This document shows positions 1 through 64,000 of a DNA stretch of 64,000 nt, in pieces. The translations under genes and the position numbers were made by a program. Below the pieces are notes generated by a model. The model had not been told where the DNA came from, did no database searches, and worked only from the letters and a program-made list of their open reading frames with translations. Location of the stretch: positions 10,540,001 through 10,604,000 of the forward strand of contig NW_025963779.1 of NCBI RefSeq assembly GCF_023055435.1. Reading direction: 5' to 3'. The DNA is from Haliotis rufescens. Taxonomy: Eukaryota. How positions within the stretch are numbered: the first letter of the stretch is position 1; each line of letters begins with the position of its first letter.

Positions 1-123
1 TGTAACATGGTGTAAACTATCCACACACAGTCACATACACTATTTTAACCTTTATTTAAACGTCGATAACAAATGTCAAGGCAATTCGGACAGAATATAC
101 TAGTATCGTTTTTTAAGTTCAAA

Positions 124-153
124 CAGAGACCATATATCAGTATACGATCTCTG
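124..153. mobile_element. 30-bp CAGAGA...TCTCTG inverted-repeat remnant with 7-bp TSD (P-element-like footprint)
   Basis: GTTCAAA|CAGAGACCATATATCAGTATACGATCTCTG|GTTCAAA. Confidence 0.7.
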
Positions 154-624
154 GTTCAAATGTCTTCACCACAAATTATTTGAAACTGGTGCTTAATTTA
201 TTATATATCAGGACAATCTGGGTATGGATCAATAATATGTTAGAAATGTCATCAAATGACAATGAAAATACAAGTAACATTGGTTAGTCATACATATGTA
301 GTGGTTAGGCAATCATTATCTTTGGATTTTCCTTGGGCCATGACGTCACAAATTGAGGTCCTATTGATATAATTTCCGTTTATTATTATTTCTTTTCGCA
401 ACAACGGCATCGAAAAAATCCCAGTACACTACAATCACTTTAACTATTGTATAGTAAGGAGGTTATGTATTCCTTTTGTAAACTTTTGTCATTAAATATT
501 TATGTGAACATCACTACATTTAGTGTCATGGCGGCGCCCGGTGATCATGTTTTCTTCCGTATGTCGTCACATTAACTAGCGCTGTAATCGTTGTCATAGG
601 CTCAAAAGACAGGAAAAGAAGAAA

Positions 625-3600
625 ATGTCGAGTAAAGTGAAACTTGTACTCACACACGGCAGGGTGTTTGTCTGGAATGCAGAAGGTAACGTATCGATAT
701 ATATTTACACATGCATTGGAACAGAGGAGGGAGATAGGGTTGTGATAAGAATGACCTCCCCTTACTTAGCAGACGACGTGGGACTATTAATTCTTCATTC
801 TCATGATAGAGCAGGATACTTTTCTAATAATTGGATATGTAAAGGGATCAGGTATAAAATATGTTTATGTTGGGAATAGGGATAAGTTTTATTCCATACT
901 GAAATGCCTCAGGCCCATAGTACAATTCTGTTTTCGGGAGATTTTCTGGTTACAGATCCGTTTAACAGGTCATATTCTAATAACATAGCATGATAAATGA
1001 ACATTGATATATTGTTTTAGAGTATCTTTATCAGTTGTTGACATGATCGATATACATTTTGGTTGAGTGGGATGTACATAAAAAGGCAGATCAATATATT
1101 TTCTTCTTAGATGGTCGTATTTTGGACAAACGAACAGAAAATGAAACTCATCTTCAATCACATTTAAACCACATTGCCCACATATTCTCAATTCTCTGGC
1201 TATGTTTCTATGTCTGCCTACTTCGATCCTAAGTCTATGAGAGCTGCATCTAAATTGAGCTAAACTTATTCTAAACCTTTCAAAATTGATATGAAACAAA
1301 TATTGTTGTGGCGAAATAGTTGTCTTAAAAAGCTTGTAATAATTGCATTTCTCTGAACTTAAAACATGCGATGACCATTTTTGTAAGTTAATATCCTTAA
1401 GTCTTTGGCGTATAGATACTAAAAACGAATCGTGATTGTAGGTACACATTGATTATGCCAAACATACCCATAGCCGCAAAAGGACATTTTTCCATTGCAA
1501 GCAGGATAAGAGAGTACATAAACTTCCAGAATATATTAATGGTAATGTGCTGAAGTAATAATTTACAACAGGATATTGTGCTGGGTACGGCTTCATTTAG
1601 TGGCAAGGTAATGTAATATAGTCCAAGTTTCATGTTATAATGAAACATAGGTTTAACTTATGGTAATTATTAAATTCCTCTTTCAGATGTTCGCATTTTG
1701 CGTGAAGATTATCGCATTGTTGGCACATTGGTTGGATGTCTTCCTCGTGCCCCTCGTCAGAATGTCCATCTTGGACTACCCGTGCAGCTGATGCCTGAAG
1801 AAACTCAACTACTTCTCAGTAAAGGTTGGAGAGATTCATGTATCTCTTGAACAGGAAGTTGTTTACAACATTACATCACACCACTTTTATCAACTATAAT
1901 TGATGAGTGAGGGGATGTTAAGTGGAAACATGACCTTATTGTTGTTTCAAATTATTTACATTTACTTACCACATTAGAAGGATTTTATTTGCTAACCCAA
2001 TTTGCAAAGCTATGTTCCTTAATTAGTGGTACCAGAATCTGATTTTTGTGGGCTCAACTTACATCTTTGCCCTGTTCATGATTTTTAGTTTTTCAGAACC
2101 ATACATGCTCTTTCACCAAAGTTGTAGACTTTTGGGTTTTCCTCCCACATCAACATGATCAAGCTGACATGTAATATAATTGTTAAAAGTTACTTTAAAC
2201 CCAACTCATTCTCTCCATCATGGTGTAACCAGCAGCATATATCACTGATGCTACCATGTATTCCTACCTACCTGCAGGTGTTGTGGAGCTAGTTGATGGT
2301 GGAAGTCTTCCAGAGCCAGATGAGAAGAAAGCCGAAACATTCAGAAATATGCGAACAGAAAATTATGAGGGACAGGTGATCATTTTCAGTTGTTATATTT
2401 TTCCAGTTATTTGCTCAGTGATTACCCAGTTTTGGAAGCATCTGCCTCCTCTTTATCTCATGTCGACTATGCAATAGTTATTGACATAAGAGACTCTCCT
2501 TCCAGGGACTTCCACAGAATGGCCCTTGGGAATTGTCTTAGCATGAGGTAAAAAGACAAAGGTCACAAGGTAGAAATAAAAAGATCTCAAAGAAGTTGGT
2601 ATTAACACTAACATGTCAATAGTTTTTTTTCACTAAGCAGAATAAATACCTTCTCTAAGGCTGGGCCCAGCTTAGAATATTTTTGGCCAAGGTTTGTCAA
2701 AGGTCAAGGTCAGTGTTAGAAAAATGTTTGGAAGGGGGATGTAGAAATGAGCTGTGTCTGTCATGTTTCATTTCAAGAGTAAAACTTGTAAACAGTTTAA
2801 TATATCTTTGTGTACACATCAGGCAAGTTGCTTTTTGCTATTCAGGTATTTTTCATATTTTTCTTTGTGTTTCAACGCCTTGTCCTGACAGCTGCTGACA
2901 TCTACCGATATTGCAATGTTTAAAATATATAAAGGCACACCCATATCAGGCTAGAAAGTTCTTGTATGTTTTTAAGGGACAGAAATTAGTTGGACATCAG
3001 TACTGAAACAAAATAATGCATTATATATTCCAGAAGTAATTAACTCCATCATGCCTGTAAGTATAATTGTCAATCTACAGTCTGTTGTAATATGGTTACA
3101 GATTGAATCCTTCAGACAAGATCGGAAACGGGAAATTTACCGCCACATGAGTAAAATAAAAGAAGGCAAGAAAGCAAAGAAGCAAAAGGTATTGGAGGAG
3201 AGGAGAAAAGCAGGGGAGAAAATAGCGCAGGAAGAAGAAACAGAGGAAGAGTTTAATGTGGAGCAGATTTCAATTCCTGCCATAGCAGAGGACAACTCCA
3301 TGGTTCAGATTTTCACTGGTAACAACAAATTCATGTACATTCTTTGGCAAAAAGTGTTGTCTATGTTTGCAAGTAAAATGATGGGTCAGTTTGGCTTATA
3401 GTTGCAAGTGAAATGATGGGTTGGATAAGCTAATGGAATGAGTGAGTTGAGTGAGAAAGGTTTTACACCACTTTTAGCAATATGTCAGTTATATCATGGT
3501 GAGAGACTGGACATGGGGTTCACTCATTGTACCCACCAATACCAGCTTTTTTGTGTGACGAGTAAACACTTTCACCACTAGGTTTCCACACTGTTACTTT

Positions 3601-5288
3601 ACTTACCTGAAACAGAAGTAATTTAGTGGTGGCCAGACCCTGTTTGGTCCTCTGACTGTAGCAGTTATGTCTAAGCTTGTGCATATTGATCAAGCTGAGT
3701 GAATGTCTAATGTGGATATTTGTTGTCCAAAGGCAATTTATCATACTCTGATAACTATGTAATGTACTTGTCGGTGAGATAGCCTCATCTATCTGTGAAA
3801 TTATCCCCTATGTCTATACTAGGAATGCTGTGGGGACCAGGTTTGAATAGGTCCCCTTCACTCCATTGCTTGCTTTAAGGTGATTTTTTCGGATCGGGTG
3901 GTCAGGCTCCATGCGAATTGCATGGTGGGTGGCACTGGTTTGAGGACCAGACTATTTGAAGGCTGCTTGTGATATAGCTGGAGTATTGAAGAGTTGAGGC
4001 CAAAACAGTATTCACTCACTGATTGATTTTTGTTTGTTTTGTTTGTTGTTTAACGTTGCACTCAGCAATATTCCAGCTTTATGACAGAGGTCTGTAAATA
4101 ATTAAATCTGCACCAGACAATCCAGTGATTGACTTCATGAGCATCGATCCATGCAAATTGATACAATGACATGCATCAACCAAGTCAGCGAGTTTGACAA
4201 CCCGATCCCGTTTGTCGCCTCTTACGACAATCATAATCGCTTTTTACGACAAGAATTGGTTGCTGAAGACCTTTTTTCCCTGGATTTTCATGGGTCTCAC
4301 TGACTGATAATGGAGTGGTTGTGTCAATATGTATTTTTAAAATGACATTACATTAGACTGCAATGACATCTTTTTTGATAATGATGTCATCATTTGTTGC
4401 CTTGCAACATTAAGATTTAGGTTTGGAGAATTAATAGAAGAAACAGTTTTCCGTAACATTTTACTGAAATAGAGAAGATATGAACACCAGGAAAGGGGTT
4501 AACAAATTATGCATGTTGATGTTAAAGTGTTGATTCACTTCTGTGAGTGCATGTTTATGTGTATTTTGTAGAGAGTCCGTGGCAAGATGTGCTCCAGCCA
4601 GTGACAGATGAATGGAAGTATCCCCAGTCAGAGCATGAACGCCTCCGAAGTCAGGTGTTCTCACACCTGTGGGGCAGAGGCTACTACATGACTGGGGGAG
4701 GGAAGTTTGGAGGAGACTTCCTTGTATACCCAGGTCAGCAAATTACATAATCAAATATGAAAAAATGTGGATTTTCAATTATTTTTACCATATTTTTACT
4801 GTTCATCATTCTTCTCTGTTCTTGTCAAGTCGGTAAACATATTTCAGTATGAACAATTCAAGTAGGGCAATTCAGGGAGAAGTAACTCTATGACTTGTCA
4901 TAATTTCATTTATTTTTCAGATCAATTAAAAACATGTTTATAAAATATTCTTTTTTATTTCCATCACCAATAAAAAGTAGTAAACCTTAACTTATCTTTT
5001 TGTTCATAGTTTGATCAGTTTGATTAAGAAAATCTTGGAAATTAAAACATATCATCACTACGAATATTTAGCATCAAGCTCTTCCTAATATTGATTCCAG
5101 GTGACCCATCACGCTTCCATTCATTCTACATCGCTATCTGCAAGCTCCACCAAGTGAAGCTAACTGCTTTGGATATCATATCCATGGGTCGACTGGGATC
5201 TAATGTCAAGAAGACTGTTCTACTTTGCTCTATAGACAGTGAGGATAAAGTTGTGTGTACATCACTGCAGTGGACCGGCATCAGTTGA
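625..5288 (+). CDS. TSEN34: tRNA-splicing endonuclease subunit Sen34 (287 aa, 6 coding exons)
   Basis: join(625..685,1687..1824,2278..2375,3102..3318,4572..4733,5101..5288) = 864 nt, all GT-AG and in frame. Contains LREDYRIVGTLVGCLPRAPRQN..LGLP and the catalytic region GGKFGGDFLVYPGDPSRFHS...GRLGSNVKKT (Tyr/His/Lys triad). Confidence 0.95.
970..1449 (-). mobile_element. Non-LTR retrotransposon 3' fragment (C-terminal Cys/His knuckle, RTE-X-like) in TSEN34 intron 1
   Basis: ORF has FRCSSHRLRIEVGRH...RICGQC...EDEFHFLFVCPKY, the typical C-terminus of a LINE ORF2. No RT core is present, so it is 5'-truncated. Clade assignment is inference. Confidence 0.8.
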
Positions 5289-8200
5289 TCACCTGTGTCC
5301 TGTGTTAGTGGGATGAAGATTGTCTTCAGTAGTCATTCCTGGATGCCTTGACTGACACGATTTCCTGAACATATGAAATATTAGTCACTGTCTGTGTATT
5401 TTCACCAAAGTTGTGATACAATATGTCCACATGGGTGCCAGTATATTAAATACAGTGATAGATGAAGATCTGGGGTAGAATAGGTCTTCAGCTTCCCATA
5501 CTTGCCGTAATGGGTGACAATGCTTGTCGTAGGAGGTGAATAACAAATTTGGGTGGTCAGGCATCGTATCCCAATTGCGTGGATGGATGGTCATGATGTC
5601 AATCACTGGATTGTCTGGTCCAGACTTGATTATTTACAGACCGCCATCATATGGCCGTAGCTGGAATATTGCTGAGTGCAACATTAAACAACAAACAAAC
5701 AAGTACAAACCCTGACTTAAATAAGGTTGCTGTAGAAATGTTCGATCAATCCCCAAAACTAACTTGTAATTGTAATAAGAGAAACAATTTACTGCTACAA
5801 GATACATACAACTTTCAGTAGTACTTATATTGACATATGATATGTCATATTTATATTGATTTCTAATTATCTCCTCCTGATATCCCTTGAACAGAACAGG
5901 TAAAATTGCTAAAACAAAATACCCAATTTCCCACAGACATGTTGAAAAAGATTTGGTGGTGAATAAAATATTTATATCCATTTCAACCAATTTGTTCATA
6001 TTTTGTAGAGTGTGGCTGATTGGTCTAAGATATTTAAACTAGTTATATTGACACTACCAAGCTGACTTGTTCATTTCCCAATGAACGTCAGTATGTCATG
6101 TGATTATGTTGTCAATCTAGCAGAGACATACAGAACTACTTTAGAGGAATTGCTCAATGTCTAAAAATAACATTAAAAATCATTGGGGAAAACTAAGAGC
6201 GACATCGATTCAGACAGATCATGTATATGTCGGGTCACCGAAATGAAGCGTCCATTTGAAGCTGTAACAGAAATAGAAAGCACTGGGCTCCACACTGTCG
6301 TGTATTGCTTCAGGAAATCCTAAAGCAGTAATCCCCGTCATCAGCAGCCGTAGTATGACTCAAACACACACCCAAAGTTCACAGAACGTTAATATTAATC
6401 CATTTTCAGCATCAGCCGGGTCTGGATTTCTTTTCAAGTCTTTACTGGGTTCAACTTTTATTTCAAGTGAATGACATTGCCGTAGCCGCCATTTTCTGCC
6501 GTTTGTAAAACCAAGGGATGTCACTCAAAATGGAATGTTTGGGACAGATAACATCACGACCCACCGTGTTGATAAAGTTCGCTTTAAATAATTAAAATTG
6601 GATTGTTTTGTTATAATTTATGTAACTGTCAATATAAGGATTGAAGTTGTATTTGAAGACGTTCATCAGCTGATGAATACAGTGCCTCACGTGAGCAAAT
6701 TTGCCATGAAGCTGTCAGATGAACAAATACAACTTTAATCCTTCAGTGTACAGATGCATCCCTCATCTGTGACAGTGACTTGCCACATGCCAGGTCCACA
6801 CTCAAGGGGTTCACAAAGTTGTACAAGTAAAGGTCAATGCAATACATCACTTCAGCCTTTCCTTCCACTTAATACTGACACATGATGGTATATCAAAGAT
6901 ACAAGCAAAACACATCCCCCATTTAATCGGTCTGGAAAAGCATTGTTTCACATCAGAATATATTGCAATGTTCCATTTCAAAAGTTCAATGTCGGATGAA
7001 AAGCTTAACTCCTGAAGTTTTGAGATATAGCCTGAGAAATCAGGTAAGTTGATTTTGTCAGATGGAAAACTTGCACCCCACCCCACCCCTAAACTTAAGG
7101 GATTAAGATTTTTTTATCCACACGATCGCTAACAGCTGCTGATAAGGGAGGGGATACAGCTTGTAATGTACTTGGTATCACAAAGGCAATATGTGTCAAT
7201 GCATTGTTTCACTTTTTTCACTAGATTTGTATTTGCTTTGTTGTCGGTAGGGGACTTTCAGAAAGTTTTTCAAAACATTGTTCTGTCATTACATTAGATT
7301 TTCCACCTTGACATGGCAAAGGACAGACTCAAAAGTATGGATTGTTTTGTTTTTTGTTCAGATCAACATTCATTTAATAGCGACCACTTTATGCTAGCCT
7401 TGGCGAAGCTGTTGGAGTGGGACAGGAATTATAGAATTTAAAATACCTGGTACGCACAATACATACCGCTGTTTTTCACCCCCAAAGAAGAAAGTAAGAG
7501 ATTTATTTCTATGTCGAGAAATATCAGCTTTGTTATCAGGGAATGAAACCATGCCTTAACTGTTGGACTGTTATCCATTAAATTATACATCAATGTGTCG
7601 CACGTTTGACACTTTGAACAATATTGTCCTTATATCAGAGGTTGGAGGTGGAAAGCCTGAGGTGATGCAGGCGACATTTACAACAATTCAGACTTTGGCT
7701 AAATACACAAATATGGATATGGCGTTGACAAACCTAGAAGCATGATAGGACAAATCTGGTACTCAAACCCACAATCATGTTTCTGGCAGGCCTGAGGGAT
7801 GCATCCCTGCACAGGAAGTATTTGCGAATTAAAGAGGCCACTAGTTTTCCAGCAATGCATGACCTAATGTAAAAGATATACTCAGTCAATGAACATTTGG
7901 TGAATGAAACTTGGCCTGATTTGCTTTTGGATTTCCTTTGGGTTTTGTCAAGGTGAGACATGATAGCAAATAGTTATGAAAGTTTGCTTACTTATACATT
8001 AAGCAGAGATAGACACAGCCATTAGTCTTGTTAGTCCGAGACTAGTAACAAATCCAGAGGGACCAGTTTTACATAAGCCTCAAGTCCAAATTCAGATGTA
8101 TCTGATTTGACCAAGTGTCTACCTGTTTAAGGCTTTTTGATCCCTCCTTCATTAACAAATGATGGCAAAACCATATTAGTTTTATAACAGTTTATTTGTT

Positions 8201-9139
8201 TCAACACTTGGCATTCACTAACAATGACAATGAATAGCCTCTTCATGAACTTGCCATGCAAAAATGTATTCACATCTTCCTAGACCACTTGTTATGGTCC
8301 TGTCACATGCCAAGTTCATGAAGAAGAGATAAAACATTCACAAGGTTGATTCATACTCCATAAAAATGTCCCATTTTTTCCCGTCCACAATTCTATATTA
8401 AAATAAGCTATTTCAATCAAAATAATCAGGTATTCATTAAAAATGTCATTCCAATCAACCCTGTCAAGCATGTCCATTTATTGTAAATTTCACATTTACA
8501 AATGAATAAAACAATGTCTCTTAATCAAGCAGGACATGCACATATGTCTTGTTCACAATCATGAAACATATGTACAAGAGTGAACAAAGACTCATTCATA
8601 CCAATCTCATTCACACACTAAAATTCTTTGGTTTTGAAAGACTCTTTTGGCGAGAAAATAAATACTTGTGGTATGGCAGTACAAGATAATTTCAGGATGG
8701 ATTTCTATACTGATTCATTTGATTCCATAAATTAATATAGGATTGATGTGTAGGTCATTATGTAATGATCTGAATGAGCTACATGTGTATTTAACAAAAT
8801 ACTGTATGTTCCGTGGAGGAATGTCTTTTGATATGATATGCATCGCTGAGATCATTTCATATATGCAACAATTGTTCTGTAAAAAGAACCTAGTATCAAA
8901 TCTTTGAGATTCACATCCTGAGTTATTGCTGTAGTTGTCACAGATGTGTTTGCGTCATTGTCACCTCAAGAATACTGTGGTTAATTTGTTGATGCCAGCA
9001 CCATGTCATTATGAACACATTAACCGTATTGCACTTCCGTCAGTCTGTTGGTCAGCTCAAGCTGCATCTACAGTATGGATGGATTAGCTTTGTCCAGCAA
9101 AGCTGCTGTGGGGGTGAAGGTTTCTTTTTGCATTAACTG

Positions 9140-12100
9140 CTATAACCTTCGAAGATTTTTCTTGCTCTTCTTTGAGCCTACCGAGTCCAGTTTGGATTTC
9201 TTGAGTGCCACTGGCACACAGTTCCGAGCTCCATGGTGCTCACAGAAACACTTCACACAGAAATCAAATTTACATTTGTCGTTCATACACACACCACGAT
9301 CACAATGTGTTTTGGCTGCTGAATTACACCTTGGACAGTGTCGTAATGTGTCGTCGCTTTTCAGAGAAGAAACAACCTGAAATCAGATGTTTGACACTTA
9401 GTACTTTCAAGTAATACATCAAATTCATTTCAGTTGACATGGTTGAAAAACACTTAATACAAAAGGTTTGTTGGAGCACTACATTATTTAATTCTAGATG
9501 CATTAAACCTGTGTTAGAAATTGGGACTAGCCCTTTAATCCGTGCGAAACTGCCCAATAGTCAAGGTATCATGAGGACTAATAGAAATTTGCCCCATTTA
9601 ATAAGTGTTTTTCTATATGTTATAAGGACCAGTGGACTAAAAATATTAGTTTCTAAAGCTTATTAAACTATTCTAAACTCCTACCACTAGTGCTTATCAT
9701 CGTTACTTCAGAATGTTCTTGTTTACTACCAGTGGTCTTGTGCAATGTATTGTATATGTACATACCTGAGCATGCTGAGTAAACAGGTTGACAACTTGCA
9801 TCTTCTTTGGTGATCGAGGTGTGTGTTGAACTGATGTCAGGAGTCCTCCTGGTGTTAGGCGTCGGTGTCGCAGCTTTGATTTTCCGAGATTCTCCTGCAA
9901 AACATGATACAGAACTTTTAGAATTGATTACAAGTTACAACGATACTGTGTTCATGATAATGATGGGAACATGCATATGAAGTTGTAAATTTCACATTCA
10001 AGTATAGCCTGCTTCAGTGACAGGTCAATGGTGGCATCAAGAGTTTAACAGCAGTACATGTTAAGGTGGTGAAGCCTACCTTTCCAACAGAGGCAGCTCT
10101 TGACTTGAGAGATTTGATGTACTTGTGACGTCTAGCACTAGCTCGGGTATCTGTGTCACAAATAGACTTCCACTGCCGGGATACAGCTCTCATCCTGCAC
10201 AAAACATGACAAATTTATGAAATAGGTAATGCTTTCAACATACAAGGGAGTATATTAGATGCTGTATGTCCAAATACTGAGTGAATTGTGATTGTGTATG
10301 TGATCAACAGCAACATACTTTTTATGAATTATGTAGTTCATGATAAAAGTTGATAAACAGAACCAATAGTGAAGGAAGATACATCGAAACTAGTGATTTA
10401 CTGCACAGTTAAACTGGTGTCATTGATTTCAAATAGTTTGAACATTCCTGACAAACATACCTGCACAATACTTTTGGTTCCAGGTATGAAAGTACAAGAG
10501 ACACTCCTTCAATGCTCCTTGAATGCATTTCTGTCAAAATATCAACCCTCTCCAGTCCCACCTTCCTCCCAATAAGACGGTCAGGTTCTTTAGGGGAGAA
10601 GTGTTTGATGACATCATGTATGCCAACCGAATCCAACCTGTCCGCTAAACCAGATGCACCAAAACTGGAGTCAAGGTCACCAGACTCAAATTCCAAACTG
10701 TATCTTGGAAAGTCAGAAAGACGTTTATGCCGCTTCTCAAACACTTCTTCCTCTTCTGGAATTTCCCAGTCATGTTCAAGGGAGGTTGAACAGGCACAAT
10801 CAATTTCACATATATCGTCACATTTTGAGTTATGTAATGGATAGGCTTTATCCTCTGGTAAGTCACAGTCTGTTGAAACCATGGGTGTGGTTTCAAGAAA
10901 AGTAGAGTCATTTAAAAGGTCTGTTGATGTCATAGTATCCACAAGAGAATCAGGATAACCACTGTCATTACCAGGTGAATACAAGCTCAAAGGAGAGAGT
11001 GATTTTGATGCCATTGGAGTACTCGTGCTAATCGAGCGACTCTTGATTGCATCGGTAAAGTCATTTGAACAGTCCATTTTGCTGAAGTGAAGAGCAGGCA
11101 TTGACACCTTCCGAGATCTCTGGTAGCCTGTACCTGCCATCTGAAGTAAATTAAAAATTGTTTCTTTATTATCAAATACATTTAACAGCATTGTATCAAG
11201 AACTTATTTCATTTTTGTTTTAAATAGATGGGTGCTACATATACTATTAATAGAAAAAACATGTAAAGTTAACATGTATAGATCTACACACTATTAAACT
11301 GAAATTTTACATGTCACATTATTATTGCCCAATATTGGGTCAGTATGCTGTTTACAAGTAAAAAGTTAATTTAAAAAATACAATCTAACCAATGCTGTTT
11401 TGGTAATGACTGGTCACAATCTCTTTTTTCAATATATCAGGTAGATGTATTTTTTTCACACTGCATCAGTAACAGGTTTTTTTTAAACACCCTTGAAGTT
11501 AACCAGTATTGGTTTCTCACCACACTTGGGGTGACTGGTCACACACCTGTAGGTAACACACCTGTAGGTTCAGGGGCCATGTGTTGTCTTGTGCCAATAG
11601 GCTATTACATCATGCATTTGCATTTTCCTGCCTTTCGTGCTAGTATGATTTTTGGTGGATATATTCTCATGGGCACCTTCTAATGTGATATTCATTCGAA
11701 CAATCTACTTAACTTTGGACCTACAATAAATCAAGGCCAGTTTTGATATTTAGCGTCTAGGCTAAAGCATATCTTCTAAGCATTCATCGATAGATGATAA
11801 AATGCATGGTTCAGAACCCGACATTTAATTTCAAATATTGTTACACAAATTATTTCATATTATGTTTCGGTTACATCGGACATCTTAACATAGTTGTACT
11901 ACACTAGGCCTTTTGAACGAAAAATATCCTGAGATGACGCTTGTGAATCTTTTGACCCCCGCCCACCCCGCATTGTCCATTTTGGGGCGCGCCTTTCAAA
12001 CAGCCATGAAATCCATTTGGCTAAATTTACACGTACGATATGAGTATTTTATGAGTAATCCGGTAGTAAATATTGTTTGTAAATCAGATATACACGATTT

Positions 12101-12198
12101 AACACTGTATTTGTTTCAAGTGGTCAAGATTGATGGGAAACCAGAACGCTCGTGCTTGTTCAAGCCAAGCGGGAATGACTCCGCGCTGTACTCACCAT
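9140..12198 (-). CDS. FBXO43: Emi1/Emi2-family APC/C inhibitor, F-box + ZBR (FBXO43/FBXO5-like, ~387 aa)
   Basis: complement(join(9140..9376,9766..9894,10080..10194,10461..11140,12196..12198)) = 1164 nt. Features: DSGYPDS degron; LIGRKVGLERVDIL followed by an F-box (LSYLEPKVLCRMRAVSRQWKSIC); ZBR CPRC...CMNDKCKFDFCVKCFCEHH; C-terminal SKKNLRRL tail. The ATG-only first exon is less certain; 11140 is an alternative start. Probably co-orthologous to FBXO5 and FBXO43. Confidence 0.88.
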
Positions 12199-12530
12199 GT
12201 CGTGGGGAAATATCCGTTTGTAGAGTCTTATCTTATTAGAATTGGTATAAAATGAGTTCAGATGATCAACAACATTTGATAAGTGCCGTTGAAAAGTAAT
12301 ATCATTGCTCGCATAGTGATCTTGGAGAAATATTTTTGCAACGTACACCAAGAACAGCACCCATAGATTGAAGACGTTCAAATCGTTCGCCAAAGTACAC
12401 GCGACCAATCAAATCGCTAGAATTCGCAATTGTTTATCTCGCGAGATACACAACTTACAACGCGATTTGACGAGACCCCCACTGGCGTTCGTCTTTCCGG
12501 TGTAAACAAGAGCACGTGAAATTCAAAGTA
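12199..12530. promoter_or_regulatory. Bidirectional promoter region between FBXO43-like and POLR2K
   Basis: CpG-enriched relative to flanks. TTCAAA (CHR-like, 12377-12382), CCAAT (12405-12409) and ETS-like TTTCCGG (~12494). A probable non-coding POLR2K exon ends at aaa|gtagga (~12527). Confidence 0.5.
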
Positions 12531-13144
12531 GGAGTGCACATTTTTGTAGTTTTGTTCGGTGAAATTGTAAAAGTAAACAGGGATTATTATAGAATGAAGT
12601 TAAATGTTCTCCTCGCGAAAGTTTATATCATGTCACTGTATATCACATATTCGATTCACCCCGTTTAGTTGTGAAATTGTCCGTATTTCGCGCATTATCC
12701 TTTGAACGGAAATAAAAGATTGTCATGTTCATTATAGTAGTGAAGTTATATATTATAGGTCATCTTAATATACATTGGTAGTAGCGAATATATCGTAAGA
12801 CTGGTTTGTGTTAGATTTTTTCTAATGTAGTTGCCATAGATAGATCATTGTATAGATATATGATTAGTCGTCACTCTTCCTCAACTATTCGACACAAAAA
12901 TAATAGTGTCCGTATCCTGGCTTTATGTCGATGATCTGTAATATTTGTTTATCACTCCTGATAGATATCAGTAGTGATAGTATCACTTAACAACATATAT
13001 GTATATGAACACATTTTATTTAGGATTATCAGCGGAATATTGTCCAGCGTATATACCGTATCTATATAGTTCTTTTAGTCGCCAGAATGCTTGGTTGTTA
13101 TGTATTTTATCTGAATTATTGTACCATTACAGAAAAGCTATATA

Positions 13145-16100
13145 ATGGAGCAGTCCGGAAAGGAGACCCCAGGTGGTACAACTAAGCAACAGACGATGGT
13201 GTACATTTGTGGAGGTAAATTTCACTGTCAATGTTTAAACTAATACAATGAAATAAGATAATAATTCCTCCAGGTTTGCCTGACACATGTCTTCAGTCTT
13301 TAGAAGGAACCCCTTCCTTTGATTATTTTGCCAATTTGACAAGAGGTAGGTTTGTATCTATTAAGGTTAGAATTTGTTTGGTTTGACAGTATAAAGGACC
13401 AGTAGTAGGTATGTGTTACCTTGTTCACTTGCTAGAACTATCCAACTCCAGCTTCAGGACCACAATAAGGAACGATAGGACTCATTCCAAATTTATACCC
13501 TCCATTGTCAACACATGTTCTTGAGCTAATTCCAGTAATTCCAATTATGACAAGCACACTTTTATTGTTTTACAGTTGTAACTAATCTATACAGGGCTAT
13601 TGTTTTCAAAGGGGAATTAGGATGTCTCATTTCACTGATTTTGCCTGCTTCTGGTGGGTGGGCTGTTACATCACCTGGAGCCATCACTTTTGTAAGGATT
13701 CTGACCCTGAGTGGTTGACTATCTGAGAAAGGATGAACAGTACTCTTTGTCAAGGGTGTTTGTTCTAGGGTTTAATCTAAATGCATAAATTATAATCCTT
13801 CTCATGATGATGCTTGGACCGAAAGAAGTGAAAAATGTGTTACCTACCACTGAGGTTAACAAACATTAGTGTCAGGTTTGAATTTCCAGTACATTCACTG
13901 ACTTTTAAGATTATTTAAAATTACAGTTTATAGTTTTGTCAAATTGGTAATTTCACTATTTATAAAGAAACGACTTCCATATGTGTATGTAGAGTGGATC
14001 TGCCAACAGATAATGAAAGAATAGATGCAAAGCTTCACAAGTGATTTTTTAAATACCCTTATCATCTACTGGTGACACTGGATAACAGTCTAGTCTTCTT
14101 GGATAGTGTTTTATATATCAAATATTTTGACAATAGATAATAAAAGTAAAAATTAAACATATCTTGCCAAGGCTTTTAATTATTATTTAATGCTCTCTTG
14201 GTAGATCCACTCTATATAAATATACTGAAAATAGTTTGCTGATATTGGATAAGCAGGATCTTCTCATGTGTTTTTATTCTACCAGCAAGACATCAAAGAA
14301 ATGTATCCAATTAGAGATATGTAGAAATGTCAAACTGAGTTGGTCTCCAGTTTAAAACAGCATTAGATGGTTGATATATTGTTAAGTCATACTATTATCA
14401 ACAACATTTCTGTGCAATCAGATATTTTTGTTATCAGGAATGACTGCATATATTGGAGTCCACAATAACAATTCTTATATGATGACAGATAGAAATGACC
14501 CAGCCTTTGGTATAGTGTTCTACCCTATAAGCAACTTTTATATTAACAAAAACAAAAATATTTTGGTAAGGAATTGAATGGCAAACAAAATCCCATCTGT
14601 TTTATTGCCCCTTAAAACAATAAATACAGATGACAGTGCAGACAGTAACAAAGCATGTCATTAGTATGATGGCATTTATTGCCTTCCTCTACTGGCAAGG
14701 TGTTGAGACTGGATAACAGCAACTGAACAAGACTTGATACATTTTATGGGGGTATTGTTCTCAGGAACCGTCTGTTGGTGATCTTTTCACTAACCTAAAC
14801 ACTTACAGAACAAAGTTGGAACTTGTACGGTACTTCAGTTATTGGCCTTATAGGGTTTGAAAATATATGTATCACATTTAATAGTAAGTTGGACTTATTT
14901 CTGTTTTATATTTCTCAGTGACTATGGAATAGTAGATTTGTTATAGAACACATAGCACACAAATGTTTTGAAATAACCCAAATATCCATGGGATGGGATC
15001 TGTCGTAGGTCTCTCTTATGAGATTAACATGAAGGTAACTCAGTGCATTACTGTATGAAAAAGTGTTTAAACATGATGTCATGACTATATTACTGTGACA
15101 GAGAAGAAGGTGATTGGGCCTAATTAATTATTTCCCTTTTCTCAATATGATACAATGAAAAAGTTGTCATCCTTAACATATCTTGCCTTACTCTAACATT
15201 CTTGCTAAGGAGTAAATTTTTCAACTGCTTGTATTAGATATGATACTTTGATGGAACGTTTGTATGTATTTTGTAAATTTAAAAATTTGTTTTATCTTTT
15301 GGGACATTTGTTGAAATAGTGTCGTCTCTGTAAATGTGGGAATACTCCATGTTTGTTTATATTTTAACTATATAATTGTAAATGTCAGGAGAATCCATCT
15401 AGGATTAGTTGTTACATTTTTCAAATGGTCTTGATAAACAATTCCAGATTTGTAATACATGTATCTGTTTTTATGATTGCAGATATTGACAGTCATGTGA
15501 TGTAAGCTATTCAAAACTCTTTTTTCAGAATGTCACCAGGAAAATGAGATCCGAGCACGTGATCCAATCCGATGTCGCGAGTGTGGCTACAGAATAATGT
15601 ACAAGAAGAGGACAAAAAGAAGTATCCTTTTTTTCAAACAGCCTTATTCATACCAAGACATTCTGCGCATGTGCATGTTATGTCAGAACACTACCAATGT
15701 CCTCAGTAACCTATGCTTGTCCTAAGAGTCTGCTAAATCAGATCAGGTGGTGAGGCTCCACAATGTGTGTCATATTGTCCTAATGGTGTTGATTGTTGCT
15801 CCTGGTTCCAGTCACTGGCTTGACTGGTCCAGACACAATTAATGACAGGCTGCCTTGGTAGCGATTGGAAATAACAACATTCATTTAATCCCTCAGTCAG
15901 CTGAATTTATTAGTGCACACATGCCATAGTGTGAAGAAAGTTTTATATATGTAACATTTAGTCATCACTGGTACCATTAGGAAGCAAGTATATTGCTATA
16001 CAATAATTTTTGGTTAAATTACAATGCTAGACTTTTGCAAGTTCTCATATGAGGTATTACAAATATGAATGGAATAATAAATTTTATGTTTCGGTGTAGT

Positions 16101-16706
16101 AAGGACTGAGAGTTTTTATGGTAAGAAGTTTGAGTGTTGTGTTCACCAGGTGTTCTCTCACAATTGATGGTTAATGATTATTGTTTTTTGCCTTGTTGCT
16201 GTTTTCTTTAAGAGAGTAATCCAAAATAATTTGGTCAACAAAACATTCAGGTAACGTTTCTTGTGCATGTATTGCATATGTATATGTAGCTAAAGCAAAT
16301 GCAGGGGCGGTCGGGTAGCCTGGTGGTTAAAGCGTTCGCTACTCACGCTGAAGATTCCCGACCTCGGTACAATGTGTGAAGCCCATTTCTGGTGTCCCCC
16401 GCCGTGATGTTGCTGGAATATTGCTAAAAGCGGAGTAAAACCATACTCAGTCAGTAAAGCAAATGAATGTGGCGAAATACTGATGAATTTCTATGAATTG
16501 ACTTTTAGATCTACTAATCAGTTACATGATCTGGGTTTCACCCAAGAGATAAGAATCAGCTCAACCTGCATCTCATAGGATTTATCCTACATTTTGTGAC
16601 TGGCTGTGATTTTGCTGAAATACTTTTCAAAACAGAGCTCTGAAGTGAATCACAAATGTATTACTTCCTTAACCATTTCACAGTGATTGTATTTGATGCA
16701 AGATGA
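13145..16706 (+). CDS. POLR2K: DNA-directed RNA polymerases I, II, III subunit RPABC4 (Rpb12), 61 aa
   Basis: join(13145..13214,15529..15621,16684..16706) translates to [61 protein letters not shown], with the Rpb12 zinc ribbon and VFDAR end. Not present in the ORF track. Confidence 0.96.
13990..14213. mobile_element. Inverted-repeat element (MITE-like) in POLR2K intron
   Basis: TAGAGTGGATCTGCCAA ... TTGGTAGATCCACTCTA. Confidence 0.55.
15622..16683 (+). other. U12-type (minor spliceosome) GT-AG intron of POLR2K
   Basis: 5' site GTATCCTTT at 15622. Branch point TTCCTTAAC at 16665-16673, ending 10 nt before the intron end. No real polypyrimidine tract. Confidence 0.93.
16304..16454 (+). mobile_element. 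tRNA-derived SINE family A (others: 37192-37342 -, 46547-46716 +, degenerate ~3430-3590 and ~63110-63250)
   Basis: A-box-like GTAGCCTGGTGGTTAAAGCG, conserved body GGTACAATGTGTGAAGCCCATTTCTGGTGTCCCC, ACTC-type tail, TSD TAAAGCAAATG. Confidence 0.85.
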
Positions 16707-19700
16707 AGACTGCAGCATCATCATTTCATCATTGATCATCATGGTAATCCAGTACAGGAATTACGGTAGTCATCTCAAGCTTGTAGCTTCCCCCCTCATC
16801 TATTCATATGGTCCCTCTTGACATGATGCAGTGGAAGGAGTTTTGTGTTGGCATGTTTCACCAACCATGATTATGTTATTTGCCTTAAGATGGTAATTCT
16901 AAAATTAGCCAAATATGTCCATTTTAAAAATATATGTTTTATGTATGTCTGATATTAACTTTATGCATATTATATGTTTCATGTACAAGAAGTAAATATT
17001 CAAAAGTCATCAGGAAAATAATCAGTGTTCTCTAAGCGAGTATAGGAGAGATAATTATGGTGGAACAATGTGTTTCAAGCGCAAAAAAAGAAGAGATAAG
17101 TGTTAAAAATACCTACCATTGTAAGACATCAAAATATCTATCTTTGTAATACTTCAAAGAAGTACTGACCAACATTTAATGAATCAAAAACAAGTTACAG
17201 AGAGAAATCAAGAAATGCCTTTAACAATAGTTTTCATCATCTCTCTAAGGCATATTATAGTGATAATGGTTTCCATGGTGTCGTTTTATATATATGGATG
17301 GATAATGGATTAAGTCAACTTAAGTGGATCTGGATTCTAACTGCAATATCAAGTAACAATACTTGGAGTGTGTTTTTTTCCACATGCTCTTGTAAAGCAG
17401 TTATTTTCAATATGTCTGTGTTTAATGTATTTATAACCAAACAATTCTTTTCTGTCATCAAAGTGTAAATAAATCATTGTCATTCACTGCTGCTTTGTTT
17501 TTTTAGATGTTTCCATGATTATTTGAACACATAATGTTTGTGTGACAGAGTGCAGAGAGGTGAAAAAGGTGAATCATTTACCCAACTATAGTTCTTGCTG
17601 GTGCCATGTCTCCAGGCGTAGTTGGCCTGACATTAACATAATTAGTTGAGCTAAAGGTTCTCTGTAGGTTCTTGGACATAGATGCTGAGACCGCAATGCT
17701 TGTGTCAGGATAAGATGGGAATTGGGGCATACAAAAGTATATGACCAAACTGCTTGTGTTTCATTGAATTTCATCATGTGGTTGCTCATGCTATTAACCA
17801 CAGGTTTTGATGATACCAACTCGGGAAAACAGGTGACCAAGTCATTGAAGGTGCCACAATTCTATGGGACACACAGAAACCTATTATTGTTGGTTCAAAT
17901 CCAGGTTCACCCTGTTTGTTTGTAGGTTTGTCAGCACTGCACAGTGGGGTTCATCAACACATATAAATCTATGTATGAGTTTGGTTTCACCTTAGTGGTA
18001 AATGTCTGCGACCTGCATCACTTCAGGCTTTCCTCCCACATTAAGCTGACACACTGTGATATAACTGGAATACTGTTAGAAGCAATGTAAAACACAACTT
18101 ACTATGATGTAAACTCATTTGTTTAAAGGCCACCTTAATATAGCCTGGATATTCTGAAATATGTTTTGGTTCCTCATGCATTATGCTTCACAACATCATG
18201 CATCAATACTCATGCTATCAGCCACTGCTTCTGGCTTGCCAAGACCCCATTCTCTTCAGATTGCTGTGATATTGCTCTAATGTTACTTGCTGGGCACGCC
18301 AGAAACCTATGATTGTGGGTTTGAATCCCGGTTCGCCACGATTATGTTTCTAGGTTTGTCAGCACCATACCGGTGCTAGTGGGTTTCACCGAAGTGGTAA
18401 ATGTCTTAGACCTGCATCACTTCGGGCATTCCTCCCACATGAGGTGACAAGCCGCGATATAACTGGAATACTGTTAAAAGCGGGGTTATACCCAACTCAC
18501 TCACTCACTCACTTGCTGGGTAAGCATCACTCCCACATTGATTCTGTAGATCTGGGCCCATTACCCTTTCCAAAGGAGCTAAGGTGACGTAACTCCCATA
18601 TTTTAACATTGGCTTGGGAAAGTTGTAGGGATTGTGGAACGGGACCCTAGGTGTTTTTATTGCCTAATCAACATACATTTTTCTGAAACATTTACTTCTG
18701 AAAGATGATGCTTTTACGTAAGAAATTAAATGTATTATTATTGATATTTCTGGTGAAAAGGCACTACTGGGATAATACGTGAAGGTTAATAGATTCACGT
18801 GTGTCACTTTGTGCATGTAACATTACATCAGGTTTAGTCTAGAAAAAACAGGGATACTTATAGCATACACTTGGAAGCATCATTGAGTTGCACTGTAACA
18901 GTAGCCAGACAGCTGTGATATAAAACACCACCTGTCATCACCTGTCTCCTACCCACGCCGGTAGTTACAACGCCCATCTTTCATATTGTTTCCTTATGCA
19001 AATGGGGGTCATGTCAAAAGCTGAACGTGGATAAATCGAAGCTTACATTGTGTAAGGGTGAGGTTGTTTGTAATTATGTTGACCCGTCATAGTTTGTAAC
19101 GTATAGGTTTTGTACGGCAATCGGTCCTTGTTGAGATCGGCTATTGCTAGTATATTTCATTTGCAATGGGGGTATAATGTTCGTTTTCAAATTACAATTT
19201 AAACGGGTGACGAATATGTTTGAAATGCCCCATTGTGTTGTCCGTCTATCAGACGGTAATCTGTTGTAAAAACACGGTATCTCCTCAAAGGTGAGAAAAC
19301 CCCTTAAGCTAATCTTAATCCGGATTATTACTTGAGGAAAGATATAGATTAGAAAGTTCAAAGGTTAAGAAAATATACGTTTTGTTACATAATCCCCAAA
19401 ACAGCGCATATCTGAAGCAACAGCGAAAAGAAGTTGGGCCCGTTTTGACCAGGTAGGTATAAAACTTTAATTATATATTGGTAGATCTAAAGCAGAGAGA
19501 TGCAACAGCGAAGGCCAAACTAACTCTATTTCTTAGTGATGTGCAGCTACTCGAACGCATATGAACAGAGCAGCCAAAGTTAAAAAATGAAATCATATCA
19601 ATATACGAAAATAAAAATATATCAATACAAAAACAGAAATTCTATGAAAACCAAAACTCGCAACAGATATGTGTACCCAACTCGCACATGAGTCCCAAAG

Positions 19701-20580
19701 AGGGACAGGTCAGCCGAAATTACCAAGGCAGAAGGCGACCTCTTAAACAAGCAACAACATGGATCGTTCGACCGGAGTCCGTGTACACTAGATGTAGCAT
19801 CTGTTTTTCCGAGTGAGAAAAAAACTCCATGCTGGAAGCGTTTGTAAAATCCCCTGTGGTAAATACGCACTTTTCGCATGGCGTACTCCTTGACATGGTT
19901 CTTTTAATTTATTCAGTCATATTGTATTTCAACCAAATAAAGTTCTTCTGTTCCAGAGACACTTTTTCCCCTTTTGTGGGCGAATGAAAACTTCAGTATG
20001 GAGGAATTGTGATTATTTGACGTAGGTTGCTCAGGTGATTTGCGAATTTTTATGTGCAGTGAGAAATGCATAGGAACGGCTGTTATTAAACCAATAAGTA
20101 GGATTTTACTTACATAATGAGTGGCATCTCTTGTACTCCATTTACAAACGTCAAGTAATGATGTGAAATGTCACGCGGAAGATTTTGAATGTTTCAAATT
20201 TGGCTTTTTGTCCTTTAATGCTTAATACAGTGAGTAGGTGTAATTTTATGACACCCCGCGTGTTAGTTCTAAGGCCAAATGCCAGCACAGCGGGGGCCTC
20301 AGCTTCTGCTTGTATGGAGGGGATGAGTAGCGCTTGGTCTTAACATCCTGACACTGAATACTGTGATAGCAATTATCCAATGTGTGACATTTACGATAAT
20401 GTCCCTAAATAATGCATATTCTGTAATACTGAATGTATTTTTCTTCTCTTTTATTTGAACTTACAAAAGGAAAGATGTGCAAAATCTGGCCCCCTGGAAG
20501 CGCTCGATAAATCTCCAACATCCCCAACATGAAGACGTAAAGATCACGAATCGTACTGGATTCTACTGAAACCCAATACA

Positions 20581-21510
20581 ATACTCAAAATAAGTTAAAG
20601 AACACCCGATTTTTTCATATGACTATAGTTAATCTATAATGACATGTATATAAATCTTTAACATCTTTTGAGTATTTTTTATTATTATACTACCCACAAA
20701 AATAAGGGAACTAATGATTTGAATGTTGCTATCGTTGCGATGTGTACACTGTACGTGTTGCACGTGCACATGGAAATTAAAGTGTGTTCACCAAAAGGGA
20801 ACTCACAATCGCTAGCCGTAATATGCGACTATGCTTGTCGGAAGAGGCGACTATCCGGGTTGGATGGTCAGGCTTGCTGACTTGGTTGATGCATGTCATC
20901 ATATCCCAATTGTGTAGATCGATGCTCATGATGTCAATCACTGGATTGTCTGGCAAGACGCGATTATTTACTGACCGCCGTCCTATAGCTGGAATATTGC
21001 TGAGAGCGATAAATAACAAACAAACAACCGCAATCACTGATTGAATTGTGCTGAAAGCACAAAGCTAAGTGCCTCCGAGACAGTATCTCAATGAACAGAC
21101 AAAATGGCGAATTGTGGGTATGACAGAAGGGAGGGAGACGTCAATATCCCAAGCTGCCCGAATGTTTGGCAAATCAAGAAGTCTGACAGGCCTTAATATA
21201 CGATACGTAGAACAAGACTGTCTCATTACATATATTGCACTACGCAATATTACTTAAGTCTTCTCCTTTTACCGATAGAGAATTCCGAACACTAACAGGA
21301 AGGCGACTTTCAACACCTGCCGTTGAAAACCGTCTCTACGCAGACTGCCTGAAAGCAAGGAGTCCTGTGGAGAGTGTGACCTTAACAGCTTACTCCAAAC
21401 GGCAAAGATTGGGATGGGCGAGGTAACACAGGGGACGGTGTGTGCGCCAATGGCGTAACACCATGATAATAGACGAATCAAGGTTTTGCCTCCGATTCAC
21501 AGATGGCCTC
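20581..21510 (+). mobile_element. Decayed Tc1-family DNA transposon interrupted by a SINE
   Basis: TIR-like start ATACTCAAAATAAGTTAAAGAACACC. Transposase remnants MPPRQYLNEQTKWRIVGM, TGRRLS...NRL...LKAR.P...RLGWA and DESRFCL..DG. Confidence 0.75.
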
Positions 21511-22677
21511 GGTCAATATCAGTTTCATGGGTTAATTAAACATTGTTAAGTATACTGCCCACATGAATGGCCAATATTTGATAACGTATGGTATCAAGGT
21601 GTCGTGCATGTATCGCCCAACATGGTGGACACACCAGATATTGTTCTACACTCCCGAAATTAATTTTACAGACATTTATCGTCATAACACCTTCACTATG
21701 ATTTCATCAGTTCCCATATTTTGTGTTGGTTGTATATAAACCAACCCCATTTCTTAGTTAATTAACCCGTGAAGGGTCTTCATTAAACGATGCTTGCCAT
21801 AAAAGGCGACGTAAGAGGCGACCCACGGGATCGGATGGTCATGACGTCAATCACTGGATTGTCTGGTCCAGACTTGATTATTTACAGACCGCCGTCATAT
21901 TGCTGGAATACTTTTGAGTGCGGCTTTAAACAACAAACAAACAAAGTTAGTTCATTAATCGTACTCAGCTGTCAACCGTCTTCCTTCTACTGTAACTGTT
22001 ACATTGATTCGCGAGTTTTGTTCTTGAATTTGACTTTTTATTTCTTGTGGTGACAGGTACGAATATTACTTTCCTAGGCCTCGTTGTTTTAAATTTGGTA
22101 TTTGTGAAACTTTAAGGATTAATATCAGGGTATGACATGGATTACGTTCAGTTTAAACTGAAGGCTATTTAGATATGTAGATACAGATTCAATAGCATAA
22201 TATTCAGTCAAATAGTTTCATGCTAGCATCCCTGATGTTAGCGGTTAATCCTCAAGGTTTTAGTATTGTGTTGTACCATACTGTGAGTAACACTTACATT
22301 CAGTATTTTCTATTCGCCTATAAATTTTATTCAGAACCTACACGTAAATGCATGAATCTGGTCAGTTCTAAGAATGGCACAGTTTTCAAACCCACGTGAT
22401 TCGTGATACCAAGATACAAAATCACCCAGGATATTAATAAAATGGTGTGTGTGTGTGTCGGGGGAAGTGTGTAACGGCCAAACAAAATCTATAAAGAACT
22501 ATATGTTGATAAAGAACTATATGTTGATATGAATGTGTTTCTGCCCCGTCAAAAGAAGGCGGGCTCACAACCACAAAACTCAACCAACTCCATTGAAACG
22601 GGCACCTGCAGATCAGAGTGACCTCCCTTAGTTCCTGCAAGCGACGATTGTCTTTCAGTCTCGTTCACTTCAGGGAA

Positions 22678-25600
22678 ATGAGAACGGAGGAGTTGTTTGA
22701 AGAGGCAGAGAAACTGGAGAGGTTGGGCAAGAGGGATGAGGCGTTACAATTTTACACACAGTTTATTGAAGATGCATCGATAAGGCTGAAAAACCTCAAC
22801 GACCAAAATGAACGGAGCGCACTGTGAGTTCTCTCATGACACTTCAGAGAAGAGGAATTGAAACTAGTTATTTTCCATCCTGCAATCGGAACAAGCTAGA
22901 GTTATAGTTGTTGCATGTTTTGCACATGTAATTCAACATGTCAGATCTAAAATCATAGTTATTTTTTTACTATCAACTATTACTATATGCACCACTAAAT
23001 ATTTTGTTACTAACAGAAGGCGTGTTTATGCGGGAAATGTTTATTTCGGTTATTTTACAATTTCTTAAACAGGAGTAAGCATTTTGGTACTTAAAACGAA
23101 TGACGTCCATTATTTGTAGACAGAGATTATGAGAATATTGAGGCGACTGTGCTTGTCGTATGAGGCAACTAACGGGATCGAGTGGTCAGGCTCCCTGAAA
23201 TGGTTGCTGCATTGTATTCCAATTGCCTAGATCGATGCTCATGATGTCAATCACTGGGTTGTCTGGTTCAGCCTCAATTATTTACAGACCAGAATATTGC
23301 TGAGTGTGGCGTTAAACAACAAACAAACAAATATTAGAATAGCGAATGTGTTCTGTGGGACAATTATATGATAAATATTTGACACATATATTAATAATTA
23401 TCCCATTTGAAGAATAATATATGAAGTGATATAGGGCAGTAAAGCAGTTTGGATATTTAAACAACATTTTCTGTTTATCATAAACTTTATTTTTAAGAGC
23501 TGGGTAGTGAGGGAGAATTTATCCAAGATCATGTGTTGATACAAAATAAGACATGAATGCACAAGGAGGACATGCACTTATGGTAAAAGTGGATGTGAAA
23601 TAGTATTTTCTGATTGTAGGTTATTTTACATGACTTAGATGTATTAAACAAATCAGTGATGAGTAGGCATCTTCGCTCCAATTGTATATAAGTTCGGTTT
23701 CTTTGAATTCCCAGTACTCAATGACTAAATATTGTTCCATAATAAGACAAGGGTTTTCATTTACCAGTATCTAAGTATCACAATGTATTTTCTTTCAAGT
23801 CATAGTCATAATGACCACAAACATATTGGTCAAAATGGCCACAAAAGAAGTCAAAATGGACACATTCTAAATATAAAAATACATAGTTGGTATGTTCTAC
23901 ATCTTTATTCATTTTATGACAAATATTTGTTAACTTTAGTTTAGGCATCAGCCTAACATCAGTTGATAGGTAGCACAAAGCAGCAGCTCTGACAACACTA
24001 AGAGAGTGCCATTTTAGTGTTCATTTTAGTCGTCGCTGTAACAGGGGTCATTCAGATTACCACAAATGGATAGCAACTCAGCTGAATCAGATTTCCACCA
24101 ACTTCCATGTCCACGTTGTCATCTGTCATCAGGGAAAATGGAACTGAGCAGATGTAACAAAGATGTTCATTGTTGGACTCACTGTTGACAAGCTCGGGAT
24201 ACTCATTTATTCCTGTGCCACAATCTGATGAATCCACTGCATACAGGCAGTGTACAAAATTCCCTAAAATTTCAGTCAGACAACCAGTCTGGCAACTTTG
24301 CAAAGTTTCCAGACCAGATAAAATGTTGCCAGTCTAGAATTTTCTAGACTAATGGACAAAAGTAAGAAAAGGGTGACCAAAAGAATAGTATTGTACTGTT
24401 TAATGTTCCTTCTCAGAAAATAACAATAAACTGGTGGATTGTCAACAGCGTAACTTAACACATTGAAATTTTATTCATCGATAATGTGTTTAATGTTTAG
24501 GCCTAAAGTTAATTTACCTCTTACATTGAATTAAAACTAGAATGCTTAGGTAATTTAGGGAATACAGTAATAGCCAGACCATTGGGTGTGCAACTTTTCA
24601 GAACTGACCATCAGCAATATAGACCATAACAGACTGTCGGGCAGACGGGTATTTTAAACATTGGAACAGGAGTCCCACTCAAGTGCAGGCTGATTCTTAT
24701 GGACAGTTTTGCCACACTTTACACACTTAGCAGGGACCGCCTCTGTGGTCTAGTGGTAGAGTGTCTACCCGGAGAGCGGAAGGTCCGGGGTTCCATCCCC
24801 GGTCGCGTCATACCAAAAGACGTTAAAAGATGGTACTTGTTGTTACCCTGTCTGGCTCTCGGCATTAAGGGGCTAAAACAAGGACTGGTCGGTTCGGAGT
24901 CAGTATACTGTGTCCGACTGGGGTATTCATGTTAAACTGCGGCATGGTATCTCAGTGGGCTAGCACTATAAATCGGCATCAGTCCGGACTAGTACAAGCA
25001 GCCACACAAACACACACACGTACATGCACGTCGCTATATAAGTTAACGCGACGCGACGTTAAACCCAATTTCACCTCACCTCACCTCACTTAGCAGGCAT
25101 GGTGAGTGGCAAGTGAATGCAAGTGATCTGCTTCAAGCCATGTTTATATCATCACTTTGACACAAAGTCAGTCCAGTCAGTGTGGTATCAAAGTATGTAT
25201 TACAAAAGTGATTATGGAATGTAAATGTCAATACGAAGTATTAGAACAAACATGTTTATGTCTGTAAAACTTAACACCAAAACCCATCCTATATTTGCAC
25301 ATGCCTCACACAGTAGTGCCACACGTGTCATTCCTGATTTAGACACTTTTAAAGATGGTCGATTAATCTCTTATTGATTCTGCTTATCATACAGTAGGAT
25401 TTACTTGATTCCATTCATTGTTTGTGTATGTACTAGCGATGGTCATCTGTAACACGCAGAGCAACTACAGGCATGCTGGAAACTGGCAGAAGTCAGCGTG
25501 TAGTGGTCAATATGTTCAATGTTTCACAGGCTGTGATTTAGCAGACTATGGAACAGGTAGCAACAAACCCAAAATGTTGAAAATCGCCTCTGTTCAGGGT

Positions 25601-27730
25601 GTCCCAGGTCACCGACAAATGTACAGGATTGATTGATCTGAAACAAGGCTCTACGAAATCGAGCTCAAATGAAGAATCAAATTGCTGCAAACTTTCATCA
25701 GGCTGCAGGAGTATGAGTTACAAGTAGGCTGATTAGAAATTGTCTACATGCAGCTCATCTCCATGCTCCACGGCCATGTGATGTGCTACCCCATACAAAT
25801 CGTAATACTGCTAACAGACGTCAATGGTGTACACCACATCGAAACACGTTTTCAGATGATTCAAGATTGATTTTGCACTTCCTTGATAGGCATGGACGTG
25901 TCTGGTGACAGAAATGAATGTCAAGCCAATGTCAACCTGAGACCATGTGACAGATTTGGCAGTTATGGTGTAGGGTAACATCACTATGACTGACCGGACC
26001 CCACTCCATATTGTGCAAGGAAGGGTCACTGGACAGTACTATCGAGACAACATACTCGCACCCTTTGTTGTCCTGTTTGCAAGGCGTGTGGATTGACATT
26101 TGTCTTCAGGATGACAACACCCGTGCTCACCGTTCACTCATCGTCATTGCTCACCTCCAGCAGCACAGCATCCATAGAATGAGCCCAGACCTCTTCCCCA
26201 TTGAACACATCGGGGACATGATAGGGAGACGTGTGCATCAACGTCATAAGCCGCCGACCATGTTGGTTACACTCGGCCAGGCACGGGAGGAATGGGACAG
26301 ACTCTAATCACACTAGTTTTAAGTATTATGACAAGAATTAGGAAATTTATATTTTTGTATTTGGGAATCATGTTTACTGATAATTGCTGCAGATTTAGGG
26401 CTGATTATTGGAATCAGAGCAGGTCTAGAAAATCCCGGAGTATTAACAGGATGATGCATGTATATCGCGGGTGACCAAGTACGTATACTGGTGAACTCTT
26501 ATCAACAAGATTGCAGACATACATTGATTTGCCAATGGTGATTCATGTGTATGTATATAAAGGGAACAGGGTTTACAAAGGAGTTCAGATATTTTGCATG
26601 AAAAAACTGTGAAATAATATTTTTGTCATGGTATGTGCAAGAGTCTATTTAACATTTCAGTTTGATCGCTTGTCATTCCAAATGATTGATGATGGAGTCC
26701 TTACTTTTTCTGTGTTTTGTGTTACATTGTGAATTAGTCATTTACGTAAGCGATTGAATTCTGAATTCATGTACATGTCTTCATCTTTTCAGTCAGAAAA
26801 AGCTTGGACTTGCTTACAACAATCGTGGATTTATCCTGTACCAGAAAGTGGAGTTTGATGAGGCAATTAATGACTATACGAGAGGTCTAGGCTGCGACCA
26901 ACATATGTCCTTCACCTTCTACAACCGTGGACTTATACACTACCGGCTTGGTAGGTTAGACTGCCTTGGACAATGTTCATTACCCCTTGACATGATCTAG
27001 TCAATAAATAAAATAATGATTATTAAAGTGCATTTGCAGCGGTAGAAATTGGCACCAGTCCTGTAGTCCTTGCCAAACTGCCCAATAGTTAAGGTATCAT
27101 AAGGACTAGTAGAAATTTGCCGTTTTTAAGGGTTTTCCTATATGTTGTCATTATACGGACTAGTGGACTAAAAGTGTTAGTTACTACCGCTGATATGTTA
27201 GGCACTGTTTTCATCCACTATGTAGTTGCTCAAAGTGCACTTAATTATTATAGTTGAAGGTGACATAAACACACATGCATCAATGAAATGGAATAATAAC
27301 ATCTGGATTGCTTTTATGTACAATTTTCAGTAAATCTTGTAATTCTTACGAATCCTCTACCTCTATTACATCTTTGCCATAAATCCTGTATTTTGGCTTC
27401 AGTCACACTAACTAAATTTTCAGATTTTCAACAGACATCCTCTTCCCTGAAATCATTTTCATACCTAATACTTTTGAGAGATAATTTAAGAATGTATTTC
27501 TAATTATTTTTCCACAAACAACCCCATTTTGTAACAGAAACTAAGTAATGAATAAAGAGGAGTAATTGCCATTTCATCCAGATTTCCATTTTGTTGTAGG
27601 GAGGTTTGATGAAGCCATCAGCGACATGAAGCAAGCCCTGTCCATTGAGCCTGAGTTTGAGTCTGCACAGATCTGTCTCAAACAGTCTATGGAAGATCTC
27701 AACAAGAGGAAGACAAACATTCATACCTGA
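22678..27730 (+). CDS. TTC32: Tetratricopeptide repeat protein 32-like (144 aa)
   Basis: join(22678..22823,26793..26950,27600..27730) = 435 nt in frame. TPR motifs LAYNNRGFILYQKVEFDEAINDYT and FYNRGLIHYRLGRFDEAISDMKQALSIEPEF; small size fits TTC32. Confidence 0.88.
24735..25086 (+). mobile_element. tRNA-derived SINE family D, possibly Meta-domain type (degenerate copies ~53860-54215 +, ~39470-39615 -)
   Basis: tRNA-like head, GTCATACCAAAAGACGTTAAAAGATGGTAC central block, (TCACC)n tail, 11-bp TSD CACTTAGCAGG. Confidence 0.85.
25500..26310 (+). mobile_element. Decayed Tc1-family transposase in TTC32 intron 1 (start approximate)
   Basis: LQDDNTRAHRS...SPDLFPIEHIGD matches the Tc1 QQDNA..H...SPDLNPIE DDE motif. 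Confidence 0.8.
27037..27192. mobile_element. ~150-bp CAG...CTG MITE family (other copies ~9509-9660, 43966-44120, 46037-46167)
   Basis: Short TIRs CAGYG.TAGAAA, shared core AAACTGCCCAATAGTTAAGGTATCATAAGGACTAGTAGAAATTTGCC, and apparent 5-bp TSDs. Confidence 0.8.
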
Positions 27731-29735
27731 TACTATAAACTCAACTTGCAGCTAAAGGGAGATAACTGGTCAGACTAAAGGGAGATAACTGTCTTGATTG
27801 TTGAATGTGCCAAGATGTCATTTTCAATTGATCAGCAGTGTGTTAAGTTTACAGAAGTTGTGAAAACAAACAACAGGACTATTTCTGTGACTCAGAGATG
27901 ATTTTCATTCATGCAGAAGAGGGTGAAAACAAGGTAGTCCTAAAAAATTACAAAAAAACTGGACAATTCAAAGAATAGGCCAAAATGGATCTATCTGTGT
28001 TGGCTATTTGCTAAAGATGACAGCCAACAGATTTAGTGTAGGTCTAGAAACATTTTGAACATTTTCCAGGAAAGACCAACAAAAGAAAGCACAGGTACCT
28101 GTCCTCTTGTGTTGTTCTATATCTGTGGCTCATACTGAACATTAAAAATATGTTGATGTTGAATTGTACTGTGGTAGGCTGTGGTCTTGTGAAGACTGTT
28201 TCTTACCAACTAGTTCAGCTCAGTTGTCTAGGAAACACATGCTTAATGGATTTGTGGTAAATTTGGTAGATGGTGTATTTATTAAAGGTAGTCTGTATGA
28301 TATTCCACACCAAGACACATAAAAGAGGAGGGGGAATGGACGGCCACGTTATCTAAGATACCAAAATTAAGCAATGCCTGGATCACTTATTGTGGGTTCG
28401 GATCCTGCCTGGCTAGTCATTATACTGTCATTATACCAGTGATCTTGGGCTTTACCGAAATGATACGCGTCATGTGTCACCTGGATGACGTGGGTGGCCC
28501 AGTCATCTAAGGCACCGCAATTCGTTCTGCAGAGTTGCATCCCTTGGGCACGCCAGAAGTCTAGGATCATGGGTTTGAATCCTGGTTTGTCCCAATTATG
28601 TTTTTAGGTGATATAAGTGGAGTACTCTTCAATGCGGCGTTAAACCCAACTCACTCACTGAGGTGTCACCTTGGGTTATTCTCCCACATAATGCTGACAT
28701 GAACTGGAAGTCTACAGGGTGGCATTGAACCAAACTCTAATTGCTGGACATTATTGTTCCAAAAGTGGTTGGTTGTCGATGATCAGTGATTCTTATCAGT
28801 TTATAATCATTAGAAGTTTGAAAACATAGACAACTAATCTATATGTAATTAATAGACTTTGGTGAAAATCAAGAAATTTTAAACATGATTGGGTGAGTGA
28901 ATTTGGCTTAATCTGCAGATCTGCCAAACCAGTGGTTGATCACAGGCTCACATCACAGACTGCCTGGGAACAATTACATAGTTAACCAGATCACATAGAT
29001 GTAGGGACCCATTCTATTTCATCATGGTGGCTGACTAATTGGGTGTGGACTATACACCTGGATGGTCAACAGTGCCAGCTGTGATCCATGTTGTCAGAAA
29101 CACAACTGACCAAGGTCCCATTCCACAGTATTAGTTGTGTGTGTGGCATGGTTCTCGTAAGTAAATGTTCAGATATGAGATGGACAAGTTGTAGTTTTAA
29201 GATCGAACCCATGCTGATTCCAGGTTTGACTTGTTCCCTTGCTTGGTGAGGCCACTTGATGGGTTTGTTTGTTTGTTTGTTGTTTAACGCCGCACTCCGC
29301 ACTATCCAGCTACGTGACGGTGATCTGTAAATAATCAAAATCATGAGCATCCATCCACGCAATTGGCATACGATGACATGCATCAACCAAGTCAGCGAGC
29401 GTGATCACCAGATCCCAATAGTGACCTCTTTCGACAAGCATGGGTTGCTTGAAGACCTATTCTGCCCCAACTCTTCATGCATCTGAGTGGTCAGACTTAG
29501 TCTTAGTCACGATTTAGTGTCATCATGCCTCAACAGCTTGGATCATTCACAAGATAAATAGCTGGTTTGTCATGTCCACATTTGATTATTTACAGACTGC
29601 TGGAATATTGCAGAGTGTGTAGTTATATGACAAAGCCATGATTGCAGGAGACAACTGGGCCCTTTATTGTTACCACCTTCAATGTAGTTACCTCAGGCAC
29701 TGGGGACCCACGTCTCTGGTATGTCCATTAGCGGT

Positions 29736-30252
29736 CAATCTCATTAAAATCAGATCTCAGTTCTCGCTATTGGTAAATATAGATCTAAAGACATCCCATT
29801 TCAGGTAGGACGACCTTTCGCGAACTTTGACCGACCAATGAAATAACTAACAAGTAGTTGACATCAGCCAATCAGAAAGCAGCTTTCCCCAGGTTAATGA
29901 CACTTGTTTCAAATAGTGACTTCCAATCCAGACTACGCTTTGAACATATATATCGATTCAAAATTTGAAAACTGAACAAAAGAAAATTGTGGAATGACCG
30001 ATATTGTATGGCAGTACCCGGCACAAGGTTAGAGTCACGACGTCCAGCCTGTAACTGTCGTTTGGAATACCATGTGTTGACCTTTTCAAGGTTCCATGAT
30101 TAGAAACCACATTCCGACTGTCACTTTCCCCATCTGGTAAGCGACGCTCTGATGGGTTGGATGAAAGGTCATTCTGACGTGACCAGTAATGGGATGTCCT
30201 CAGATCTTTGTTTAGTGGTAGCAAGAACTAAGATCTTATTTTAATGAGATTG
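29736..30252. mobile_element. ~510-bp MITE with ~60-bp TIRs (CAATCTCATTAAAAT...), copy 1
   Basis: Terminal inverted repeats; homologous along its length to 49932..50438. Confidence 0.85.
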
Positions 30253-31644
30253 ATTAGTGTAGACCGGTGAAGTTTGTGAATGTACTATTCCATATCAGTA
30301 TGTGGTTATTACTAAACCTATGTAAGAATCCAGTGACTTGCATCTTGTAGGACGTTGTACCAATATGTGACTGTTAGATATTCGACATTTGTACTACATC
30401 AGCTTTGCACAGTGCATTTTAATTTGTATGCTTGTGAAAATGTCTAATTTATTCATCAGTAATTAATCTTGATATGATTTCTGTAAAAATAAAGTGATAG
30501 ATGAAAGTAGACTTCTTATGTTAATTGAAAGTTGATCTCTTCAGTGTTCCAAATTTAGATAGGGAATACCTGTATGACTCTATTTGTGGAGGGGGGGAGG
30601 GTGCGGGGGGATGATATTAATCGTGTTAGGAAAACATATCATGCTGCTACAGTGCTATTAGATTATTAGATTATTGGAAAACCGTTTTTAGTATTTCACA
30701 AATGTGTAAAGTTGTAAAGAAGCTATTTATTAGGAACGAATATCTTTGTTGTAATATACTCTTCTGTGAAGAGTCCAAATTGAAATCTTTTTGCTCATTT
30801 ACCAGATTCATGGTCCTAGGTAATTCAGTTTGACAAAATATAATATTACCTGATATTATTTTAGTAGATATTTATTTTTTTAACTTGGCGGAGTTGAGAA
30901 ATGTTGAATTTTTCAGAACTAAACTGCTAAGTGAGTGCTATTTTTTAATATTTTACATGTTGATGACAAAAGCAAGATCTAGTAATACATTTGTCCTGTG
31001 AGCAAGGACAACAATATGTGATATTATGCAGAATATTATGTAGTGAGTGAGGAATATGCAAATGGAATCAAAAAATGAATTTTGTTAATATCTTTAAGTG
31101 GCATAAAATACCTTTCAAAGCTTTCCTAATCTACTTCTCCAGACAATACATACAATTCATAATAAAGAATATAGCTACTACTGCTACTGCTATAAGATCT
31201 GATTTGAATGAGATTGATTCTAACCCCTTTTTCCTGCAGTAAGTAGAATAGGTTGGACATTTCTTGTCAGCTTTCGACACTCATTTCATGCTGTAATATT
31301 CATGTTTTTAGCAATCTTCTGATGAAAAAACAGCGCTTTCAAACCAGAAACAAACTTCTGCGTTAGGGCATGTAGGGTTATCATTGTATTACTTAATGAA
31401 GTATATTCCAACAGTGATATCATATACCACGAACTGGAGATTTAATTCCTTTAGTGTTTCCTGGTGGGACTCTGTGTGTTATGTTTTTTACATTGTAATA
31501 TTTGCTCAAAAGCTGTTGTATGAATGAATAGCGGTACATGTTTTATGAAGTCAGTATTGAATAAACATTGCCAAACTTTGTGTTGAAGTATTTGTGGATT
31601 GTACACGCACAGGTCGTAGACATTCATAATGGTCTGTCAGTTAG

Positions 31645-32100
31645 CAAGTGAGTATGGTTTTACGCCACTTTTAGCAATATTTCAGCAATGTAACGGTTGG
31701 GGACACCAGAAATGGGCTTCACACATTGTACCCATGTCGGGAATCGAACCTGGGTCTTCGGTGTGACAAGCGAACACTTAAACCACTAGGCTACCCGACC
31801 GCCCCTTGGCCTGTCAGTAATCTGTTTTGTAACGGTGGGGGACACCAGAAATGGGCTTCACACATTGTACCCATGTCGGGAATCGAACCTGGGTCTTCAG
31901 TGTGACAAGCGAACACTTAAACCACTAGGCTACCCGACCGCCCCTTGGCCTGTCAGTAATCTGTTTTGTAACGGTGGGGGACACCAGAAATGGGCTTCAC
32001 ACATTGTACCCATGTCGGGAATCGAACCTGGGTCTTCGGTGTGACAAGCGAACACTTAAACCACTAGGCTACCCGACTGTCCCTTGGCCTGTCAGTAATC
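31645..32100 (-). repeat. tRNA-head SINE (family A) tandemly triplicated, 139-bp unit
   Basis: TGTAACGG starts at 31689, 31828 and 31967; each unit is SINE head/body plus flank. Confidence 0.92.
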
Positions 32101-33195
32101 CGAATTACACACATCTTGAATTGGCACACCACTGGTTGATTACATGAACATCAATACACACCATAAGAACAAAGACGCATAATATTTCTTAAAACAAACT
32201 CCTAAGCTGGATAAACCCAATTCTCGATTTCATCAACTTTAATGACCAGCAAGGGTAGTTGAGACCTGCCCCAGATTCTACATGAAGGACTTTGGGTAAG
32301 AATGTTTCAACAGCTGAAAGGTAGACCCATCAAGCAGCCATTTCATAAACAACAGATGTAGGCTTTGTGAAATAAAAACATTTTGTCGTGAGATGTCTTG
32401 TCAAAATGTTTACTCTAGTGATCTGGTCATTAGAGGCAACAACACAGTGTGTCATTGGACCCCTATGACATGGAGTTTTGCTTACAATATCAATCACTTG
32501 GTTGTCTGGTCCAGGCTCAATTATTTACAGGCTGCAGTCATATAGTTAGAAACTTGCTGAGTGCAGCATTAAACAACAAAAACACACATACATACACACT
32601 GTAACATATGCTAATTTAGGTCTTACAGCCGTATAATATGACTCAATGAATATCTTTAAAGTGGATTCTGAATGTCTGCTGCTTTTCATTCCTGGTAGAC
32701 GAACATCGAAGGTGCCACAAATCACTGTGCAGAGTTGCATCCCCTGGGCATGCCAGTAATCTACTATCGTGGGTCCAAATCCCCATTTGCCCCGATTATG
32801 TTTCTAGGTTTGTCAGCACTATACCCGTGCTTGTGGGTTTTACCAAGTCGTAAATGTCTAAGACCTGCATCACTTCAGGCTTTCCTCCCACATCAAGCAA
32901 ACATACTGTGACATAACTGGCATACTGTCCATGTTCGCTCCCTCCTTTCCTCACACACACTTCAACCTGAATGTGTTTTATAATCTCTGCATGCAGCAGT
33001 GATGTAAAGCATGAACAGTCTGACAGCTCCTTACCTTGACTCAAGCATAAACATTCAACACCAAAAGATCTCTTGTAAATATTTATTTTATCATACAATG
33101 CAATGAGTTTATTTACAAATGATGAATGCACCTTTCAATTCAACCTGACAGGAATAGTTTCTGATCACCATTCTTGAGACAATGTGAAAAATGTG

Positions 33196-33710
33196 CCTGG
33201 CTGCTGTTGTACAGAGCGATCGTAGTGCTCAGGCGATCGTAAGTCCCATACTTTAACATAGACTTACAACAGTTGTAGCGCTAAGGTTGTTTTGTACAAC
33301 GGCACCCTGGTCTGCAGTATGTGAATGGGCAACCCCCACTGATCTGCCTGGGAAGTAACAGTACTGCATTAAACAATAGCATAAACAAGCCTTTCTACTT
33401 AAAACACCTCAAACATCAAGGAAAACTTACCTGGGCCTTGTCCCACAGAACAATCTTAGCGCCAAGATTGGTGTAACTCCCTTGCTTTAGCATAGATTTT
33501 AATTAGTCGTAGTGCTAAGGCCTAGGACCCTGTTCCACATATCAATCCTAGCACTAACGCTGGTGTAACTCCCTTCCTTTAGCATAGATTTAAATTAGTC
33601 ATAGCGCTAAGGATAAGGGCCCTGTTTCACAAAACAATCTTAACGCTTAGACAATTGTCACTAACATACGACAGTCACAGCGCAATGATCACTTTGTTGA
33701 ACGGGATCTG
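33196..33710. mobile_element. Cluster of ~110-bp palindromic MITEs (others 18553-18650, 51301-51413)
   Basis: Hairpin-type unit GGGCCC..TTC.CAAAG.GATCTTAGCGCTA...TAG.GCTAAGAT.GCTTTG.GGAA.GGGGCCC; about 4 degenerate copies here. Confidence 0.7.
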
Positions 33711-34037
33711 GCTAATGGGCTATGCCCTGTCCTCTAAAGGATCACCTTTCATTATCACTTTGCTTGTAATGGACAATAACTACAGTAGATTTGAGGTCAA
33801 CTGATTATCAAAAAATGAAACTCGTGTTTTAAAAGTACTAACAACTGCCTGTAGACATGGCATACTGTACTTCTTCAGTGTCGCATTGTCTCTCTGTGGG
33901 ACAGCCTAGTGGAACGGCACAAAGTACACAATGCACTTGCATCCAGTACATATTCAGAATAGACTGGTCAGGTTTATCAGTTGTGTCTGTCATATTTCAC
34001 ATTTGTTTTTGAGTCCATACATCTGCTGGGGAATGGG

Positions 34038-37000
34038 TCACTCTATTTCTCCGAGGTACATCTTCTTATCACTTGAACAGGAGAGCACTGGAAAGAAACA
34101 AAGAGTCCTCAAATTTCCACAACAATCAAACATTCATACTTGTAGCATAGATGTTTGTTTGGCTGTTGTTCAACGCCACACTCAGCGATATTCCAGCTAT
34201 ATGACGACGGTCTGTAAATAATTGAGTCTGGACCAGACAATCCAGTGATTGACATCATGAGCATTGATCTATGCAATTGGGATATGATGACATGCATCAA
34301 CCAAGTCAGCAAACCTGACCCGATTCAGCATGGGTTGCTGAAGACCTTTTCTACCCTGGATCTTCACAGGTCACTTGTAGCATAGACCCTGGTTTGTGTA
34401 TGTTATGTGTAAAGTGCAGCATAAAAACATATAAAAACACTTTTATTTTTTCAGGTTAACATGGCATGGAAACTAGATTGTATACATGTCACATAAAAGA
34501 GGCAATAAAGTCTTAATTTACAGTCACGTGCAGGAACCACTAGATTTCAGAGAAGCTGATGTCCTACTGACAAATGAAACTTCAAAGGATACAAGTTTGT
34601 GAAGCAACATTACCTATTGGTTCGTGAGGGTGGAAGTCAACTTCATTGACTGAGCCAGCATGACCGGGAAGCTTGTATAAGATCCGTCGTGATGTTGTGT
34701 CCCACACATAGACGAAGCGGTCACCAGAACCTGCCGTCACCTTGCTGCCATCAGCTGACCATGAACAGTGCAACAGATTCTGAAATGAAAACCAAAACTT
34801 GAAAACAAGAAAATGGAAAAACTTGCATAAAATGCACTGGTAACCCATTGGTGCCAACATTTTTGTGTTAATATTTTATAATTTTCAGCTTGGAAAGGTT
34901 AAAATTAAAATAAAAGAAAGCAACAGTGTGTACGATTCTGAAATTTAAATTGATAAGTGTGATTACCGGCATCATGCATATCCATTGCTTCCAATCTCTG
35001 GTGCCTTGGCCAAATTTTACATCATATCTTATATGGCTTATTTTTGAAACATTTTCAGATTGGGCAGATCAAATTAATCACAAAAGAATTTATGGTACCT
35101 GAATAGTCTGTATCCTATTTAGGGATCCATTGATGTGAAAAATGGGATCATGAATATTTTTGAAGATATTTTTATGAAATCATGTGCTCAGCCTTCACTA
35201 CAAAACAATATCATCTAAAATATGTATGATCCCCAACTGATTATATTCAGTCTAAGAATTCCTTATTTCATCAGATACTAAAGAATTCAGTCAGTGTATA
35301 GTTCACATGACTATCAGCAAAATCAGGGCAGTCTGTAAATACTAAAGATGTGGTAAGGTTGCTTATAGATTTATATGGACCTTATCCCAAGAGAACCTAA
35401 GGTTTGGCTGATGTCATGTTGCCTGTACTATTGAAGTCACTGTCACTGCAGTAAAACCCTGCTGACCATACCTTCTCAAATGTATGTTGATGACCTTGAA
35501 ATATCTTTACGCATCGTTCCTGGGGTGCAAAGGGTCGGATATCCCACACTCTCACTGTAAGAACAGAACATAATTGATCACAGTTTGACGAAATAGAGGA
35601 AAACACATATGTTTTTCATCCTAGCTGAAAACTCTTAATGAAACTTGATCATATCTTCTGAGACCAATTAAAAAGCCTTATGAAATGAGTGAATAGGGTG
35701 TCACACTGAAGACTGCAATTTTTCAGGCGTATCACAGCAACACGTAAAGTCATCAGGCTTTCCCCAGACAAACCAGTGGTCGATAGTGTGGCCATCCAGA
35801 TATAAAGCAACAGTTATATTTTCTTGGGAACAAGCGAGAGTGTGATATTGGAATTTTACGCTGATGTGAGCATTATTCCAGTAATTATTGAGGTCTTGGC
35901 CAGGTAAACCAATATTTCTTAAACAAGCATGGGTTACTGGCAATAAACAAGCATGGGATACTGGGGATAAACAAGCATGGAGTACTAGGGATAAACAAGC
36001 ATGGGATACTAGGGATAAACAAGCATGGAATACTAGGGATAAACAAGCATGGGATACTGGGGATAAACAAGCATGGGTTACTGGCAATAAACAAGCATGG
36101 GATACTGGCAATAAACAAGCATGGGATACTGGCAATAAACAAGCATGGGTTACTGGCAATAAACAAGCATGGGATACTGGCAATAAACAAGCATGGGATA
36201 CTGGCAATAAACAAGCATGGGATACTGGCAATAAACAAGTATGGGATAGTGGCAATAAACAAGCAGGGATACTGGCAATAAACAAGCATGGGATAATTGG
36301 GATAAACAAGCATGGGATACTGGGGATAAACAAGCATGGGTTACTGGCAATAAACAAGTATGGGATACTGGGGATAAACAAGCATGGGATACTGGGGATA
36401 AACAATCATTGGATACTGGCAATAAACAAGCATGGGTTACTGGGGATAAACAAGCATGGGATACTGGGGATAAACAAGCATAGGATACTTGAGATAAACA
36501 AGCATGGGATACTTAGGCTATAATCCCCACTCAAAGGGGCTAATAAAACTGCACATATACTTCTGATATGTTGATGTTCCTGTGGCCTTACATGTATTAT
36601 CCATAGCGTTCGAGAGGAGATAGGACCCATCTGGGCTGACCTCAATCCCAGTCACTGTGTCGGAGTGGCCTCGCATTCGATATAGCACATTGTTCTTCCT
36701 TAAATCCCATACCTGAAAAAACAAGCATAACATGAGCATCTACGCAACTGGGATGCGATGACATGCACCATCCAAGTCACCAAGCCTAACCACCCGATCT
36801 TGTTAGCCACTTGCTGAAAACCAACTCTATCCTGTGTATCAACAAGTGCAAAAGTGAGCGTGGCTCACTAATACCCCCGACCCGCCTAGTGTGTCAGTAG
36901 TTGCAAATTAAATAGCTAGGATAGCCTTAGGGTTTGAAAAATTCATAAAAAAATGGAAAATTAATAAAAACATTTTTTTCTTTTGACTGCAACCCTCCAT

Positions 37001-40000
37001 ATGACACAGATTATATGTACTAAGTTTGAGATGAATCCCCTGAATAGTTTTAGAGAAATTGCGCGAACAAAATTTTCGGACGGACAGACAGACAGACGGA
37101 CGGAACCTTGGTTTAACTATATACCCCGACATTTTGTCAGGGGTATAATAATCATGTGTATCAGTATCAACAATCATGTGTATCAGTATAAGTGAGTGAG
37201 TGAGTATGGTTTTACGCCGCTTTTATCAGCCAGCAATATCACGGCGGGGCGGGCTTCACACATTGTACCAATGTCGGGAATCGAACCCGGGTCTTCTGCG
37301 TGATGAGCGAACGTTTTAACCACTAGGCTACCCGACCGCCCTTGTATCAGTATAAACAATCATGTGTATCAGTATAAACAATCATGTGTATCAGTATAAA
37401 CAATCATGTGTATCAGTATAAACAATCACTTGTATCAGTATAAACAATCATGTGTATCAGTATAAACAATCGCGTGTATCAGTATTAACAATCACTTGTA
37501 TCAGTATTAACAATCCTGTGTATCAGTTTTAACAATCACGTGTATCAGTATAAACAATGATGTGTATCAGTATAAACAATGATGTGTATCAGTATAAACA
37601 ATCGCATGTATCAGTATTAACAATCAAGTGTATCAGTATTAACAATCAAGTGTTTTGGTATTAACAATCATGTGTATCAGTTTTAACAATCCTGTGTATC
37701 AGTATTAACAATCATGTGTATCAGTTTTAACAATCCTGTGTATCAGTTTTAACAATCACGTGTATCAGTATAAACAATGATGTGTATCAGTATAAACAAT
37801 GATGTGTATCAGTATTAACAATCAAGTGTATCAGTATTAACAATCACGTGTATCAGTATTAAGAATCACGTGTATCAGTATTAACAATCATGTGTATCAG
37901 TATTAACAATCATGTCTGTCAGTATTAACAATCACGTGTATCAGTATTAACAATCACGTGAATCAGTATTAACAATCAAGTGTTTCGGTATTAACAATCA
38001 CATGTATCAGTATTAACAATCACATGAATCAGTATTAACAATCAAGTGTTTCGGTATTAACAATCATGTGTATCAGTAATAACAATCAAGTGTATCGGTA
38101 TTAACAATCCTGTGTATCAGTATTAACAATCAAGTGTATCAGTATTAAAAATCATGTGTATTAGTTATAACAATCATGTGTATAAGTATTAACAATCAAG
38201 TGTATCGGTATTAACAATCCCGTGTATCAGTATTAACAATCATGTGTATCAGTAATAACAATCATGTGTATCAGTATAAACAATGATGTGTATCAGTATT
38301 AACAATCATGTCTGTCGGAATAACAATCACGTGTATCAGTATTAACAATCATGTCTGTCAGTATTAATAATCACGTGTATCAATATTAACAATAGTGTAT
38401 CAGTATGAACAATCAAGTGTTTCGGTATTAACAATCACGTGTATCAGTATTAACAATCAAGTGTATCAGTATTAAAAATCATGTGTATTAGTTATAACAA
38501 TCATGTGTATAAGTATTAACAATCAAGTGTATCAGTATTAACAATCCTGTGTATCAGTATTAACAATCATGTGTATCAGTAATAACAATCATGTGTATCA
38601 GTATTAACAGTCATGTGTATCAGTATTAACAATCACATTATCTCACCTTGATGTCATTGTCAATCCCCCCAGAGAAGATTTGTTCAGCTGTGTCGTTGAA
38701 ACTGACGGCTGTTACCTGGTATGTGTTCTGAAACGTCTGTATCACACCCTTCTTTCTGGCATCCCACAACTGGAACATAGCAACAGCACTGTACACATCT
38801 CCAACACCAATCTCCACAACAGCTGGCTATCTGAAGCTTGGAACTCAATTAGACAATCTATCAAAGTACAAAGTATACACAATGATATTCATGTAGTGAA
38901 TGTTGTTCTACGGTGCCTTTCAATAAGGTGAGGGGGTCTTGAACAAAATGCTAGTAAAGTGCTTTTCTGGCTTCATTAAATAAATACGAATCATGGGGCT
39001 ATGAAAATTAGCACACCGTATTCGACATAATAAGCGCCCCGCTCTAATAAGCGCCCATGGCGATATTTGCTAATATATTTACTAGTGAACAATCCCAATT
39101 AGCACCCCTTCCGATTGATCAATGTACACAAGACTTATTGATTCGTGTATAATACTCACTCGTGTGTTATATGCACCCTTGACTGTGGGCAATTAAATTC
39201 TAGAAAATATATCTCTCGTGTATGATACGTACATACTTTTCTTTTGTATCATTTCAAGCTGTCAGCATAAACTACTGTACGAAATTTACAATTTTTCAAC
39301 TCTGCTTTTGTTCTCACCAAAATTATATTCTAATAAGAGCCCACTATTTCCAATTTTGAGAGCGCCCCAGGCGCTTAATACGTCGAATACGGTATATATC
39401 AAAATAATGCACTACCTAATCTAGCCTATCCTAAATGACACTGTGAGATTTATGATAAACTTAGAAAATATTTGTGTTGTCATGCTCGGCCTAGGCAGGG
39501 TAGCAACAAGTACCATCTCTACTGTCTTTTGGTTTTATGCGGCCAGGGAATCAAACTACTGACATTCTGCTCTCCATGGAGATGCTCCATCCACTAGACT
39601 ACGGCGGCGGTCCCGGTACAAGACAAAATACAAACAAGTATCACCAGCCATCCTTGAATATCCAGTGTATATATCCATACTTGTGTTGAGTGTCTATGAC
39701 ATACCCTTGACCAATTTGCTACCTTAGCTTCGGTCAGGATGTTTCAGAACATCTCTCACTTATGTGTGTGATTTGATTGGGTATTTGTAGTGTCATGTCA
39801 GTCAAACCAGACTAATTCATAACAGAGCTAGTAGTGGTAGTATCCACATTTTCCAAATGCAAGGGAATTAACTGACTATAAAAGTCGAGTTTCCATACTT
39901 GCCAATTTGTTCATAGAACCACCAGTGGCTATTACGAGTTATGACCCTTCATATCACTAGCATTTGCTTGAAACAAATAGCCGCCTAGTCAACACGTCCT

Positions 40001-42224
40001 GATCGATAATCAAGATCATTATTGTAATAAAATGAGTCTTATCTCGTGAAGTGCAACAAATCACTTGAGCATGTTCATTAAAAGCATGAAAAGATTTGGA
40101 AAATATCTGTCGATGCCCAGTTGGGGTTACATATGTTTTGCAAATCATGCAATTGACTTAAATCTGCACTACAGTTGCCATGTTGTTTACAAACCAGATG
40201 TTGATTTTTTCCCACAATTTATGATTGGACTATGCACCGAATTTTTGGGACAGGCAAACTAAAACTAAGAAATTCCATCCTAGTGTGGCAAGAGTTTTGT
40301 TTGTTTGCTGTTTAACGCTGCACTCAGCAATACTCCAGATATGATGGTGGTCTATAAATAATCGATTCTGGACCAGACAATCCAGTGACTGACATGGTGA
40401 GCATCGATCAGCGCAATTGTGATACGATGACATGCATCAACCAGGTCGAGAGCCTTACCACCCACTCCCATTAGTCGCCTTTCATGGCAAGCATATGGGT
40501 TGCTGAGGATCTAGTCACCCAGGATCATCATGGGTCTTGGCAAGGGTGGAAAATGGACATAGTCAGTTCTCTCCCTTGCCTCGGGAGGACGTAGGGTGCA
40601 GAGCACTTATGTTAATAGAATGGATATGATACACTGGATAAGTGAGGTTCCACACAAGCTTACTTTGACTGTTCCATCATCACTTCCTGTGCACACCAGC
40701 TGTGGACCCCTTCTTGCAGGATTACAAGAGTTGACAAACGTCTGGTGACCTTTCAACTTGCGTATACGTGTTCCTGAATCAACATCCCACACTGCACCTG
40801 TCTTGTCCGTTGATACAGTGAACAGCATTCTAGATGGACATGAAGGAGTAAATGTAAACAACTGACAGAATGGGACGACATTTGCCTCATCATTTGAAGA
40901 ACTATGTAGCTGAATGTTGTGTAAGCTGGGATTGATCTAGGTATTCCGAGGTTAATATTCCGCTACAAACTTGTAGCAAATGCCATCCAAATTCCCAAAT
41001 TGGAATCAAAACCATTCAGGTAATTATACTTATACTTAGCATAATAGCTTTGTGAAAGCAACACTGACCTGATGGCTGATGGTTAATCATAATATATCCT
41101 AATAATTGCAAGTAACAATTTCACACATTTACCCTCCATCTGTGGAAAATTCTAAATCCATCACAGCTCCTGTGTGTCCTTTCAATACTGTGAAGTTCTC
41201 ACATTCCCCATATACTGTCCAAAAATCTGGAAATAAATGAAGAAGCACAATATAAAATATTTCTTGGTCCTGATTTTGAACTGATACATGAAAGTTTAGC
41301 AATAGTGTTATGGTTATCAGGTTATACCATGTTACACTGACATGTAGTATGACAGAAAAGTCCTTGCATCAAAAGATAGCTTGTCAGATATTTTCACAGC
41401 TAACATGTTAATTTGCTAACAGTATGCTGGAGAGCCTTTACATTATGTTTGATGATGATTTTTCAATGTGAATAAATGATTTTAATGGTATTTCAAATAA
41501 AAATTTCCACAAAACAAAAACAGCAGTCTTTCAATGCTCAAATTACTCACATATGAGCCTGTCAAACCCTGATGAAGCAATTAACTGCCCATCTGGAGAG
41601 AATTTGGCTGTAAATATTTCTCCCTCATGGCCTGTAAGCAGCATGATTGGCCCATCAAGACTAGATGTCCGAGGTGGACCCTGGCCCGAATAAACAAACA
41701 GAAAACTATGTTAACATCATTAAATATGTTTCTTCCAATTTTATTGTTGAGTAGAACTAGAAACACATTTCAGCCTGCAGTTTACAACCACAGTTATTTA
41801 TCTATCATTTTTCTGAGGAAGGCAAAAATATCTTTCCCATTTCATGCCTGTGCCAGGTAAAGTGATATCGTCAGTACTGATTCACTTCAGAATTTCATGA
41901 CACAGCACTGACAACAATATGGTTATGACAAAGAATAGTTTTCTTCAATACGAAGGGTTAATATACACTTTTCACCAATCTATATCCTAATTGTTTTCTT
42001 TCTAAAAACAAAATTACATTAACAGTGCAGTATGAAAACTAAATATAACAGGAGGGGAGACAATCCGCATACAGATATGGTCGGGCCGGTTTTCACGATC
42101 AACTTACATTCTGACTCTGTAGCAAAGCACCGTTCGTGTCGCCATCTGCTAAGACGACTTCATTTCCACGTGCCCGTTTAACGGGCACCAAAGCTCCATC
42201 CATTGCCTTTCTCTTGTGGTCCAT
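34038..42224 (-). CDS. SNRNP40: U5 snRNP 40 kDa WD40 protein (349 aa, 9 exons)
   Basis: complement(join(34038..34087,34614..34779,35472..35554,36592..36712,38647..38769,40664..40829,41133..41226,41551..41680,42108..42224)) = 1050 nt. Motifs [59 protein letters not shown] and terminal [12 protein letters not shown]. Confidence 0.96.
35921..36512. repeat. 24-bp minisatellite, ~25 copies, SNRNP40 intron
   Basis: Unit AAACAAGCATGGGATACTGG(CA/GG)AT; explains the 8-aa-periodic ORFs in the track. Confidence 0.97.
36841..37150 (-). mobile_element. Helentron-associated non-autonomous element (DINE-1/HINE architecture)
   Basis: On the - strand: TTATACCCC sub-TIR with a nearby inverted copy, (GTCY)n microsatellite, 3' GGGGTATT, hairpin AGTGAGCCACGCTCACT and CTTGTT end. 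Confidence 0.75.
37148..38636. repeat. 22-bp minisatellite, ~60 copies, interrupted by a SINE at 37192-37342
   Basis: Unit TGTATCAGTAT(T/A)AACAATCATG. Confidence 0.97.
39016..39392. mobile_element. Tc1/mariner-pogo type MITE
   Basis: TIRs CCGTATTCGACATAATAAGCGCC / GGCGCTTAATACGTCGAATACGG followed by TA. Confidence 0.75.
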
Positions 42225-43040
42225 GTTTACTATTTACTTTTGAAACGACAGAATCACGCTTCTTTTCAAACCGGAAGTTTATACATTAGGACATGCGCAT
42301 CTCACTTTCGGGAACCTGCAGCGCTATAGAGTATTTCAAAGTTTGTTGCGTGGAATTGGAAGTCTTGAGTATCCGAATGGAAAACAAACACAAACGCCAA
42401 ACATTTATTTTATTCGCTCGGACACCCACTCAGTAAACATCCACTCGATGTCATACTCAGCTCCCCGCCGAAGCGTCATTTAAAAACAAAATCATTATTA
42501 TATATATGCATGTTACCAGAGACCATATATTTATGGTCTCTGATGTTACCTTTTAGAGGGGTGTATTATGATCGGGGTCATACTACAAAATGCCATACAA
42601 AGTCAAAAACATTCAGTAGCGTTCGTCAATACGAATGAGACCTAGTGTATTAATCAGTTCATAAATTAAATAATAATTTGCAGAAGTGTGCAATTACTAT
42701 ATATGTTACTAACCTAGTTGGTTACAAAACGCGAAAATTACCAAATCACACAATGTAACCCCCCTGTCCTCCGAAAAAAATATTGATTGTGGCTTTGAGT
42801 TTAAAAGTAAATTCTAGCCCTATTTTTACAGCCTGGCTTGGGATTCTCACCATGCCCATGACCAGCTCACTGGCCTGAACACACACTATCATAGCGGGAT
42901 ATTAGCAGATTAGCCGAGAACAGACTATAGAGATCAAAGCGCCCTCTTACGGAAAGGTTTGGCGTCATCCTGGCGGATATGAAATAATTTTCGTGAATTC
43001 TGCGGCCAGTTTTAATCATATCAGTACAACACACTGTCCG
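42225..43040. promoter_or_regulatory. Bidirectional promoter SNRNP40/SRRT with probable non-coding SRRT exon 1 ending at 43040
   Basis: CCGGAAGT (ETS-like, 42271) and CATGCGCAT (NRF1-like, ~42292). Donor ccg|gtaaat at 43040. The SRRT ATG exon starts at an acceptor (43593), so an upstream exon is required. Confidence 0.5.
42517..42542. mobile_element. 26-bp CAGAGA...TCTCTG inverted-repeat remnant with 7-bp TSD (P-element-like footprint)
   Basis: ATGTTAC|CAGAGACCATATATTTATGGTCTCTG|ATGTTAC. Confidence 0.75.
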
Positions 43041-43600
43041 GTAAATTGTAAACAACAATGCGATTAAATCAACAGTTTGTTGACTGCCAACAATATAAAC
43101 ATAAATGGTCAAATTGTTAGCCACTGTGCACAAAATCTCTTGTCCCAGGTCAGGCACTGAAACCCCTTTCATCCCTGTTCTCAATGAAATACTTTTGTTC
43201 ATGATCGATGCCATTTCCTGCCAACTTATGTTTGCATAATACCCCAAGAGAATATTTAATGTATTGTGTACAAACGTGCTTACCCCGGTATGCAAGAAGG
43301 TACAACTGGACGTTTTCAGAAATACACATTTTTACCATCACCCCTAACCCCCACCATATAGGCTGTTGGTGTGTGTGTGTGTTCATCATCATCTAGATTG
43401 TATGTCCTTCAATATTTCCTCTTTCCGAGCATAACTTAAAGACTGAATGATTTTTCTTCTAATCCTTGTACATGTATTAACCATTGTCTGAAGTGACTTT
43501 TGCTATTGTGTGGTCAGGGGGATTGTGATTTTCTGATGACTCTTGTTCCATTAGTTTGGATCACTCTTGAAATGACAAGTTTCTTCTTCCAGGGTATAAG

Positions 43601-46600
43601 ATGGGTGACAGTGAGGATGAATATGATACACGAAGGAAAGGAAGAGACAAATTTCGACGGGAGAGAAATGATTATGATCGTCGAGATGATCGAAGAAGAG
43701 AGAACTGGGACCATGACAGGTGAGACTAATGATCTCACGTTTCTTCAATGGACAAATGTTTACATTGTTATGACATTCTAACTGGGGAATCTAGGAGAGA
43801 ATAATTTCCAACGAACCAGTCATATACATCAGGATGGTATAGAATATAAACATGCTTATTGATTAGGGGATGTTTGCAAAAGGGACACACTTCTAAACAG
43901 CAGCAAAGTCTTATTACAAAATCTTAGTCATGACAACATACACAAGTGTCACTAATGATCAAAGGCAGCGTTTGAAATTGACTCTAGTCCTGTTGTCCTT
44001 GATGAACTGGTGAATAGTTAAGGTATCATAAGGGCTAGTAGAAATTTGCCCTTTTTTATGGCTTTGTTATGTAATATCATAATAAGGACTAGTGACTAAA
44101 ACTGTTAGTTTCTATCGCTGATAGGTCAATCAACACGGAATCGAAGTATGTATTACAAAACTTAGTAAAGACAACACACACAGGTTTCATTGTTGATCAA
44201 AGTTTATTGTACATTTTGTTAACTCTTTTGATTAATGAAATAAAATTAGCCAACAAATGGAAACTAACACTTTTTGTTTTTTATGTTTGTACTTTTTCAT
44301 GTGGCCCTTTGAATTTGTAGTGTGACCCTTTTGACTTTTTAGTGTGGCTGTGTTGACTCGGGTCTCTCTGGCTCTTTTGACATGTGGCCTTTTTTCACTT
44401 GTGCCTGATGTTACAAGGTTGCACAGTTAGATGGAATGATTTCCTCTTGGTTGTGAGGTTTCTGCTTGTGTGTCATCATACACTGATACTTTTGTCCACT
44501 GGTTTCAAACACTTGATTATTTTAGTGATCATAATGTAATTATTAATCTCATAATTTTAGACGAGGTTCTGGTGGCCGATCACGTGATGCATGGAGCAGT
44601 AGAAGTAACCGTGACAACAGACGTGATCCATATGGGCGAGATTATGAGCCTCGTCGAAGAGAGAGGTTCAGCCCAACACGTCATGACATGAGCCCTCCCC
44701 ATGCTAAGCGTATGCGGAGAGACTGGTAAATAAACCTGTTTGTGACTACAGTTGGCTAATACTGACAGAGTAACCACTTCAGAATATGTCAGAATGTATT
44801 TTTCTCTCTCCTTACATTGTTTGAAATTAAGAACGCAAGTCAAGGGATCTTTGTCATAACTCTTATGTGAAAGTGTACAGATTGAGGGTCACTACTATAG
44901 AACCAAACCTCAAGGACCCTAGGGACCCCATTAATTGTTAACACTGTCATAGACATTGGTACTTTCTCTCAATGTGATTTTTTTAATTGGTTTAGTTAAA
45001 TCCACAATCTGCAATAAATTGAAAGTGAAAAAAAAGACCTGAAATGTACTTTTTGTTTTTGATTGAAATCTCTTTTTATGTTAGTTTCCCCAACTACCAT
45101 CCAGGATTTTTCTTAAAAAAAGTCCACAATCCAAAGAAGAAAAATCTGGCCTTAACCATGTTAACAGCTGCCTGTGATATGTCGTATTGTGATATGAAGT
45201 TGATAAATATTACCAGTATTCCAAATGTTGTATTGGGTGCATTAATCTGCACCTTGTAGAACTTTTCAAATACTTCTTCCATGTGTGACTTACAATATAT
45301 ATATGCTACTCAAAAGAAGTTAAAGAACACCCAATTTGTTCATATGACTATAGTTATTCTGTCATGGCTGGTGGTCATTGCAAAACACAGCCTTCCAATT
45401 GTGGGTGTTCTTTAACTTCTTGTGAGTAGTATATATATATACAGTGACACCCCGTCTATCCAGACATTTTTACTGTTCTCCGAATAAAGGAATCCTGGGT
45501 ACAGAGTAATGTCCCTTTATGTATTTAGCCATTCCCCTAAATAATCGACAGAAGATTATGTCAGAACTAGTTGGGTCTGGACTTATGGGTTTGTCACCAT
45601 ATAATAAGCCACTGAATAAAAAACCCAGAAAAAACCTATATGGAGTAAACATAGAAATCATCCTCCAACCTCAGAATACTAGTTTAAGGACATGTTATGT
45701 GTTGATTTATGTAATTATCTATCATCTATCCAAAAAAGAAATCTGAAATGTATTCCTTTCCTGTTTATGACCCATGTCTACATTGTCAGGGATGGAGGAG
45801 GCGGAGGTGGTGGGGGAGGGGGAGGAGGCGGAGGAGGAGGGGGTGGGGGCGGAGGCGGAGGGTATGGAAGCCACTATGACATGCCTTACGGAGGAGGGCC
45901 AATGCATGGTGGAGGGGGCCACCCACACCATGAAGGCACCTGGGGACCTGGCCCAGAAATCGCAAGCATCCAAGGTCCGCCACAGCAGCAGGGAGGCTTC
46001 GGCAATGTACCCAACCAGGGAAGGTCAGTAATAGGACAGTGTTAGAAATTGGAACTAGTCCTTGCCAAACTGCCCAATAGTTAAGGTATCATAAGGACTA
46101 GAAGAAATTTGCCATTATTGAGGGTTTTACTATAGGTTATCATCACAAGGACTAGTTTCTGTCACTGTAGGACCAATCAGAATGTTAGTTACATGTTGCA
46201 TATTGCATGACAGTTAAAAAATAATGCATAAGAGTCATGCTTTGACCTAATGGTGTGCAAGACTTGTTCGTCTTCCAGATAAATTTATCTGGATCATATT
46301 CATACTATACCTAAAAATGTCTGTATTTTCTCTGTCTCAAGTATTCACATGAAACGTCTGTAGCTATTTGCATACAAGGACCAAAACAGTACATATGCAT
46401 GAAAGTGTTATCTGCAAGGAAAGTACAGGGATAACAGGCTTGGATAAACAAAGGTTCATCTTTTGATTGGTCATTGTTGTTGTCTGTGACTTTTGTTGGT
46501 CAGAGACAAGTCACAAACGTGACAAGAATATTATCAAACATGGACTGGGGCAGTCGGGTAGCCTAGTGGTTAAAGCATTTGCTTGTCATGCGGAAGACCT

Positions 46601-49600
46601 GGGTTCGATTCCCAGCATGGGTACAATGTGTGAAGCCCATTTCTGGTGTCCCCCGCCATGATATTGCTGGAATATTGCTGTAAGCGGCATAAAACCATAT
46701 TTACTCCCACACTTACTCAAACATTGACTAGAATGTGAACGAGTTATACCACAACACATAACACAACATAAATAATATCACTCACTATTTGCTCCTGGTA
46801 TATCCTTTATTTTCAGGGGGCACGGGTGGCCCAGTTGTCTAAGGCGCCGCCATTTGCTGTGCAGATTTGCTTCCCTTGGGCACGCCAGAAACCTATGATT
46901 GTGGGTTCGAATCCCGGTTCGCCCCAATTATGTTTCTAGGTTTGTCAGCACCATACCCGTGCTCGTGGGTTTCACCGAAGTGGTAAACGTCTGAGACCTG
47001 CATCACTTGGGGCTTTCCTCCCACATTAAGCTGACACGCCGTGATATAACTGGAATAATGTTAAAAGCGGCGTTAAACCCAACTCACTCACTCACTCTTT
47101 TGTTTTCATTGATGAGTTGGAAGTTTTTGCCTGTTGCATCAAAGTTACCTTCTTGTACACAGTGTCATACAAACTTATGTTTCATTGAGGAACTTGGGAA
47201 CTTAAACTCGCAAAATTATGTAATCTGTCCATCCGAACTACAGATTAACACTTGTGACATACTTGTTTCTGGTCTAACAAAAGTATGATGCAAGGAGACA
47301 GGTTTGGACTTCATGATGACAGCATGGTTTGAAACCTTGTTGATGTTTTGGTTTGGAGCCTGTTAAAAACTTCATTGATATTTTGACGTGGGAGGATCCG
47401 GGTTAGAATTGGTCTTCAACAACCCATGCTTGTCATAAGAGGCTACTAACAAGATTGGTGATCAGGCTTGCTGACTTGGTTGATGCATGTCATCATATCC
47501 TACTTGTGTAAATCGATGCTCATGATGTCAATCTGTGGATTGTCTGGTCCAGACCCGATTATTTACAGACCACAGTCACATAGCTTGAATATTGTTGAGT
47601 GTGGCGTTTCAACAACAAACAAAGAAGAAAGTTTGATGTTTTACTGTTTGCAGAATGGATGTGGACTACCCGACCCAGCCCTCGATGATGACGTTCAAGC
47701 AGTACCTCACACAGCAAGATGATAACATTAATGACCAAGATGCTATCAAGAAATATAATGAATACAAACAGGATTTCAAGAAAATTCAGATTAATGAGTT
47801 CTTTCTTGCCCACAAAGAAGAGGAATGGTATGTAGCTTTGGGTGTCTGGTCAACCTTCGACTCGAAACTAAATATGAGTCCTTGCATTATTTTATCAATT
47901 ATATGAATAATTGAGATTGATATATTGACTGTACAAAATGCATTTTGTGGTTGGAAGAAAAGTTTCATTTGAGTAAAGGTTTTGGATGAATTTCTAGAAA
48001 AATTCCTAAATTGCTATTTCAATCTGTTATATTACATGAGACAATGATGGTGACAATCCAAGGGATATATCACACACCTGGATTATGTTATCCTATATGT
48101 AGTTGATAACTGTTGAAATCTGTCGAAGTTGTATTCATAAATGAACATTGATGCATATCGAAGCAAATGGTAATGCTATGAATTTGTTTGTGTAATCTCT
48201 TTGAAAAATCACTTAGAAGATTGTTCAATTTGTAAGAATATTGTTTATTTTATGTTTGTAAAGGGGATCAGGTTTATTGATATAAATCAGAGCATGATCA
48301 CTATTTCATATTTCATGTACATTCAAAATTTGGGTTGCTTTTATTGTCCATGTTCGCGAATTCAGTAAACCCACATATATGCTGCCTGATTCCCTTTACT
48401 TATTATATTAACTTACTTTTTCACCCCCTATAAAGGAGCTGGGTTGCTATGGTGAATAATGCAATGACCTATCACTGGCCTGCTATGAAAATGAGATAGC
48501 CAATCACAAGAACCCTTTCACCGGAGCATGGATTTAGCTTAGGGTACTGCGCACAATGCAGTCTTTAGTTGATGAAAGTGTTAGGCATAGTGTAAGGTTC
48601 GTGAAAATATGTCATCGGAAATATTGTGACCGAAATATTACATTCCCGGGAATCACCAGTGTATGGTGGTGTCTACGTTGCAAGCAGGTAATTTCTGGTA
48701 AATACGATGGCTTCTGTTGCAGGTGAATCACCAACATGTATATTTTTGTTAACACAATGTTATGCCTATACAATGATGTGTTCTATTAAGTATGAAGACT
48801 TTGCGATTGATCATCTGTAAAGGCATAATGCTTGACGTTAAGCTAATGTTCTTTTTCAGATTATGTCCATAAGTCATGTTTTGATCTATGTTGATTGACG
48901 AACAAATTTCTAAAGGAGCATTAGTTTTACAATAATTATGTTTCATTTGAACATGTGTTGAAGAGAATAATCGATTAACTTCATCTTATTGAAGACCAAA
49001 AAGTGATCCTTCAGCTAATGAATTCTTGAATAAATAGGTGTTGCTATTCGGATGAAGCACTTGGGAACCTTAGAAACTGATGTTATGTTGAAATGTATTT
49101 AATTATATGTGATTTTTTAGGAATAGCTTCAATATTACAGATTTCAATGTGTCACTAAGGATCACCATTTTGATTTTAGAAACACAGATTTTGCAATGTT
49201 CACAGTTGTCTGTAAGAGTAATTGGGTTACTTGAGGCTTTTTCTCAAAGGAAGGAATGTGAAAGGCTTAATGGACTCATGTACAGTGTTTTATTTCTGGT
49301 TTGTTTTACTTGATAGGTTCAAACTGAAATACCATCCTGAAGAATGTGAGAAGCGTCAAGATGAAGTCAGAATGGCTTTGTTGAAAAGGTTGAGGGTTTT
49401 CACTGAACTGATGCAGCAAGATCGTTTAGAAAGCATCATGCTGGACATTGATAACACAGAAGACATCATTAAAGTGCTAGATGCAGGTAAGATGGTTGTA
49501 ATGGGCTTTTACATACATTGACTAGTTATATAGACACTGACATTGACATTGACACAGGTAGACTGTTTGCATCACCAACTCATTCTCTTTCTAATTGCCA

Positions 49601-52600
49601 TGGTGTGGTGAACTCCAAGGGAATCCATTTTTTTCTCTTTATACAATTCTCCCTTTTCAGTTTTTCCAGTCTTAGCCTTCTTCCCCGTTTTTGTCATTTT
49701 GGACGGAAGTCAATGCTTCGTCCCACGTGTCTTACTTGCAGTCAGATCTTCTCTCCATCTGACCTCATGATGTTTGTTCAGACTGTTGTGGGCGCTGTAG
49801 CACATCTGTGTGCTGTGTCAGTGCATGGATTTGACCTGATGAATCCTTCAGTAATTTCCCACCATAAATGTTGGAGCAAGAGCACCCTCGACGATTGAGG
49901 ATTTCGTCAAACTCCGCGCTTCTGTTGATGACAATCTCATTAAAATTAGATCTTAGTTTTTGCTACCGCTAAACAAAGATCTGAGGATATCCCATAACGG
50001 GTCACGTCAAAACGACCATTCGCGAACTTTGACCGACCAATGAAATGACTGACAAGAAATCGACATTAGCCAATCAGAAGGCAGCTTTCTCGAGCTTTAC
50101 AACACTAGTTTCAAACTGGCGACTACGCTTCGAAACATATTTTGACATATTCTCGATTAAAAATTTTAAACTGATTATAAGAACATTCTGGAATGGCTTA
50201 TAGATGGTCAAGTTTGTATGGATATAATCATAAAAACCGTAACTATCGTTCGGAATACCCTCTGTTAAATATTTTGAGGTTGCATGATAAGAAAACACAT
50301 ACCGTCCGTCACTTTCATAATCTGGTAAGCGACGCTCTGATTGGTTGGATGAAAGGTTGTTCTGACGTGACCCGTAATGGGATGTCCGCAGATCTTTGTT
50401 TAGCGATGGGCGACTAAGATCTGATTTTAATGAGATTGCTGTTGATGACAACAGTGTATCCGGGGTTCAGCTTGTGAAGCCTCGGCATTCGGCTGATTTT
50501 TTTCTTCCAGAATTCTATCATGGAACTCAAATCAACAATCATCTAAGGTTTGATGAACTCAAGATTGGGATGGGAAATCTAGGGTTCACCGATCACGGGA
50601 TCGGCAATCTACTCAGACTCGCCATACCTCCAATGACCGGACCTCTTACTTCTAAGTTTTGGCGAACATCTTAAGATTGGAACTCCTCTTGGAAGCAGCA
50701 CACTTCCAAGGTTCGACATACCTCACAGGATAGACACACCTCTAAGTATCACCGCACCTCTAAGGCACGACATATCTCAGAGATGCGATGTAACTCTAAG
50801 GATTGACGTTCCCCCGGGGTTTGATGAACCTCCATGGATTGACCTTCTTCCACTGAGCATTATTCCAAGTATCAACGATCAGGGAAACAGTCTACCCATC
50901 ATCTCTCATGGAGATACACTTCACATATCAGTTCGGAAGATGAATTTTATACCGACTTTAATGGACACTCATCTCACTTAGCCAGTTCCTCTTGTTCTAG
51001 TCATCCTGACTCACCTTCATGATCGTTCTCGCTCTGATGATTATCATCATCAACGACCAGATGTTTACTGGAACCCTGCTTCATATGATGACACTCTTCC
51101 TTCCTTACGCCGCTCAAGTTCCCCGTCTCCTCCTCAGGTTCAATGTCCGTCTACCGTGACTGTACCAGATCCTTCAGTGACACTAGTCTTCCACACAGAT
51201 ACTTCCTAAATCATGGAATCCTAATGATTTAACCTCCATCCCGGCGCAGCAACTTCAGTAGCTTTTACAAGGTGTGACGTCAGTGTGCCTCCCTCAGTCA
51301 GGGCCTCGTTCCTCAAAGTGATCTTAGCGCTACAATAATCGTAAGCCTAAGCCTGTTAAAGTATGGGACTTATGATCACTTTAGAGCTAAGATTGCTTTG
51401 AGGAATGGGGCCCAGGTCTTCCTATGGATACAGTAACTTCCGTCATGTACTCTCTGCAGCCTACGACATGGACCGTCCCATCTACTTCTCTTGTGGATCC
51501 GTTGCCAAAGAGGGATTTAATTGATTGTCATGCCTCCCCTGCTTCTTCCTCACTGCAGATCTGTTTATGGTTTTGAGTTGAATTGCGTATAAACTCCAGC
51601 TTCCTAAAAGTACTTCAGCCGCAGACAACTATCATCTTTAGTTGTCCCCTCTGCAATTTTGCCAAATAATACACTTCCCGGTTCATGTCTCCCATCCCCG
51701 ATCCTCAGGCTTAAGATTACAACACATTAGCAATCTTATGGGAGGGCCTACACGCTTACGCCTTTCTCCCAACCAGTGTTCTACCTTGGGTCCTGCAGAA
51801 GACCATGCCACTAGTAACCTCACACTGCTTTTGTCGTTGGCCAACATGGAGTTGGTTCTCCACACTCATCCAACTCGCCCACAGAAGATTTCATCATTTA
51901 CCCCTAAGCGTCAATCTTCTTCTTCAACCTCACTCTCAGCTCTTCCACCCATTGCCCGAAACCCTCAATCTGTGCGTCAGGCACATATACAGGAATCCCT
52001 TGTTGCCATGGGTTACTGTAAAAGGGTAGCCAAGACCATTTCTGAGGCTCATCGATCAACCAAGTCACTATACGACCATTGGTGGAAGGCTTTTGAGGAA
52101 TACTGCCACATGTGTAAGATTTCTACACCCACTACTGCTTCTCCACAACAAAGTGCCGAATACGTTCTTCATCTCCGGTCATCACGTAAGCTATAGGGTT
52201 CTTCCTTAGCAACGTATCTGGCTGCGATCAATTCTGTTCCACTCACCACTTCTTTGGGCATGTGTTGTTGGGTGTGTTCGGATGATTTTTTTATAGGTGG
52301 AAGCCTTTATTTAGGCACATTCCACTTAGGATCAAAAGAGAAGTGCATAGTGTGAGATAGGATAAGTATTATGAATATACATTTTTTATTGTTATAAAAG
52401 TTACAGTTTTGTGGATAACAACTTCGGGGTTTGTTGCATAACGTGACGTTTCAGTGTAGATCCTTACACCATTATCCAGCTGAATCCAGCGGAATCCAGT
52501 GCTGAACTGTTTCATTGTGTCACAGTATCTAAAGCATTTTCTTTAAGAATTCCTGATCTGCTGGAAAGGCACCAATGTAACTGAAGTTGAACAGTGTTTT

Positions 52601-55600
52601 GATGCTGTTCTGTAACTGAAATACAATTTGTGTGATTTGCTATCATCTGAACTGGTGATAACCCAGTGGAGCACATATGATAATGTACTATGTTTGTATG
52701 CTTATGGAAAGGAGCTCTCTATGGGTGGCTCACTAAAGAGGTTGGCACAGCCTGTGATTTTGATAGAACATTAAGTGCTCATTACCTTTGCAGTTTCGAA
52801 CAAGTCCAAAGTCAGTAAAATTTGCAGGGATACATGTTAGCTTGTTGGTAACTAAATGTTGTTTTTGATGTAACAATCTCTTCTCTTCCTGGAGAACATG
52901 GAGAAGAATTATATGACAATTACTGTTGTTCTCAGCTGTCATCAAAATGGAGGGAGGATCTGATTTTGACTTGACCATTCTTGACCAGCCAGAGAAGGAG
53001 GAGGAGGTGCCTCGCAGCAGAAACAACTCCGAGTCCCATCCGGTGGAGAAAAGGTAACTCTGTCAATTGTTACTGTACTTGAATCTGAAAAAGAAATAAA
53101 GCTGGACCATTGTGATTAGCTTTAGATTATATGAATGAGATGTTAAGAGAAGCCAGGTTGTCACAGGGAAATAATGATCATGATATATTGAATATTTTCC
53201 ATATACATGAGAAGCCAAGGGGTGATAAAACTGGAAGGATGTTTCTTATGGGACTTAACAAAGTGTATTTGTTTACAGATAAATTTAGGATGGCCATACA
53301 AATTGCAAAACAAAATTAACAATCCAAAATGCAAAAGATTATGTAGAGCATATCTGAGAACCTACAAGGAATAACTGTTTGTCGGTCCTAGTTGCATTGA
53401 TTATTCATATCTTAATGCTTGGTGTAAGCCCTTGTGGATGTGTAGGTATTTCAGGTCTGTTTGTCGGTCCTAGTTGCATTGATTATTCATATCTTAATGC
53501 TTGGTGTAAGCCCTTGTGGATGTGTAGGTATTTCAGGTCTGTTTGTCGGTCCTAGTTGCATTGATTATTCATATCTTAATGCTTGGTGTAAGCCCTTGTG
53601 GATGTGTAGGTATTTCAGGTCTGTTTGTCGGTCCTAGTTGCATTGATTATTCATATCTTAATGCTTGGTGTAAGCCCTTGTGGATGTGTAGGTATTTCAG
53701 GCCTGTTTGTCATTGTAGTAGCCCTGAAGAGGAGAAGAAGAAGAAGGCACCACCTCCAGAGAAGATTGAGGAAGAAGTGAAGAAGGAGGAGTCATCAGCA
53801 GAACCTGCGAAAGAGGTGAGTATAATACAGGGGTAGTGGATGGTTGTGTCTGCGAAAGAAGTGTGTATAATAGATGGGGAGTGGATGGTTGTGTTTCCTG
53901 GTTCCTGAAGAATGGAAGGTCGGTGGTGGAGGCCCTGGCCTCGTCATACAAAATGACATTAAGAGATAGTACTTGTTGTTACCCTGCATAGTGCTTGGCA
54001 TTAAGGGGCTAAATCAAGAACTGGCCGGAGAGGGAGTCAGTGTGTGCCCTGAGTAGGGTGTCCATGTTAATTTGCAGCATGGTATCTCAGTGTGCTTGCA
54101 CTATAAAGCCTAAGTCTGGACTAGTACAAGTCACCGTTACACACATGTGCATACGCATCGCTGTATGAGTGAAATAGTTTTTAACACAATGTAAAACTGC
54201 ATTTCACCTCACCACCTTAGACTATCTGGTAAGGGTTGGTAACTCTAAGCACTCTTCAAATGCATTGTGGTGCATAGTTTTCTTGACATTCGACATGTGA
54301 AGGTTGTGGGTTAGAATTCTCATAAGAGGTGACTAACATGATCTGGTGGTCAGACTTGCTGGCTCAGTTGATGCATGTCACCATATCCTATTATGTTCAT
54401 TAAAGCTCATGATGTCAATCACTGGATTGTCCAGTCCAGACTCGATTATTTACAGACCGCTGTCATGTAGCTGGAATATTACTGAGTGAGACATTAAAAA
54501 CAAACAAGAAAATCTCGATATTCAGTGTTTTGTTGGGTCAACTTTTGTTTTAATTTGTTTTGTGTCTTTTTGTGTTGCCTCTTCATCCATAAGTTTGCAT
54601 GTGAGTAACTATTACTGATTAGGTTGAATGATTTTGTGCTTCTATGCCTTTTATGCATTTTGTAATGATTGTTTATTTAATGCTTCATTTTTGTTGATAA
54701 TAGCTGTCCCCCCCCCCCCCCCCCCCCCAACTGTTTATGTACAGACACTGTTCAGACAATTTATCTTGAAAAATCATTGTATCCAAGAGTCGGGTAGTAC
54801 CAGGATGGGTTTACAGCTAAGTGTCACAAAAGGGCCATATTGTGCACTTTGAGTTAAAAGCATGAAACTTGGTACATTAAAAGCTTTCACCATGGTAATA
54901 TATTTTGGCTCTAGGGCCAAACAAAATGGAGGCCATTTTCAAGATGGCCGCCATTATATGGCTGAATTCAGCTATTATCGAGAAGAACTGACACAATTAA
55001 TACAATGAAACCCAATTACTTCTTTGATATGAGTGAATATGTTAATAGTGCAAAACAAATGGTTAAATGGTTAATTTTAAGGTAAAAATGGCGGAGAAAG
55101 TGTCAAGCAATTATCTGAGATTGTGGAATAACCCACAATCTTTGAGTTAAAATAATGAAATCTGACACATTAACAGCTCTAAACAAGCTGAATAATTTTG
55201 GCTATAGGACCAGCAACATGTTCAATAATTTTAAAGATGGCCGCCTTGTAATGGGATGAAGAACCTGTGTACCAAATGTCATGCTTTTAACTCAAAGTGC
55301 ACAATTTAGTCAAAAAGCCGCTCCACTAACTGGGCAATAACTTTTAGACCAAGTTTAGAACATCCTTGCATCTCAATTGCATATCATCAGGTAGTCGTAA
55401 GCTTCTGTACCTCAAAATAACTTCTTGAGACACAAAGGTCGGGTCTGGCCTTTATGCTGACTGCAGCAAAGAACACTATTCATAATAGTTAACTGTAACT
55501 GTATTGGGATCCAGGGTCTTGGGAGATGACAGTTTTTTAAGCATAATTGCTTTTCAGAAACCATTGCAGATGACCATAACAGCTGAACAACGGGAGTTGC

Positions 55601-58600
55601 AGAAGAAAGCGAAGGAGTTCCAGCAACTGAAAGAAAAAGAAAAACATGATAAGGTACATGAAACTCCCGAAACTGAAGACTTTTAATTTGGCGGGAACTT
55701 TGCATCACCAAATTTAATGTGAAAAAAATAACAGGCAATAGCGATCAGCTGCACTGAAGTGCTATGCTTAGGGTTATTATTATTTTAAATATATTTAGTA
55801 AAAGCTGCAACTGAAATTACAAGATATTGGAATAATTTTTTACTTATCCTGCATTACTCCTTAATGCATTCACTGCTTACTTACGACAACTAGAAGGACA
55901 GCGCTGCGAAGGTCCTGGGTGAAGAAACAAAGTTGTTGTTCTCAAGTCCCAATCAGTGGCCTTCCGTCGCTGTCCTGTGACCTTGATGACACCTAAGGTC
56001 ATCTTCACATCACTGCTTGTCGCAGCACAGCTAGGACGTGTCCAAGCGGAGCTCTCCTTTTGGATTAATTTTAGACCTTCAGTTTGTCTACAATCTTAAA
56101 AATTGATCTGCGATGGGTGATGTATTCTTTTCATATTACTTTCACCATGTTGTGTAGTTTTATATGAATTAATTAGGCGTGAAAAGACGCTTGTCTTTTT
56201 TCCCGCCAAAATATTGTTGTTCGCCGCCATTTTGAATTGTGTTACAATCGTTTGCCTGCCAAGGTAGTCATATTGTTTACAATTCTCAGCTACGTATGTA
56301 TAACATATTCTTATGTTCTTAAATATTACTAGCTTTGGCGTAACAGTGAGTTGCGTATACTAAAATTATTGTATACTTTTTCAACTCGTTAAAAATATGG
56401 TTGCCGATAGATTAATATCAAATCTACGGCTTTCTTCCAGTCCCGCTTCATCAACAATTCTTTTATTGCGTACCTATGTTTATGCGATTAAATAGTTTTT
56501 TGTTGGTATTTTTGGTTTTACATTGACATTTACATGAACTATTGTATACTCTTGCAACTCGTAGTTTTTGCCGATAGATTATTGTTCAATTCTATGGCAT
56601 TCTTCCAGTACCGCCTCATCAACAATGGCGTAATTGTGTTTAATTTAAACATATTTTATTGACATATATGGTCAACGGGATTGGGCAAAAGTTATCCAAC
56701 TTAGGTGGCCCTTTCCCTACTCTATATGTACAGACATTGAATATACATATATATATGTAATTGTGTAACTTATGATTGAGCGTGGTATTAATTGTCGTGG
56801 GAAAAATCTTACAAAGATTATCATCCACGTTGTTTGGTTTGCGCGCAGATGTGCTCTCCAAACCCTAAATGAAAATATAAATACCCTTGGTTTACATTGG
56901 GTTGCGCATACAAAAATATTGTATATCCTTGCAACTCATAAATTTGCCGATAGATTAGTGTTCAAATTCTTCGGCACTCTTCCAGTATTATCTCATCAAC
57001 AAGGGTTTCATTGCGTAACATACCTTTGAGCATTTTACTAATTGTCGTGGAAAAAACCTTACAAGATTATCATCCACGATTGGTTGGTTTGCGCGCGGAT
57101 GTGCTCTCCAATCTCTAAATGTAAATAGCCTTGGTTTACATTGAATTGCGTATATAAAAATATTGTATACCCTTGCAATTCGTATTTTTGCCGATAGATT
57201 ACTGTTCAATTCTACGGCATTCTTCCAGTACCATTTCTTCAATGGTTTAATTGCGTAACATAATTATGTTTGCTCGGTGTACATATTGTCGTGGAATAAT
57301 CGCCCAAAGCTCTTTATCCACGGTCATAGGCATGCACGTAGATGTGCTCGCCAAAATTCAAAATGTAATTTTTATGTAAATCTCTAATCCAACGAGTTTA
57401 CTATATAAAAGCAGATTACTCACAATCATATTTTGCAGTTATTCCGTCGTGAGACGAGAGGAATGTCACTATCGCAGAATAGCGAATGACATATGGTTCT
57501 GTCATTACCACCCAACCGTTATTATCGGCAGGTATTATGACGACTGTGATTGCAGAAGTACACCATCCACCGAAATCAACAATACCGGAGGATTTTGTGA
57601 GTATCGTAACTGCTCCTATTTTTTCAGCCGCCGGACACTTCCAGATACATGTATGATAATCTGTGACGTCGGCGACAGCACCAGCGTATCGAGATGCTAT
57701 GATGGGGGTAGATTAGACACAAGCCTTGATCCAGTCAATACTTTTGAGCTTTGTGTCTGATTTATCTGCGCCGAGCGCAGCACTTGACTACAACCAAAGC
57801 ATTTCTATTACGCAATCGGCGCACGATCAGCTTAGCGCTGTTCCAACATATCCAGCATAGACCTGCGCCGAGCGCAGCGTCTGACTGATACCCAAGCGCT
57901 CCTATCACGCCAGTGACGCACGATCAGCTTAGCGCTGTTCCAACATATCCAGCATAGACCTGCGCCGAGCGCAGCGTCTGACTGATACCCAAGCGCTCCT
58001 ATCACGCCAGTGACGCACGATCAGCTTAGCGCTGTTCCAACATTCCAGACCTGCGCTGAGCGCAGCGTCTGCGTATCAATCAAGGTCTCTACAATGACGT
58101 TAGCCCAAGGCTTACAGTGTACCGGTTACGTAACCGGCACATGATCAGCTTAGCACATGTACCCGATTGGGAAGCAGACCATCTCGTGTCAGTAACGCCT
58201 TCCCCTGATAACAGGGTAAATAAGAGGGACACCACGAGGTCATTGGAGGAAGCCTTCTCCAAAACTCACATTTGCTCCGTGATTTAAGCGACCAATATCG
58301 TCAATGTTTGCAGTGGATCAGAATCTATTAGAGGATAACCCTATCTGATTAGATCACTTCCAAACTATGGTGTTTTTCCTACAGCGTCAGTTTGACCACA
58401 GGAAAATTCATCTTGAGACCGTTCTGACGGTGATTACCGTTACACCCAAGACTTTATAGCGTTTCCAACTGAGATGCTGGTTTCAAGGGCAGTCTATTAC
58501 GTCAACCTTGATCATCTACTCCCCTGTTCAACGAACAGATCGCAGACACGCACGTCAAGTTCCCAAAAAGCTTGGAAAGTCCAAGTCAGGGAATTATAAG

Positions 58601-61600
58601 CCTAGACGCGCGTTTCTCAGGGAAGACCAGCATTCCCTTACTGAGAAAGGGAGTGGCAGAGACAAGTCTCAAGGATGATTTCGTACTTATCGCACTATAT
58701 CATGGTGTCCGTATAAGGGTAGAGTTAACCCCACCGTTGACCACAGTTTGATTGGGAAAATCCAACATAGACATACTGTTGGTAAGAAGAGCTGTAGAGT
58801 GGGTTCACAACCCAGTCTTTACTCCGGGGTTTTATCCTCACACCTACCTGGTACTCATGAAGGACCCAGACAAGATGAGAATGATCCACAATCTCTGTGT
58901 TCAACGAACGTTTGATTCTTCATCAGTCTCGACTATCCATCCCAACCGTAGACTTTTCAGGTCCAGTTCATTGGGGTTCACTACCAATGGTAGTATTTCC
59001 CATTTGACATGTCAGTGACACTTATGGCTATTTACAGGAGTAATGAAGCCAATAACTATCTACACGTGACGAACACTTGGTTCGAGTCGTAGATGGAGGG
59101 CGATCTACTGTATCATCAACACATGTCAATAACTGGGATAGACAATCAACGAGGCGAAGTCGGGAGTATTCTCCTTCCTTTTGACTTCAGTTCATAGGAG
59201 ACCTGTTTAAGACAGACCAGGATATCCTATCTGTACCGAGGGACAGATGGCACAAGTTTCTACTTCTTTTGTCATCTACTCTACACCAACCACACACACT
59301 TCGCCAGTGGCAAGTGTTGCTAGGGTTAATCACCTCGGCACAGGAGTTAACTAGCATGGGCCGCTTACAACAGCAACCAATTCAATTTTTTTCCTGAACC
59401 CTTACATCAGGAGTCAGGATCCACTCAAGGCCATCACTCTACCAACTAAGCTAGAGCCTCAATTTGTGGCGCTGAATGTCTGCGGAGTCTGTTTATTCGG
59501 ATTTTCCCCGAATACACACCTGTTTGTGGACGTCCCTTTTCAGGGGTGGAGTCTTCACTTACAAGACCAGATAAGCTCAGGGCTATGGCCCGGCGCACAA
59601 TGGAAGTGGCACATAAACAACTTGGAGTTGGAAGCTTTAATTCTGGCTATATCACATTGGCAGAATCAACTACAGTTAGCCCGACTCGCTATATCCACAG
59701 ACAACAGCACTGCGGTGTGGTGCCTGTGCAATCGGGGAACAACACACTCCCACTCTCCACTTCTAAGGACATTCAGATTTCTTCCATCTAGTGGATCGGC
59801 TGTGACTAAGGTTCATAGTTCAGCACATCCCCGGATGTAGAAACATACTGGCCGATACTTTATCACGTCCAGACAGGGTGGCTCCCACTGAGTGGAAATT
59901 TCTCACAGAAGCATTCCAGTTACTGCTTCAGGAATTCAGGCAACCAAACATTGACTTGTTTATTACTTGCCTAGGCCACCAACTCATGACGTATATCTCC
60001 CCGTTGCCGGATCCGCAGACTTGGGCGGTGGACGAGTTCAGTATCACTTGGGAAGGGCAAAGAACTAAAACTCTTCTGCCACCACTTTTACTTCCAAGGT
60101 GCTACAGGGGATCAAGGAGACAAGGTATCTCGATCTCTCCTTTGGTCGCACCATGGTAACCGGCGAGAGGGTAGTTCGTCAAGCTCGGAAAAATCTAAAA
60201 CGATTCACTTCCCCTCTCACAGTGGTCCAACCTACTCATCCACCCTCAACAGAAAATTGCCTCACCCAACGTCTGCACGCATGGTTCGTCTTTAAAAGGC
60301 GTTTAAGTGCGAAGGGTTATTTCGACACGGGCAGCAAAGCTATAGCTTTAGTTCATCGTTACTCTCCCAGAGACGACGATGACAAGTGGGGATCACTTGA
60401 GACTTTTTACAGGGAAGAAAAGAATCAAGACCCTACGATTGCGTCACAATTCCTAGAGGAATACCTCCTACATTGCGTACCCAAAAACACTTGGAAGGTA
60501 GCACCATTACTACGTAATTGGCTGCAATTATCTTAGTGTTGGCCGTTTCCGGAAAATCACAGTGTGATTAAGGTCACGGAACTACAGGCCATATTATGCT
60601 CATTCAGGTTTGAGGATCAGAAGGCCAAGTTCCAGCCACCTGATTGGGACTTGAACGTGGTACTTCGAGGTTTGCGAGGGCCCCCTTCGAGCCCCTCATT
60701 GCATCCTCATTTTCAAGCTCCTTCCCAGCGCGTGACACCTTCGTTACACTCTCGGTATAGTATAGAGAGCTCCGCGAACGGGCTATCGCTGTGAGGAGCT
60801 TGGACCTCACCAAGGAAACAATGGTTTTCTCTTGGCATTAGCAATGGCGGTACGGGTGAGCGAACTACATGTGGTCGACTCAACCCGGATCCGTTTTGAG
60901 CATGGGACGCACGGAACAGGACATCTAGGGTTATGCTGGGATTTTATTGCTAAAATCTACTACCAGGCCAACCCGACCGTTCTTCACCATCCCACCGATA
61001 TCGACTATTGTGGGAATCGTACATGGTGAAGTTCTCCTGGGCTCGGTGCGAGCAGTTCGAGTTTTCATTCGACGCTCCAAGACAAGGCGTGGTTCGTCCA
61101 CGACAGAAGTTAGTCGCATAATCGCAAACACCATATCTATATGGTTACGCGCAGTAATCCTTCAGGCCTACGAGATCATCAAACGGAACTCGCCGAGAGC
61201 GAATTACCCTCAAGATCTCAAGGTGTCAGCCTTACCAGGGCTCAACACGGCAATTGTGGTTTTGGAACAATCACGGAAGGATATTTCTGGAGATTCGACA
61301 CATATTTTCGTTAGTCATAACCTTCGCGTTGTGACTCTCGAGGATGTCAAAGACGTTCGAAGTTTGGCCCTCTGGTTGTTATCCTGCAGATTGCCAACCA
61401 CTGACGCAAATAATGAACTCGCCCTATACAGAGCCAGTCAACTTCCATGTGCAGTCACTCAGTCGCCACCAGTGGAAGAATATTAGACAATCTTGTTTGT
61501 CAGCGACGGCTCTATGACGCAGTAAGTAAAGAATTAGCTGAATAGCTATTATTTTCTTTATTACTAAGCGTGTATAGGGAATTTCTCTTTAATTCCTATG

Positions 61601-63070
61601 TTCAATGTTTTTGATTTTTGAACAACCCTACCGTAATGGCGTTTTTGTCTGAACTTTTCCGCTTCACGGTTTATCGACCAATGGGGTCGTATTGCAGGGT
61701 GTGAATTATTGAGGTTTCTGTATTCTGAAGGTTGACCCACCTCCAAACCGTCCGATACAGATGCATTAAGGAGTAATGCAGGATAAGTAAAAAATTTAGT
61801 AAAATCTAAATATTTTTTACATTTGTATACTTATCCTGCATTACTACGCTTAAGGCCCACCCGTCGTTAGACTTGCCTCCCCACTTTGGCTTCAGAAACC
61901 TCAAAAGTATGTTTTTCTAAGAGCTTGGGCGACAGGCAGTGATGTGAAGATGACCTTAGGTGTCATCAAGGTCACAGGACAGCGACGGAAGGCCACTGAT
62001 TGGGACTTGAGAACAACAACTTTGTTTCTTCACCCAGGACCTTCGCAGCGCTGTCCTTCTAGTTGTCGTAAGTAAGCAGTGAATGCATTAAGGAGTAATG
62101 CAGGATAAGTATACAAATGTAAAAAATATTTAGATTTTACTAATATTATTCATGATAAAGAAATAGTTTTCAGATACAATTTTTCCTTCAAAATCCTTTA
62201 TAGTTATTTCATTGGGTAAGATGTAACCAAATCACTGGTAGATTCCAAGAAAACATGTGTACAGCTGATTGATGTTTCCGGCTTAGTTTACGAGAAAATA
62301 CACAAGGTAATCTTAATCCCTGGATGTAAAACGATGCCCAGCAGAACAAACAATACAATTTAAACAGTAAATCAACATGTCTGGTGATTTTTATTTCAAA
62401 TTTTAAATTTGTACTAACCAAGTTTCTTTGACTCATATGGATTTTGTACAAATTTGGTGGCATATATTGTTTGGGACACCATAGGATTCCATTTGATTCT
62501 TATGATGCTGACTTGAAACTAAAAATAACTGAGTGTTTTCAGTATGGGACTTGTTCTTATATAACAAGTAGAAGAGAGTAGCACTACAGATGAAATATGA
62601 TTAACCCTCACAAGATATTTGACCCGATTATTTCTTGCTTTGTCAGTACTATATTCTAGCTTGTGGGTTTCAACAAAGTAGTAACTGTCAAAGACCTGCA
62701 TCACTTCTGGCTTTGCTCCCACTTCAAACTGACACACCATGGTATAACTGAAGTAGTATGCGTTCACTCTCTCACTCTCTACATGAAAAGTAACATAGAA
62801 ATATCTACTATATTAACATAACTTCCATCATCGCCAATTACTCACTTCAGGAACTAAAGAAGGCTGGCAAGAAGCACCATAGAGACAAGAGTGATTATAA
62901 TTATGAAAGCGGTTCCTCAAGTGGGTCAATAAGCTCGTCTGAATCAGAATCGGATGACAATGAGCCTCTGCCCCCAGGGGTGGATAATGATGGGGAGCCC
63001 CTCCCTGCTGGGGAAACGGACATCTACAGTCTGGATGAGGACAAACAAGAGAAGAAGGTCAAGGAAGATG
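43601..63070 (+). CDS. SRRT: Serrate RNA effector / ARS2, 5' partial (continues beyond window)
   Basis: join(43601..43719,44561..44725,45790..46023,47654..47827,49317..49486,52936..53053,53722..53815,55558..55653,62851..63070,...), phases consistent. Motifs [47 protein letters not shown]...[17 protein letters not shown] and [16 protein letters not shown]. The last three low-complexity exons are less certain. Confidence 0.93.
45307..45432. mobile_element. Tc1-derived MITE in a TA run
   Basis: CTACTCAAAAGAAGTTAAAGAACACCC ... GGGTGTTCTTTAACTTCTTGTGAGTAG; same TIR as the 20581 element; TA-repeat flanks. Confidence 0.8.
46547..46716 (+). mobile_element. tRNA-derived SINE family A
   Basis: A box and B box (GGTTCGATTCC); TSD TCAAACAT(G/T)GACT. 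Confidence 0.88.
46816..47097 (+). mobile_element. tRNA-derived SINE family C (others ~7590-7745 -, 17850-18100, 18290-18512, 28488-28660, 32700-32930, 62620-62780)
   Basis: A box GGTGGCCCAGTTGTCTAAGGCG, B box GGTTCGAATCC, shared body CTAGGTTTGTCAGCAC...GACCTGCATCACTT, (ACTC)n tail. Confidence 0.85.
47385..47622 (+). mobile_element. High-copy SINE-like family B (others ~4030-4295 -, 5460-5702, 20820-21028, 21770-21945, 23140-23330, 29265-29480 -, 34153-34372 -, 40295-40535 -, 54320-54505)
   Basis: Shared core GCTCATGATGTCAATCACTGGATTGTCTGGTCCAGAC..GATTATTTACAGACC and (CAAA)n tail in at least 10 copies. Confidence 0.85.
49932..50438. mobile_element. ~510-bp MITE, copy 2, with 10-bp TSD
   Basis: TIRs CAATCTCATTAAAAT.../...ATTTTAATGAGATTG flanked by CTGTTGATGA at 49922-49931 and 50439-50448. 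Confidence 0.9.
50450..52250 (+). mobile_element. Second, older truncated DIRS-like relic (boundaries approximate)
   Basis: ORF 51642..52196 C-terminus ([36 protein letters not shown]...EYVLHL) aligns by eye with the YR N-terminal region in ORF 60099 ([19 protein letters not shown]...DDKW...EYLLH). Confidence 0.65.
53375..53711. repeat. 82-bp tandem repeat, 4 near-identical copies plus a partial
   Basis: CTGTTTGTC starts at 53375, 53457, 53539, 53621 and 53703. Confidence 0.97.
54838..55306. mobile_element. Inverted-repeat non-autonomous DNA element
   Basis: ATTGTGCACTTTGAGTTAAAAGCATGA..TTGGTAC and its reverse complement at ~55269-55305; internal repeated AAGATGGCCGCC. Confidence 0.7.
55841..56023 (+). 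repeat. DIRS left inverted terminal repeat
   Basis: Reverse complement of 61929-62111 with one mismatch near the inner end. Confidence 0.95.
57766..58070 (+). repeat. 97-bp GC-rich tandem repeat (~3 copies) inside DIRS
   Basis: CTGCGC(C/T)GAGCGCAGC recurs at 57766, 57863, 57960 and 58051. Confidence 0.9.
58752..61486 (+). pseudogene. Frameshifted RT/RNase H/MT and tyrosine recombinase ORFs of the DIRS element
   Basis: Domains are split over ORF fragments 58752, 59466, 59878, 60099, 60564, 60832 and 60947 by stops and frame changes. Confidence 0.85.
61761..61845. repeat. DIRS internal complementary region (ICR)
   Basis: First half is complementary to the element's left end; second half is complementary to the right end and its extension (TACAAATGTAAAAAATATTTAGATTTTACTAA). 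Confidence 0.9.
61929..62111 (-). repeat. DIRS right inverted terminal repeat
   Basis: Reverse complement of 55841-56023, followed by a 3' extension to 62143. Confidence 0.95.
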
Positions 63071-63532
63071 GTGAGTTGGATGTTGCTGGATAAATAGTGT
63101 TGGTATTCTTTCTGTTGGCTCGGTGGTTAAGTGTTTTAACTCATACTGAAGAACTGTGTTCGATTTCCACACTGGAAGAAGTTGTCTTGATGTCCCTGAT
63201 GTGATAGTCCTGGATTATTGCTATGAGTAGCATTAAGCCCTATTTACTCATATGTCTTTGAGTATTTCCAGGACAGGGTAGAAGTTGTCAGTGTATGTAT
63301 ATGTTCAGATGAAGGGGAATCTGGGGATTTTATTCTTTTTAAATGATTCTCGTTGTGAGTGTAAAAATCTGCTATACTGAATTTTAAAGATTTTTTAGAC
63401 TTTATATGGCAGTCAGGGAGTTTAGTTGCTTGTCTGATGCCCAAATCTGGTATAATCCTGTTCGGCTGGTAAGCTCAGCTAATAACAGTCCATATTATGA
63501 CACTAAAATCAACTGAATATGATCCTTAGAGC

Positions 63533-63932
63533 TAGGGCTGTAACGATTCACCGATACCTACGATATCATCACAGCCTTAGGTGCACATGATACTTGAATC
63601 AGTATGTGAGATCGTGATATGCTATAAATAGAACAGGAAGTATGGGAGTTACCTCCCGTAATGACAGAAGTAAGATAGCGCCACCTGTAGCACATGCCGA
63701 CTAACTGTTACATTTAATAATCATCCCTTCATTTAAATTTTTTTTTTTTCTTGTGGTTTTCATTAATAAAGCTTGTGAGATAACAATAAATAAATGTAGG
63801 AGGAAAGAGGTTTCAGAGCTGTATTTCATTGTTTCTTACTATTTGATGTGGTATATTGTGATACCTGAAGTATCGCCAGTCTGTATCATGATACAAATCG
63901 TATCGCAAGATACCAAGCGATACTCAGCTCTA
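63533..63932. mobile_element. hAT-type MITE
   Basis: TAGGGCTG...CAGCTCTA termini, CGATA-rich subterminal motifs, 8-bp TSD CTTAGAGC/CTTTGAGC. Confidence 0.8.
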
Positions 63933-64000
63933 CTTTGAGCCAACTTTGTGCCAGTATGCCCAAAGGACTTGAGGGGGTAGTAGTGGTGAAAGTGTTCTTT

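What the first reader, a model, noticed from the sequence alone, without database searches (positions are those of the whole stretch)
42510..42549. Second P-like footprint, inside the bidirectional promoter
Seen: ATGTTAC|CAGAGACCATA-TATT-TATGGTCTCTG|ATGTTAC, with perfect 11-bp arms and a perfect 7-bp TSD different from that at 117-160, so an independent event. Variable middle length (26 vs 30 bp) fits end-joining of TIR overhangs after excision better than a fixed MITE. Both copies found lie in promoters.
Basis: partly seen in the sequence, partly recalled or inferred. Interest (0 to 1): 0.7.

Follow-up and report, generated by a model that had tools for sequence, protein, structure and literature searches.

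The report
Excision scar of split-gene P transposon
This 26-letter palindrome between two 7-letter repeats is one of roughly 900 such marks in this genome and is likely the scar left when a P-type jumping gene cut itself out; the matching full-length elements are present, encode the enzyme's tail domain as a separate facing gene, and likely cut 17 to 19 letters inside their own ends depending on the family.

Summary
The 26-bp palindrome with a 7-bp duplication is one of 882 genomic matches (control 0); 47 of 58 sampled have a 7-bp duplication with at most one mismatch, and 49 of 58 differ in sequence. Full-length P-superfamily elements with the same ends were found. An empty allele (single ATGTTAC) appears in 1 of 5 DNA runs. 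Arms stop sharply: 642 stop at the cap and 21 go one base further. The cap is 18 nt in family A and 17 in B. In families C and D, tested after prediction, it is 17 and about 18/19, and D scars join one left to one right end in 59 of 62. Each cap falls inside an internal repeat of the element's first bases. So the footprint reading holds. The 'promoter' claim is only partly right: an RNA-like contig from a related organism places the scar in the first 5'-UTR intron of the SRRT-like gene, and no general promoter enrichment was shown. The parent transposase lacks its C-terminal domain, which a convergent gene encodes (Z 11.5 to Drosophila's). The scan noted such scars and split transposases before, in other genomes.

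The parts
42510..42516 (.). Left copy of the 7-bp target-site duplication (ATGTTAC)
   Evidence: Sequence; fits the family target pattern T at position 2 and A at position 6 (58 of 74 each); single copy in the empty allele
42517..42529 (+). Left arm: first 13 nt of the terminal inverted repeat shared by P families A and B
   Evidence: 13-nt exact match to the ends of L040:1260 and L041:830
42530..42531 (.). Junction (TT); one edit away from three simple joins (13+13 blunt, 15+11, or the 27-bp microhomology product of family A), so the parent family cannot be fixed
42532..42542 (-). Right arm: first 11 nt of the terminal inverted repeat
42543..42549 (.). Right copy of the 7-bp target-site duplication
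42331..42831 (+). Probable first (5'-UTR) intron of the SRRT/Ars2-like gene; it contains the scar
   Evidence: One RNA-like contig of organism C (run X16, RNA status is the tool's guess) skips 42331-42832 with one letter between; GT..AG ends with a pyrimidine tract
42832..43040 (+). Probable second, non-coding exon of the SRRT/Ars2-like gene, spliced to the exon holding the ATG at 43601
   Evidence: Loose end of the X16 contig continues into the 43594 region; splice ends; SERRATE_Ars2_N hit at 49222-49518
42108..42224 (-). First coding exon of a WD40 gene (SNRNP40-like; the name is recalled by resemblance), head to head with the SRRT-like gene
   Evidence: Translation and donor site; RNA-like contigs X15 and X16 splice at 42107; WD40 hits at 40607-40933
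117..160 (.). Independent scar of the same kind (30 bp, duplication GTTCAAA), with a decayed right arm

Best explanation
The 26-bp palindrome between two ATGTTAC copies consists of the outermost bases of both ends of a P-superfamily DNA transposon found elsewhere in this genome, and it is likely the healed donor site left after that element excised. SHOWN: the arms match the ends of full-length elements that encode a P-type transposase; the 7-bp duplication is real (an empty allele has one copy); junctions vary; arms almost never pass a family-specific cap (18 nt in A, 17 in B and C, about 18 left and 19 right in D); common short forms are the microhomology products of the end sequence. INFERRED, from the Drosophila mechanism: the element inserted at ATGTTAC; the transposase later cut one strand flush with each end and the other 17-19 nt inside, leaving long 3' overhangs of end sequence on the chromosome; these were trimmed and end-joined. 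INFERRED: the inner cut is placed by an internal repeat of end nucleotides 2-7, so that the freed strand can pair with the terminal bases of the transferred strand, as in the Drosophila strand-transfer complex. The scar itself lacks the inner end sequence and is likely immobile and neutral.
For: 882 copies, control 0. 7-bp duplication exact in 37 and within 1 mismatch in 47 of 58; shuffled mean 1.3, max 7; an exact 8-bp duplication in 2 of 59. Parent elements: L040:1260-9283 (family A) and L041:830-7889 (family B) with about 30-bp inverted ends and exact 7-bp duplications, P-type RNase H and GTP-binding domains, best PDB hit Drosophila P transposase, E 1.5e-13. Cap: 642 arms reach it and continue with a non-G base, 21 continue with the element's own G; 34 family-A arms stop at 17; in the 59-locus sample 21 A arms are 18 nt and none longer. 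One-sided remnants keep 18, 17, 17 and 15 nt of the far end (L057, L049, L066, L065). Prediction made: 20-bp and 18-bp microhomology products should dominate the 16-21 bp class; by hand count 36 and 13 of 57 listed places, against one 19-bp, no 16 or 21-bp, and seven 17-bp copies that share flanks. Family D, whose two ends differ: 59 of 62 listed scars join one left and one right end (hand count). Family C: 8 of 9 arms that reach 17 nt stop there (hand count). Internal repeat of nt 2-7 at offset 16 (A), 15 (B, C), 16 and 17 (D). Empty allele in run X10; identical scar in X2, X3, X11, X13. Drosophila 17-nt overhangs and junction classes: PMC2895639 (passages); strand pairing: PMC7776569 section 8.
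Against: No allele with the full element at this site was seen (5 DNA runs, contigs only, which drop rare variants). This 26-mer is not an exact simple join; it needs one later edit. 11 of 58 sampled scars have a poor 7-bp duplication (two of them have an exact 8-bp one). 21 arms pass the cap. The cap has a 1-nt ambiguity: for A and B a 17/16-nt overhang plus an added A cannot be excluded from sequence alone, and for D the 37-bp product reads as 18+19 or as 19+20 with a 2-nt overlap. The family C repeat is imperfect (needs two wobble pairs). At least 43 copies are passengers of one scar inside a larger repeat, and a tandem array on contig C445 adds more, so independent events are fewer than 882. 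The empty allele may be a later precise loss rather than the ancestral state.
Confidence: 0.9

Rival explanations
1. Micro-MITE: the 20-40 bp palindromes are tiny non-autonomous elements that the P transposase moves intact, making a new 7-bp duplication each time.
For: Some sequences recur at unrelated sites with different duplications (the commonest in 4 of 58; many identical 30-bp and 20-bp forms).
Against: The recurrent forms are mostly the predicted microhomology or full-length joins. 49 of 58 are distinct. All lack the inner end sequence that surviving mobile copies keep (nine 1.9-2.8 kb non-autonomous copies with both full ends). The clear multi-copy cases share flanks, so they were copied inside a host repeat.
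Confidence: 0.04
2. Aborted gap repair rather than direct joining: after excision the break began copying the element from the sister chromatid, stopped early and was end-joined, so the scars are extreme internal deletions and the cap marks a synthesis stall rather than the cut.
For: One-sided derivatives of 52-488 bp exist, as do 21 arms past the cap. In Drosophila most products are aborted synthesis plus end joining (PMC2895639, passage).
Against: A stall would not be expected at one exact base in four families; 642 versus 21 is a sharp step. Even the one-sided derivatives keep no more than the cap on their short side.
Confidence: 0.05
3. A conserved transcription-factor palindrome in a bidirectional promoter.
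For: It lies about 300 bp upstream of one start codon in a CpG-rich, head-to-head region (o/e 1.21 at 42000-42500) and is identical in a second species label.
Against: Site-specific 7-bp duplications, variable spacing, an allele that lacks it, identity with transposon ends, and an apparently intronic position.
Confidence: 0.01

Closest known systems
Drosophila melanogaster P-element donor-site end-joining products (PMC2895639, Table 1 and passages seen)
   Same: Both target-duplication copies kept; arms made only of element end sequence up to a fixed cap; microhomology, blunt and small-insertion junctions.
Drosophila P element and its 87-kDa transposase (PDB 6P5A; review PMC7776569, section 8 read)
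   Same: RNase H domain with GTP-binding insertion; about 30-bp inverted ends beginning CA; a C-terminal-domain fold is encoded in the element.
   Different: The C-terminal domain is not part of the transposase reading frame; a convergent gene on the opposite strand encodes it, behind an extra helical region and, in several relatives, a C2H2 finger. No THAP domain was detected in the long reading frame (upstream exons not examined).
Galileo (P superfamily; PMC4168063, passages seen)
   Same: 7-bp duplication with palindromic consensus GTANTAC; here [G/C/A]TNNNA[C/G/T].
   Different: Galileo has very long foldback ends; these families have about 30-bp ends.
Zebrafish Pdre2 / THAP9 (PMC10983969, passages seen)
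   Same: P-type transposase outside Drosophila.
   Different: 13-bp ends and 8-bp duplications; the passages seen do not map an overhang length for it.

Membership tests
P-type excision footprint (donor-site end-joining product) | Both copies of the target duplication retained, one copy in the empty allele | tested here: met
   run X10; 47 of 58
P-type excision footprint (donor-site end-joining product) | Arms derive from both ends of a real parent element | tested here: met
   families A, B; family D, left+right in 59 of 62 by hand count
P-type excision footprint (donor-site end-joining product) | Arm length capped at a long fixed overhang; heterogeneous and microhomology junctions | tested here: met
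P-type excision footprint (donor-site end-joining product) | A full-element allele at the same site, or observed excision | tested here: inconclusive
   None in 5 DNA runs laid as contigs; contigs cannot show absence
P superfamily (parent elements) | RNase H-type transposase with GTP-binding insertion domain | tested here: met
   PF21787, PF21788, PF21789; 6P5A chain A, E 1.5e-13
P superfamily (parent elements) | Inverted ends beginning CA and a 7- or 8-bp duplication (7 bp as in Galileo, PMC4168063; the general CA..TG rule is recalled) | tested here: met
   Four families with exact 7-bp duplications
P superfamily (parent elements) | [quoted passage not shown] | tested here: inconclusive
   Not found in the stop-to-stop frames scanned; upstream exons not examined; 3 of 120 listed relatives carry PF05485
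P superfamily (parent elements) | GTP-dependent, long staggered cleavage shown biochemically | not testable with these tools
   Only the genomic proxy (arm caps) is available
Canonical single-gene P/THAP9 architecture | C-terminal domain in the same polypeptide as the catalytic core | tested here: not met
   The transposase ends 73 residues after the third catalytic motif; 97 of 97 relatives with a recognisable motif (of 120 listed) end 49-81 residues after it; the domain is in a separate convergent frame
MITE (fixed, self-amplifying miniature element) | One conserved sequence amplified to many sites, keeping the full ends | tested here: not met
   49 distinct of 58; inner end sequence absent in nearly all

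The most novel reading that the evidence does not exclude
A widespread invertebrate lineage of P transposons builds its enzyme from two proteins, a catalytic core and a separately encoded C-terminal domain, and places its inner cut by a sequence register (the internal repeat of end nucleotides 2-7) rather than by a fixed 17-nt ruler, giving 17-, 18- and 19-nt overhangs, even different ones on the two ends of one element. Genomic scars then let the cut site of any such family be read from sequence alone.
Probability: 0.55. Interest if true: 0.75.

Novelty: new variant of a known kind. Interest (0 to 1): 0.6.

Why it matters
The single scar is an ordinary, probably neutral mark. As a class it is useful. 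[quoted passage not shown] Hundreds of natural scars from four families in one genome suggest that the long cut is used outside Drosophila, that its depth varies, and that it tracks a short internal repeat, which is a directly testable rule. The parents also separate the domain that, in the fly structure, carries the looped-out strand, which offers a natural two-component system. For annotation, these palindromes should be read as transposon history, not as regulatory motifs.

Tried and rejected
Promoter enrichment: CpG o/e near 59 scars was 0.75 (within 250 bp) versus 0.65 in 200 control kb windows (p=0.013 for the 500-bp flanks), but a peak-with-trough pattern was 6 of 58 versus 4 of 60 (p=0.53), and eight recalled promoter motifs showed small or no differences; not established, and there was no gene annotation to test against. 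Complex prediction of the transposase core with the second protein gave no answer (score 0.00, alignments not used, partner fold uncertain). Foldseek found no match at E 0.001 or better for the second protein; 6P5A chain B appears at rank 47 with probability 0.82. A 4-sequence profile missed 6P5A chain B; the 118-sequence profile found it. Pfam did not name the second protein itself; 8 of 118 aligned members hit Tnp_P_element_C weakly. No RNA holder was listed on record and no raw RNA-seq was laid, so start sites were not mapped. In 6 of the 20 element ends followed, no partner end with a matching duplication was found within 8.4 kb. No inverted ends were found around several of the 16 transposase matches. 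The parent family of this 26-mer could not be assigned. Eight literature searches listed no paper on genome-wide P footprints in molluscs, on overhang-length variation or on two-gene P elements; Repbase and most subscription journals are not in the library, so this is not proof of novelty. No supplements were read.

Full report
OBSERVATION. The sequence is as reported: ATGTTAC at 42510-42516 and 42543-42549 around a 26-bp middle with perfect 11-bp arms. The copy at 117-160 has another 7-bp duplication and a 30-bp middle. A scan of the window for such structures finds only these two, and 0 of 25 simulated windows have one with arms of 8 nt or more.

A GENOME-WIDE CLASS. The window lies in a 1.33-Gb genome. 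A transposase from locus L038 is 100% identical over the searched region to a protein that NCBI names from Haliotis rufescens, so this is most likely an abalone. The arm-gap-arm pattern (22-42 bp) occurs 882 times; the reversed control 0 times. I examined 75 fetched loci (the first 15 places listed, plus 60 picked by two flank dinucleotides); these collapsed to 59 after removing duplicates, and to 58 after removing one more member of a tandem array. Of the 58, 37 have an exact 7-bp duplication and 47 at most one mismatch, against a shuffled mean of 1.3; 49 have distinct middles. Of the 59, 39 are 34 bp or shorter and 48 are 36 bp or shorter. Counts by class, per strand, with a flank filter that drops places whose ninth flank base is G: 22-30 bp 306/314, 33-36 bp 181/178, 37-67 bp 220/230, 16-21 bp with 8-nt arms 60/59. 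Not all are independent: 43 of the 44 rows are one roughly 37-bp scar carried in a repeat of at least 2.3-2.9 kb, and a tandem array on contig C445 repeats another. The target pattern has T at position 2 and A at position 6 in 58 of 74, like Galileo's GTANTAC (PMC4168063, passages).

THE PARENTS. A search with the GTP-binding-domain family PF21788 gave 16 matches. Around them lie elements with the same ends and exact 7-bp duplications: family A (L040:1260-9283, 8.0 kb) and family B (L041:830-7889, 7.1 kb; one base change in its right end). Two more families have related ends: C (L032:1531-8856) and D (L036:1131-8401). Intact A/B ends number 144 rows, an undercount because the filter drops most family A left ends. 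Of 20 ends followed, 9 belong to 1.9-2.8 kb non-autonomous copies with both ends, 5 to short one-sided remnants (52-488 bp), and 6 had no partner found. Four 2.1-kb copies are 98.7-99.2% identical with different duplications, so the family moved recently.

THE CAP. In the sample, 21 family A arms are 18 nt and none longer; 3 family B arms are 17 nt and none longer. Genome-wide, 642 arms reach this position and continue with a base other than the element's own G; 21 continue with G; 34 family A arms stop at 17. Before I predicted that the shortest class would be the 20-bp and 18-bp microhomology products; by my hand count of the 100 rows listed (of 119), 36 and 13 of 57 places are these. Enumerated microhomology products (18, 20, 22, 23, 25, 27, 28, 30 bp) include most of the recurrent short forms. 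End nucleotides 2-7 are repeated internally at offset 16 in A, 15 in B and C, and 16 and 17 at the two ends of D; the A and B caps fall one base into that repeat. For D I expected 18 and 19 before searching: (63/54 rows) shows the 37-bp full join three times, no arm running on into the repeat, and one left plus one right end in 59 of 62 listed places (hand count). For C I expected 17: (209/211 rows, 100 listed) 8 of 9 arms that reach 17 stop there (hand count). Limits: D may be read as 19/20 with a 2-nt overlap, and A and B could be one base shorter if an A is added during repair.

ALLELES. Five DNA runs were laid as contigs. X2 and X3 (organism A) and X11 and X13 (organism B) hold the same 26-bp scar; X10 (labelled organism A, but a haplotype with 32 differences in about 1,960 bases, many shared with organism B) joins 42504 to 42543 with four letters between, i.e. 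a single ATGTTAC and no scar. A short, low-depth contig of organism C ends in the duplication plus the start of the arm with one change. So the duplication is real and the event likely predates the A/B split. Whether the empty allele is ancestral or a later precise loss is open. No full-element allele was seen.

LOCATION. A WD40 gene (SNRNP40-like by recalled resemblance) starts at 42224 on the minus strand; a SERRATE/Ars2-like gene has its ATG at 43601. One RNA-like contig from organism C covers 42107-42330, skips to 42833, runs to 43041 and splices to the ATG exon. The skipped part has GT..AG ends at 42331 and 42831. The shared promoter is then probably near 42250-42330, and the scar about 190 bp into the first intron. 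This rests on one contig from another organism whose RNA status is a guess. P elements favour some proximal promoters in Drosophila (PMC1592238, abstract and passages), but here a general promoter bias was weak on one proxy and absent on another.

SPLIT TRANSPOSASE. All four families carry a second frame on the opposite strand, 32-51% identical between families. A profile search found 1,546 relatives at E 0.001 or better; the best 150 are all 480 residues or shorter, and named ones come from molluscs, a hemichordate and amphioxus. A 118-sequence profile hits the C-terminal domain of Drosophila P transposase (6P5A chain B, E 2.4e-4). The predicted model (pLDDT 88) aligns to all 118 residues of that chain, Z 11.5, rmsd 2.4, next hit Z 7.2; the tool warns that Z under about 13 for helical proteins can be a common arrangement, but the gap, the full coverage and the sequence hit agree. 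The transposase ends 73 residues after its last catalytic motif, and 97 of 97 relatives in which the motif was found (120 listed) end 49-81 residues after it; that search used a query without the domain and so favours such relatives. That the two proteins work together is inferred, not shown; adjacency in other species was not tested.

MECHANISM. Established for Drosophila: excision leaves 17-nt 3' overhangs at the donor site, joined by microhomology, blunt or insertion junctions (PMC2895639, passages and Table 1); the cut is staggered by 17 nt, and the transferred strand loops across the C-terminal domain and pairs with the 5' part of the other strand (PMC7776569, section 8; PMC10983969, passages). 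Inferred here: insertion at ATGTTAC, staggered excision, trimming and end joining, then probably one later base change. Inferred: the internal repeat supplies the pairing partner and so sets the depth of the inner cut. The scar lacks that inner sequence and is probably inert.

PRIOR NOTES AND PRINT. I reached both readings before consulting earlier notes. The scan has recorded P-type scars and split P transposases in other genomes; these are unchecked AI notes and not support. Eight literature searches (listings only, apart from the five papers cited) did not list a description of either in print; Repbase was not searchable.

VERDICT. Real feature; P-type excision scar, confidence 0.9. The single scar is ordinary. 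The class, with family-specific caps that track an internal repeat and two-gene parents, is a new variant of a known kind. Interest 0.6.

Noticed in passing
L038:6104-7222 (-), L041:5644-6513 (-), L032:6303-7412 (-), L036:2629-3726 (+): Convergent second gene in all four P families; encodes the P-transposase C-terminal-domain fold as a separate protein, in several relatives with an N-terminal C2H2 finger.
   Followed up: yes
L040:8079-8113; also L038, L042, L045: Family A elements carry a P-type scar inside themselves (duplication CTATTAG), i.e. an earlier insertion and excision within the element.
   Followed up: no
L105, L108, L110, L112, L113, L114 (and 43 rows): An unidentified repeat of at least 2.3-2.9 kb, about 97% identical between copies, carries one 37-bp scar inside a 205-bp internal direct repeat and has spread it.
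   Followed up: partly
L094-L097, L120-L127 (G000 C445, about 28.692-28.693 Mb): A scar has become part of the unit of a tandem array with a period near 58 bp; a family C scar forms a similar array on contig C41.
   Followed up: no
G000 C1:32079981 and C1:55454436: Nested scars: a scar next to a further arm, consistent with re-insertion beside or into an earlier scar.
   Followed up: no
window 117-160 and L148: The first copy also lies between head-to-head genes: a TSEN34-like start at 626 (+) and MCM3-like exons about 1.5 and 3.7 kb left of the window (-); both names are recalled by resemblance.
   Followed up: partly
window 42832-43040: The probable non-coding exon of the SRRT-like gene holds short upstream reading frames (MPMTSSLA and a minimal MK-stop).
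   Followed up: no
window about 35700-36520: A tandem array of short units (apparent period near 24 bp from the repeated translations) with long open frames on both strands, within the WD40 gene region.
   Followed up: no
window about 43440-43550: A common short interspersed repeat: many unrelated contigs pile up here in all four runs.
   Followed up: no
run X10 on window 41800-43800: Labelled as the same organism as the window, yet its haplotype shares many variants with organism B and two with organism C; possibly a hybrid or another species.
   Followed up: no

Follow-up and report, generated by a model that had tools for sequence, protein, structure and literature searches.

A stop-carrying cassette exon in intron 5 of abalone SRRT contains a 15-nucleotide element shared with crustacean-like loci and human

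Whether the SRRT/Ars2 gene regulates its own output through unproductive splicing of a single intron is the question raised by this locus, part of a 64,000-nucleotide stretch of the Haliotis rufescens genome that was analysed as a whole (the window). A first-pass annotation, made from the letters alone, had proposed a candidate poison exon in intron 5 of the gene and, with it, a possible ancient switch for ARS2 autoregulation. Coding exon 5 (47654..47827, + strand), delimited by spliced contigs, has 98% identity with the serrate RNA effector molecule homolog of Haliotis cracherodii and ends GAG GAA TG, in phase 2 of a Trp codon. Coding exon 6 (49317..49486, +) matches the ARS2 chains of PDB 6f7j and 6f7p (E 4e-12). 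Between them lies SRRT intron 5 (47828..49316, +), which is 1489 nt long, single-copy and selectively retained. Its number fits, a spliced contig of run X6 (record 16) adding 100 bases 5' of the ATG exon. In the amplicons of the PMC8860587 supplement the 3' end of mouse intron 5 rejoins within the Trp codon at the identical TG|G point, so that codon and phase agree at the EEW|F junction, the position that had earlier been tentatively equated with mammalian intron 5. Abalone SRRT intron 5 corresponds to mammalian SRRT intron 5.

Some features of the surrounding gene were also observed. A minus-strand WD40 gene at 38650-42230, which among natural proteins matches U5 snRNP 40K best (SNRNP40, E 5e-30), lies head-to-head with SRRT, with approximately 1.4 kb between its start and the ATG exon of SRRT; the two genes, both concerned with RNA processing, may have a common promoter. 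In the abalone annotation, isoform X3 (P0001) begins in the counterpart of exon 4, in this resembling the mouse 'group 2' isoform in the accessible part of PMC8860587. SRRT introns at 55850-62100 and 50500-52250 contain degraded mobile-element-like sequence, with 55850-56040 and 61890-62100 resembling inverted copies of one another by eye, and tandem repeat arrays with units of about 21 nt and about 80 nt, likewise recognised by eye, are present at 38000-38640 and 53370-53700.

The sequence of the proposed exon is exactly as had been described. A pyrimidine tract and AG run to 48435, the donor CAG|GTAATT is placed at 48687|48688, and the segment between them (48436..48687, +) is 252 nt in length and GC-richer (0.437) than the intron upstream (0.308) or downstream (0.318). 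The acceptor region (48407..48435, +) comprises a likely branch point, placed by consensus only, followed by the pyrimidine tract and AG. Read in the frame TG|G AGC, the exon gives the expected 21-letter peptide and then a premature TAG (48497..48499, +), with three further in-frame stops at 48566, 48593 and 48602. The TAG lies 188 nt 5' of the cassette donor, and thus more than 50 nt before the downstream junction as a poison exon demands. The splice signals by themselves would not have proved the exon; in a rough weight matrix, skewed to TG|GT donors and with a few mis-placed training sites, neither cassette site was in the top 4 among the intron's 87 GT and 69 AG dinucleotides. The donor GTAATT is followed by a conserved flank (the two together spanning 48688..48833, +). 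This flank contains a second AG|GT at 48700-48730, an acceptor-like tract followed by CAG|GTGAAT, which was used by no joint in the runs examined.

Use of the exon was examined in six contig sets taken as RNA on the strength of their spliced joints, two of which (X12 and X14) represent one sample. Joints were tabulated for four runs, from three organisms and four studies, with depths that are contig averages and a poor gauge of level or inclusion rate; in X6 and X14 junctions were read from unitig ends only. The joint that skips the cassette (47827>49317) was observed in all four runs, at contig depths of 32, 43, 62 and 11, the downstream inclusion joint (48687>49317) in three of the four (depths 19, 12, 0 and 8) and the upstream inclusion joint (47827>48436) in one (X12, depth 4), all of these joints being GT..AG. 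A unitig corresponding exactly to the exon (48435-48689) was present in three of the six RNA-type runs (X12, X14 and X6, the first two again one sample), and in X6 it had a depth of 24, above the 6-8 of the intron halves on either side of it and below the 30-46 of constitutive exons. Because RNA-type contigs show use of its acceptor and of its donor, the cassette stands above chance, and it is a real exon.

Intron 5 was also covered end to end at a depth of approximately 11-15 in X1, X9 and X12, whereas its coverage in X5 had gaps. Depth over the start of the next intron (49492-49560) was 0 in all four runs, and in X6 the unique-sequence bins of introns 2-4 had a depth of 0 save for one at 3; X14 contained two low-depth contigs within intron 3. 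Intron 5 is therefore retained while neighbouring introns are spliced, the feature that marks a detained or retained intron. Four fates of intron 5 were observed, in that it was removed cleanly, spliced with inclusion of the cassette, retained in half or retained in full, with an early stop in the last three; read-through out of exon 5 into the intron meets a stop after 26 codons. Whole or half retention was about as common in contigs as clean cassette inclusion, a point that the first-pass annotation had missed, and X9, from organism C, had skipping and full retention only. The junctions proposed by the first-pass annotation (47827-48436 and 48687-49317) are thus present in RNA-type contigs, as is retention, and its poison exon proves to be a stop-carrying cassette that is both included and skipped.

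The intron had also been described as free of SINE or MITE sequence, unlike its neighbours, and this holds. It has one match in its own 1.33-Gb genome, in a search that passes over very common words, and the DNA run covers it evenly at a depth of 38-55, whereas the repeat bins of introns 2-4 reach 9,600 to millions. A transposon origin of the cassette exon was rejected, as this search and the DNA depth give no sign of further copies in the genome. When 47600-49600 was searched against Rfam at E<=10, four weak matches were obtained, all far under gathering score, and the foreign loci L004 and L016 discussed below likewise gave no match at gathering score; a known Rfam RNA (snoRNA or miRNA host) in the cassette was rejected because gathering score was not reached. 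From the 21.6 million reads of small-RNA run X21 two matched, none of them in intron 5, and there is no sign of abundant small RNA from intron 5 in this library.

Conservation within the intron was scored from per-contig difference counts in close relatives, which also supplied the intronic background. Between organism C and the reference no differences were found in the 252 nt of the cassette exon, compared with 67 in 2659 nt (2.5%) of introns 2-4 (Fisher p=0.002); the comparison with the remainder of intron 5 gave p=0.011. The exon was free of differences in both X9 and X12, which are not independent because most differences are common to both. The upstream half of intron 5 (47828..48435, +) was moderately conserved in organism C, with 7 differences in 608 nt (Fisher p=0.02 against the 2.5% background), and the 146-nt flank downstream of the cassette had no substitutions, whilst the last 483 nt of the intron, with 17 differences, changed at the background rate. 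Organism D, judged against the background of organism C, showed a nearly identical pattern of differences, with one substitution and one 3-nt deletion in the downstream flank. Three differences upstream of the cassette are unique to the reference. Among these close relatives, then, the exon is conserved above intronic background, as had been anticipated.

A metagenome scan for the SRRT intron extended the comparison to 28 foreign loci, of which 14 had a complete intron, 10 a partial one and four (L017-L020) no intron at this position; the last were excluded from motif counts, leaving 24 introns and 21,389 bases. Thirteen of the 14 complete introns, in annelid-like and crustacean-like loci, are GT..AG at the identical phase. 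The fourteenth is that of the barnacle-like locus L004 (81% to a barnacle protein), where exon 5 is not followed by a GT and no further intron occurs. L004 is most simply a transcript spliced to an internal acceptor, so that the second half of the intron is retained; the join creates an immediate stop (TG|A), and 249 nt in there is a candidate donor. At the protein level, 17 of 265 sequences continue past exon 5 with residues impossible from a GT donor. Two of these are full-length. The other 15 end early and belong to oyster-like, barnacle-like and copepod-like sequences and to the model of a millipede, so that alternative acceptors leading to early stops are widespread.

Other shared stretches were noted at these loci. 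At this junction the alternative exons of copepod-like sequences have common peptide traces, DLVL.. and IILVSVLL.. (P0036, P0037, P0074, P0096, P0214; L027:4440-4540; P0056, P0058, P0064, P0066), which suggests a second, lineage-specific conserved DNA element in a copepod-like poison exon. A 22-nt stretch starting from a candidate internal donor is 21/22 identical between L015:1907-1928 and L016:2365-2386, both crustacean-like. The oligochaete-like paralogue loci L022, L023, L025 and L026 have in common a 60-95-nt block in the SRRT intron, again lineage-specific.

Within the abalone exon a short element, overlooked by the first-pass annotation, was indicated by three oyster-like read-through open reading frames, which end in peptides matching the exon in two frames and which pointed to the DNA at 48547-48561 ahead of obtaining foreign DNA. 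This 15-mer occurs with one mismatch, on the same strand of the same intron, in L004 and in L016 (75% to a copepod protein), that is in two of 24 foreign introns compared with 0.001 expected per shuffle, and as the motif was spotted first in the oyster peptides this count is out-of-sample. The human amplicon designated 'intron 5 region 963-1289' in the supplement of PMC8860587 matches by eye at 14 of 15 letters. In human the motif lies at about nt 136 of this 326-327-nt region, at nt 112 in the abalone exon and at nt 123 in L004; the human region has the length of a listed 326-nt NMD exon, and it is from this length only that the motif can be placed in that exon. The 15-mer is thus common to a gastropod, two crustacean-like loci and human, and the word 'ancient', a guess when first applied to this intron, gains stronger support from a sequence element. 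The Paralvinella-like locus L002 keeps the last nine letters (0.004 expected in the L002 intron) with a similar predicted hairpin fold.

The distribution of the element is patchy. The full 15-mer is absent from 22 of the 24 foreign introns, 12 of them complete (oligochaete-like and several crustacean-like), which indicates that it was lost repeatedly, and it was not noticed by eye in the mouse amplicons, which represent parts of intron 5 without its middle. A candidate in L008 with three mismatches was treated as chance. Among 80 read-through tails motif peptides were found in the three oyster-like ones only (0.0065 expected), most tails stopping before the site. With a covariance model built on three sequences, no sites other than those used for training scored meaningfully in the 24 loci or the window, and a gapped motif pattern gave no matches in genome contigs and none in viral contigs.

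The 15-mer is predicted to fold, within 48546..48562 (+), into a 6-bp hairpin with a CACAA loop, and directly 5' of it lies a short element, TAGCT(T)AGG (48535..48543, +), seen in alignments with L004 and L016. A 6-bp stem and C(A/G)CAA loop are predicted for the abalone, L004 and L016 DNA alike, and when the whole abalone exon is folded five pairs reach probabilities of 0.96-1.0 and the closing G-U one of 0.62. The folds are not unusual in energy compared with shuffles, their z-scores being weak (-1.3, -1.3 and -1.9), and covariation on three sequences is not significant, amounting to one double change, matched in 170 of 500 shuffles. The stem changes that were observed keep pairing, the outer pair being A-U, C-G or G-U and a C-G becoming U-G in human, with pairing in the human and oyster stems judged by eye or by inference. 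The near-invariant stem and loop letters suggest recognition of both sequence and shape by a reader. The ARS2 RRM binds UC- and AG-rich single-stranded RNA alike with micromolar affinity, in the accessible part of PMC5923425, and because it has so little sequence preference a separate RNA-binding protein is more likely to be the reader than ARS2 alone, possibly acting together with CBC-ARS2. That the predicted hairpin is a protein site is a reading held with modest confidence. Being near-unchanged in the same intron of human and crustacean-like animals, the abalone exon element is probably a very old control switch.

The same letters may be read in another way. Positions 48554..48560 (+) form a 7-mer complementary to nt 2-8 of miR-33 5p, taking the mature 5' end, as is presumed here, to be nt 6 of a mir-33 precursor that is present in the abalone's own genome (73.6 bits, cut-off 50). 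The 15-mer could then be a miR-33 target site, alone or hairpin-gated, that acts post-splicing on stop-carrying or retained messages. The seed match is present at all three sites (abalone, L004 and L016) and also in human and in L002, whose nine retained letters include it. The predicted duplex, at -17.0 kcal/mol, ranks second among the 15 seed matches that the window contains on its two strands and pairs motif letters 2-14, with both variable letters tolerated (A/G facing U9 and C/T facing G14). However, the seed site would be buried in the predicted stem with a pair probability near 1, there is no A opposite miR-33 nt 1, and neither the co-varying outer pair formed by letters 1 and 15 nor the upstream TAGCT(T)AGG is explained. 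The 3' pairing follows automatically from the symmetry of the hairpin because miR-33 repeats UGCA, the 7-mer is at chance in the 22 introns lacking the 15-mer (2 seen, 2.2 expected), and the match was noticed post hoc with a mature 5' end that was assumed. An NMD target would, moreover, scarcely need a miRNA site, and a miR-33 target is considered unlikely. The hairpin and miR-33 readings are confounded on sequence alone, and a poison exon of the bilaterian ancestor could conceivably have been a two-state switch, offering a closed C(A/G)CAA hairpin to a splicing regulator and, when open, a full miR-33 site, a proposal as doubtful as the miR-33 site itself. If true, it would wire the level of ARS2, itself a miRNA-processing cofactor, to miR-33, which is among the oldest animal miRNAs and is hosted in SREBP genes, through an exon that makes no protein.

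The retained forms of intron 5 raise a further alternative, as the shorter protein ARS2c arises from SRRT intron 5 in both mouse and human according to the accessible text of Mesa-Perez 2022 (PMC8860587). The abalone intron might similarly serve a short cytoplasmic ARS2c-like protein made from retained messages, the stop exon being part of the leader. An intronic ATG (49270..49272, +) in frame with exon 6 would be a possible ARS2c-like start, retention is abundant, and L004 keeps the second intron half like the mouse variants. This reading is judged a little less probable still than a miR-33 target, since an in-frame Met is found in just four of 15 complete introns and the start is thus not conserved, the 3' part of the intron that holds the ATG changes at the background rate given above (17/483), and the cassette lacks an ATG in the frame of exon 6 past its last stop; on general grounds, a long upstream open reading frame would also hinder re-initiation. 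Leaky splicing of a slow intron without any regulatory role, with the 15-mer due to chance or to a DNA-level function such as an enhancer, would account for the lack of the motif in most sampled lineages and for the six further genome copies of a degenerate 15-mer, where about four are expected and no common context was seen. It is nonetheless very improbable, being at odds with the recurrence of the motif in the same intron, on the same strand and at a similar exon offset in distant lineages, with stem changes that preserve pairing, with zero differences over the exon and both splice sites, and with neighbouring introns that are not retained.

The reading preferred here, to which a probability of roughly 0.7 is assigned as a whole, is that intron 5 is spliced in three ways, that the messages so diverted are lost to protein production, and that the hairpin is read by a conserved RNA-binding protein. 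Intron 5 would be removed, spliced with the 252-nt stop exon, or kept whole or in half. The inclusion and retained forms are likely degraded or kept nuclear, the early-stop exon likely sending the SRRT message to destruction by NMD, as the 50-nt rule would predict, and the retained forms being candidates for nuclear detention. The 15-nt element in the exon would then be the likely site at which a conserved RNA-binding protein sets the diverted share, through a C(A/G)CAA loop presented by a hairpin presumed to fold in vivo, and the level of CBC-ARS2 may feed back onto inclusion. The splice forms, the stop, the selective retention, the local conservation and the identity with mammalian intron 5 are directly supported. 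An unproductive-splicing switch at intron 5, resembling a classic poison-exon switch, is the part held with high confidence, whilst true feedback on ARS2 level is given even odds. What is new here is the sequence element, which is common to protostomes and a deuterostome. Between vertebrates and invertebrates the poison exons of RNA-binding-protein genes usually keep their logic and not their sequence, and a 15-nt element that has stayed in one intron, on one strand and at one exon position from snail to crustaceans to human would point to an ancient trans-acting reader. It would also be a precise target for work on ARS2 dosage control, on ARS2 autoregulation and on the question of decay versus ARS2c at intron 5.

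Among known RNA structures, RBMY-type stem-loops have C(A/U)CAA pentaloops, and the abalone hairpin, with a CACAA pentaloop on a short stem, is like this motif. RBMY is not known outside mammals, and the arthropod SRRT loops are CGCAA, unlike the RBMY-type loop. Neither the hairpin nor autoregulation of SRRT was found described in the literature searched, a search outside which most subscription papers lay, and the accessible parts of PMC4618350, PMC12868714, PMC12952242, PMC6969169 and PMC9830547 contain nothing on an SRRT exon. The poison exon alone is a member of a well-known class, and the human SRRT one is already listed. Human SRRT EI_NMD exons are given at chr7:100882765-100883090 and 100882458-100883090 in the portion of Lim 2020 (PMC7347940) consulted, and an SRRT poison cassette is SNORD22-sensitive with a PSI of 0.19 in bioRxiv 10.64898/2026.04.02.716167, the accessible text of which does not name its intron. 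The human exon is like that of abalone in gene, in being a conserved stop-carrying cassette and in size (326 compared with 252 nt), and probably has the same intron and 15-mer, the overlap resting on length. It differs in that the accessible accounts report it as conserved in vertebrates only and describe no hairpin, invertebrate counterpart or miR-33 match. Mouse and human ARS2c, in the available part of PMC8860587, share intron position, phase and partial retention with abalone; there the retained intron is read as the source of an N-truncated protein, whereas the in-frame start is not conserved in the invertebrates studied here. Table 5 of PMC8652244 includes SRRT/Srrt/Ars2/E01A2.2 among the AS-NMD genes of human, mouse, fly and worm; this list, as far as accessible, is at gene level only. 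In RBM39/caper, as treated in the accessible part of the same paper, the mechanism is conserved and not the sequence, whereas in SRRT an element is common to protostomes and a deuterostome.

Follow-up and report, generated by a model that had tools for sequence, protein, structure and literature searches.

How a retrotransposon with nearly perfect replication signals and ruined genes comes to be a recent insertion is the question raised by one DIRS1-type element in the analysed window (64,000 nucleotides of Haliotis rufescens contig NW_025963779.1). That retroelements can be non-autonomous is a familiar principle; DIRS elements are poorly understood. The analysis indicates that the element is very probably a recent copy from a DIRS1-type family, full-size but with dead coding regions (family N), which is likely transcribed, reverse-transcribed and integrated by the proteins of an intact sister family (family H).

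Structure of the element

The family N copy in the window is a DIRS1-type element of 6,309 bp on the + strand (Table 1), and its membership of the DIRS1-like superfamily, ITR/ICR type, is confirmed. The start given in the earlier note was off by one, the A at 55834 belonging to the flank and the element opening with ATT at 55835. The readings of the ends in that note held. Between the ITR arms (55841-56023 and 61929-62111), 182 of 183 positions agree, the exception being 56017, and the ICR, read as its reverse complement, is identical to the left end over 61761-61796 (36/36) and to the right end over 61796-61845 (50/50). The coding order gag, RT-RNase H-MT, YR is DIRS1-like; the window has it in remnant form, and in the intact relative L061 the ORFs are open. 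Assignment to PAT or Ngaro was rejected: the element has no split direct repeats, its terminal repeats being inverted and accompanied by an ICR.

Table 1. Coordinates of the element, its parts and the neighbouring host exons in the window
Feature	Position	Strand	Remarks
Full non-autonomous DIRS1-like element (family N)	55835..62143	+	Starts ATT, ends ACTAA, without target-site duplication
Left terminus and left ITR	55835..56023	+	Outer 44 nt identical to intact family H; middle ~56% identical to H
5' untranslated region	56024..56414	+	~82% identical to intact family H over 56030-56330
Degenerate tandem duplications, units ~170-250 bp	56320..57370	+	Source is the 5' UTR/gag start region
gag remnant	57260..58693	+	Large deletions; 97-bp tandem array (57766-58071) of gag origin
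RT / RNase H / MT remnant	58668..60300	+	First RT catalytic Asp deleted; stop within YxDD motif
Tyrosine recombinase remnant	60300..61410	+	Frameshifted; 3 of 5 catalytic positions checked altered, Tyr among them
Nested 89-bp element with terminal inverted repeats, in YR remnant	60714..60802	.	In 72/73 N copies, 0/13 copies of the intact family
ICR block	61747..61848	+	102 consecutive nt identical to intact family; complementary to both termini; junction near 61794-61796
Right ITR and right extension	61929..62143	+	Final 72 nt identical to intact family H
Host exon upstream (3' part; SRRT/Ars2)	55558..55653	+	GT donor at 55654
Following host exon	62851..63073	+	AG acceptor, phase as upstream exon

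The lack of a conventional TSD, given in the earlier note as usual for DIRS integration, is borne out across the aligned elements, in which flank duplication lengths are the same as in a shuffled control; two insertions into tandem repeats neither gained nor lost target bases. The NTT start at the left end is an A followed by a run of T in 65 of 71 N copies, which fits a circular junction. A 12-nt flank duplication occurs in one of 84 elements.

Decay of the coding regions

As had been noticed, none of RT, RNase H, MT and YR remains intact. Comparison of the window element with L061 showed 49 indels, 40 of them frameshifting (counts that depend on the alignment), together with six stops that interrupt the pol frame and 13 that interrupt the frame bearing the YR, and the longest stop-free sense frame is 185 aa. 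The open ORFs and catalytic residues of an autonomous element are not found, the RT and YR catalytic positions being lost; the acidic residues of RNase H are retained. The reported absence of gag stands for the ORF but not for the gene as such, because gag remnants were detected by tblastn (E 2e-23, about 57260-58690). A Pfam search of 11 frames of the window element returned only one weak RNase H match, and since the dead frames are nearly silent in Pfam, an intact relative was required as reference. AATAAA is missing from the sense strand of the element, which alone is non-significant (shuffle P about 0.05). On the N branch, second codon positions changed by 12.7% in YR and 13.4% in pol, compared with 1.6% and 2.5% on the H branch; judged by these changes, the N coding regions appear to be decaying neutrally.

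Shared lesions at separate insertion sites

The ICR junction has 84 exact matches in the genome and none in the control. The main alignment took in 86 full elements out of 102 records examined, 73 belonging to N and 13 to H; the 16 records kept out of it comprise seven of a second family and nine without the ICR or one end. The tree omits four of the 86 elements, and the ITR variant table omits four of the 73 N copies. The search for near-identical copies with the same disabling mutations, proposed in the earlier note, found them at many unrelated sites. No fewer than 73 copies of family N, 94.7-100% identical, occupy separate sites, the window copy being among the youngest, and in the sample of aligned elements N outnumbers its intact sister about 5 to 1. 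Thirty-seven of 43 tested lesion junctions occur in at least 63 of the 73 copies, indicating that the lesions are older than the spread. No sense frame in the N copies exceeds 337 aa (median 208). Similar flanks were found in only two pairs among the 86 elements, and on the left side only; as a positive control, the flank test picks out L160-L163 as one locally duplicated insertion. Thus, many independent insertions share the disabling lesions, as is characteristic of a non-autonomous family. Among 29 further left-end loci (from the 100 matches listed of 121), amplified miniature derivatives were not found, and the short copies carry private deletions.

The lesions of the window copy are matched by contigs of four public runs from four studies, of which one (X1) may be the source of the assembly; the contig depths are a sign of a multicopy family only and not of copy number. 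In the comparison of such contigs for an empty site, the 15 of 303 rows covered were mostly repeats. Sequencing errors, named earlier as a possible refutation, do not account for the frameshifts, because these are common to dozens of copies and contigs of other runs agree.

An intact sister family as probable helper

Family H, the intact relative with the same ICR and termini that the earlier note had suggested looking for, has 13 copies in the same genome, three of which (L061, L063 and L064) have all ORFs open, of about 661, 761 and 998 aa. These match Pfam RVT_1 and RT_RNaseH and, weakly, Phage_integrase (the YR match is below the curated cut-off). The MT is presumably such a domain, identified solely by DLFA/PP motifs, with no Pfam match. 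Of the open-frame RNase H sequences in the genome search, that of H comes nearest, at 69% aa, ahead of an intact group at 57-59%. N and H are identical at the ICR (100/100), the left end (44/44) and the right end (72/72), with the interior ~24% diverged, and 75 of the 82 positions of the ICR-ITR spacer are the same. The probability of zero changes in 100 ICR bases at 11% drift is ~9e-6, for a sample in which ICR identity is inflated since the exact ICR pattern recovered most copies. The target preference agrees as well, with A at -9 in 57 of 71 N and 11 of 13 H insertions and T at +3 in 54 of 71 and 8 of 12. Copies with a nearest neighbour below 0.3% number 23 of 73 in N and six of 13 in H, so the copies are equally young. 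The identical ICR and termini, shared target preference and equally young copies make H the likely helper, and H is probably the main one. Thus, a contemporary autonomous partner with shared cis signals and target preference is present, which may not be the sole partner.

The lesions that predate the spread and an intact relative with the same ICR and termini support mobilisation in trans after the loss of coding capacity, as had been proposed. Family N very probably spread non-autonomously, in trans, and we infer that it is active at present.

Older insertions and the origin of family N

Family N arose from the H lineage. Early deletions of N also occur in four older insertions (L153, L160-163, L164 and L165), each at its own site; the 26-bp RT deletion is found in L161-165, and none of the four carries the later lesions or the nested 89-bp element. 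Their ITR middles are N-like (80-89% identical to N, 58-61% to H), and they have their own ICRs. The path from this fossil node to the window copy is ~0.12 substitutions per site. Read in this way, the sequences show a lineage that seemingly went on replicating through ~12% sequence drift after the death of its RT. The RT would have been lost early in the lineage, which would since have replicated as a parasite, keeping its cis signals alone.

Alternative sources of the proteins and of the copies

The proteins may instead have come from a second intact DIRS family, H2 (L135-L140), or from any of several families with shared ends, a reading of the non-autonomous N that is unlikely but deserves weight. 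H2 has long open frames, near-identical ends and similar flanks, its young copies are 0.4-1.8% apart, and it matches N at 93-94 of 100 ICR and 66-67 of 72 right-end positions. Helper switching is described for wheat Angela elements in the available text of PMC9744471, and because the ends are conserved across families, identity to H is no proof of a sole helper. However, H2 differs from N at 6-7 sites in the ICR (of 100) and 6 in the left end (of 44), whereas H is exact at the ICR and termini; only 48-54 of the 82 spacer positions agree with H2, and the ancestry of N lies in the H lineage.

The far more H-like sequence of the ICR block and an adjoining 48-nt run than of the rest of the element, and the long branch ahead of the young burst, would also be expected of an old copy that decayed in place and was revived once by fresh ends from the intact family, through recombination or template switching. 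This is very improbable, since both arms share one and the same N-specific ITR middle, 56% identical to H, a state that newly acquired H ends would not produce, and the intermediate lesion sets of the older separate insertions, with their ITR middles and ICRs, largely refute end capture. Least credible, to a negligible degree, is an origin of the copies in segmental duplication or gene conversion, or of the breaks in assembly errors: local duplication accounts for one case (L160-L163), but unique flanks and exact element ends refute it in general, and the lesions are common to many contigs, with those of the four public runs agreeing with the window across them. Spread in trans, mainly with the proteins of H, is thus the preferred reading.

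Age and rebuilding of the ends

The ITR mismatch at 56017 is present in 66 of 69 N copies scored and is therefore inherited, so that the 182/183 identity of the arms was rejected as an age clock. The recent insertion claimed in the earlier note is supported on other grounds than this identity, namely that the window copy differs from its nearest neighbour by ~0.17% and has just five private events. For annotation, this means that DIRS copies cannot be dated by ITR identity. Sixteen variants, three of them clade-specific, are present in both ITR arms of the same copy; they include the private change of the window copy at 55928, mirrored at 62024. These mutations common to both arms indicate that the ends are rebuilt; gene conversion could in principle also produce them.

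In the proposed cycle, transcription would begin within the inner left ITR, and the helper RT would copy the resulting RNA. The left ITR would be rebuilt from the right ITR, outward from a boundary at ~55995-56016, and the outermost ends on the ICR. The helper recombinase would then cut the joined ends at the ACTAA/ATT boundary and integrate the element into an AT-rich target with A at -9, W-W before the cut and D-W-T-T after it. Family N thus locates the left-ITR rebuilding, the opening point of the joined ends and the target preference. A both-arm variant at 56022 in L112 falls inside the proposed boundary and counts against it.

Comparison with known systems

The DIRS1-like ITR/ICR elements described by Piednoel et al. 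(2011, PMC3266345) resemble N, in the available text, in their ITRs, two-part ICR complementary to the termini, right extension, ATT start and variable end trinucleotide, lack of a TSD and size of about 6 kb, and their gag / RT-RH-MT / YR order with overlapping ORFs is matched by H. Unlike them, N has all its genes ruined and yet is young; the word 'autonomous' is absent from the main text of that paper. No non-autonomous DIRS family was found in the passages covered of PMC8498967 and PMC9210276, and no paper on an ITR/ICR-type non-autonomous family with a helper was found in a literature scope lying outside Repbase and most subscription journals.

According to the text available of Malicki et al. 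(2020, PMC7192593), the ends of Dictyostelium DIRS-1 are, like those of N, rebuilt in dependence on the ICR, which is essential in experiments, and the RT is suggested to act in trans. A truncated-element assay could not observe full retrotransposition in trans, and the double-stranded circular intermediate belongs to a model, having escaped direct detection in Dictyostelium (PMC7192593). That work, as available, left undecided whether the other proteins act in trans through the full cycle (PMC7192593); a dead family spreading beside an identifiable intact sister answers this indirectly, and from N we infer that DIRS proteins do so. Family N may also serve as a natural footprint of the cis needs, consisting of the outer 44 and 72 nt, the 102-nt ICR block and the spacer, with the ITR middle dispensable. 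N and H form a ready helper/parasite pair for assays.

The ends of TOC1 of Chlamydomonas are split direct repeats, not ITR/ICR. TOC1 is termed a non-autonomous DIRS retrotransposon in the available text of PMC9940879, and is like N a non-autonomous member of the order with copy-number variation. In contrast to TOC1, the interior of N is still recognisable as dead genes, and its likely helper is a sister lineage. The wheat RLC_Angela Copia elements are likewise partner-sized, with frameshifts and stops and a long co-evolution with the partner, as far as described in PMC9744471. However, Angela is an LTR/integrase system in which the whole LTR tracks the partner (PMC9744471), whereas in N the terminal 44-72 nt, the ICR and the spacer alone do so and the ITR middle drifts freely.

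Length of the copies

Relative to its helper, N lost ~1,045 bp and gained ~1,029 bp through tandem duplications and the nested element, a net difference of 16 bp. The youngest N wave carries an extra 126-bp segment absent from older copies, which raises the length from about 6.18 to 6.31 kb. Deletions of at least 250 bp number 14 among 75 copies and are all private. A size window in DIRS1-type replication, by which a parasite may lose all its genes but not its length, is conceivable, if rather doubtful. If true, it would explain the full-size DIRS1 parasites, as opposed to shrinking TRIMs and MITEs, and suggest that packaging or circularisation includes a step that senses length. Private deletions are expected anyway from a ladder-shaped tree, and the wheat Angela parasites are likewise full-size, both of which speak against such a window.

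Host gene

The exons upstream of the element match Pfam SERRATE_Ars2_N, and Ars2 is given as essential in mammals in the available text of PMC7293269. No RNA record was listed for the flank, which weighs neither way. The element lies within an Ars2 intron in sense orientation, 181 bp past the end of the upstream exon with its GT donor, in agreement with the ~180 bp read earlier.

Structure and copies of the element

The window element belongs by structure to the DIRS1-like superfamily with inverted terminal repeats (ITRs) and an internal complementary region (ICR). The two ITR arms are alike at 182/183 bases and the ICR contains the exact reverse complement of the left end followed by the right end, as the earlier note had described, but the start given there (55834) was one flank base too early (Table). 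The membership test showed that the element is not autonomous.

Searches of the 1.33-Gb genome revealed at least 22 near-full-length places with 98-100% identity to the element (DNA search; 22 of 3,912 candidates scored), 84 exact matches of the 56-nt ICR junction (control, 0) and 121 exact occurrences of the left 40-mer. Among 102 records examined, 86 had both ends, lay outside a second intact family (L134-L140) and were aligned. They comprise 73 copies of a coding-dead family, N (94.7-100% identical to the window copy), and 13 of an intact sister family, H (about 76%). About eight further N copies are truncated or interrupted. Pairwise divergence within N has a median of 1.8% and a maximum of 5.5%, and 39 of the 73 copies, the window copy counted, are within 1% of the window copy. 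The tree (2,789 columns used) has the shape of a ladder and places the window copy in its youngest clade, on a terminal branch of zero length; five events are private to this copy relative to its 11 closest sisters. Flanking sequences are unique, and in 83 of 84 elements target duplication stays within chance levels, the single exception being 12 nt. The ICR matches of records L076 and L079 lie in rearranged surroundings (two ICR cores separated by 85 bp; ends facing opposite ways within one stretch), which may reflect insertion of elements into, or next to, one another.

Comparison with L061, an intact H reference, confirmed that RT, RNase H, MT and YR are broken: from RT to YR there are 49 indels, 40 of them frameshifting, and the two frames contain 19 stops. 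The first catalytic Asp of RT is deleted and a stop lies within the YxDD motif, three of five catalytic positions checked in YR are changed, including the Tyr, and the acidic residues of RNase H are retained. Of gag, only fragments are left, and tandem duplications have taken the place of part of it. In contigs from four public runs (four studies), depth over the element is far above that over the unique flanks and the sequence agrees with the element across lesions; thus, the breaks are real and sequencing errors are ruled out. Most of the disabling lesion junctions are shared by the great majority of the 73 N copies, with 37 of 43 tested found in at least 63 copies and the remaining six in 11-44 copies each. 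The genes of N were already dead ahead of its spread. The YR remnant harbors a nested 89-bp element with terminal inverted repeats; in the four public runs its depth is very high and both of its sides have loose ends, which indicates a separate high-copy family riding on N.

The likely helper and the age of parasitism

An intact family with the same ICR and ends exists: H has open ORFs and the exact ICR junction. Within the genome, the closest RNase H with an open frame (69% aa identity) belongs to elements bearing that junction. L061, L063 and L064 each have three open, overlapping ORFs, and the third ORF of L062 is 27 aa shorter; Pfam found RT and RNase H in the H ORFs, and the recombinase weakly. 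Overall divergence between N and H is 24%, and that of the ITR middle is 44%; the first 44 nt, the last 72 nt and an unbroken run of 102 ICR bases are exactly the same in both families. Their target logos agree, and both include copies less than 0.3% from a sister. These sequence relationships suggest that H is the likely helper of N. The second DIRS family (L134-L140) likewise has long open frames and includes young copies; it shares the last 50 nt at the right end with H and N, though its pol and that of H are just 65% identical.

Codon-position analysis with the second family as outgroup showed second-codon-position changes of about 13% on the N branch vs. about 2% on the H branch, indicating that N drifted neutrally by roughly 11-12%. 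The chance of a 100-nt ICR staying unchanged over such drift is about 9e-6. Four older insertions at separate sites have early deletions in common with N, including those of 174 bp and about 40 bp ahead of RT, and lack the later N deletions and the nested 89-bp element; a 26-bp RT deletion is common to L161-165 and N. The tree path from the common node of these fossils to the window copy is about 0.12 substitutions per site, in agreement with the codon-based estimate. Parasitism of the N lineage is old. L160-L163 (G000:C445 9.54-9.73 Mb) are one old N-lineage insertion duplicated four times with its flanks.

A single late rescue, in which N captured the ends of its helper, is very improbable, since the fossil ITR middles are N-like, which speaks against late capture. 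The second intact family, with an ICR 93-94/100 identical and similar flanks, speaks against H being the exclusive helper; that this family supplies the proteins in place of H is less remote than a late rescue, though still unlikely. With H as the likely helper, the earlier suggestion of a probable non-autonomous DIRS holds, and N is well supported as a real non-autonomous DIRS1-like family with a fossil record of staged decay. N works like the wheat Angela parasites, described in the cited text as full-size and coding-degenerate (PMC9744471), and a non-autonomous DIRS-order element, TOC1, appears in the literature (PMC9940879). Our targeted literature search returned no described ITR/ICR-type parasite together with its helper. 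The principle is already known, and N is an unusually complete example.

Probable end rebuilding and integration

In the model outlined in PMC7192593 and PMC3266345, reverse transcription regenerates the left ITR with the right one as its source, and the ICR serves to restore the outermost ends. This model fits N, because sixteen variants present in both arms of one copy reach inward to 55994 and 66 of 69 copies have inherited the ITR mismatch at 56017. The rebuilding boundary would lie between about 55995 and 56016, with which one both-arm variant at 56022 is at odds. N would pass through transcription, cDNA and a circle. Two insertions in tandem repeats run from ATT to ACTAA with zero target bases gained or lost, as expected for a recombinase crossover at a 3-nt core. 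A bolder and rather doubtful lead is a size window on DIRS1-type replication, such that a parasite could lose its genes but not its length.

The insertion in Ars2

As noted earlier, the element lies in sense orientation downstream of a host exon; the gene is SRRT/Ars2, and the element sits in one of its introns. The upstream exons match SERRATE_Ars2_N above the curated cut-off (Pfam). The exons flanking the element have GT and AG sites and the same phase; these two are presumed to be Ars2 exons from position, phase and likeness to Ars2 rather than from a Pfam match.

A private change of the window copy at 55928, in the ITR, removes an AATAAA that occupies this position in 69 of the 73 N copies and is the only one on the sense strand that they have in common. 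The lost site would sit about 270 nt past the Ars2 splice donor. This single, post hoc observation would be accounted for by selection for an insertion that causes no early termination of the Ars2 transcript, and the loss is possibly, again post hoc, what makes an insertion in sense orientation tolerable at this site. A role in germline silencing of transposable elements is reported for the Drosophila orthologue of Ars2 (PMC12123415); the coincidence with a DIRS insertion in Ars2 is probably fortuitous.

Table. Features of the window
Feature	Position	Strand	Remarks
Exons, presumably Emi1/FBXO5-like gene	9143-11203	-	from translations
Exons, presumably TPR-like gene	22597-26997	+	from translations
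WD40 gene exons	34585-41368	-	Pfam; presumably SNRNP40-like
Ars2	43500-63100		host gene
Other DIRS remnant (MT/YR region)	about 51640-52240		earlier Ars2 intron; nearer second intact family than N
Tandem array	53293-53784		82-bp unit, central copies near-identical
Small element	54839-55305		38-bp inverted arms, 95% complementary; internal repeats
Window copy of N	55835-62143	+	
Lost AATAAA	55926-55931		
Nested 89-bp element	60714-60802		
ICR match to both termini	61761-61845		
High-copy repeats	62200-62930		intron right of element; judged by contig depth
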